A stretch of 22,040 nucleotides of DNA from an uncultured archaeon. Its GTDB lineage: Archaea; Iainarchaeota; Iainarchaeia; Iainarchaeales; CSSED10-239. The translations under genes and the position numbers were made by a program. The DNA lies in NCBI GenBank assembly GCA_964586355.1, contig CAZPGO010000047.1, forward strand, positions 1 through 22,040. The letters run 5' to 3'. Shown piece after piece: positions 1 through 22,040 of the stretch. Each line of letters starts with the position of its first letter. Positions within the stretch are counted from its first letter, which is position 1. The notes beneath the pieces were generated by a model. That model saw nothing but the letters and a program-made list of their open reading frames with translations. It was not told the DNA's origin and searched no databases.

Positions 1-1
1 T

Positions 2-76
2 GGTATAACCATTCCTGGAGATTCAGGAGACGGCACAGGGTTTCCAGCAGGGTTTGGGGATTGGTGGAGAATATGA
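2..76 (+). CDS. Possible 3' end of a CDS truncated by the window edge (...GITIPGDSGDGTGFPAGFGDWWRI*)
   Basis: Frame 2 is open from the window edge to TGA at 74-76. The stretch is visibly more GC-rich than the AT-rich spacer that follows, as coding DNA is elsewhere here. No start codon or recognisable motif is visible. Confidence 0.3.
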   Translation, partial: GITIPGDSGDGTGFPAGFGDWWRI

Positions 77-212
77 CTGAATATAGATATTTTACAAATT
101 TCTACTGGTTGGGAAGTTTGGTTAAAACAATCTTTTTTATATAATAGTTCTTTTTTAAAAACATTTACATTATATTATATATGTGTTATAAATTAATTTG
201 GGGGTAAAAAAT

Positions 213-551
213 ATGACTATTCAAAGATTAGGAGCTTATGCTTTTTTAATAGGTATTTTATTTTCAATAGTTTTTGCTATTTTTCCATCTTTAACAGGAG
301 TTTCGTGGGTATCTATTCTTTTGTTACTCTTAGGTATTTTAATTGGTTTATTAAATATTGAAGATAAAGATATAATTCCATTTTTATTAGCATCAATTGT
401 GTTAATTGCTACAAGTGCTACACCACTAGGAACATTACCACTAATTGGTCCGTTCTTACACAGAGTTATACTAAACTTTGTAAGCTTTGTAAGTCCTGCA
501 GCATTAATAGTATCAATTGTTGCTATATTAAGAATTGCTAATTCTAAGTAA
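213..551 (+). CDS. Small integral membrane protein, unknown function
   Basis: The ORF is almost entirely hydrophobic, with about 3-4 predicted TM segments. The track starts it at TTG 198. I prefer ATG 213, which follows a GGGGGT Shine-Dalgarno-like motif (200-205). No family recognised. Confidence 0.55.
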   Translation: MTIQRLGAYAFLIGILFSIVFAIFPSLTGVSWVSILLLLLGILIGLLNIEDKDIIPFLLASIVLIATSATPLGTLPLIGPFLHRVILNFVSFVSPAALIVSIVAILRIANSK

Positions 552-554
552 TTC

Positions 555-1193
555 TTATATTCTTTTTTTACATTTTTTATTTATTATACATTCATCACAA
601 TTAGGATTTCTTGGAAAACAAACATTTTGTCCAAGCTTTACAAATACACTATTTGTTTTAGACCAGTATTTTTTTGGCAATATTTTTTTTAGTAATAGTT
701 CTGTTTCTAGAGGGCTTTTAGACTCAACAATTCCAATTCTATTAGTTATTCTAAAAACATGTATATCTACACAAACCGCAGGCACATCAAAAGCCTTATC
801 TAAAACAAGATTTGCTGTTTTTCTTCCAACCCCTGGTAACTTAATTAGCTCTTCTAAGGAGTTTGGAACCTTATACTCTTTTTCTCTTAGCAATTCGGCT
901 AATTTTTTTAGATTCTTAGCCTTCTGTTTATAAAAGCCAACAGGATAAATTAGTTTTTGTAAGGCTGGTAAGGAGATCTTTTCTAGATCCTTAAAATCTC
1001 TTACCTCTAAAAAAAGAGTATCACAAACCTTTTTTGTGATCTGATCTTTTGTTCTTGCTGAAAGAATGGTTCCTATTAAAACAAAAAAGGGCTCTTTTCT
1101 CTTAATATCTTTTTGTTCTTCTAAAGGTATTTTATACTTTTTTGTTTCTTTTTCTAAGATATTATAGATCTCAAGAATTTTTTCTAATTTCAT
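555..1193 (-). CDS. nth: Endonuclease III (HhH-GPD base-excision DNA glycosylase/AP lyase)
   Basis: Helix-hairpin-helix motif 'LPGVGRKTANLVL'. C-terminal 4Fe-4S loop 'CFPRNPNCDECIINKKC' has the C-x6-C-x2-C-x5-C spacing typical of Nth. The 212-aa length fits. Confidence 0.9.
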   Translation of the reverse strand: MKLEKILEIYNILEKETKKYKIPLEEQKDIKRKEPFFVLIGTILSARTKDQITKKVCDTLFLEVRDFKDLEKISLPALQKLIYPVGFYKQKAKNLKKLAELLREKEYKVPNSLEELIKLPGVGRKTANLVLDKAFDVPAVCVDIHVFRITNRIGIVESKSPLETELLLKKILPKKYWSKTNSVFVKLGQNVCFPRNPNCDECIINKKCKKRI

Positions 1194-1213
1194 AAATTTC
1201 TTTTTAAAAAAAT

Positions 1214-2503
1214 TTAAATTAACTTAACATTTTCTAAAATTCCAAAAGGCACAAGAGAAGCTCCAAAGAATCTTTGTTCTTTTGAAAAATAAAGATCTCT
1301 AAAAGATTCTTTACAATTGCCAGTAAAGTTTAGATTTGTTATGGTGTTTTTAAGTTTACCATTTATTATTTCTTTTCCTTGATTAATTACTAAAGAAAAC
1401 TCTCCTGTGGTTATGTTACTGGTGTGAAGACCCATAAGTCCATAAACTAAAACTCCTTTTTTTGTTTTTGCAATTATATCATTAATTTTTTCTTTTCCTT
1501 CTGCTATAATAATATTTGAAAAACCAGATGAGACTGCTGAATAAAGTCCATCCCTAAAACCATTACCAGTGGGTTTGTTTTTACTCTCTATTGCTTTTTC
1601 TTGAGAGTATATTATTTTTTTAAAAACTCCATTTTTAATAATCTCTTTTTTAGTGGTCTTTATCCCTTCATCATCCAAAAAACAAGAATCCATAAAATAG
1701 TCTAGATGTGGATCTTCAGTTATGGTTAGATCTTTAGAAAAAACTTGTTTGTTTAGTTGATCTAAAAGATAACTTTGCTTTTTTAGGATAGCATCTCCAG
1801 TAGCAGGCGCCAATATTAAACCAAGTAATTCTGAAAGTACTTCTGGGGTAAAGATTAAAGTGTATTTATCTTTAGTGCCGTTTATGGGATTTAATAAAAT
1901 TTTGGCATTCTCTTTTGTTTGATCAAAAACTAATTTAGTATTTATATCTTCTTTTTTTGTAAAAATTTGTGAAAAATAAGCACTAGATGGTTTTTTGTCT
2001 TTAGTGTTTATCATAACACTTAGATTTAGTGCTGACAAGTGGTTTTCTGTAGAGGTGTATGGATTTAAGTAAAACTCTTTGCTATTAACTTTTGTTATTA
2101 CTCCTTCGTAGGACTTTATGTGTTTTTCTTTTGTAATCTCTTGTTTTATTTCTGGTAATATTTCTGATAGATCTAACTTAAAAAGAGCCTTATCAGTTTT
2201 TATTTTCTTATTTGTTTTGTGCGATCCAAAGTCAGGAATTTTTACTGTGTTTTTTAGTTTTGCTATTCTTTTTGCTTTTTTTATGCCCTCTGTGATGTTT
2301 TCTTTAGTTATTTTTGTTATTGTTGCTGTTCCTGTTTTCCCGTTCTCTAAAACTCTTATAAGTAATCCACTGCCTTCTAAGTTATTTGTTTTTGATAATC
2401 CATATTTAAATATGCTTGCAGATTCTTTATAGTTATCAATATATGTAAACTCAACATTTTCTTTTTTAGTAAAGCCTTTACAAAGTTCATAAATATCATT
2501 CAT
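1214..2503 (-). CDS. pmbA: PmbA/TldE-type subunit of the TldD/PmbA metalloprotease (no HExxxH motif)
   Basis: About 430 aa, lying immediately downstream of TldD. The C-terminal region ('LMGLHTSNITTGEFSL', 'GKEIINGKLKNT') resembles the TldD/PmbA fold. I place the start at ATG 2503 rather than 2530 because GGAGG sits 8 nt upstream. That start overlaps the TldD stop as ATGAATGA. Confidence 0.8.
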   Translation of the reverse strand: MNDIYELCKGFTKKENVEFTYIDNYKESASIFKYGLSKTNNLEGSGLLIRVLENGKTGTATITKITKENITEGIKKAKRIAKLKNTVKIPDFGSHKTNKKIKTDKALFKLDLSEILPEIKQEITKEKHIKSYEGVITKVNSKEFYLNPYTSTENHLSALNLSVMINTKDKKPSSAYFSQIFTKKEDINTKLVFDQTKENAKILLNPINGTKDKYTLIFTPEVLSELLGLILAPATGDAILKKQSYLLDQLNKQVFSKDLTITEDPHLDYFMDSCFLDDEGIKTTKKEIIKNGVFKKIIYSQEKAIESKNKPTGNGFRDGLYSAVSSGFSNIIIAEGKEKINDIIAKTKKGVLVYGLMGLHTSNITTGEFSLVINQGKEIINGKLKNTITNLNFTGNCKESFRDLYFSKEQRFFGASLVPFGILENVKLI

Positions 2504-3896
2504 GTTTGGTTCCTCCAACAACAGCATCATTAATTAACATATGTGGTCCAGAACCAGAAACAAAAGCAGTTTGTCCATCTTTTCCACAAAATCCAAATTC
2601 AAATTTGCCAATTTTGTTTGACATCTTTGAGATGTTTTTTAAATAGTTTAATATATTTCCAGAAATTGATGCTTGTTTATATTTTTCCACAACTTTTCCT
2701 TTTTCATACTTATAAGCAAACTTTATTCCAAACATAAAGGTTCCAACACTAGGATCTACTTGTCCGCCAGCAAAACCATCTAGTAGATATCCAGTAAAAT
2801 CTTCTTTAAGATCTTTTAGAGTGTGCTTACCTGCACTAAAAAAAGTATTACTCATTCTAACAATTGGTTTGTTTGAAAAACTTTCTGCTCTGCTGGAGCC
2901 ATTAGGTTCTAGATTAAGCACACTTGCTGATTCTATATCCAACAAATATTCTTTAACCACTCCATCTTTAATAATGGTTTTTGGTTTCGCTAAGATTCCT
3001 TCATCGTCATAAGTAAAAAAACCAAATTCTTTTAGAGTAGGATCATCAATAACATTTATGTTTTTTTCTGCTAATACCTGTCCAATTTTTAATATTGAAG
3101 AATTATTAATCACAGCATCTGCTTCTGCAGCATGCCCTATGGCTTCGTGTGCTAAGAGATCTACAAGCTCAGGAGTTAAGATAATATCTGTTTTTAGTGC
3201 TGGGCATGGTTTTGCAAAAAGCAAATTTTTTATTTTTTTATAGTTATCTTTAATCATTTTTTCTTTTTGTGTAAGATTTATTTTTTCTAGTCCTCCTCTT
3301 TTCCCAATTCTTGAAAGATTTGTCTCAAAATTATCATTTCTTTTTGCAGTAATTGTTGAATACATAATGATTCTTGGATCTTCTTGATAAATAAAGGAAT
3401 TAGGGTTTACAAAATATTTGTCTGTGTGTTTTTCTAGATAACTTATATTTGATTGAAGAATATTAATTTCTTTTTTTTCTTTTAAAAAATTGGTGTTAAT
3501 CTCTTTTAGTTCTTTTACTTTTAGTGAAAGATCTTTTTCTTCAAAAGCTTTGTGTTTTATTTTTATCTTTTTATTGTTCTCTGATTCATAATCAAACTTT
3601 GTTTTTTGAGTTAATTTTTTTGTATTTTCTATACAATCATCAATGATTTTTTTATAGTTTTTAAGATTGGTTGTAGAACAAAAACCAAGTTTTTTATTTT
3701 TAATAATTCTAATTCCAATTCCAGTAATCTCATTTTCAAAAACATCTTTTATCTTTTTGTTTTCTAAAAGTATTTTATTTGAGTTTGTTTTTTCTAACCT
3801 TATATCATAATAATCCAAGTCCTTAGACTTTAGATAATTTTTTACAAGATCTAAATAGTTTTCTGGGTTTAGAGAATATTTTATTTTATTTATCAT
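2496..3896 (-). CDS. tldD: TldD-type zinc metalloprotease
   Basis: Zinc-binding motif 'HEAIGHAAE' (HExxxH) lies at the usual mid-protein position. The C-terminal 'GSGPHMLI' and 'GNIL..L' segments, the 466-aa size and pairing with a PmbA-like gene all fit. Confidence 0.88.
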   Translation of the reverse strand: MINKIKYSLNPENYLDLVKNYLKSKDLDYYDIRLEKTNSNKILLENKKIKDVFENEITGIGIRIIKNKKLGFCSTTNLKNYKKIIDDCIENTKKLTQKTKFDYESENNKKIKIKHKAFEEKDLSLKVKELKEINTNFLKEKKEINILQSNISYLEKHTDKYFVNPNSFIYQEDPRIIMYSTITAKRNDNFETNLSRIGKRGGLEKINLTQKEKMIKDNYKKIKNLLFAKPCPALKTDIILTPELVDLLAHEAIGHAAEADAVINNSSILKIGQVLAEKNINVIDDPTLKEFGFFTYDDEGILAKPKTIIKDGVVKEYLLDIESASVLNLEPNGSSRAESFSNKPIVRMSNTFFSAGKHTLKDLKEDFTGYLLDGFAGGQVDPSVGTFMFGIKFAYKYEKGKVVEKYKQASISGNILNYLKNISKMSNKIGKFEFGFCGKDGQTAFVSGSGPHMLINDAVVGGTKHE

Positions 3897-4020
3897 ATAT
3901 AATATATGTATAAATATGTTTTAAAAGAGATTTGGTGCATTCTTAAATTTTTAAAAACTTTTTTAAACAATAGCTATTATAAGTATATATATTTTAACAA
4001 AATAAAAAGAAGAACAGAAC

Positions 4021-4533
4021 ATGTCAAAAGAGCCAGATACCAAACACTATTATCATAAGAGTCTTATTACTTTAAAAAAAACCTCTTTTATCTATAAATT
4101 ATATTATTTTTTAATAAGCTTTAAGCTTTTTTATGATCATAAGACATTTATAAAATATATAGTCTTAGGTATTGTTGGAACCATTCTTGATTTTGGTCTG
4201 CTTTATGTGTTAACAGAATATTTAGGAATATTTTATTTAGTTTCTGGCATTATATCTATGGGCTTTGGGCTTACTGTTAATTATTTTTTAAATAAGAAAT
4301 ATACTTTCAAATATAGCCCAAAAAATAAATCCAAAGGCATAACCACATATACAATCTACATAATTGTTGCAAGCACAAGTGTGTTTTTTACAACAGGGTT
4401 ATTAGCTTTTTTTGTTGAAGTTTTTTTTGTGAATTATATGATTGCAAAAGCAATTGCTTCTTTACTGATGTTACTATATAGATTTATAGGTCATAAGTTG
4501 TTGTTTGATTTTGCAGAACATTTTGAATTTTAG
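4021..4533 (+). CDS. GtrA-family membrane protein (polyisoprenol-linked sugar handling family)
   Basis: Four TM segments. Contains 'KYIVLGIVGTILDFGLLYVL' and the GtrA-like 'NYFLNKKYTF' motif. It has an N-terminal extension of about 40 aa. Confidence 0.7.
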   Translation: MSKEPDTKHYYHKSLITLKKTSFIYKLYYFLISFKLFYDHKTFIKYIVLGIVGTILDFGLLYVLTEYLGIFYLVSGIISMGFGLTVNYFLNKKYTFKYSPKNKSKGITTYTIYIIVASTSVFFTTGLLAFFVEVFFVNYMIAKAIASLLMLLYRFIGHKLLFDFAEHFEF

Positions 4534-4617
4534 TTTTTATTTAAACATTTTTTTTCTTTACTCTTTTTAAGCTCTATGTTTCTTATATATGTTATAAGAT
4601 AAATTGGAAAATTAATT

Positions 4618-6720
4618 ATGAAAAATATAAACAAATTATTTTTGGCATTTTTAATAATCTTAATAGTTGTTTTTTTAGTTTTTATTATAACTGTTAATGT
4701 AGATAATTATAAGGAGATAAACTCTCCAGTTGATGAGAGGAACTTGACTATTTCAACAACCAACCTTTCTAGTGATTCTGCTTTTATAAAAGTTTCAAAA
4801 GAGGATCTATTAAGTATAATAAAACAAACAGATTCTTCTAGTAATCTAGACTTAGATCAAAGAGGTGGAGATGTTTTAAAAACCACGGAGTCTGTAGTTC
4901 CTTCTGCTCAATATGATTCTGATGGTGTGGTAGATTATTCCCAAACTAATGTTCAAGTTTCTGGTGTTGATGAAGGGGATATAGTAAAGACTAATGGAAA
5001 AAAGATATTTATAGGAAAAAGTAATGAGCTAATAGTTGTTGATGCTACTACTGTTCCAATAGAAGAGATTACAAAAATACAGATCTCTGATAAGGATAAT
5101 TATCATTATGATCAAGAAAATATAAGATCTATATTGCTTGATGAAAAAAACAATTATTTATATCTAATCACAGAAAAATACGATTTAGAAACAAAATTTG
5201 ATGACTCTCTATTACTTCCTCAAAGAATTAATCTTCCAATAACTGTAGTTGCCACTTATGATATAAAAGAAGATTCTTTAGAAAAATTAAATCAAATAGA
5301 AATAGAGGGTTCCTATTATCAATCAAGATTTAAAGAGGGTACAGTTTATCTTTTAACCACAAAAAACACTTTTTATTTTAATAACCCAATAACTATTAAG
5401 GATCTAATCTTAAGACCAATTAAAGAAACTAAAAAAGAAGAAACTTTCTATTTTGAGTCTGATATGATTATGCCAAAAGATCAAGGCATAGATAATAAAA
5501 ATATTTATAAAATTACAACCTTGAAATATAATTCAAATGATTATTCTGTAATAGATAGTTTAGATCTGTTATTAGATTATTCTAACACCATATATATGAG
5601 TAATAATAATTTGTATGTAGCTTATAAAAAACAAAGTTTTAGACCATATTATAGATATCCATTTAATACTGAAAATTTAGATATCTTTAAAGAGATCTAC
5701 AAAAAGATATATCCTCTAGATATTCAATCAGAAATCTCTAGTAATATTGATGATTCTGAAAAAATTATTTTAATATTAAATAATTATTATAACTCTCTAG
5801 ATTCACAAAATAAAGAAAAACTTTATCAAAAAATACAGTCTGAGGTTGAAAATTATTATAGATTGAAAAGAAAAGAATATGAGATAACTTATATTAATAG
5901 AATAAACCTAAAAGAAAATGGTTTCTTAGGAGATATAATAACAGGGCAAGTAAATGGAAGTCTATTAAATCAGTTTTCTATTGACGAAAAAGATGATTAT
6001 CTAAGAGTTGCCATAACTTATAATGATGAAGAATATAATTCTTTAAATGGTGTTATAATATTAGACTCTGATCTTAAAGAACACTCTTCTTTATTGGATC
6101 TTGCAAAGGGAGAAAGAATCTATAGTGTTCGTTTTTTAAAAGATAAATTGTTTTTAGTAACCTTTAAACAAATAGATCCCTTTTTTGTAATAGATTTAGA
6201 AGATCAGAAAAATCCAAGGGTCTTAGGTTATTTAAAAATACCTGGATATAGTAACTATTTACACCCAATTTCTGATACCCTAATCTTAGGTGTTGGTCAG
6301 GACACTAAAGAATCGGAATGGGGTGGTGTTGTAAATAGTGGTGTAAAGGTTAGTTTATTTGATATCTCTGATTATAATGACCCAAAAGAGGTCTCAACCT
6401 ATAAAGTATTTTCAGAAAATTCTCAAAGCCCAATACAAAATGATCATAAGGCTTTCTTATATGTTTCTAAGGAAAATTTAGTAGTAATTCCTGTGTTTGA
6501 TTATTACTACACAGAAAACTCAAACAAAATAAATTTCTATGTTTTAGAGATAAATCAAAATGAGCTTTTAGAGAAAGCTATTATTTTACATAATAGTAAA
6601 AAAAGTTATAGTAGTTTGTTGAGATCTCTTTACATTGGTGATGAGCTATATACAATAAGCGATGAATTAATAAAAACCTATAATTTTGAAAGTGCTCAAG
6701 AAACTGAGAAGATTATTTGA
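4618..6720 (+). CDS. Secreted or membrane-anchored beta-propeller domain protein (Beta_propel/PF09826-like)
   Basis: N-terminal signal anchor 'LFLAFLIILIVVFLVFIITV'. The C-terminal region carries 'DPFFVIDLEDQKNPRVLGYLKIPGYSNYLHP', which I recall as the hallmark of that family. 700 aa. Confidence 0.65.
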   Translation: MKNINKLFLAFLIILIVVFLVFIITVNVDNYKEINSPVDERNLTISTTNLSSDSAFIKVSKEDLLSIIKQTDSSSNLDLDQRGGDVLKTTESVVPSAQYDSDGVVDYSQTNVQVSGVDEGDIVKTNGKKIFIGKSNELIVVDATTVPIEEITKIQISDKDNYHYDQENIRSILLDEKNNYLYLITEKYDLETKFDDSLLLPQRINLPITVVATYDIKEDSLEKLNQIEIEGSYYQSRFKEGTVYLLTTKNTFYFNNPITIKDLILRPIKETKKEETFYFESDMIMPKDQGIDNKNIYKITTLKYNSNDYSVIDSLDLLLDYSNTIYMSNNNLYVAYKKQSFRPYYRYPFNTENLDIFKEIYKKIYPLDIQSEISSNIDDSEKIILILNNYYNSLDSQNKEKLYQKIQSEVENYYRLKRKEYEITYINRINLKENGFLGDIITGQVNGSLLNQFSIDEKDDYLRVAITYNDEEYNSLNGVIILDSDLKEHSSLLDLAKGERIYSVRFLKDKLFLVTFKQIDPFFVIDLEDQKNPRVLGYLKIPGYSNYLHPISDTLILGVGQDTKESEWGGVVNSGVKVSLFDISDYNDPKEVSTYKVFSENSQSPIQNDHKAFLYVSKENLVVIPVFDYYYTENSNKINFYVLEINQNELLEKAIILHNSKKSYSSLLRSLYIGDELYTISDELIKTYNFESAQETEKII

Positions 6721-6782
6721 TTTTTCTTTTACATTAACTTTATATATTCTTTTTATATTATATTTTATTAGAGTGATTATTT

Positions 6783-8132
6783 ATGAGAGTTTTACCAGAA
6801 GATAAAGGAAAGCTTGTTACTATTAAAAAAAAAGATGTTACTTATAAAGGGTATATTGTAAATATAATTGAAAAAAACAACCTTCAAGAACTAACTATAA
6901 AACTTTTAGATAATGGGTATAATATTTCTGTGTTAATTGATTCTGATACAAAAATAGTTGTTGGTACAGAAAGTAAAATATTTGGTCAAAAACAAAAGAT
7001 CAATATTACTCAAAACCCTAATTTGCCTTCTGTTGCTTTAATAGCAACAGGGGGGACTATTGGTACTCATGTAGATTATAAGAGCGGGGCTGTAAGTATG
7101 TCTAGATCTGCTGAGGAAATTATTTTTACTGTTCCTGAATTGTTAGATATAATAAATATTAAAAAAATAGACTCTATATCCATGAAAGGAAGCGAAGATC
7201 TTGGTTATAAAGATTGGCAAAAAATGTCAGAGAGTGTTTTTAAAGCCCTTAATGATTCAGATATTAAAGGCATTATTATTTTACATGGAACAGATACTCT
7301 TGCATGGAGTGGAACTGCAATATCATTTATGATAGAAAATATAAATAAGCCAGTACTTTTAGTAGGTGCTCAAAAATCCCCTGATCGTGCAAGCTTTGAT
7401 GGGGCTATGAATCTTATTTGTGCTGCTAGGTTTATTGATCAACAAGTGCCAGGAGTCTTTACAGTTATGCATGGATCAATAAATGATGATTTTTGTGATG
7501 TTATTAGAGCAACAAAATGTAGAAAAATGCATTCTTCAAGAAGAGATTCTTTTAAAGCAATAAACGATTTACCAATAGCAAGAGTTTTTGAGAATGGTGA
7601 GATAACTTATCTAAAAGATAAAAATAAGTTATCAAAACCAATAGGGAAACCAAAAATAAACAATTGCTTTTCTGATTCTGTTGCTATTTTAAAAGCATAC
7701 CCAAATAGTGATCCAAAAATAATAGAGTGGTATATTGAAAATAACTATAAGGGTTTAATTATAGAAGGCACTGGTTTAGGTCATTGTCCAATAGGTCTAG
7801 GAGGAGATGATACTTCTTTTGATTCTAATAAAAATTGGGCCCCTTACATAAAAAAAGCAAATGATGCTGGACTAATAGTAATAATTACAACTCAGTGTTT
7901 GTTTGGAAGAGTAAATGCAAATGTTTATGCAAATTTAAGGTATCTAAAAGAAGCAGGAGCAAACTACTTAGACTCACATGATATGCTTTGTGAAGTTGCT
8001 TATATAAAATTATGTGTGGCTTTAGCAAGATTTGATAAAAAAGAAGAAGTTCTAGAATTTATGAAAACAGATATATCTGGAGAGATTTCTAAAAAAGAAG
8101 TAGTAAAAAGTTTTGAATTAGATTTATTATGA
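6783..8132 (+). CDS. gatD: Glutamyl-tRNA(Gln) amidotransferase subunit D
   Basis: Asparaginase-type active-site motif 'ATGGTIG', plus 'HGTDT' and 'EGTGLGH'. It has the N-terminal domain of about 80 aa typical of GatD. Its stop overlaps the gatE start as ATGA. Confidence 0.92.
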   Translation: MRVLPEDKGKLVTIKKKDVTYKGYIVNIIEKNNLQELTIKLLDNGYNISVLIDSDTKIVVGTESKIFGQKQKINITQNPNLPSVALIATGGTIGTHVDYKSGAVSMSRSAEEIIFTVPELLDIINIKKIDSISMKGSEDLGYKDWQKMSESVFKALNDSDIKGIIILHGTDTLAWSGTAISFMIENINKPVLLVGAQKSPDRASFDGAMNLICAARFIDQQVPGVFTVMHGSINDDFCDVIRATKCRKMHSSRRDSFKAINDLPIARVFENGEITYLKDKNKLSKPIGKPKINNCFSDSVAILKAYPNSDPKIIEWYIENNYKGLIIEGTGLGHCPIGLGGDDTSFDSNKNWAPYIKKANDAGLIVIITTQCLFGRVNANVYANLRYLKEAGANYLDSHDMLCEVAYIKLCVALARFDKKEEVLEFMKTDISGEISKKEVVKSFELDLL

Positions 8133-10054
8133 AAAAAATAACTATTGATTCCATTAATTATGATACTGTTGGTTTATGCTGTGGTTTAGAATTACATCAA
8201 CAATTGGATACTAATAAACTTTTTTGTAATTGTAGATCTAGATTAATAAAAGAAGATATAAAGCCAGATAAAATAATAATAAGGAAATTAAGACCAGTTT
8301 ATTCAGAATCAGGGGAAATAGATTTTGCTGCTGAGGATGAGAGAAAAAAACAAAAAACTTATACTTATTATTTTTATAATTCTTGTAACTGTTTAGTTGA
8401 CTCAGATTCTCAACCACCAATAACCATAAATCAAGAGGCTTTAAAAATTGCTTTGGTGGTTTCAAAATTAACCAATAGTAAGCTAGTTGATAAATCTATT
8501 GTTATGCGAAAACAAGTAGTTGATGGTTCAAATGTTTCTGGTTTTCAAAGAACTACAATGATTTCTACTGATGGTTTCTTGAATTTTGATTTTGGAAAAG
8601 TAAGGATTGATAAAATACTTTTAGAAGAAGATTCTGCAAGGGCTATTGAAAAAAAAGAAAATGAAGTTATATATTCTCTAGACAGATTAGGTATTCCATT
8701 AATAGAACTAGTTGTTTGGCATGATATGCACACCCCAGAGCAAGTAAAAGAAGTCGCACTAAATGTTGGACGTTTGTTTCGCCTAACGGGCTTTGCAAAA
8801 AGAGGCCTTGGTTCTATTCGTCAGGATATTAATATTTCTATTAAAGATGGGCAAAGAGTTGAGATAAAGGGTTGTCAAGAATTAGATTTGATTCCAGAAA
8901 TTGTTAATAGAGAGATTATTAGGCAACTTAGTTTATTGGAAGTTAAAAAAGAACTAAATGACAGAGAGTTATCCCTTTTTACTCTTAAAGAGCAAAATCT
9001 TAGTGAAGTTTTTAAGCAAACAGAATCTAAGGTCATAAAAAGTTCTTTAGAAAAAAAAAAAGAGATCTATGGTTTTTTAATACCAAAAATGAAAGGAATC
9101 TTAGGTTATGAGATTCAGCCCAACAGAAGGGTTGGTAGTGAGATCTCTAGTTACCTAAAAGCAAAAACTTCTCTTAAAGGTCTTTTTCATAGTGACGAAT
9201 TACCTAACTATGGAATTTTAGAAAAAGAAATTGAAATGGTTTCAAAAAAATTAATTCTTAAAGAAAATGATGCTTTTATTTTGGTTGTGTGTAATTCTAA
9301 AGAAATAGAGTTAGTAAAAAAGGTTATAGAGGATAGATTAAACAAATTATTAGAAGGAGTTTTAAAAGAAACCAGAATGGCAAAACCGGATGGCAACACA
9401 GAGTTTGCAAGAGAGCTCTCTTCTGGTGCTAGAATGTATCCAGAGACTGATGTTTTGCCTATTGAGTTTACAAAAGATTTGTTAGATGTGGTTAATTTGT
9501 CTATTCCTTTGTCTATTGGTAAGAGAAGAGAGTTATATCTTAATAATTTTAAAATAAGTGAACAGTTAGCAAAAAAAATGTATTGTGATAATTATGCAAT
9601 GACTTTTGAAAAGATTGTAAAAAAATATAATAGAAATCCAACACAAGTAGCTGTCTTTTTGTTAGAAGATTTAATAAATCTATCAAGAGATAATAAAATA
9701 GTTTTAGAAAATGTTTCTAGCCAAAAACTTTTAGAATTTTTTGCATATAAAGATTTTGACAAAATTCCTAAATCAAAAATTTTAGGTGTTTTCGTTTATT
9801 TTTTAGAGAATGATTGTTTGGTAAGTGATGCTATTAATGATTTAAATATTTTTAAAGATGCTTCTAAAATTGATCTAGAATCTATTATTGACAAAATCTT
9901 TTTAGAATATTCTAAAAACATAAAAGAACAAAAAGAAAGATCTTTAGGTCTATTAATGGGAAAAACAATGGCAGCTACTAAAGGGCTAATTGATGGAAAG
10001 ATCATTTCTCAAAAAATAAATTCTAAGCTTTCGGATTTTTTAAAAGATCTTTGA
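8129..10054 (+). CDS. gatE: Glutamyl-tRNA(Gln) amidotransferase subunit E
   Basis: The N-terminus 'GLCCGLELHQQLDTNKLFCNC' matches the GatB/GatE cradle. 'GSIRQDINISI' and 'YPETD' motifs are present. The 641-aa size is consistent with the GatE-specific insertion and C-terminal tail domain. Translationally coupled to gatD. Confidence 0.92.
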   Translation: MKKITIDSINYDTVGLCCGLELHQQLDTNKLFCNCRSRLIKEDIKPDKIIIRKLRPVYSESGEIDFAAEDERKKQKTYTYYFYNSCNCLVDSDSQPPITINQEALKIALVVSKLTNSKLVDKSIVMRKQVVDGSNVSGFQRTTMISTDGFLNFDFGKVRIDKILLEEDSARAIEKKENEVIYSLDRLGIPLIELVVWHDMHTPEQVKEVALNVGRLFRLTGFAKRGLGSIRQDINISIKDGQRVEIKGCQELDLIPEIVNREIIRQLSLLEVKKELNDRELSLFTLKEQNLSEVFKQTESKVIKSSLEKKKEIYGFLIPKMKGILGYEIQPNRRVGSEISSYLKAKTSLKGLFHSDELPNYGILEKEIEMVSKKLILKENDAFILVVCNSKEIELVKKVIEDRLNKLLEGVLKETRMAKPDGNTEFARELSSGARMYPETDVLPIEFTKDLLDVVNLSIPLSIGKRRELYLNNFKISEQLAKKMYCDNYAMTFEKIVKKYNRNPTQVAVFLLEDLINLSRDNKIVLENVSSQKLLEFFAYKDFDKIPKSKILGVFVYFLENDCLVSDAINDLNIFKDASKIDLESIIDKIFLEYSKNIKEQKERSLGLLMGKTMAATKGLIDGKIISQKINSKLSDFLKDL

Positions 10055-10061
10055 TTTTTTT
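10055..10061 (+). terminator. Oligo-T tract directly after the gatE stop (archaeal-type terminator candidate)
   Basis: Seven consecutive T directly follow TGA at 10052-10054. Archaeal RNA polymerase terminates at oligo-T. T runs are common in this AT-rich DNA, so specificity is low. Confidence 0.3.
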
Positions 10062-10127
10062 ATTAAAGGAAACATTAATAAATAGTATTTCATTATATAT
10101 TTATAATATTAAAATAAGATTTTAAAC

Positions 10128-10883
10128 ATGGCTCAAAAACAAAAATTTATAGAAAACAAAAATTCTGCTACTTATAAGAACAATCCAAAAATAAGAGAAA
10201 AAAAAAGAAAAAAAATCTCTCCACACACAAAAAAAGATCTTTCAGCAAAACTAAATAGAAATGGTCATACTACAAAGAGAATTGCTGGTAATATTTTACA
10301 AAACAATCCTAAAAAATTAGCTACATTAGATTATAGTGATCCTGTGTCTATAAGAAATCATTTGAATAAAGAAAACTCTAATAAAAAGTTTAAAAATAAA
10401 ATTTTTAATCAAGATACTTATTCTAGATTTCTATATTATCCTGCAATCATATTATTTTTAAGTCTCTTGATAGACTTTGTTTTACAATTTGTTGTTTATG
10501 GTGTTGTGGACCCGATCTTTGTAAATATTGCAAAAAATAGTTTGTTTTTTGTAACTGTTGCTTTCTTTTTAATGGCAACCAATATTTCTTGTTATTTATA
10601 TCTTGGTTTTTCTGGAGCAAAATACAATTATAAATTTTGGAAAGTTTTTAAAAAAGTGTTATTATTGGTTTTAGCTTTTATTTTGATAGAAGGAATTTTT
10701 ACAGTTCTTGCATACTATACTTTTTTACAACCATATCTTTTACACACTTTTAGTAGTTTAGCAATAAGAAAATCTTATCTTCTTTATTTAATACTTTGGA
10801 TATTGTTAAAGGCAATAATGTATCTTTTGTTTATGTTGTCTTCATATTTTGTTTTTTATAAACTTAAATTTGTTAAAATTTAG
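10128..10883 (+). CDS. Membrane protein with a long lysine-rich cytoplasmic N-terminal tail, unknown function
   Basis: The first 100 aa or so are strongly basic and low-complexity ('REKKRKKISPHTKK...'). About 5 hydrophobic TM segments follow. No family recognised. Confidence 0.55.
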   Translation: MAQKQKFIENKNSATYKNNPKIREKKRKKISPHTKKDLSAKLNRNGHTTKRIAGNILQNNPKKLATLDYSDPVSIRNHLNKENSNKKFKNKIFNQDTYSRFLYYPAIILFLSLLIDFVLQFVVYGVVDPIFVNIAKNSLFFVTVAFFLMATNISCYLYLGFSGAKYNYKFWKVFKKVLLLVLAFILIEGIFTVLAYYTFLQPYLLHTFSSLAIRKSYLLYLILWILLKAIMYLLFMLSSYFVFYKLKFVKI

Positions 10884-10897
10884 GGGTTTTTAAATAA

Positions 10898-11416
10898 ATG
10901 ATTGTAAAAAAAAAACTAAAAAGTCTTTATGCTCCTTGGAGAAAAAAATATATTTTAGGTTCTCTAGAAAATAAGGATAATTCTAAAGCCTGTCCTTTTT
11001 GTAAAACAGATGAAGAACATCAGGTTTTTGAAACTAAAAAAACCATGATAAGATCAAATAAATTTCCTTATTCTTCTGGTCATCTTTTGGTTATTCCTAA
11101 AAGACATATTAACGATATTACTAATCTAACCACAAAAGAGAGCGAAGAGTTATTTAATCTAATAAATCTTAGTGTTTATCTTTTAGACATATATATGAAA
11201 CCAGATGGATATAATATAGGTTGTAGTGTGGGAAAAATAGCTGGGGAAAGTATAGATCACCTACATTTTCATATTTTGCCAAGATTTGCTGGAGATGTTG
11301 GTTGGAATAGATTAGGGGATTTTAATGTGATTAGTGAATCTCCTAAGGAGACTACAAAAAATCTAAAAAAAATAATAAAAGAGCAAAGATTACCTAAAAA
11401 GTTCGGTATTTATTAG
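10898..11416 (+). CDS. HIT-family nucleotide hydrolase/transferase (Ap4A phosphorylase-like subgroup)
   Basis: Histidine-triad motif 'HLHFHILPR'. 'GHLLVIPKRH' is present, along with the N-terminal 'APWRKKYI' that I associate with the Ap4A-phosphorylase-like HIT branch. Confidence 0.82.
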   Translation: MIVKKKLKSLYAPWRKKYILGSLENKDNSKACPFCKTDEEHQVFETKKTMIRSNKFPYSSGHLLVIPKRHINDITNLTTKESEELFNLINLSVYLLDIYMKPDGYNIGCSVGKIAGESIDHLHFHILPRFAGDVGWNRLGDFNVISESPKETTKNLKKIIKEQRLPKKFGIY

Positions 11417-11512
11417 TTTTTCTAATTAGAGATAGGAATTTAAATATAATTTACTATATATATATTATAAGTTTTAAAAAAGAATGTTAATTTAGAAGGA
11501 TTTGGTGGAAAA

Positions 11513-12022
11513 ATGATGACAATTTTAAAGAGATTTAGAAAAAAAATCTCTGGCAAAGGCTCTGTAGAGATTGATGATGATATTGTAAGAGAAGCGAAAA
11601 GAAGCTCAGAAAAATCAATAATGGATTATAAGGACTACAGATCAAAGGATATTTCTTGGTTAGAAAATCACCTACATGCAACAGAAGAAGTAATAGTTGA
11701 AAATAAATTTGGTGCAAAAAACAAAGCTCAGTTTTTGGTTGATGGGTATAAGTTTTTTAAGGATGAAGTTACTGCTGAATTATTAAACAGACTTTTTGAA
11801 AACTATAATGCTTATCATATTAATCTAAAAAAATATATTTCTTTAAGAAAAGAGTTATTAGAATACTCTAATCTAAATTCAGATGATAGTGTTTTTGCTG
11901 CAGGTCATGTAAAAGATACTGAAGATCAATTAAAGGGTTTTGAAAAGAAATTAAATGTTTATTTAGATAATATAAATAGATTAAAAAAAAGAATAAGAGA
12001 AACAGTAGGTTTAAACAAATAA
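11513..12022 (+). CDS. Hypothetical soluble protein, predicted helical/coiled-coil C-terminus
   Basis: Long ORF with a GGTGG Shine-Dalgarno-like motif upstream. Charged and helical in character ('LKGFEKKLNVYLDNINRLKKRIRE'). No motif recognised. Confidence 0.55.
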   Translation: MMTILKRFRKKISGKGSVEIDDDIVREAKRSSEKSIMDYKDYRSKDISWLENHLHATEEVIVENKFGAKNKAQFLVDGYKFFKDEVTAELLNRLFENYNAYHINLKKYISLRKELLEYSNLNSDDSVFAAGHVKDTEDQLKGFEKKLNVYLDNINRLKKRIRETVGLNK

Positions 12023-12047
12023 TTTTTAAAGGTGTTGTGAGAAGTTT

Positions 12048-12509
12048 ATGAAATATTTTATGCAAACAGCCATACTTGAAAGCATAAAAAGCATTTCAAA
12101 ATCAGGCGGTCCATTTTCTGCATTGATTGTGAAAAATGGCAAAATAATTTCTGTAGGTCATAATGAAGTTGCAAAAAAAAATGACCCTACTGCTCATGCT
12201 GAGATTATTGCTATTAGAAAAGCTTGTAAGAAATTAAACACATTTAATTTGTCTGGTTGTGAGATCTATGCCAGCAGTTATCCATGTTCTATGTGTTTAT
12301 CTGCTATTGCTTGGGCAAGAATAAAAAAAGTCTATTATTTTTTTGATTTAGATCATGCTCATAGTTCTAAATTTGATGATCAAGAAATCTACAATTTTAT
12401 AAATAATAAAAAATCTAAAATAAAAATGAAAATAGAAAAAGTAGATTTTGCAATAGAAGAGGATCCATTTGAGATCTGGAATAAAAAAAAGGATAAAATA
12501 AAATATTAG
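12048..12509 (+). CDS. guaD: Guanine deaminase-like CDA-fold nucleoside/base deaminase
   Basis: Zinc motifs 'HAE' and 'PCSMC'. It is colinear with my memory of B. subtilis GuaD: 'GGPF.A.IVK.G.II', 'DPTAHAE..AIRKACK', 'FDD..IY', and a C-terminal 'PF..W' tail. 153 aa. Confidence 0.75.
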   Translation: MKYFMQTAILESIKSISKSGGPFSALIVKNGKIISVGHNEVAKKNDPTAHAEIIAIRKACKKLNTFNLSGCEIYASSYPCSMCLSAIAWARIKKVYYFFDLDHAHSSKFDDQEIYNFINNKKSKIKMKIEKVDFAIEEDPFEIWNKKKDKIKY

Positions 12510-12528
12510 TTATTAAGTGATTATTTTT

Positions 12529-13527
12529 ATGTCGTCGTTAGGATATATAATTTTACTATTAATTTTAATACTTCTTTCTGGTTTTTTTTCTAGTGCTGAA
12601 ACAGCATTAATGTCTATTCATTTTATAAAAATAAAGTCATTAGTTAAAAAGAAAAGACCAGGTGCTAAAGTTTTATTGAAACTAAAAAAGCACCCTCATT
12701 ATTTGATAATTACTCTTTTAATTGGTAATAATATAGTAAATATTTTTGCAACAGCAATAGCAACTTATTTGTTTATCAATTGGTTTGGTGTTGGTGGTGC
12801 TGCAATTTCAGCAATTGTTATGACTGTTGTAATATTAATATTTGGAGAGATTCTTCCAAAAACTATTGCTATTCAAAACTTTGAAAAAGTTTCTTTGGCT
12901 GTTGCCACACCGATAAATATTTTGTTAAAAATTTTTTATCCATTAGTAAAGCTTTTTTCCGCATTAACTCTTACTCTAAATAAGGTAATAAAACCAACAA
13001 CTACACACAATATTTCAGAAGACGAGCTAAAAGTAATTTTAACTCTTGGTAAGCAAGAGGGTGTTTTAAGTAAAGATGTTGCAAAAATGATGCATAATGT
13101 TTTGGAGTTTGAAGATACTAAGGTTACTAAGGTTATGACTCCAATAGAGAAAGTGAAACTTGTTGATGGTAATCTAAAAATTGAAGAGGTAATTGACTTT
13201 ATTGTAAAGCACTCTTTTTCAAGATATCCTGTATACTTAGAAAACAAAGATGATGTTATTGGTGTTTTAGATGTTGATGATGTTCTAAAAGCTATAAAAG
13301 AAAAAAAAGGATCTTCTTTAGTAAAGGATCTAATAAGACCAGTAGAGTTTGTTTTGCCAACAAAGGAGCTAGCAGATATCCTTTATGACTTTGAAGATAG
13401 ATCTGTATTAATGGCTATTGTTGTTGATGGAGAAGGAGAGGTTTTAGGTCTTTTAACAGTTGAAGATATTTTAGAAGAAATTGTTGGAGATATTTTTGAT
13501 AAGAGTAATAAAAAGAGAAAAAAGTAA
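12529..13527 (+). CDS. DUF21 (CNNM-type transmembrane) plus CBS-pair protein; putative Mg2+/Co2+ transport mediator lacking the CorC_HlyC domain
   Basis: N-terminal 4-TM DUF21 with 'FFSSAETALMS' and 'GEILPKT'. A CBS pair follows ('VMTPIEKV...', 'VVDGEGEVLGLLTVEDILEEIVGDI'). The track starts at GTG 12517; ATG 12529 is the more likely start. The protein ends right after the CBS pair. Confidence 0.85.
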   Translation: MSSLGYIILLLILILLSGFFSSAETALMSIHFIKIKSLVKKKRPGAKVLLKLKKHPHYLIITLLIGNNIVNIFATAIATYLFINWFGVGGAAISAIVMTVVILIFGEILPKTIAIQNFEKVSLAVATPINILLKIFYPLVKLFSALTLTLNKVIKPTTTHNISEDELKVILTLGKQEGVLSKDVAKMMHNVLEFEDTKVTKVMTPIEKVKLVDGNLKIEEVIDFIVKHSFSRYPVYLENKDDVIGVLDVDDVLKAIKEKKGSSLVKDLIRPVEFVLPTKELADILYDFEDRSVLMAIVVDGEGEVLGLLTVEDILEEIVGDIFDKSNKKRKK

Positions 13528-13574
13528 TATTTTAATTGTTCTTATAAATGTTTGCATAATCTATTTATTCTATT

Positions 13575-14906
13575 ATGATTAATAAAATATCTCTCTCCCC
13601 ATTGATCGCCACGATCTTACTTATTGTTGTTACTGTTGTATTAGCAACCATAATTTTAACCTGGGGAAAAGATCTAGTTACTTCTTCTGTTCAAAATACT
13701 GATTCAATAACTAAAACTAATCTTTTTAGTGACAGACAATATTCTATTAGATTTTTAGAAGCAAAAAATGGCAGATATTTTTTTGATTATCATTCACCAC
13801 CTAGTGATGTTGAGTTTACTGTTGTTAGTTATGCTTATGTTGGTTATCCATATGTTCCTTTAGAACCAGAAAAAACAATAAGTTCCCAAGGCAGATTCTA
13901 TTTAGATCTTGGTATTGTTGATGAAGATCGTTTTAGTATTTCTTTACTTTTAGATGATGGAAGTTATTTAAATTTTGAAAATGTAACTAATGTTAATAGA
14001 TCTCCTTCTCCAAGTGATTGTCCTGTAGGTTATATTCCAGTACCTGGTAATCATCTATATGGAACTGTTGGATCAAAAGGCGGATTTTGTGTTATGAAAT
14101 ATGAGGCAAAAGTTGATGAGGATGGTGACGGGATTGGAGATGTTAATGCTACATGTCAAAATTCTAATTTTGGAACTTGGAATAATAATGGTGCTAGTTG
14201 TAGTTATACTTTAAATAATAGAGTTATTGTTTCAAGTGCTGTTGGATATCCATTAGCAACAATTTCATTACTAGAATCTATTACTGCTTGTGAATCTATT
14301 AATAGTAATTTAATAACAAATGATGAGTGGATGACAATTGCAAGAAATATTGAAAGAGTTTCAAGTAATTGGTCAAGTAATATAATTGGTACTGGATATA
14401 TTTATTCAGGACATAGTGATAATTTACCTCCGGCTGCATTAGCTTCCAATATAAATGATAATAATGGTTATTATTTAACTGGTCAAACAACTGGTAATCA
14501 AAAAAGAACTTTAATTTTAAATAATGGAGAAATCATTTGGGATTTTGCTGGTAATGTGTTTGAAAATAGTGAAGATATGAATTCTTTTTATTTAAGTACT
14601 TATTATGATAATTTTGCTGATTGGACAGAAATTGAATACTCTGATTTTTATAAATTTAGTTTTGAAGATTTAGGGTTAAAAGGTTATAAAGGTAATTTTT
14701 TATTAAATTCAGATTATAATAGTGATGCTGGTGTTGGTAGAACCAGGGGTGTTAGACATAATAATCCTTATAGAGATACAGCCCTTATTAGAAGTGGTTA
14801 TTGGAATGGCACTTCTGGTGCTGGTATTTTGAGTTTAGATGTAGGTGATAATCCTACTGGTAGATTTTCAACAGTTGGGTTTCGTTGCGTATATTATCCA
14901 GAATGA
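13575..14906 (+). CDS. Archaeal type IV pilin-like (class III signal peptide) surface protein with a C-terminal FGE-sulfatase/SUMF1-like (C-type-lectin-fold) domain
   Basis: N-terminus 'MINKIS|LSPLIATILLIVVTVVLATIILTWGKD' matches the archaeal pilin/flagellin N-terminal signature. The C-terminal half carries 'GFCVMKYEAK', 'ITACESINSNLITNDEWMTIARN', 'IWDFAGNVFE' and a terminal 'VGFRCV'. Their order matches FGE-sulfatase domain motifs as I recall them. Confidence 0.8.
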   Translation: MINKISLSPLIATILLIVVTVVLATIILTWGKDLVTSSVQNTDSITKTNLFSDRQYSIRFLEAKNGRYFFDYHSPPSDVEFTVVSYAYVGYPYVPLEPEKTISSQGRFYLDLGIVDEDRFSISLLLDDGSYLNFENVTNVNRSPSPSDCPVGYIPVPGNHLYGTVGSKGGFCVMKYEAKVDEDGDGIGDVNATCQNSNFGTWNNNGASCSYTLNNRVIVSSAVGYPLATISLLESITACESINSNLITNDEWMTIARNIERVSSNWSSNIIGTGYIYSGHSDNLPPAALASNINDNNGYYLTGQTTGNQKRTLILNNGEIIWDFAGNVFENSEDMNSFYLSTYYDNFADWTEIEYSDFYKFSFEDLGLKGYKGNFLLNSDYNSDAGVGRTRGVRHNNPYRDTALIRSGYWNGTSGAGILSLDVGDNPTGRFSTVGFRCVYYPE

Positions 14907-14950
14907 TCTAATGCTTATTCTAAAAACCAACTAGATGCTTTTCTTTTCGT
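14889..14950. repeat. Direct repeat copy A (62 bp), left boundary of the LamG-pilin cassette
   Basis: 'gtatattatccagaat' is 16/16 identical to 16088-16103. 'ttattctaaaaaccaactagatgcttttcttttcgt' is 34/36 identical to 16117-16152 (hand-counted). The two blocks are separated by a non-matching 10-nt versus 13-nt core. Confidence 0.85.
14915..14950 (-). pseudogene. Relic of the last 11 codons plus stop of the 156-aa gene (paralogous to 16117-16152)
   Basis: The reverse complement reads TKRKASSWFLE*, against TKRKAPSWFLE* at the true 3' end of CDS 16117..16587. Upstream of this the similarity stops. The track ORF 14915..15100 is therefore not a gene. Confidence 0.7.
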
Positions 14951-14953
14951 AAT

Positions 14954-14979
14954 CTTTTTATATGTTTTCTTCTTTTTAT
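14954..14979 (+). promoter_or_regulatory. Conserved promoter module (TATA-like 'ctttttatat' plus downstream T-rich block) of the LamG-pilin gene
   Basis: 'ctttttatatgttttcttctttttat' is identical to 21901-21926, upstream of the third pilin gene. The TATA-like element lies about 25-30 nt before ATG 14985, which implies a leaderless or very short-leader archaeal transcript. Confidence 0.6.
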
Positions 14980-14984
14980 ATATT

Positions 14985-15965
14985 ATGTTTTTATTTAAGA
15001 AATCAGTTTCTCCCTTGATCGCAACAATCTTAATAATAGTTATTAGTGTTATATTGATCACTGTTGTTTTAAGTTGGGGAAAAAATTTTACAGAAAACAA
15101 ATTAAGTTCTTCAACTATTTCTACAGAAAAAGATCTAGAATATGTTACTCTTCCAAAAAGTTATATTTTATCATCTCATTTTCCTAATTACAATTCTATT
15201 CTTTTACAAAATACTAGTGATAAAAACATTACTGTTGTTAGTTATAAGTTAATAAGTCCAAATAACAATTATAAATATTTAAATAAAGACATAAATGTTG
15301 ATTCTTTTAATATTTTTCCAGGAGAATTAAAACCATTTCCTATTATTTGTTTTCCAGATGAAACATTTATTTTGTTATTAAAAACAGATAAAGATCAATA
15401 CATTTCTGTTAATATTAATACTGGTTATTTAAAATATTCTGGTTATTGTTTAGGAGAAAGTGGTTTAATATTTAGAGAAGATTTTGATTCAGAAGAAGCT
15501 GTTATTGAAAATGGGGGTGCTCCATTAAATGTAATTTATGAAAATGGTGTTGGGATTTTTAATGGCACGAGTAGTTATATTATATATAATAAACCATTAA
15601 ATGGAACTTATACTTTTAGAATAATTATTAAAGATTTTGTTTTAAATGATTATAAATATCTAATGAGTAGATACCCAGATACTTCTGGAACTGTTGGTTA
15701 TATTAATTTAATGGCAGACGGAACATTAAGAAATGATGCTTTTGATACAAAATATATTAATGGTGTTGAAAGTAGTGTTATTACAAATACAGATCATACA
15801 GAATTAGTAATTAGTGGCATTTCATTTAATTTTCTAAAATTTGTTGTTGGTGCGATGAGAAATTTGTCTTCTGCAAGTATTTTTAACGGCAAAATAGAAT
15901 TATTTGAAATCTACAACAGAACACTTACAGCTGATGAGATTAAAACTTTATATGATTATAATTAA
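14985..15965 (+). CDS. Archaeal type IV pilin-like (class III signal peptide) surface protein with a C-terminal LamG/concanavalin-A-like lectin domain
   Basis: N-terminus 'MFLFKKS|VSPLIATILIIVISVILITVVLSWGKN'. The C-terminal 160 aa or so carry 'IFNGTSSYIIY', 'FTFRIIIKDF' and 'VVGAMRN....IFNGKIELFEIYNRTLTADEIKTLY'. This matches the Laminin_G_3-type pattern (F.G...y; l.iG; f.G.idev.iynraLsa.EI..ly). Confidence 0.8.
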   Translation: MFLFKKSVSPLIATILIIVISVILITVVLSWGKNFTENKLSSSTISTEKDLEYVTLPKSYILSSHFPNYNSILLQNTSDKNITVVSYKLISPNNNYKYLNKDINVDSFNIFPGELKPFPIICFPDETFILLLKTDKDQYISVNINTGYLKYSGYCLGESGLIFREDFDSEEAVIENGGAPLNVIYENGVGIFNGTSSYIIYNKPLNGTYTFRIIIKDFVLNDYKYLMSRYPDTSGTVGYINLMADGTLRNDAFDTKYINGVESSVITNTDHTELVISGISFNFLKFVVGAMRNLSSASIFNGKIELFEIYNRTLTADEIKTLYDYN

Positions 15966-15971
15966 TTTTTT
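15966..15971 (+). terminator. Oligo-T tract after the LamG-pilin stop
   Basis: Six T directly follow TAA at 15963-15965. Specificity is low in AT-rich DNA. Confidence 0.25.
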
Positions 15972-16087
15972 ATGATCTCAATATTAAAAAAATAATATTT
16001 TTATAAGAGAAAATAATTAATTATATTATAGATCACTATATGAATTATAAAAATTTATCTGAATTGATAAGTATTGATTTTTTTACT

Positions 16088-16152
16088 GTATATTATCCAG
16101 AATAAGCTTTAATTATTTATTCTAAAAACCAACTAGGTGCTTTTCTTTTTGT
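16088..16152. repeat. Direct repeat copy B (65 bp), right boundary of the LamG-pilin cassette
   Basis: Partner of 14889-14950. It begins with a relic of the last five codons of the FGE-pilin gene ('gta tat tat cca gaa t' = VYYPE plus the first stop base). It ends inside the true 3' end of CDS 16117..16587. Confidence 0.85.
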
Positions 16153-16587
16153 CCATTTTGCAAAATCTGCTTTTTCTTTTTTATAATATTTTCTATATGC
16201 TTTTATTGCATTTTTTTCTTTATATTCTTCAGGTGTAGCTTGAGCAAATTCTGTTAAACCAATATTTGGAAGATTTGGAATATTTTCTAAGATTTTTTTT
16301 ATTTCAATAGTTTTGTGTGTTTTTCCATATCTGTAAGTATATTCTTTTAATAGTTCTTTAAGATGTTCTAATAACCAAACATAATTTTCTTTAGATTCAT
16401 TTGCCCAAATAACACAAGGATGTTTTTCGTGTGTTTTTTTATATAAAAGATCTTTATACTTAGAATTAGTTAAATGATGTGCTGTTGAGAGAATTTGAGC
16501 AGACTCAACTATCATTTTTACTACATGTTTATCACAAAGCATTCTTGCTGCTTTTTTTGGATCTTTATCCAAAACAAATATTTGCAT
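16117..16587 (-). CDS. Conserved hypothetical protein (N-terminal 'LDKDPKKAARMLCDKHVVKMIVESAQILSTAHH' motif)
   Basis: Clean 156-aa ORF, 15 nt downstream of and co-oriented with the 69-aa gene. I recall the D.DP..AA..LCDKHVVKM..E.AQ.LS motif from uncharacterised proteins often encoded by phages, large viruses and scattered bacteria. I cannot name the family. Confidence 0.65.
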   Translation of the reverse strand: MQIFVLDKDPKKAARMLCDKHVVKMIVESAQILSTAHHLTNSKYKDLLYKKTHEKHPCVIWANESKENYVWLLEHLKELLKEYTYRYGKTHKTIEIKKILENIPNLPNIGLTEFAQATPEEYKEKNAIKAYRKYYKKEKADFAKWTKRKAPSWFLE

Positions 16588-16602
16588 TTTTAAACTCTTA
16601 TA

Positions 16603-16812
16603 TTAAAGCATATCCTTTGCCATACCTTTAACAGATCTTAAACACTTTTTGTGCCAATATTGCCCACCCCATTTTTTATCACACCCCGGTTGATTACAAA
16701 CAGCACAGGTTTCATGAGGGTATTTACAGTTTTCAAGATCTATTTGTGGTGTTTTTGTTTTTACTTCCTCTTTTGGTTTTTCTTTTTTTTTAAACATGTC
16801 TAATATTGCCAT
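16603..16812 (-). CDS. Small Cys/His-rich (putative zinc-binding) protein with a lysine-rich N-terminus
   Basis: 69 aa. 'CKYPHETCAVCNQPGCDKKWGGQYWHKKC' contains five Cys and two His in zinc-ribbon-like spacing. It starts 30 nt downstream of tRNA-Gln on the same strand. Confidence 0.55.
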   Translation of the reverse strand: MAILDMFKKKEKPKEEVKTKTPQIDLENCKYPHETCAVCNQPGCDKKWGGQYWHKKCLRSVKGMAKDML

Positions 16813-16842
16813 AATATTTTCCCTTTTTAATTAATTTTTTAT

Positions 16843-16915
16843 TAGCCCGAAGGAGATTCGAACTCCTGTCGCAAGATCCAGAGTCTTGCATGCTTGGCCA
16901 CTACACTATCGGGCT
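16843..16915 (-). tRNA. tRNA-Gln (anticodon CUG), 73 nt, no encoded CCA
   Basis: The reverse complement folds by hand into a cloverleaf. Acceptor AGCCCGA/TCGGGCT with discriminator A. D-arm GTGT-AGTGGCCAA-GCAT. Anticodon stem CAAGA/TCTTG with loop CTCTGGA (positions 34-36 = CTG). T-arm AGGAG-TTCGAAT-CTCCT. The segment is GC-rich in an AT-rich background. Confidence 0.93.
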
Positions 16916-16940
16916 CTATAATATTAATAAGTCTAATGGT

Positions 16941-17531
16941 TTAAAACTTTGTGTTTTTTATAATCCTATAAACATTTTTCCAATCATTAGCAATTTTTAT
17001 ATCTTTAGGATATTTGCTTTTTGACCAAGGATAGTTGTTATTATAATCAAAAACAATTGTTTTTATGTTGTGTTTGTAGCAATCCATAATATAGCTTTTA
17101 TTATCATCAACAATTAGATCTATATCATACTCTTTACAAAGCTCTCCTTTGTCTTTTACAAAATCCTCTGATTTGTAATATTCACTAAATATTATTTCTT
17201 TAAAAGTGTTTGGAAAATATTCTTTTATCCATTTATGGGTGTGGTTTTTTACATCAATAGTTCTTCCAGTAATTATATATAACTCATGTTCTTTTAGTAA
17301 TTTCCTGATTACTGTTTTTGCTTCAGGTATTGGTTTAAATTTTTTAATATCTTGATTGTTAAGAGTTTGTCTTATATACTTATAAAAAACATCTCTTTCT
17401 TCAAAGCTTAGATCCTCTAATGAATGATATCCTTTAAACCATTTTGTTTTATTTGCTTTAAATATTTCTTTTATAAGAAGTTCTATTGTTGAGACTAATG
17501 TATCGTCTAGGTCTATTGCTATTCTTGCCAT
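16941..17531 (-). CDS. HAD-superfamily 5'(3')-deoxyribonucleotidase-like phosphatase (NT5C-like)
   Basis: HAD motif I 'IAIDLDDTL' (DxDxT), motif II 'YIITGRT', and an acidic motif IV 'LIVDDN'. The 196-aa size and N-terminal context resemble the NT5C/YorS-type nucleotidases. Confidence 0.72.
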   Translation of the reverse strand: MARIAIDLDDTLVSTIELLIKEIFKANKTKWFKGYHSLEDLSFEERDVFYKYIRQTLNNQDIKKFKPIPEAKTVIRKLLKEHELYIITGRTIDVKNHTHKWIKEYFPNTFKEIIFSEYYKSEDFVKDKGELCKEYDIDLIVDDNKSYIMDCYKHNIKTIVFDYNNNYPWSKSKYPKDIKIANDWKNVYRIIKNTKF

Positions 17532-17591
17532 ATTTGAATCACTTTTATATAAAATATTTTATTCTAAGAATTCTTTAAATATTGATTGTTT

Positions 17592-18563
17592 TTAACAATA
17601 ATATTCAAAAGCCACATCTAGTAAATTAACATCTTTTACTATTTCAAAAAAATTAGATCTTAATACATTTATAAATCCGAAAACCTCTTCTTTAGAGTTG
17701 GTCTCAAGATCTATTTCTAGATCCCAAGGTCCAATAAATTTTCTTATATTTATTATATTTGTATTATTTTCAAAAAAGGTTATTAGTTCTTCTTCTTTAT
17801 GATCTTTTTCTGGATTTATTTTTAATAATATTTTATATGAAGAAAAAGGCAATTTTTTAAAATTAAATATTGGTCTGTAACTTTTTATAATTCCACAACA
17901 TTTTAATTGTTTTAATCTGCTTAAAACAGTGTTTGGTGTACTCTCTATTTCTTTTGCTAAAAACACTGAACTTATTCTTGCATGATTTTTAATATTGTAT
18001 AATATTTTTTTATCAATAGTATTTAGTTTTTCTATTTTTTTATCATAAAACTTATATTCTATTTTATTATTTAATCTTCTATATTTTTCTGTAAAATAAT
18101 CTCTACTAAAAGAAGTTTTTTCAAGTAATATAAAATAGTCTGTGTTAATAATTTCTTTTTTAAAGTTTATTTTTATATTTTTTATAAACTCATATGATTC
18201 TGATAAATTTTCTGTATAAAACTTAACAATAAGATCCCAATTAGAGGAATATACTTCTATTATTTTTATAGTTTGTTTTTTTGATCTTAAGTAATCTATT
18301 ATTTTTTGTTTATTTTCGTTTGTAGAGTTTAGCTTAAGATATATTTTATATATTGTGTTTCCTAATACACTATAATCAATACAAGAAATATATCCTTTAA
18401 TAATCTCCATAGCCTCTAAATTCTGTAATCTGTAGCTTATTACTTGTTGAGAGGTTTTAAGTTTCTTTGCAATTGTTGAAATGTTTTCTCTGGCATTTTG
18501 GTCTATTAATGAAAGTATTTTTAGATCTAAATAGTCTAATTTATAGCAACTTTTTGTACCCAT
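17592..18563 (-). CDS. Tandem (duplicated) Lrp/AsnC-family transcriptional regulator
   Basis: There are two HTH_AsnC-like units: 'LDLKILSLIDQNARENISTIAKKLKTSQQVISYRLQNLEAMEIIKGY' and 'IDKKILYNIKNHARISSVFLAKEIESTPNTVLSRLKQLKCCGIIKSY'. Each is followed by a RAM-like beta-alpha-beta segment of about 80 aa. Confidence 0.78.
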   Translation of the reverse strand: MGTKSCYKLDYLDLKILSLIDQNARENISTIAKKLKTSQQVISYRLQNLEAMEIIKGYISCIDYSVLGNTIYKIYLKLNSTNENKQKIIDYLRSKKQTIKIIEVYSSNWDLIVKFYTENLSESYEFIKNIKINFKKEIINTDYFILLEKTSFSRDYFTEKYRRLNNKIEYKFYDKKIEKLNTIDKKILYNIKNHARISSVFLAKEIESTPNTVLSRLKQLKCCGIIKSYRPIFNFKKLPFSSYKILLKINPEKDHKEEELITFFENNTNIINIRKFIGPWDLEIDLETNSKEEVFGFINVLRSNFFEIVKDVNLLDVAFEYYC

Positions 18564-18612
18564 TCTGTTTATGTTTAGTTTATTTTAGTATATATATTTA
18601 ATTATAGTTTAA

Positions 18613-20502
18613 TTATCTTTTAAAAAAACTAAGATACTCAGAATTAGGGTCTTTACTTATCTTAAATCTGTGATCTTTACTAAAACAGTTTCTATAGTTT
18701 TCCCAAAGGTATCTGTTATCCATATAAACAATTAACCCTTTGTCAGTATCAGACCTAATAACTCTACCAGCACTTTGAATTACTTTTTGTATTGCTGGTT
18801 GAATGTAAGCGTATTGCCAACCATTTCTATATTTTTTTTCATAGTAATCTATTTTGGCTTTGGTTTCTAGTTCCATTCTGGATAAAGGAATGCCAACAAT
18901 AACTGCTGAGATTAGGTTTGTTCCAGGAAGATCAATCCCTTCAGAAGCCTTACCCCCCATAACAGCAAAAAGAACAGCTCCAAATTTTCTGGATTCTAAT
19001 TTAAAGTCTTTAATCATTTTTTCAAAGTCTATACTTTTTTGTTTTTCTTCTTGTGTAAATATTGGTTTGTTTGATTTTATTTTTGTTTTGATCTCATATA
19101 ATATTTCAAAACTTGGAAAAAAAACAACTATATTTCCTGGACAGCTGTTTATACAATCATTAACATATTTTGAGATCTTTGTATATTCCTCATTTGATCT
19201 TTGTGTAAACTTAGTAGAGACATCAGAAATAAGTAGATTTACTTTGTTTTCTGGATTAAAAGGGGAAAGATATTCTACAAGATTTGTGTTCTCTTTTGGT
19301 AATCCTAAGATCTCTTGATACATCTTTAATGGTGTTAATGTTGCTGACATTAGTATTGTTGAATAAGCTGTTTCAAATATTTTTTTTGTAATTAATGTTA
19401 CATCTAAGGCATTATATTTTACGCTTATATAATTTCTTTCTTTTTTAATAAATCTAATATGATCTACTTTGTCAGTAATCCATTCTTCTAAAAAGATTGC
19501 TATAGAGATTAGCGCAGATCCATTTTCATTAAAGTTTTCTATATATTTTAGTCCTTCAGTTTCTAATTCTTCAATAACTTCAAACAAATTATTATCTAGG
19601 TCTTTAAAAAAGATTTGATTTTTTGTAATTAGTTGTTCTTTTTCTTTTTTTAAAAATGTTTCTGACAAAGACTCTATTTTATCTAAAAACTCTGTTAATA
19701 GGTTTTTTAGTTTTGAGTTTTTTAGATCTTTTGCTTCCTTAATTGCTCTATTTATTAGAAAGGTGTTTAGTGTTTTTGAGGACAATCTTAGTAATCTTTC
19801 TTCAAGGTTGTGTGCTTCATCAACAACAATAATACAATTTGAGAGATCAATATCTAGTTCTGGTAATGTTGATTTAGATACAGATCCTGAAAATACATGA
19901 TAATAATCTGCAATAATTACAGTAGACTCTCTAGCTTTCATTTTTGCAAGTTCATAAGCACAAAGAGGCTTTGGAGATCCATCAAATTCTGTGAAATTAC
20001 TAGCAATGTCTTTTATCTCTAGGTGTGTGTAGCTGTTATCTGGCAAAGCTTTTTTTATCCTTGCATTTAATCTCTCTCTTGCTGATTTTTCAGCAGGCCT
20101 AATATTTTCAAAATAGGGACATTCTCTTTTTTTTGTTGCTCTTTTGCAAATATCATAAAACCCTGCTTCTGTTTTTGAAATAACTGGATCTATACACATA
20201 TTTCTTTTACCCACAAAATCAATAGCATTAAGCTTAAGGTTGTATTTGTGATTAAGACCATTGATTACTTCAAGAGCTATTTTGTGTTGAGAGATCTTTG
20301 GTGTTAAAAACAAAACTTTTAGTTTATGTTCAATAGCATAAGTAACTGCTGCAGATAAGGAAGCATCTGTTTTTCCTGTTCCTGTTGGGGCGTGCAAAAG
20401 TATGTTTTTTTTATGTGATATACTTGTATAAATATCCTTAATTATTGTCTCTTGATCTTTTCTAAAAGACTTGTGTCTAAAGTAAATATTTTGTTTTGTC
20501 AT
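18613..20502 (-). CDS. xpd: XPD/Rad3-type superfamily-2 DNA helicase with a 4Fe-4S domain
   Basis: Walker A 'HAPTGTGKT', DEAH box 'VVDEAHNL', motif III 'MSATLTP', and motif VI 'QSAGRVIR'. Four Cys lie between motifs I and II ('NMCIDP', 'YDICKR', 'RECPYF', 'PLCAYE'), as in XPD Fe-S domains. Confidence 0.9.
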   Translation of the reverse strand: MTKQNIYFRHKSFRKDQETIIKDIYTSISHKKNILLHAPTGTGKTDASLSAAVTYAIEHKLKVLFLTPKISQHKIALEVINGLNHKYNLKLNAIDFVGKRNMCIDPVISKTEAGFYDICKRATKKRECPYFENIRPAEKSARERLNARIKKALPDNSYTHLEIKDIASNFTEFDGSPKPLCAYELAKMKARESTVIIADYYHVFSGSVSKSTLPELDIDLSNCIIVVDEAHNLEERLLRLSSKTLNTFLINRAIKEAKDLKNSKLKNLLTEFLDKIESLSETFLKKEKEQLITKNQIFFKDLDNNLFEVIEELETEGLKYIENFNENGSALISIAIFLEEWITDKVDHIRFIKKERNYISVKYNALDVTLITKKIFETAYSTILMSATLTPLKMYQEILGLPKENTNLVEYLSPFNPENKVNLLISDVSTKFTQRSNEEYTKISKYVNDCINSCPGNIVVFFPSFEILYEIKTKIKSNKPIFTQEEKQKSIDFEKMIKDFKLESRKFGAVLFAVMGGKASEGIDLPGTNLISAVIVGIPLSRMELETKAKIDYYEKKYRNGWQYAYIQPAIQKVIQSAGRVIRSDTDKGLIVYMDNRYLWENYRNCFSKDHRFKISKDPNSEYLSFFKR

Positions 20503-20503
20503 T

Positions 20504-21463
20504 TTATTCTAAGTAAATATTTCCAAATTCTTTATTGTATATAAAAAAGTCTTCAGTATTTGCATTTTCTTTAATATCACAAACCCTTTTTAGGGTAGCA
20601 TCTAAATTATCAGCAATAAAAACTAACATAGCTTCTGGGGTTGCTGGTTCTTTTGGAGATCCATATTCTTTTTTTCCATGGTGACTTAAGATGATGTTAA
20701 TTATTTTGTTTTTCTTATTCTCAGAAGTATTTAAAGACTCTAAAATTTGAGTGATTTTAGTTGCTCCTAATGTAATGTGCCCTATTAGTTGTCCAGGGTT
20801 TGTTATTTTTATATTGGAAGTGATCGTAAATTCTTCCATTTTTCCATAATCATGTAATAAAGCACCTGTTAAAAGTAGATTTCTATCTAATCTTTTTTCT
20901 GTTTTTTCATAATAATCTAAGCAAATATTACACACATTTATTGTATGTTCTAACAATCCGCCAATATACCCATGATGTAGATACATTGCTGCCGGAGCTG
21001 TAAAAAACTGTTTTTTAACTTCTTCAGTAAATGCTTTATTAAGCACTTCTTTATACTCAGGATCTGTTATTGATTCAATTAGTTCAGAAAATCTGTTTTT
21101 CAATTCTTCTAGATCTTTATCTGTTTTTGCAATCATTGATTCTAGATCAAAATCAGTTATTTTTTTAATATCGCAGTTATCGTTTATACTTAGTTCTAGT
21201 TGGTCGTTATAGTTATTTACTTTTATGTTATTTACTAGTATAACATTATCAATAGCTATAGAATCATACACTTTTTGAACAAGCTCTTTGTTAGGGCCTC
21301 CCCAATATTTTAGCATGATTTCTCCGGTTTTATCTCCTACTCTTACTTCAAATCTAAAACCTTTTGCATAATCTATAATTGGTTTTTTAAATTTTACAAC
21401 AAAATAGTCTTCAAATATTATTCCTTCTTTTAGATCTTTTATAAATATTTTTTTTTCTATCAT
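20504..21463 (-). CDS. OB-fold plus HD-domain nuclease/phosphohydrolase (YhaM/Cbf1-like 3'-5' exonuclease)
   Basis: The N-terminal 100 aa or so are OB-like ('FEVRVGDKTGEIMLKYWG'). An HD domain follows with 'HHGYIGGLLEHT', 'LLHDYGK', 'HHGKKEYGSP' and 'FIADNLDA'. Only 1 nt separates it from the downstream xpd. Confidence 0.8.
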   Translation of the reverse strand: MIEKKIFIKDLKEGIIFEDYFVVKFKKPIIDYAKGFRFEVRVGDKTGEIMLKYWGGPNKELVQKVYDSIAIDNVILVNNIKVNNYNDQLELSINDNCDIKKITDFDLESMIAKTDKDLEELKNRFSELIESITDPEYKEVLNKAFTEEVKKQFFTAPAAMYLHHGYIGGLLEHTINVCNICLDYYEKTEKRLDRNLLLTGALLHDYGKMEEFTITSNIKITNPGQLIGHITLGATKITQILESLNTSENKKNKIINIILSHHGKKEYGSPKEPATPEAMLVFIADNLDATLKRVCDIKENANTEDFFIYNKEFGNIYLE

Positions 21464-21547
21464 TTTTATTCACCTATATATATATTATTTAGAAAATCTA
21501 TATATAGGGTTTGGTAGGGGGGGTCTTGTCCACTGGAGCCTTTCTTA

Positions 21548-21860
21548 AAAAGAAAGCCTCGGGAAAGAACAAAAATGGTTACGCTTTCGTTGACACGCAA
21601 TATAACCGGTTACGCTCGGTTAATGTGCAATTATAAGTTTATGCAAAAACGAAATGAAAAGAAAGCCTTGGGAAAGAACAAAAAGGGTTTCGCTTATAAC
21701 CCTTTTAGAAAAAATGCTTAACCCCAAAATAAACTGTTTCATAAGAAGTGTAATCAAATAATTTTTTTCAAAAAAAGTTTAATCAAAAACGAGATAAAAG
21801 AAAGCTTAAGCAAAGAAAATAAAAAAATAATCAAAAATGAGATCAGAAAAAAATTATTAC
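21548..21860 (+). repeat. Degenerate direct repeats in a long spacer
   Basis: Units at 21548-21585 and 21657-21694 are 35/38 identical (hand-counted): 'aaaagaaagcctcgggaaagaacaaaaatggttacgct' versus 'aaaagaaagccttgggaaagaacaaaaagggtttcgct'. A decayed third copy starts at 21796 and a possible fourth near 21832. Units 2-4 are preceded by 'caaaaa(c/t)ga(a/g)at'. Nested 'ggttacgct' repeats occur at 21577 and 21608. Confidence 0.7.
21681..21706 (+). other. Perfect 9-bp stem / 8-nt loop hairpin inside repeat unit 2
   Basis: 'aaaagggtt' (21681-21689) pairs with 'aaccctttt' (21698-21706) around the loop 'tcgcttat'. Repeat unit 1 has only a weaker 5-bp version (ggtta...taacc). Confidence 0.5.
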
Positions 21861-21900
21861 TAAAACCTAGTAACTATCTATTTTTCTTATTTTTCGCAAC

Positions 21901-21926
21901 CTTTTTATATGTTTTCTTCTTTTTAT
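21901..21926 (+). promoter_or_regulatory. Conserved promoter module of the third pilin-like gene (identical to 14954-14979)
   Basis: 26/26 nt identity with the module upstream of the LamG-pilin gene. With flanks, 34/36 nt match from 21891. The TATA-like 'ctttttatat' lies about 25-30 nt upstream of ATG 21933. Confidence 0.6.
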
Positions 21927-21932
21927 TTAAAT

Positions 21933-22040
21933 ATGTTTCACAAGCGTTCTGTTTCTCCCTTAATCGCCACAATTTTATTAATAGTTGTTAGTGTAATATT
22001 AGTTACTGTTGTTTTAACTTGGGGATCAGACTTTGCAAAA
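21933..22040 (+). CDS. 5' end (36 codons) of a third archaeal type IV pilin-like protein, truncated by the window end
   Basis: Translates to 'MFHKRS|VSPLIATILLIVVSVILVTVVLTWGSDFAK'. In the 75 nt encoding VSP...WG, 65 are identical to the LamG-pilin gene (hand alignment, no indel). Confidence 0.8.
   Translation, partial: MFHKRSVSPLIATILLIVVSVILVTVVLTWGSDFAK

Follow-up and report, generated by a model that had tools for sequence, protein, structure and literature searches.

Candidate archaeal modular type IV pilins with lectin-fold heads, one from a DGR-targeted family, in a DPANN-type archaeon

Introduction

A stretch of 22,040 nucleotides (GCA_964586355.1 CAZPGO010000047.1:1-22040, hereafter the window) from an uncultured archaeon carries adjacent genes that begin like archaeal pilins and continue into much larger proteins. 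The source is an AT-rich archaeon of DPANN type. Type IV pili have been implicated in the host attachment of ultra-small episymbionts, the evidence coming from CPR bacteria (PMC11623550, PMC9938205). DPANN and CPR are unusually rich in DGRs, and the function of the DGR targets has been described as largely unknown (PMC5758913, PMC8144416). The locus raises the question of whether these proteins are built into a filament or only held at the cell surface, and of where their different C-terminal domains (heads) come from.

Results and Discussion

Organization of the locus

The first-pass annotation of the window had described two adjacent genes (A and B) and a third (C) starting at 21933, and ORF calling returned all three at exactly those coordinates (Table 1). 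The features described there were confirmed as real and far beyond chance, and the domain labels proposed for the heads of A and B hold at the level of their families, not by single-sequence thresholds.

Table 1. Coordinates of the genes, protein domains and flanking elements, counted from the first nucleotide of the window
Feature	Position	Strand	Basis or remarks
Gene A	13575-14906	+	ORF, 443 aa; candidate modular archaeal pilin (pilin module plus CLec/FGE-fold head)
A, class III signal peptide (residues 1-6) and hydrophobic alpha-1 helix (7-40)	13575-13694	+	TIGR02537; 3j1r/8rey alignment; 8fk7 profile match; modelled helix 9-40
A, beta-sandwich of the pilin module (residues 58-137)	13746-13985	+	AF2 strands, pLDDT mostly 80-97; Foldseek; homologous to that of B
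A, head domain (residues 145-443)	14007-14903	+	Predicted C-type-lectin/FGE-sulfatase fold of DGR variable-protein type; Foldseek, profile search
A, variable-region equivalent, RSGYWNGTSGAGILSLDVGDNPTGRFSTVGFRC	14790-14888	+	AT-rich; invariant in available assemblies; gap-free against the translated template repeat of L009
Left copy of the ~63-bp direct repeat around gene B	14889-14951	none	End of gene A plus remnant of the Pyr_excise 3' end
Promoter-like region 5' of gene B	14950-14984	+	Alignment; near-identical to that of gene C, CTTTTTATATGTTTTCTTCTTTTTAT
Gene B	14985-15965	+	ORF, 326 aa; candidate modular archaeal pilin (pilin module plus LamG-like head)
B, signal peptide (residues 1-7), alpha-1 helix (8-41) and beta-sandwich (~70-145)	14985-15419	+	8rey alignment, hhalign, AF2
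B, predicted LamG/concanavalin-A-like head (residues ~160-326)	15462-15962	+	Pfam, family profile
Right copy of the direct repeat around gene B	16088-16153	none	Remnant of the last codons of gene A plus the true Pyr_excise 3' end
Promoter-like region 5' of gene C	21898-21932	+	Duplicate of the region of gene B
Gene C, 5' end	21933-22040	+	Same signal peptide and helix; ORF cut by the window end

A pilin module common to A and B

The N-termini of A (MINKISLSPLIATILLIVVTVVLATIILTWGK), B (MFLFKKSVSPLIATILIIVISVILITVVLSWGK) and C (MFHKRSVSPLIATILLIVVSVILVTVVLTWGS) had been read as archaeal class III signal peptides followed by pilin helices. This was upheld by NCBIfam TIGR02537 (archaellin/type IV pilin N-terminal domain; cutoff, 20 bits), which A (25.0 bits) and C (25.3 bits) pass, and by alignment to solved archaeal filament subunits. 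B reached 14.4 bits, under that cutoff, and Pfam Pilin_N (PF07790) was sub-threshold in A, B and C alike (E ~0.005). At the extreme N-terminus, A, B and C have the layout of an archaeal pilin, i.e., a short charged leader, a predicted cleavage site and a hydrophobic helix of about 20-30 aa, and the A-family profile matches the pilin 8fk7 at 4.3e-6. In the alignments, 3j1r and 8rey both start at residue 7 of A, and 8rey starts at residue 8 of B, so that cleavage is predicted between KIS and LSP in A and between KKS and VSP in B. The residue at -1 of the predicted site is Ser in A, B and C and Ala or Gly in most homologues, which counts against the pilin reading, and processing is putative.

As in solved archaeal pilins, the AlphaFold models of both A and B have a beta-sandwich after the helix, made of six to seven strands. 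The AF2 model of A (pLDDT 81.6, pTM 0.81) places the helix at residues 9-40; in that of B, the helix spans residues 10-41 and the strands residues 70-145, at pLDDT ~60-84. With Foldseek, the helix and sandwich of A matched the Pyrobaculum type IV pilins 8fk7 (E 9.8e-5) and 6w8u (E 1.1e-3), with TMt ~0.4, and FN3 domains also matched the sandwich. This beta-rich region had been noticed earlier as sharing only short patches between the two genes. The region is there, but it is a homologous domain throughout: comparison of the A and B family profiles with hhalign joined residues 2-135 of A to residues 3-143 of B with 99.1% probability (E 9e-19). Since the two sandwiches are homologous, helix and sandwich form a single pilin module, and the proposal that both complete genes share such a module and then diverge into unrelated ligand-binding folds is sustained.

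The head of B and the range of heads in the family

The homology search with gene B gave eight matches including B, and six of the seven other proteins are annotated with Laminin_G_3 (PF13385). On its own, B scores 22.6 bits on this family (E 1.3e-4), under the cutoff of 27.6, and PF13385 was found at E<=0.01 in seven of the eight scanned sequences, B included (best E, 3.9e-27). The B-family profile matched 4qvs, a LamG-like PDB chain (7e-13), an arabinanase module (1e-8) and pentraxins (1.6e-3); the AF2 model of this head is unreliable (pLDDT below 50). Judged by Pfam and profile comparison, the head of B is LamG/concanavalin-A-like at family level, and the label "LamG-like" given before stands in that sense, but not as a single-sequence assignment. 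Binding residues are not conserved throughout the LamG/concanavalin A superfamily.

How widely the module is combined with other domains was seen in an exhaustive search with the module profile, which retrieved 685 representative clusters. The 85 long representatives scanned carried 43 different Pfam families, with Laminin_G_3 (19), Glug (10), RCC1 (8), Lcl_C (6), DUF285, Kelch, NHL and others among the heads, and in Ca. Forterrea three modular pilins are adjacent. These figures strongly support the earlier idea that one scaffold carries many heads. Describing all heads as lectin-type is too narrow, GLUG, RCC1 and Kelch propellers and tandem repeats being present as well. A and B combine a pilin module with a functional module that is not pilus-specific, which is how modular pilins have been defined (PMC8179133).

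Filament machinery and proposed function

The first-pass annotation had made its reading depend on pilin-processing and assembly genes elsewhere in the genome, and this was answered in part. Platform genes and short pilins were found on a separate contig, probably of the same organism, but no prepilin peptidase (PibD/FlaK/EppA type) or assembly ATPase gene was seen on the contigs examined. Two loci (L087 and L088) contain two T2SSF platform genes and four short pilins starting with KKAVSPLIATILLIVVAVILVTIVLTWGK, the helix of which is almost identical to that of A and B. L088 comes from a sequencing run (SRR2986055) that also contains an A/B contig, and the tetranucleotide correlation of L087/L088 with the window is 0.988-0.992, versus 0.955-0.98 for other DPANN loci. 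Judged solely by composition and co-occurrence, this platform/pilin locus probably comes from the same organism as the window.

We favor the reading, to which we give a probability of roughly 60%, that A and B are archaeal modular type IV pilins, minor or tip subunits acting as adhesins, with the head of A no longer diversified. The same estimate covers gene C and further paralogues just outside the window as pilins of this kind. A prepilin peptidase would cut after Ser6 in A and Ser7 in B, and the helix would dock into a type IV pilus core, with the short pilins of the same N-terminus as the building blocks of the pilus. The bulky heads would then be displayed at the tip or sparsely along the fiber, where they would engage ligands on surfaces, probably other cells' glycans or proteins; both filament incorporation and host binding are steps that we infer. 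A point against this reading is that a filament body hardly offers room along its length for heads of 170-300 aa.

A and B could instead be cell-surface binding proteins that use the class III signal peptide just for export and for membrane or pseudopilus anchoring, and that capture substrates as the Sulfolobus bindosome does. Bindosome proteins are solute-binding, linked to ABC transporters and made with class III signal peptides, and they resemble A and B in these signal peptides, large ligand-binding domains and type IV filament-like machinery. As a subsystem of archaeal type IV filaments, the bindosome is recognized (subsystem 4I, 10.64898/2026.04.22.720090). In favor of such a role, assembly genes are absent beside A-D, the heads are of large size, and LamG/CLec modules also occur in nutrient-binding proteins, as the arabinanase match of the B family illustrates. 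However, the helix of A and B is followed by a complete sandwich of the pilin type, more than an anchor would be, and their heads are of lectin/CLec type. Their helix is nearly that of the four short pilins beside platform genes, and transporter genes are absent nearby. In addition, the A family is hypermutated in relatives (see below), something typical of receptor-type recognition and not of nutrient binding. We regard a bindosome-type role as unlikely, though worth keeping in mind.

The head of A and its DGR-targeted relatives

Gene A has many more relatives (1269 homologues). Its head had been labeled FGE-sulfatase-like, and as a fold this is correct: PF03781 is present in many full-length homologues and reaches 30.5 bits in the closest GTDB relative (cutoff, 23.3), while gene A alone gave no Pfam FGE-sulfatase match at E<=1. 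What the label overlooked is the DGR variable-protein branch of the fold. The top Foldseek match of the head was TaqVP (5vf4, E 2.5e-5), with Mtd (1yu0) matching too; the A-family profile matched TaqVP (0.0021) and SUMF2 (0.019), with the C-terminal variable region of TaqVP included in the alignment. The C-terminal framework, RGG.W..G..AG.L.L....P......GFRC, is the same as in DGR variable proteins. By model and profile comparison, the head of A belongs to the DGR variable-protein branch of the FGE/CLec fold.

The relatives point the same way. In the closest ones, behind a gene with the same pilin N-terminus come Avd, a template repeat whose mismatches fall on adenines only and a reverse transcriptase, and the nearest of all (55-58% identity) have such DGR cassettes in cis. 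The proportion of adenine-specific mismatches to the cis template repeats was 7/7 in L009, 20/20 in L010, 18/18 in L011, 17/22 in L012, 18/18 in L013, 12/14 in L017 and 20/20 in L042, all of which have archaeal pilin N-termini; in L010, bAvd and RVT_1 scored 84 and 82 bits. In the P0048 and P0067 clusters, most differences between population variants lie in the variable region. In the closest relatives of A, the last ~35 codons of the head are rewritten by a cassette of Avd, template repeat and reverse transcriptase. Bacterial homologues match residues ~145-443 of A only and carry PF07963 and FTLIELL motifs.

Might gene A itself still be an active target, with a template repeat and reverse transcriptase elsewhere in the genome acting on it in trans? 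It comes from a DGR target family whose nearest members have cis cassettes, remote targets are known (PMC5758913), and the genome is incomplete. Moreover, the alignment of A with the translated L009 template repeat is gap-free, and where the template has Asn, A has Y, N, G, G, S, D, G, D, N, G, F, S and T, each of which adenine mutagenesis could produce. Nevertheless, the variable-region equivalent of A has decayed to a GC content of 0.40, versus 0.60-0.68 in template-repeat-bearing relatives with equally AT-rich genomes, and that of a second A-like gene (L090), probably of the same organism, is at 43%. No template repeat, Avd or reverse transcriptase was found on ~34 kb of the contig of gene A, nor any reverse transcriptase or Avd among the called genes of the 35-kb contig, nor a copy of the gene A 3' end in the window plus L001-L007 (~31.5 kb of the 35-kb contig). 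In a relative, the DGR cassette sits at the position of gene D, upstream of syntenic flavodoxin, DUF2207 and PPDK genes. A single gene A allele was seen across six contigs from several samples (the 3' 330 nt are identical in four assemblies), a weak test since near-clonal populations limit its power. Diversification in trans is, in our opinion, quite improbable, and gene A looks like a former DGR target that is now static.

That A is an enzyme of the SUMF1/EgtB/PvdO (formylglycine-generating enzyme) family, as the PF03781 matches and NCBI name of its homologues and the weak SUMF2 match might suggest, is hardly credible: A has no Pfam FGE match of its own, structure and profile searches both put a non-enzymatic DGR variable protein first, there is no Cys between RSG (residue 406) and GFRC (Cys438), the stretch before GFRC being where FGE (human SUMF1) has its catalytic cysteine pair, and an extracytoplasmic pilin N-terminus and hypermutation of that stretch in relatives misfit a conserved active site. 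TvpA, with the same fold, has no FGE activity (PMC5758913). For proteins of the A/B type, naming as "SUMF1/EgtB/PvdO family nonheme iron enzyme" or "flagellin-like protein" in databases probably misleads.

Paralogues and turnover

Gene C has the same N-terminus, as had been reported, but not an intact frame. In longer contigs, the frame breaks ~45 codons in, and the rest is a 538-aa ORF with ~9.7 tandem 22-aa repeats; three assemblies show the frameshift. The head of paralogue D is of GLUG type. Gene C and a second A-like gene are disrupted, which makes two out of the five paralogues observed, and some decay of the set may be under way. Other signs of turnover are the ~63-bp repeat bracketing gene B (the two copies are ~88% identical in alignment) and the promoter-like region common to B and C. 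Head variety in this genome would come from paralogues with different heads, turning over by insertion, duplication and inactivation.

Relation to known systems

Among bacteria, the modular type IV pilins PilB (vWA module) and PilC (ConA-like lectin module) of Streptococcus sanguinis are experimentally characterized adhesins presented by type IV pili. PF13385 (LamG_3) is one of the commonest modules grafted on such pilins, many examples come from CPR bacteria, and a location at the pilus tip and an adhesin role have been proposed (PMC8179133, PMC9934059). With characterized bacterial examples including a lectin-headed one, the concept is not new; only its archaeal, DGR-linked form is. The module of A and B is archaeal (TIGR02537/PF07790 N-terminus, beta-sandwich) and lacks the bacterial IPR012902/N_methyl prepilin motif, so that A and B are analogues of modular pilins and not members in the InterPro sense. 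Unlike the bacterial proteins, they are known from sequence and models alone, and one of their head types, that of A, is from a DGR-targeted family.

The DGR variable proteins with a CLec fold (TaqVP 5vf4, TvpA, Mtd and the archaeal AvpA; PMC6328139, PMC5006420, PMC5758913) are like the head of A in fold and C-terminal framework. They differ in that the A family carries an archaeal pilin module; for gene A, moreover, ~34 kb of contig lack a cassette, the variable region is AT-ameliorated and only one allele was seen. In a large survey, the DGR targets of DPANN and CPR typically had no recognizable transmembrane or other domains (PMC8144416). In Bacteroides, type V pili are reported to have DGR-diversified adhesive subunits (bioRxiv 10.1101/2024.11.15.621889), which are alike in placing hypermutated binding modules on a pilus. 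Assembly is by strand exchange there and would be through a type IV N-terminal helix core here, the organisms are different, and gene A is not currently diversified. Finally, the DUF2341/PilY-like proteins of archaeal type IV pilus loci (PMC4858521) are also predicted pilus-associated archaeal adhesins, and L009 has a DUF2341 plus LamG_3 protein near its A homologue. However, those are large, separate proteins inside machinery loci, whereas A and B are pilin fusions away from machinery genes.

These proteins extend the modular pilin concept from bacteria to archaea, with a catalogue of archaeal heads that comprises LamG, GLUG, RCC1, Lcl_C, Kelch and others. A DGR-diversified head on a pilin module connects the pili of episymbionts with the abundance of DGRs in DPANN and CPR, and provides concrete candidates. 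We tentatively suggest, as a speculation that may well prove wrong, that pilin-fused CLec proteins are the missing functional context of many DPANN/CPR DGRs: hypermutating type IV pilus-tip adhesins that would let ultra-small episymbionts keep up with changing host surfaces. One head and template design would be joined to an archaeal pilin module in DPANN and to a bacterial prepilin module in CPR. The organism of the window would then represent a frozen end-state, in which the retroelement has been lost, the variable region has ameliorated and diversity comes from the turnover of pilin paralogues whose heads are swapped (insertion that duplicates the junction, promoters in common, pseudogenes). 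The head of A, a static copy of a domain that is hypermutated in related archaea and ultra-small bacteria, hints at a role in surface or partner-cell recognition.

Probable modular pilins A and B

The window has a GC content of about 27% and an archaeal gene content, with GatD/GatE and an XPD-type helicase, and the coordinates of the features discussed here are collected in the table below. Contigs of its organism are present in JGI 3300077522, 3300077562, 3300077564 and 3300077317, as well as in SRR2986055 and SRR1179181. At the start of genes A, B and C alike, a short charged leader precedes SPLIATIL[LI]IV[VI].V.L.T..L.WG. The common class III signal peptide and pilin helix read here by the first-pass annotation were borne out: A and C score above the cutoff of NCBIfam TIGR02537 (archaellin/type IV pilin N-terminal domain) and B below it, Pfam Pilin_N is sub-threshold in all three, and two archaeal filament subunits of known structure (3j1r and 8rey) align so that their first residues fall on residue 7 in A and residue 8 in B. 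Prepilin cleavage is therefore predicted between KIS and LSP in A, KKS and VSP in B, and KRS and VSP in C. Position -1 is Ser in all three, the family consensus being Ala.

In PDB sequence searches with A and B as single queries only the N-terminal helix was matched, and matches beyond it required family profiles. The region that follows is indeed beta-rich, as had been noted, but it shares far more than short patches. Profile-profile comparison of the A and B families gave a probability of 99.1% (E 9e-19) over residues 2-135 of A and 3-143 of B, thus indicating one common module of ca. 140 aa, more than a signal peptide. The AlphaFold model of A (50 homologues, pLDDT 81.6, pTM 0.81) has a helix (9-40), a beta-sandwich (58-137) and a large head (145-443). 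By Foldseek, helix and sandwich together match type IV pilins of Pyrobaculum (8fk7, 6w8u), and FN3 domains are matched by the sandwich.

Features of the window around the modular pilin genes
Feature	Position	Strand	Remarks
GatD/GatE	6783-10054		
Gene A	13575-14906	+	443 aa
Variable-region equivalent of A	14790-14888		
Direct repeat, first copy	14889-14951		ca. 63 bp, ca. 88% identity between copies
Small ORF	14915-15100	-	ends KRKASSWFLE
Promoter-like sequence of B	14950-14984		just upstream of ATG
Gene B	14985-15965	+	326 aa; head to tail with A
Direct repeat, second copy	16088-16153		
tRNA gene	16843-16915	-	Rfam RF00005, 62 bits; between a small zinc-ribbon-like ORF and an NT5C-like gene
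Repeat-rich intergenic region	21464-21932		
Inverted repeat	21473/21495		14 nt
Repeat units	21548, 21657		degenerate third copy at 21796; repeats span 21548-21856
Promoter-like sequence of C	21898-21932		just upstream of ATG
Gene C (third ORF)	from 21933	+	runs past the window end

One module, many heads

A Pfam scan of A alone gave no match within the head. There are more than 1200 homologues, many annotated with PF03781 (FGE-sulfatase), and their source names read “SUMF1/EgtB/PvdO family nonheme iron enzyme” or “flagellin-like protein.” The FGE-sulfatase-like head proposed earlier thus stands as a fold, but the top structural match of A (Foldseek) is TaqVP (5vf4), the variable protein of a diversity-generating retroelement (DGR) from Thermus; Mtd was matched too. 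The A-family profile matches TaqVP including its C-terminal variable region, with weak matches to SUMF2 and PorK/GldK. Reading A as an FGE enzyme was rejected: the stretch preceding GFRC, where human SUMF1/FGE has its catalytic cysteine pair, has no cysteine in A, and an enzymatic role of A is unlikely for this reason.

The LamG-like head of B (residues ca. 160-326) holds at the family level, with PF13385 matched by seven of the eight scanned B-family sequences (B included; best E 3.9e-27) and the family profile matching LamG-like chains (4qvs, 7e-13; an arabinanase module, 1e-8; pentraxins), but not by the score of B alone against Laminin_G_3 (22.6 bits, cutoff 27.6). The head in the AlphaFold model of B, built from 8 sequences, is unreliable (pLDDT 47.9).

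A word-indexed search with the module profile returned short stand-alone pilins only, and the long fusions appeared in an exhaustive HMMER search (685 representative clusters at E<=1e-3, 92 at 1e-10). Among 85 long representatives, chosen with the full module present, 43 Pfam families were found, which upholds the view of one scaffold with different heads: Laminin_G_3 (19 representatives), Glug (10), RCC1 (8), Lcl_C/DUF1566 (6), DUF285 and DUF5122 (4 each), and Kelch, NHL, PKD and FGE-sulfatase (2 each). In “Ca. Forterrea multitransposorum” (CP045477.1, locus L015, 8578-13273), three modular pilin genes adjoin one another (469, 437 and 592 aa); the middle one is A-like, and the ends of the outer two resemble that of P0127, a member of the B family.

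A family of DGR targets with pilin N-termini

The proteins related to A form a family of DGR targets, with pilin N-termini. In the closest GTDB relative of A (locus L010, 58% identity), the variable protein is followed by an Avd-like gene, a bAvd gene (84 bits), a template repeat and a reverse transcriptase (RVT_1, 82 bits). The last 200 nt of each homologue were compared, by script, with its own locus in archaeal and bacterial GTDB genomes. Template repeats in cis were found at six archaeal loci, all with archaeal pilin N-termini, and the mismatches fall at adenines in 20/20 (L010), 18/18 (L011), 17/22 (L012), 18/18 (L013), 12/14 (L017) and 20/20 (L042) cases. Template repeats are also present at several loci of CPR and other bacteria, and three of these (L051, L063 and L066) have bacterial prepilin motifs such as FTLIELL. 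In two 90%-identity clusters, that of P0048 and that of P0067 (the latter from “Ca. Forterrea”), members vary mostly in the last ca. 45 residues, as expected for active diversification.

Another homologue, P0004 (locus L009), is 55% identical to A with equal architecture, and downstream of the gene come two Avd-like genes and then a repeat of its 3' end, with 7/7 mismatches at adenines of the downstream copy. No reverse transcriptase gene was called within 10 kb, and this locus may be a decaying DGR. Its variable region (11250-11381) and template repeat (12319-12441) differ by 9 nt in length.

Full-length A-type proteins with the archaeal pilin module are found only in archaeal MAGs (“archaeon,” “Ca. 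ainarchaeum/Iainarchaeum,” “Ca. Forterrea”), and the head alone is found in Saccharibacteria, Parcubacteria, Gracilibacteria, Peribacteria, Bdellovibrionales, Aenigmatarchaeota and Nanobdellota. Head-only homologues are common in MAGs of predatory bacteria (Bdellovibrionales/Oligoflexia; L023, L026, L040, L049, L054, L055, L067, L082 and L086), as they are in CPR, and the L023 template repeat has 21/23 mismatches at adenines. One “Ca. Iainarchaeum” MAG (L014) has two A-like genes 6.3 kb apart, the 220-nt 3' ends of which (6408-6627 and 12759-12978) are 100% identical, including the GC-rich variable region (0.59). No template repeat was found at this locus, and the pair may have arisen by recent duplication, or a single remote template may have rewritten both.

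Gene A as a probable former target

Gene A itself looks like a former DGR target. The genes called on the 35-kb contig that extends the window (L001, L005) include no reverse transcriptase or Avd, and no copy of the 3' end of A was found in the ca. 31.5 kb of it that were compared. In relatives with a template repeat, the variable region is a GC island (0.60-0.68) in genomes that are equally AT-rich, and the equivalent region of A has a GC content of 0.40. The A protein aligns without gaps with a translated template repeat, and its residues at the template Asn positions (Y, N, G, G, S, D, G, D, N, G, F, S, T) fit past adenine mutagenesis and later drift towards the genome composition. The L010 cassette lies directly upstream of flavodoxin/Fer4, DUF2207 and PPDK genes, and the same genes follow a further paralogue, gene D, on the longer contig.

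Current diversification of A in trans, from a remote template, is unlikely. A has a single allele in six contigs, a weak test because all the assemblies are at least 99.96% identical overall. A pattern for a remote template repeat, in which every non-A base may be A, was anchored on GTTGGGTTTCGTTG and validated on L009; it had no matches in GTDB genomes and JGI metagenome contigs. The variable region of A is likewise unmatched there, so the organism is not in those collections and the search is uninformative. We consider the window's own genes to be a static, probably post-DGR example.

A second A-like pilin gene with a C-type-lectin head, adjoining ArgRS, was found on another contig (L090, 6551-7978) from the JGI data set of the window contig (3300077522), and is probably from the same organism. 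Its variable-region equivalent is AT-ameliorated (GC 0.43), and the gene is split into ORFs of 110 and 348 aa; the locus is syntenic with L008, where the homologue P0016 is intact. A and this gene have a common promoter-like sequence, TTATAAA[TG]GTTTG[CT]AT, different from that of B and C, which is nearly identical in both (CTTTTTATATGTTTTCTTCTTTTTAT, 26-30 nt).

Gene turnover

A direct repeat brackets B, each copy consisting of the last codons of A (VYYPE) and the 3' end of a convergent Pyr_excise gene, of which a remnant survives as the small minus-strand ORF; B was therefore inserted into an older A/Pyr_excise junction. Past the window, gene C (L001, 16949-18651) has a frame break ca. 45 codons in, where the N-terminal ORF ends with ILLD and two stops, and the remainder is a 538-aa ORF in another frame with ca. 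9.7 tandem 66-nt (22-aa) repeats. The break is found in three assemblies (L001/L005, L002/L006 and L007) and has no long homopolymer; C could be a pseudogene, or the break may stem from recoding or from an error made systematically in assembly. The 608-aa product of gene D is related in its N-terminal part, and its head is GLUG/IgA1-protease-like.

The 470-bp intergenic region ahead of C has repeat units such as AAAAGAAAGCCT[CT]GGGAAAGAACAAAAA[TG]GGTT[AT]CGCTT and an inverted repeat, and an Rfam scan of it gave no match. At the contig end past the window (L005, 1-1619), a PEP synthase/PPDK gene has an intein that contains a LAGLIDADG homing endonuclease (Pfam Intein_splicing, LAGLIDADG_3).

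Possible pilus assembly and surface display

Of the peptidase, ATPase and platform genes on which the pilus reading depended, platform genes were recovered, probably from the same organism. The 35-kb contig has no assembly genes, but the module profile led, through a short pilin (P0158), to a cluster on a separate contig, in which two T2SSF platform genes lie with four short pilins of 150-169 aa (L087, 10001-12042). Three of the four start with ...AVSP[LI]IATIL[LI]IVV and the fourth with ALSPLIATILLVAV. This cluster was found in the same series of JGI samples and in SRR2986055, a run that has an A/B contig too, and its tetranucleotide correlation with the window is 0.988-0.992 (0.955-0.98 for other DPANN loci). 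Neither an assembly ATPase nor a peptidase was found within 10 kb of it. A preprint describes platform genes that are split in archaeal type IV filament system 1 and in subsystem 4A, which include DPANN (10.64898/2026.04.22.720090).

A and B have the architecture of a modular type IV pilin as defined in bacteria (PMC8179133), where PF13385 is frequent among the grafted modules (PMC8179133) and where the pilus of S. sanguinis presents PilB (vWA) and PilC (lectin) as adhesins (PMC8179133; PMC9934059). By analogy, A and B would be cleaved at the predicted prepilin site and incorporated into a filament, probably at its tip, and their heads would bind partner-cell or other surfaces. The main rival is a bindosome-like display of both proteins at the cell surface, with no incorporation into a filament.

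Modular pilins and DGR targets with the C-type-lectin fold are already known. According to a large survey, the DGR targets of DPANN and CPR typically have no recognizable domains, transmembrane or other (PMC8144416), DGR targets with bacterial pilin-type domains have passing mentions only (PMC11661182, PMC6642488), and a Bacteroides preprint describes DGR-diversified type V pilus adhesins (bioRxiv 10.1101/2024.11.15.621889). The literature searched holds no description of archaeal pilin modules on DGR targets. What would be of interest to specialists is that, at the family level, DGRs are linked with type IV pilins in DPANN and CPR.

Follow-up and report, generated by a model that had tools for sequence, protein, structure and literature searches.

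Direct repeats of about 40-65 bp are known from the attL and attR sites of tyrosine or SSV-type integrases, where they bracket the inserted DNA and a half-repeat restores the end of the host gene. Transposons and casposons leave a target-derived direct duplication directly flanking the insert, and the known target-site duplications of these elements measure about 2-15 bp. In integrons, cassettes are single-gene units lying between repeated sequences. Templated insertions of the MMBIR/FoSTeS type, which have been described mainly in eukaryotes and E. coli, combine an insert copied from a paralogue, microhomology at the junction and a target duplication of tens of bp on both sides, and they need no enzyme of an element. 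Pilin gene families are diversified by recombination within their conserved 5' part, as in pilE/pilS gene conversion. FGE-type C-type-lectin domains are classic targets of diversity-generating retroelements (DGRs), in which the variable region (VR) and the template repeat (TR) end in imperfect repeats, IMH and IMH* (PMC5758913).

The locus described here lies in a window of 22,040 nucleotides, the whole stretch of DNA that was analysed, from a Pacearchaeota-like DPANN archaeon whose G+C content is 27%. The left anchor of the locus is a conserved gene for a CNNM/CBS membrane protein (12517-13527, plus strand; Pfam CNNM 9e-52, CBS), and its right anchor is a conserved gene of the pyrimidine dimer DNA glycosylase family on the minus strand (16117-16587; PF03013 6e-11), the 156-aa Pyr_excise-like gene, whose protein has 1681 homologues. 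Between them lie two genes on the plus strand, one for an archaeal pilin of 443 aa with an FGE-sulfatase-type (C-type-lectin fold) domain (13575-14906; Pilin_N weak) and one for a LamG-type archaeal pilin of 326 aa (14985-15965; Pfam Laminin_G_3 1.3e-4, Pilin_N). The LamG-pilin unit is bracketed by two direct repeat copies, A (14889-14950) and B (16088-16152), each made of a pilin-gene end, a diverged core and a Pyr_excise-like gene end; the tRNA-Gln gene at 16843-16915 is outside the repeat. In copy A, positions 14889-14906 read GTA TAT TAT CCA GAA TGA (VYYPE*) and are the true end of the ORF 13575-14906, the core takes up 10 nt (14905-14914), and 14915-14950 read on the minus strand as TKRKASSWFLE*, a relic covering the final 11 codons plus stop of the Pyr_excise-like gene, which closes a mechanical ORF at 14915-15100. 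In copy B, 16088-16105 give VYYPE followed by TAA, a relic of the pilin end, the core takes up 13 nt (16104-16116), and 16117-16152 are the genuine 3' end of the ORF 16117-16587 on the minus strand (TKRKAPSWFLE*).

Global alignment of the copies reproduced the description in the earlier note, with 16/16 and 34/36 nt identical around the diverged cores. In a repeat search the 36-nt block was 94% identical and the exact 16-nt block could be extended to 21 nt at 90%, and a blastn comparison of the two copies gave E = 4e-14. Searches with the 36-mer (up to 3 mismatches) and the 16-mer (up to 2 mismatches) returned copies A and B as the only sites, with 0.00 sites expected from 100 shuffles in the first case and 0.05 expected by shuffling in the second. 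The two-copy structure is stable across 8 independently assembled contigs from 6 samples, and since it recurs in independent assemblies it is not an assembly artefact. Contigs from JGI 3300077522, 3300077562, 3300077317, 3300001335 and 3300001533 and from Logan SRR2986055 and SRR1179181 carry it at 99.9-100% identity. [quoted passage not shown] A pattern scan of metagenome contigs gave no hit at all, the source contig included. A role as hairpin or terminator was rejected, as both copies folded on both strands no better than shuffles (z -0.2 to +0.8) and Rfam gave no match. A weak AGAAT(G/A)A...TTATTCT stem with a variable loop does span each of the two cores, a trivial outcome of the Glu-stop ending that the two genes have in common.

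Which half of each copy is the original was settled by the ends of homologous genes. In lineages lacking any pilin, the Pyr_excise homologues retain the ending ...WTKRKxPxWF(LE)* and agree with copy B at the DNA level; homologues of the FGE-type pilin end in ...GFRCVVVPE*. These ends show each copy to be one genuine gene end joined to one relic, so the earlier view of the copies as duplicates of one FGE-pilin/156-aa junction stands. The last three nucleotides of copy A (CGT, 14948-14950) are more readily read as part of the LamG-pilin promoter module than of the 156-aa gene end, and the duplicated target is for this reason put at about 59-62 nt. C14948 agrees with the promoter module and differs both from copy B and from the relatives, and the drift of the relics since insertion comes to 1-2 transitions in 52 nt. 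The cores differ by four G:C-to-A:T transitions and two small indels in 10-13 nt, which is far above the divergence of the relics.

Two close relatives align to the window at 8503-13514 (94.6%) and at 16125-20505 (92.6%), and just 4 nt separate one block from the other. Relatives with 93-95% identity in the flanks, as well as four more distant lineages, have neither pilin: their CNNM and Pyr_excise-like genes are directly convergent, either touching or overlapping. The segment missing from the close relatives (13515-16124, about 2.6 kb) holds both pilin units and both repeats, and since the relatives have the CNNM gene facing the Pyr_excise-like gene, both pilin genes are recent, lineage-specific insertions. 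By this comparison the ancestral, conserved arrangement had the two anchor genes convergent with nothing between them. The proposal of the earlier note that the FGE-pilin gene facing the 156-aa gene was the ancestral state thus holds for an intermediate state and fails for the ancestral one. A genome in that intermediate state, with the FGE-pilin gene abutting the 156-aa gene at a single repeat copy, was not found, the next relatives already being without both pilins, so the empty site is known only for the two pilins together. Nor did the assembled contigs contain a site empty of the LamG unit alone, a deletion variant, an excised circle or a circular junction, and when the 156-aa protein and the two pilins were looked up by exact protein sequence, every hit came from the same strain and had an unchanged gene order. 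The population is also polymorphic for a perfect 32-nt tandem duplication that lies 90 nt away from the insertion, which indicates that short replication-type duplications arise in it.

The inserted LamG unit consists of a putative promoter module (14944-14984, plus strand) with a BRE-like CGTAATC and a TATA-like TTTTTATATG about 25 nt 5' of the ATG, the coding sequence, and an AT-rich 3' tail with T-runs (15966-16087, plus strand). By Pfam scan the LamG-pilin is the sole ORF between the repeat copies and the unit carries no recombinase domain, in agreement with the earlier statement that neither integrase nor transposase lies inside. The unit begins exactly at the promoter module, which overlaps the end of copy A and joins the 156-aa relic within a TTTT(C/T)G run. 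The left junction is chimeric, as had been noted: the relic runs through a short shared T-run into a module whose 36-nt pattern, TTTTCGYAAYCTTTTTATATGTTTTCTTCTTTTTAT, fits both the LamG promoter (14944-14979) and the paralogous promoter module of a third pilin gene of the same genome (21891-21926, plus strand), the two being identical at 34/36 positions. The similarity continues over the promoter and signal-peptide end (14920-15104 against 21867-22049, 76.8% identical, blastn E = 7e-37), making this end of the LamG unit a close paralogue of the third pilin gene; to the left of TTTTCG no similarity to the upstream region of the third pilin was found. For the left junction, the closest available stand-in for the donor side is the module at 21891-21926. 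A third copy of the 156-aa relic, seen by eye at 21867-21897 (about 68%), was rejected, as 184 of 500 shuffles scored as high.

For the remainder of the unit no donor copy was found. Among 5.8 billion proteins the LamG-pilin had only 7 homologues, the nearest being 59% identical over 59% of the query, and none exceeded 59% identity. The locus of this nearest homologue has 70% DNA identity to 14970-15587 and none in the promoter or the tail, and was rejected as a guide to the boundaries of the inserted unit. The AT-rich tail was also considered as the decayed remains of the FGE-pilin 3' region or of a DGR template repeat, and the similarity was not significant (local score 16 against a shuffle mean of 15.2; 180/500 shuffles reach 16). 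The best inverted match of the cassette ends, 68% over 56 nt of AT-rich sequence with E = 0.003 under lenient scoring, was not distinctive as terminal inverted repeats.

The locus may well be the scar of a recent, one-off duplicative insertion, made without a transposase and probably via microhomology-mediated template switching, rather than an active mobile element, a reading which we hold at about even confidence. In a first step, shown by the comparison with relatives, the FGE-type pilin unit entered between the two stop codons and created the FGE-pilin/156-aa junction. In a second step, placed later on account of the relics, another full transcription unit (BRE/TATA, then the LamG-pilin CDS, then the T-rich tail) would have been copied into this junction, leaving about 59-62 bp of target on both sides of it. 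The mechanism would most likely be of the MMBIR/FoSTeS type, either a template switch during replication or illegitimate recombination guided by microhomology: synthesis would exit the target at the T-run in the end of the 156-aa gene, copy the pilin unit and re-enter the target about 60 bp behind the exit, so that the interval from exit to re-entry is doubled. The limits of the duplication are sharp: the tail ahead of copy B does not resemble the FGE 3' region, nor does the stretch left of TTTTCG resemble the DNA upstream of the third pilin. In their N-terminal and promoter regions the two pilin units share only about 70% identity, against 94-100% for the relics, and a simple tandem duplication is excluded by this difference. 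The locus resembles known templated insertions in its target duplication of tens of bp on both sides and in having no enzyme of an element. The first 185 nt at the 5' end of the LamG unit are 77% identical to the third pilin locus, a candidate paralogous template; the present case differs in lying in a DPANN archaeon, and no donor locus for the LamG body was found. Microhomology, TTTT(C/T)G, was seen at the left junction only, the right junction offering no donor sequence for comparison, and by itself a shared T-run is weak evidence because the genome is T-rich. Against template switching, the core has decayed far more than the relics, which is not what uniform decay after the duplication predicts (our estimate, P ~0.01-0.06), and we know of no demonstration of MMBIR-type events in archaea.

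The direct-repeat topology around the insert would be matched exactly by a Campbell-type (ends-in) integration, in which a circle with the LamG unit and a 62-bp junction copy, perhaps from a sister strain, entered by one crossover and produced hybrid copies. A segment from a diverged-strain donor would also explain a diverged core beside matching blocks, although a strain sharing the blocks should not show a core diverged by about 40%. Such a circle must already hold the junction segment beside the LamG unit, so the origin is merely moved, and because the circle presupposes the structure to be explained it is not our first choice. Identity blocks of 16 and 34 nt are short for efficient homologous recombination, and assembled contigs and databases yielded neither a circle nor an empty site nor the segment a second time; we consider this integration possible and rather unlikely. 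Improbable in our view is a course in which the whole FGE-pilin unit and the 3' end of the 156-aa gene were duplicated in tandem and the second copy was then mostly replaced by the LamG-pilin via the conserved 5' region. The two pilins do share a collinear N-terminal region (36% over 90 aa), and tandem duplications are known in the same population. However, identity in the shared 5' region is only 69-71%, well short of the 94-100% of the non-coding relics, and the LamG promoter is of the third-pilin type rather than the FGE type. The replacement would also need to begin precisely where the duplication joins and to finish with an illegitimate join at 16087/16088, and this course takes at least three events.

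The readings that call on a dedicated system fare worse. There is only a slim chance that the 62-bp segment is an attachment site and the LamG unit a minimal mobilisable cassette, integron cassette-like or satellite-like, moved by a recombinase encoded elsewhere. Direct repeats of tens of bp around single-gene cargo, the weak stem across the core of both copies and the receipt of two pilin insertions at one site would suit this reading, and flanking repeats that derive from one sequence are what attL and attR would give. However, no integrase domain was found in about 27 kb (the 22-kb window and about 4 kb of contig extension), the stem is no better than shuffles, the segment is absent elsewhere in the contig, the GTDB representatives and IMG/VR, and the assembled contigs hold no excision variants. 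The repeat is built of the neighbours' own coding ends, joining the 3' ends of two converging protein genes with no second copy where searched, and unlike attL/attR insertions the locus has no tRNA target and carries one gene as cargo. Integron cassettes differ further, as the LamG unit has its own promoter and no attC-type imperfect palindrome, array or, in the window and contig extension, IntI is present. With a transposon or casposon the locus shares the flanking target duplication, but here this is 59-65 bp long with no terminal inverted repeats, and neither transposase nor casposase was found in the window or its extension. Very doubtful, too, is the idea that promoter-bearing pilin units form a mobile cassette class of Pacearchaeota-like DPANN archaea, repeatedly inserted by a putative trans-acting recombination system at 3'-3' junctions of converging genes with target duplications of about 60 bp. 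Among the fetched loci, just three other pilin loci, no other pilin ORF had flanking direct repeats. Finally, the locus might be the remnant of a DGR, with copy A as the IMH that closes the variable region of the FGE/CLec-type pilin and copy B as the IMH* that closed a template repeat now decayed. The target protein family is the same, the repeat takes in the very 3' end of the target gene, homologues of the pilin family adjoin bAvd genes and one is followed by a GC-rich inverted repeat. On the other side, about 27 kb contain no reverse transcriptase or Avd and no template repeat or second copy for the last ~500 nt (511 nt) of the FGE-pilin gene, the A-to-N pattern of adenine-specific differences is absent, and the similarity ends 16 nt before the stop codon with no upstream extension, running downstream into the neighbour gene and not upstream into the variable region. 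The larger block is moreover the genuine Pyr_excise-like end, conserved in pilin-less relatives. The DGR reading is extremely improbable and already effectively refuted.

Both cargo genes are predicted to encode archaeal type IV pilins with a class III signal peptide and a hydrophobic helix. Both match Pilin_N with scores short of the gathering cutoff (about 18 bits where 25.2 is required; E = 0.004-0.006); the motif ...SPLIATIL(L/I)IV... is common to both and to more than 100 homologues, and the family profile matches the archaeal flagellin N-terminus (8fk7) at 1e-5. PF03781 was matched in 13 of 14 aligned FGE-pilin homologues. The two proteins are 36% identical over 90 aa, with collinear N-terminal DNA matches both spaced 1413, and 13542-13673 is 69% identical to 14956-15086. 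The left junction of the first insertion and the putative FGE-pilin promoter lie at 13528-13574 on the plus strand, with a TATA-like CTTATAAATG about 30 nt 5' of the ATG. An 11-nt match here, TATTTATTCTA (about 13556-13566), was rejected as a vestigial third copy and is taken as chance or promoter homology, because it aligns with a conserved promoter-proximal element of the other pilins. A viral source was likewise rejected, IMG/VR holding no close relatives of these pilins. As in pilE/pilS-type diversification, paralogues share a promoter (34/36 nt) and a signal-peptide end (about 85% in the coding part) and have unrelated heads; here, in contrast, all copies are complete promoter-bearing genes, and no silent cassettes or ongoing switching were found.

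There is no sign of a new kind of mobile element at the pilin insertion; no new system is revealed and no long-standing question is made testable. The locus is a clean, datable case of adhesin gain in a genome-reduced DPANN archaeon, in which two pilin units, with C-type-lectin/FGE-like and LamG heads, were added at one gene-end junction since the split from a relative about 94% identical, and the scar of the second insertion is still legible. Pilins are thought to mediate the attachment of episymbionts to their hosts, and for this reason rapid pilin turnover bears on host range. The first trace of a pilin cassette class would be that one site received two pilins independently while the sequence diverged by about 6%, and if such a class were real it would give a route for shuffling the surface adhesins with which episymbionts hold their hosts. 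Long flanking duplications can evidently arise in archaea without a transposase, a caution for annotators to whom direct repeats flanking a gene signal a mobile element. For the cell, the outcome was one more pilin, transcribed independently and bearing another kind of adhesive head, and both flanking genes retain intact ends. Owing to the 156-aa relic, the FGE-pilin stop is closely followed by a T-rich stretch, GCTTTTCTTTT, which could serve as an archaeal terminator.

Two pilin genes were recently inserted at a conserved junction of converging genes. The locus is the well-preserved scar of the second event, the insertion of the LamG-type pilin, and a new example of an already known kind of rearrangement. 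The window has a G+C content of 27%, its genes include subunits of a GatD/GatE-type archaeal amidotransferase and archaeal class III signal-peptide pilins, and their closest named homologues belong to Candidatus Pacearchaeota and other MAGs labelled 'archaeon'. Gene content and closest homologues together indicate a DPANN archaeon as the source. The plus strand carries a CNNM/CBS gene (12517-13527), an FGE-type pilin gene (13575-14906) and the LamG-type pilin gene (14985-15965). These are met by a Pyr_excise-like gene on the minus strand (16117-16587), which encodes a 156-aa protein of the pyrimidine dimer DNA glycosylase family, and are followed by a 69-aa gene, tRNA-Gln (16843-16915, minus strand) and NT5C, HTH regulator, helicase and HD genes. 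The window end interrupts a third pilin gene, which begins at 21935.

The LamG-pilin unit is flanked by two direct repeats, copy A (14889-14950) and copy B (16088-16152). Both are tripartite, with a first block matching at 16 of 16 nt, a diverged core of 10 nt in copy A and 13 nt in copy B, and a last block matching at 34 of 36 nt. The first block of copy A is the real end of the FGE-pilin gene (VYYPE, TGA), and its last block, read on the minus strand, encodes TKRKASSWFLE and a stop codon. In copy B, VYYPE is followed by TAA and lies outside any gene, and the last block, encoding TKRKAPSWFLE and stop, forms the real 3' end of the 156-aa gene. Neither block occurs again in the window, shuffled sequences giving expectations of 0.00 and 0.05 matches, and blastn aligned the two copies at E = 4e-14. 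An assembly artefact was ruled out, as the identical arrangement was found at 99.9-100% identity in eight independently assembled contigs from six or seven samples and two pipelines, the data sets being SRR2986055, SRR1179181 and JGI 3300001335, 3300001533, 3300077522, 3300077562 and 3300077317; two of these contigs differ by only 3 SNPs over 17 kb. The repeat structure described in the earlier note is thereby confirmed, and the search that it suggested for further copies of the 62-bp segment yielded none in the available 27 kb, GTDB representative genomes or IMG/VR.

The homologues show which of the gene ends are genuine. The sequence WTKRKxPxWF(LE) forms the C-terminus of 19 aligned homologues of the 156-aa protein, including those of Methanococcus and of lineages without a pilin nearby, and the DNA of the homologous genes aligns to copy B through the stop codon. 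The 36-nt block is therefore the Pyr_excise-like gene's own, and copy A holds its relic. Among the FGE-type pilin homologues, GFRCVVVPE is a near-uniform C-terminus and 13 of 14 match Pfam FGE-sulfatase, so that VYYPE is the genuine pilin C-terminus and its relic is the one in copy B. Taken together, the two relics make it necessary that one contiguous 59-62-bp junction of the FGE-pilin and 156-aa genes once existed and was later duplicated. The T-run within the relic of the 156-aa gene may terminate the FGE-pilin transcript. A 61-aa ORF (14915-15100, minus strand), in frame with the relic of the 156-aa gene and antisense to the promoter and signal-peptide region of the LamG-pilin, is probably meaningless. 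Similarly, copy B's pilin relic forms the end of a 19-aa ORF (MNYKNLSELISIDFFTVYYPE and stop, 16043-16105).

Two contigs from other samples (L010 and L011; lineage represented in SRR8925748 and DRR784970), with a Pyr_excise protein 86% identical to that of the window, align with 8503-13514 (94.6%) and 16125-20505 (92.6%) with just 4 nt between the blocks, and in them the CNNM and Pyr_excise-like genes overlap by 14 nt. The same two genes converge directly in a further related contig with 83-87% DNA identity (L029) and in L016, L020 and L024, which represent three lineages at about 70%. Both pilin units and both repeat copies fall within 13515-16124, and since the relatives lack these 2.6 kb, this segment represents a lineage-specific insertion whose age corresponds to less than about 6% nucleotide divergence. 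The opposite course, in which the relatives lost the segment by a precise deletion, is not credible, as it would have to recreate the arrangement of all distant lineages. An empty site, as the earlier note had proposed to look for, was thus found in relatives, but it lacks both pilins and not the LamG-pilin alone. The FGE-pilin facing the 156-aa gene, taken there as the ancestral state, can accordingly only be an intermediate. The observation made in that note stands, and its interpretation is partly supported and extended. No genome with the FGE-pilin-only intermediate was found. In the relatives, the CNNM and Pyr_excise-like genes overlap tail to tail by 4-14 nt (L010 4371-4384, L020 1915-1918, L024 6474-6477), which implies that both pilin units entered a site with essentially no intergenic DNA. 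The reading frames of both host genes are intact despite both insertions.

At its left end the LamG unit is chimeric. The sequence TTTTCGTAATCTTTTTATATGTTTTCTTCTTTTTAT, from 14944, matches 21891-21926, which lies ahead of the third pilin gene, at 34 of 36 positions, and the likeness persists, at about 85%, across the part that encodes the signal peptide (76.8% over 185 nt, E = 7e-37). Left of TTTTCG, the similarity of copy A to the region upstream of the third pilin is at chance level (184 of 500 shuffles). Copy B agrees with the relatives at both differing positions of the 36-nt blocks, and at the C at 14948 copy A agrees with the promoter module, the stretch common to the LamG-pilin and third pilin upstream regions. 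By this pattern, the crossover fell at about 14944-14947, within the T-run common to both sequences, and the genuine relic has one change in 33 nt, which bears out the earlier proposal that the relic of the 156-aa gene runs straight into the promoter module. Judged by how archaeal promoters are generally built, CGTAATC and TTTTTATATG (14948-14964), about 37-21 nt upstream of the LamG-pilin ATG, look like putative BRE and TATA elements of a leaderless archaeal gene. The 122-nt AT-rich tail does not significantly resemble the 3' region of the FGE-pilin (180 of 500 shuffles reached the score), and at the right junction, where the tail meets GTATATT, no microhomology to the target was visible. The LamG unit contained neither a second ORF with a Pfam match nor convincing terminal inverted repeats. 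In both copies the core is spanned by an A/U-rich stem of 7-8 bp (AGAATGA/AGAATAAG with TTATTCT), which results simply from the Glu-stop endings of both genes and whose stability equals that of shuffles.

The core is much more diverged than the relics, with 4 substitutions and 2 small indels in 10-13 nt, and all four substitutions are G:C in copy A versus A:T in copy B. With the core allowed to evolve freely in either copy but each block in a single copy, the probability of this divergence is estimated at about 0.06 from the distribution of substitutions and at about 0.01 from the relic rate. A slippage-prone AT-rich spacer, mutagenic synthesis during the event and a heterologous donor segment are possible causes.

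The locus is best explained by a duplicative insertion carried out by the host's own replication or recombination machinery and not by a transposase. The FGE unit cannot simply have been duplicated in tandem: the 5' regions of the pilins are 69-71% identical and their heads unrelated, the non-coding relics are 94-100% identical, and the junction leading into a third-pilin-type promoter also opposes it. Origins as a transposon, as an integron cassette or as a site-specific integrative element were rejected, each failing on defining features. It is improbable that a dedicated mechanism of pilin-cassette mobility lies behind the insertion. A DGR remnant was considered since relatives of the pilin adjoin bAvd genes or a GC-rich inverted repeat, which are expected for DGR targets (PMC5758913). 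It was rejected, since the roughly 27 kb covered contain neither an RT nor a template repeat and the homology extends the wrong way from the stop codon. Of the FGE-type pilin homologues (55-58% identical), one is followed by two bAvd/23S_rRNA_IVP genes (contig L031, 9539-10253) and in another the stop codon is directly followed by a GC-rich inverted repeat (contig L034, 1541-1640). Neither of these hallmarks of DGR target genes is near the FGE-type pilin of the window, which may be a former DGR target.

Alternatively, a circle carrying the LamG unit and the 62-bp segment could have integrated by a Campbell-type single crossover, as suggested in the earlier note. Such an integration has the right topology, and a donor segment from another strain could account for the diverged core, but the model takes for granted a circle in which the 62-bp segment and the LamG unit are already joined, and no trace of such a circle was seen. 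Template switching at microhomology is favoured instead. Copying would have left the target at the T-run in the terminal part of the 156-aa gene, continued through the pilin unit and re-entered the target about 60 bp upstream, so that one event would give rise to the inserted DNA, its duplicated flanks and the chimeric junction on the left. In one population variant (L038; JGI 3300001533, MLSed), a perfect 32-nt tandem duplication, GAGAGGTTTTAGGTCTTTTAACAGTTGAAGAT twice, lies in the 3' part of the CNNM gene (L038 936-967, window 13436-13467), about 90 nt from the pilin insertion site. It causes a frameshift that shortens the CNNM protein to 316 aa, and it shows that the population does produce short replication-type duplications.

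The best database matches of the two inserted pilins are 58-59% identical, and neither has an orthologue in the 94%-identical relatives. The nearest LamG-pilin homologue (59% aa, 70% DNA over 14970-15587) lies on contig ML8_10029384 (JGI 3300001335; L030) in a different context, where a DUF5018 protein and a fragment of an aminoacyl-tRNA synthetase are encoded upstream of it. As the same sample series also yielded ML8_10001221 (22,036 nt), 100% identical to the window over 7.3 kb, a co-occurring relative could be the source of such pilin genes.

The third pilin gene (21935-22040, continuing at 16925-18651 of L006, the contig that extends the window) is split by a frameshift into two ORFs in different frames, one of 62 aa that carries the signal peptide and one of 538 aa with about 10 tandem 66-nt repeats encoding DIADLPSGLTYYYNTGSNTTTG. 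It could be a pseudogene, or the split could reflect a sequencing error or phase variation. A motif of 28-39 nt, CTTAAAAAGAAAGYCTNGGGAAAGAA, containing a CTTTCTT/AAGAAAG hairpin and without an Rfam match even at E <= 1, occurs three times upstream of this gene (21548-21586, 21657-21695 and 21796-21834) and three times downstream (L006 18821, 18914 and 18985). Shuffled sequence would be expected to hold 0.01 matches, and the intergenic DNA in which the motif lies is unusually G+C-rich.

Follow-up and report, generated by a model that had tools for sequence, protein, structure and literature searches.

Core promoter and N-terminal segments of archaeal pilin-like genes probably exchanged by recombination and cassette insertion

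Two pilin-like genes, A and B, on one contig of an uncultured archaeon carry almost the same 36-nt block of upstream DNA in front of a similar N-terminal coding segment, and we consider it probable that promoter and N-terminal segments have been swapped among paralogues of this family by non-reciprocal recombination together with cassette insertion. On this reading, the similarity would consist of two layers of homology of different age, a coding segment found across the family and the 36-nt block. The coding layer would be a class III signal peptide with its alpha-1 helix, the common front end of ~28 modular pilin-like genes; the block would be a core promoter sub-type for leaderless transcripts that drives three genes with unrelated heads (A, B and a gene C) and the spread of which would be due to non-reciprocal recombination instead of duplication of whole genes. 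At locus A, the block would form the 5' edge of a 1,137-nt promoter-gene-terminator cassette, the insertion of which between the genes P1 and Pyr_excise would have duplicated 62 nt of the target; at locus B, a C-like copy would have supplied the upstream DNA, and a third paralogue the helix segment. Given such swaps at loci A and B, the conserved 5' segments would act as exchangeable units as well as recombination substrates; the direction of transfer and the mechanism of insertion are what we infer here. The analysed window (22,040 nt, the entire contig C47) contains the following features of the two genes:

14944..14979, + strand: type-1 core promoter block of gene A, with a putative BRE (cgTaaT), TATA and a pyrimidine-rich proximal element, functions predicted from sequence
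14985..15965, + strand: gene A, 326-aa pilin-like protein with class III signal peptide, alpha-1 helix, stalk domain and LamG/ConA-like C-terminal head
15006..15080, + strand: family-wide conserved coding segment VSP..WG of gene A
21891..21926, + strand: type-1 core promoter block of gene B, with TTTATA at 21904-21909, -29 from the ATG
21933..22040, + strand: 5' end of gene B, MFHKRS followed by VSPLIATILLIVVSVILVTVVLTWGSDFAK..., cut by the contig end; TIGR02537 23.7 bits (cut-off 20)

A recount of the two upstream blocks gave 34 of 36 identical positions between A and B, and the 26-mer CTTTTTATATGTTTTCTTCTTTTTAT occurs exactly at 14954-14979 and 21901-21926, both in agreement with the earlier note. 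A genome-wide search for another pilin paralogue with the 26-mer found gene C, which carries a third exact copy upstream of its start on another contig (C30:102968-102993); altogether the genome holds three forward copies at three or fewer mismatches, those of A, B and C. The A and C blocks are likewise identical at 34/36 positions and the B and C blocks at 36/36, giving 2/36, 2/36 and 0/36 differences for A-B, A-C and B-C, respectively. The 26-mer was not found in nine congeners and 31 other relatives, bar two three-mismatch matches in another genus of the family; this narrow distribution among the 40 relatives searched, together with the three genomic copies, speaks against a generic promoter, an outcome that would have undone the earlier proposal. 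The pilin genes of a same-genus sister genome (G005) have other promoter sub-types, one of which is common to four genes of the genome under study. A fourth candidate, located where contig C10 begins, was rejected, being a different promoter sub-type with an ATT microsatellite. An exact scan for the 26-mer in JGI metagenome contigs, which evidently do not cover the records of this population, gave no match. Four other public assemblies contain the block of A at 99.96-100% identity together with the exact gene A protein (L023-L026), and two of them (L023 and L024) also contain the block of B; all four represent the same strain, so that they offer no polymorphism to exploit.

The block spans from the BRE/TATA region to -6. 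The TATA of A (TTTATA, 14957-14962) starts at -28 from the ATG and the corresponding hexamer of C at -29 from an ATG at C30:103000, and cgTaaT or cgCaaC lies directly upstream. In A, the ATG that lies upstream at 14962 does not share the reading frame of the gene, which indicates that the block is non-coding; for B and C, a public gene caller places the start at an in-frame upstream ATG (MFSSFYLN...), a choice that we rejected as the same ATG in A is out of frame and runs into a stop. In archaea, a purine-rich BRE directly precedes the TATA box, the centre of which lies ~26-27 nt before the transcription start; a leaderless gene has its start codon at or within a few nucleotides of the transcription start and no Shine-Dalgarno (SD) sequence. 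Over 704 crude gene calls, TTTATA start positions peak genome-wide at -28 to -30, a separate gene set carries GGTG at -11 to -8, and A, B and C have no SD. The earlier note had read the TATA-to-ATG distance as a sign of leaderless mRNAs, and the spacing indeed fits this genome-wide class, so that the sequence supports a BRE/TATA core promoter of a leaderless gene; by the same token, the block would be an active promoter with a predicted leaderless start.

The coding segment has a wider distribution. The assembly under study comprises 904 kb in 54 contigs (27% GC, 86% complete), and a motif scan found 28 copies of N-terminal segments of the type SPLIATILLIVVSVIL.TVVLTWG, several of them at contig ends, where the assembly breaks. 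The number of modular pilin-like genes in this 0.9-Mb genome is thus about 28; the database names of homologues include "Candidatus ainarchaeum", in keeping with an Iainarchaeota (DPANN) genome. Mean pairwise identity of the 75-nt segment over the 28 family copies is 0.73, and the segment is written in codons that are rare in the genome (TCC 5%, TTG 10%, ATC 8% and ACG 1%). The TCC-CCA-TTG-ATC version is confined to the genome under study (24 motif matches) and to G005 (13); the other congeners have at most one motif match each, in common codons. The genome also encodes pilus machinery (two Peptidase_A24 and five T2SSE ATPase homologues, all above cut-off), and an SD is present in the operon pilins of the pilus. 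The family members examined all retain the N-terminal segment, and most of the stand-alone ones have a promoter-like region. Each stand-alone family gene has its own predicted TATA-type promoter, belonging to one of several sub-types that are common to gene subsets with unrelated bodies, and in ~13 family genes a TATA-like hexamer starts between -34 and -24 with no SD.

Gene A begins with MFLFKKS followed by VSPLIATILIIVISVILITVVLSWG, with a short basic n-region, a small residue at -1 and then a hydrophobic helix of ~20 residues at the extreme N-terminus, a layout that B shares. Its Pfam matches are Pilin_N (PF07790; 18.4 bits against a cut-off of 25.2) and Laminin_G_3 (E=1.3e-4), and NCBIfam gave no match; it would qualify as pilin-like through the 84-88% nucleotide identity of its helix segment to paralogues. 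The nearest body is that of the C25 paralogue (56% identity over 168 aa). Recounting the VSP..WG segments of A (15006-15080) and B (21951-22025) gave the expected 65 of 75 identical nucleotides, and the n-regions differ as described earlier (MFLFKKS versus MFHKRS, a 3-nt length difference). Counted from the Ser codon, A-B identity is 0.84, and identity of A to C34_1884, C54_10072, C33_24032 and C23_1435, the upstream DNA of which is unrelated to that of A, is 0.85-0.88; the informative sites (18 versus 9) weakly place the coding segment of A closer to other paralogues than to B. Because the segment is present family-wide, A is closer to other copies and the rare-codon version is limited to two genomes, the coding segment is a lineage-specific expansion of one front end and is not private to A and B. 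The promoter plus signal-peptide "module" of the earlier note is therefore specific in its block but is not one homogeneous cassette, as its coding part occurs in 28 copies and that of A is nearer to four others.

The origin of the block at locus A can be read from the flanks of the gene, where the following features lie:

13575..14906, + strand: P1, 443-aa pilin-like protein with FGE-sulfatase/C-type-lectin-like head; TIGR02537 25.0 bits (cut-off 20)
14889..14950, + strand: U1, left copy of the proposed target duplication, made up of the final 18 nt of P1 (VYYPE and stop), a spacer of 8 nt and the final 36 nt of Pyr_excise as a dead copy
14951..16087, + strand: probable inserted single-gene cassette of 1,137 nt, made up of the promoter block, gene A and 122 nt of 3' flank that close with a T7 run (16078-16084)
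16088..16152, + strand: U2, right copy of the proposed target duplication, with a dead P1 3' end (VYYPE and stop), an 11-nt spacer and the live Pyr_excise 3' end
16117..16587, - strand: Pyr_excise-family gene (PF03013, E=6e-11), its 3' end duplicated by the insertion

U1 (62 nt) and U2 (65 nt) are identical at 55 of 62 positions with a 3-nt indel (local-alignment z=21.9 against shuffles), and among 20 family genes with scorable flanks A alone has such flanking repeats. Orthologues of Pyr_excise are present in 7/9 congeners. In six congeners, a CNNM/CBS gene is directly convergent with Pyr_excise and both P1 and A are missing, which points to the insertion of both genes. Of the two halves of the repeat, the one from Pyr_excise can be aligned to the 3' ends of this gene in congeners, such as G009, and the one from P1 is without a counterpart at the congener site; a genome with P1 beside Pyr_excise that lacks A was not found, the deeper state without both genes being the only one seen. 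The homology of A to B and C begins at 14944, coinciding with the left junction (14944-14950); as this start falls among the final 7 nt of the left repeat, the insert would begin ~10 nt upstream of the TATA. Within the insert there is one ORF, gene A, with pilin and LamG matches only and no transposase, integrase or other mobile-element gene. At the nucleotide level the nearest body to A is 72% identical, and among 5.8 billion proteins no donor of the cassette was found, the best non-self match being the C25 paralogue of the same genome. In repeat length, insert size and missing mobility gene, the cassette would match an insertion with long target duplication. U1 and U2 have diverged at least as much as the blocks (11% against 6%), so that a recent origin would be enough to account for the block identity, with selection possible though not required.

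At locus B, the N-terminus was read directly as MFHKRS followed by VSPLIATILLIVVSVILVTVVLTWG, and the full gene was read from a 35-kb public contig (L023). Its body consists of the stalk module of C38/C23/C54 followed by ten 22-residue repeats. Relative to four paralogues, B has a 1-nt deletion at window-equivalent position 22070, 137 nt after the ATG, with the result that the reading frame ends after 54 codons; the earlier idea of alternative adhesins is weakened for copy B, which is frameshifted so early. The upstream DNA of B is homologous to that of C over ~100 nt at 91-100% identity, extending ~70 nt beyond the block at 91%. Its helix segment equals that of the C52 gene over 99 nt, an identity that derives in part from a shared k=99 assembly-graph node (the last 99 nt of the window part of B are also the end of contig C52), with independent contigs backing the B side only. 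The C52 gene has different neighbours and an upstream region unrelated to that of B. In the triplet of B, C and the C52 gene, informative sites divide 25:0 to the left of the breakpoint and 0:13 to its right (Fisher P=1.8e-10, uncorrected for 37 possible breakpoints), and the breakpoint lies within ~10 nt after the start codon. B is thus a recombinant, like C upstream and like a third gene in the helix segment. Between the genes, codons for the same residue in the helix segment that differ only synonymously amount to 24% for A-B, 41% for A-C and 29% for B-C. A 470-nt intergenic region upstream of B also holds copies of a dispersed repeat, of which three more copies lie downstream of B and one upstream of C:

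21548..21834, + strand: dispersed hairpin-like repeat, three copies, with AAAGAAAGCCTNGGGAAAGAA core

Gene conversion of the 5' segments, as previously suggested, agrees with the non-reciprocal exchange seen in the mosaic of B, but promoter and signal peptide move separately. Likewise, the "portable 5' cassette" was right in spirit, with the qualification that its parts move on their own with breakpoints near the start codon and that the copy at A would have come by cassette insertion.

The heads of the three genes are unrelated: that of A is LamG-like, the frameshifted gene B is rich in repeats, and C is acted on by a diversity-generating retroelement (DGR). On a longer public contig, C is followed by an Avd-like gene, bAvd and a reverse transcriptase, and the VR/TR pair differs at template adenines, which identifies C as the DGR target; its head is a DGR-diversified lectin fold. 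The 4-kb block of C and DGR sits between a SpoIIM-like gene and PriL, which are neighbours in four congeners. The nearest body to that of C is P1 (42% identical), and BLASTP of the A body against the C body gave no match. P1, homologues of which carry PF03781, has its own promoter of a different type, common to C23_1435. As a second DGR target P1 was rejected, since its similarity to the template repeat is weak and covers 20 nt only, and so was a target duplication for P1, as the 8-nt TTATTCTA match belongs to the promoter type of P1.

The promoter blocks of A and B are direct, not inverted, and 6.9 kb apart. The genes between them are as listed earlier (Pyr_excise, tRNA-Gln(CTG), an NT5C-like gene, an HTH regulator, an XPD-type helicase and an HD protein). 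The tRNA was the sole match of Rfam over the window:

16843..16915, - strand: tRNA-Gln(CTG), lying between the promoter blocks of A and B and the sole copy for this anticodon in a genome that is 86% complete

A search of ten window ORFs, including every large ORF between A and B, for recombinase families against Pfam gave no match.

The near-identity of the blocks might also be ascribed to function. The block could be an operator-like cis-element kept near-invariant by purifying selection since an old duplication, with A, B and C placed under one regulator and co-regulated or mutually exclusive in expression. Such an element would account for the 0-2 differences in 36 nt next to a coding segment in which 24-41% of codons differ synonymously and an n-region that is also less conserved; both differences of A from B and C are BRE-proximal and the 26 nt from TATA to -6 are invariant in the three copies, CTTTTTATAT occurs twice in the block, 18 nt apart, and a gene for an AsnC-type double-HTH regulator lies between A and B. 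We nevertheless regard it as rather unlikely to be the main cause, as the block was not found in G005, where the same expanded family occurs with promoters of other types, nor, apart from the two inexact matches, in the 39 other relatives searched; U1 and U2 have diverged as much as the block or more, so that recent origin alone explains the identity; B is frameshifted; and the homology to B and C ends exactly at the cassette junction. Purifying selection on a regulatory site would likewise account for the 94% identity of the block, and the two accounts are not exclusive.

If a single pilin gene had recently been duplicated along with its promoter and the copies had then diverged downstream, this would fit the contiguous 82% identity over ~138 nt from 14944 to 15080. 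Such an event is very improbable for A and B, as the three gene bodies are not related to one another (the match is the C25 paralogue for A, the C38/C23/C54 module for B and P1 for C), the closer coding relatives of A have no such block, and the n-region between the conserved blocks is ~40% different with an indel; the earlier note had named such a duplication, with no other pilin paralogue carrying the 26-mer, as one of the results that would overturn its proposal. Chance deserves a word because the genome has 27% GC, the block is T-rich and contigs break at pilin N-termini, all of which could give rise to a low-complexity AT-rich promoter consensus or an assembly artefact. This explanation is scarcely credible: 100 dinucleotide-preserving shuffles of the window gave no match at three or fewer mismatches, a reversed-pattern control of the 26-mer gave none in the whole genome, and the two copies are found together on one contig and are present again in independent assemblies at 99.98-100% identity.

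Exchange of promoter and N-terminal segments by non-reciprocal recombination and cassette insertion thus remains the reading that we favour. DPANN archaea live attached to other cells and, to our knowledge, the variation of their attachment proteins is poorly known. Here, a 0.9-Mb genome keeps ~28 pilin-like genes with exchangeable expression front ends: one promoter type serves three unrelated heads, one gene would have arrived as a promoter-bearing cassette and one copy is a clear recombinant. More speculatively, DPANN pilin-type adhesin genes may be self-contained mobile cassettes (leaderless promoter, gene and terminator) that insert without an enzyme of their own by long target duplication, with near-identical promoter and helix segments at which ongoing non-reciprocal recombination takes hold and brings promoters, stalks and heads into new combinations; in concert with mutagenesis by the DGR and changes in promoter repeat length, this would make up an archaeal adhesin-variation system, an idea that we offer tentatively. 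The promoter sub-type, the mosaic test, the A cassette and the B frameshift are new here, and they provide concrete sequences for studying leaderless promoters in archaea, surface variation that is driven by recombination in organisms other than bacteria, and archaeal gene insertion without an integrase.

Several known systems resemble parts of this arrangement. In the vsp genes of Mycoplasma bovis and the vpma genes of M. agalactiae, the 5' untranslated and signal-peptide-coding regions are highly conserved and the mature parts have no homology (PMC2268961, introduction). The likeness lies in a multigene surface family in a small genome, a conserved 5' region joined to unrelated mature parts and a recombination site in the 5' region. 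In Mycoplasma, however, DNA inversion by a dedicated tyrosine recombinase (Xer1/Mbr) connects the one promoter of a single locus to only one gene at any given time, whereas in the archaeon each stand-alone gene has its own promoter, of several sub-types, the loci are dispersed and no recombinase is seen beside the genes; the signal is of class III (pilin) type in the archaeon and of lipoprotein type in Mycoplasma. A and B accordingly do not form a single-promoter inversion switch of the vsp/vpma type. In Neisseria, the pilS donors are without promoter and N-terminal coding region, and one expression locus, pilE, receives the variable parts. The archaeal genes share with pilE/pilS the non-reciprocal recombination among pilin paralogues guided by conserved segments, but the archaeal copies keep promoter and N-terminus, and it is these parts themselves that are exchanged; silent donor cassettes of the pilS type, without both promoter and 5' coding region, were not found among the family copies examined.

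In the tandem lpl cluster of Staphylococcus aureus, a conserved stretch in every paralogue is the site of homologous recombination that shuffles the variable parts (Tsuru and Kobayashi 2008, PMC2568036), and the intergenic region, together with the 5' part of the gene, evolves as a unit of its own, apart from the remainder of the ORF (PMC2568036). The lpl genes are in tandem with a central conserved stretch, whereas the archaeal loci are dispersed, the conserved part is the N-terminal helix and breakpoints fall at the start codon as well as past the helix. Insertion with long target duplication has been described as an insert of less than 20 kb with no mobility gene between direct repeats of more than 30 bp that duplicate a single-copy target (Nobusato et al. 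2000; Furuta, Abe and Kobayashi 2010, PMC2853133), and the survey concerned bacterial restriction-modification units, no archaeal case having survived the screen (PMC2853133). In comparison with these bacterial inserts, the A cassette has 62/65-nt repeats around 1,137 nt, and what it carries is a pilin-like gene, promoter included, of a DPANN archaeon. Finally, the PilB and PilC proteins of Streptococcus sanguinis are modular type IV pilins in which a pilin N-terminal module is joined to a functional head, for example a lectin-like one (Raynaud et al. 2021, PMC8179133); there they are single minor pilins in the pil operon, whereas the archaeon has dozens of stand-alone paralogues with their own promoters and signs of 5'-module exchange.

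Gene C, the pilin-like gene on another contig of this genome (C30) that bears the third copy of the promoter block, is also the target of a diversity-generating retroelement (DGR), which we delineated on a longer public contig (L044):

L044:4726-8414 (C30:102976 onward, running on into contig C10), gene C and the DGR block
L044:5961-6069, variable repeat, with its mismatches to the template repeat at template adenines
L044:7048-7156, template repeat

Gene C is followed in order by an Avd-like gene, bAvd and the reverse transcriptase gene (RT), and the block is bracketed by SpoIIM-like and PriL genes, which four congeners carry side by side. The gene C block is flanked on either side by an imperfect 21-nt direct repeat (L044:4535-4555 and 8491-8511).

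Gene B, the pilin-like gene entering the window's right end, was followed in two public assemblies of one population (L023 and L024):

L023:16949-18651 (window-equivalent 21933 to about 23635), gene B
L023:17086, 1-nt deletion in gene B

By reference to four paralogues, this deletion breaks the reading frame, the out-of-frame body containing ten tandem 66-nt (22-aa) repeats (DLPSGLTYYxNxGSNTTxGDIA); the gene B sequence of L023 recurs unchanged in L024. Window positions 1-99 are identical to the final 74 nt of gene B together with the 25 nt 3' of its stop (L023:18576-18674), the coding part translating as ...GITIPGDSGDGTGFPAGFGDWWRI*; this identity implies a second gene, upstream of the window, with the same end, and the tail repeat common to both genes accounts for the contig break at the window start.

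A dispersed hairpin-like repeat (core AAAGAAAGCCTNGGGAAAGAA) has 13 copies in the genome at three or fewer mismatches, three of them 5' of gene B, three 3' of it and one 5' of gene C:

window 21548-21834, hairpin-like repeat copies
L023:18821-19012, hairpin-like repeat copies
C30:102856, hairpin-like repeat copy

The first repeat upstream of gene B is adjoined by a G-rich island (window 21505-21545; tagggtttggtagggggggtcttgtccactggagcc), conspicuous in a genome of 27% GC, and Rfam searches returned no match for either the repeat or the island.

In the gene A promoter, the decamer CTTTTTATAT occurs twice, 18 nt apart (window 14954-14963 and 14972-14981), the second copy reading CTTTTTATTT in the promoters of B and C. 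A third pilin promoter sub-type (gtaatctttatat...) was located at three sites:

C5:55530-55560
C39:80-110, minus strand
C10:60-120, minus strand

Here an (ATT)n microsatellite separates the TATA box from the ATG, with 6, 5 and 7 units, respectively, giving spacings of about 28, 25 and 31 nt; the microsatellite is a candidate for a slipped-strand switch controlling the expression of leaderless genes. Genome-rare codons (TCC, TTG, ATC and ACG) encode the pilin N-terminal segments at window 15009-15080 and in all paralogues, a pattern common only to this genome and its same-genus sister (G005).

The pilin-like gene directly 5' of the gene A cassette (P1; window 13575-14906, plus strand) encodes an FGE-sulfatase-like head on a pilin N-terminus, an architecture for which databases list over 1,000 relatives. 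In bacterial proteins among them, the N_methyl prepilin motif (PF07963) is fused to PF03781, which implies that the same head type has been placed on both archaeal and bacterial pilin stalks.
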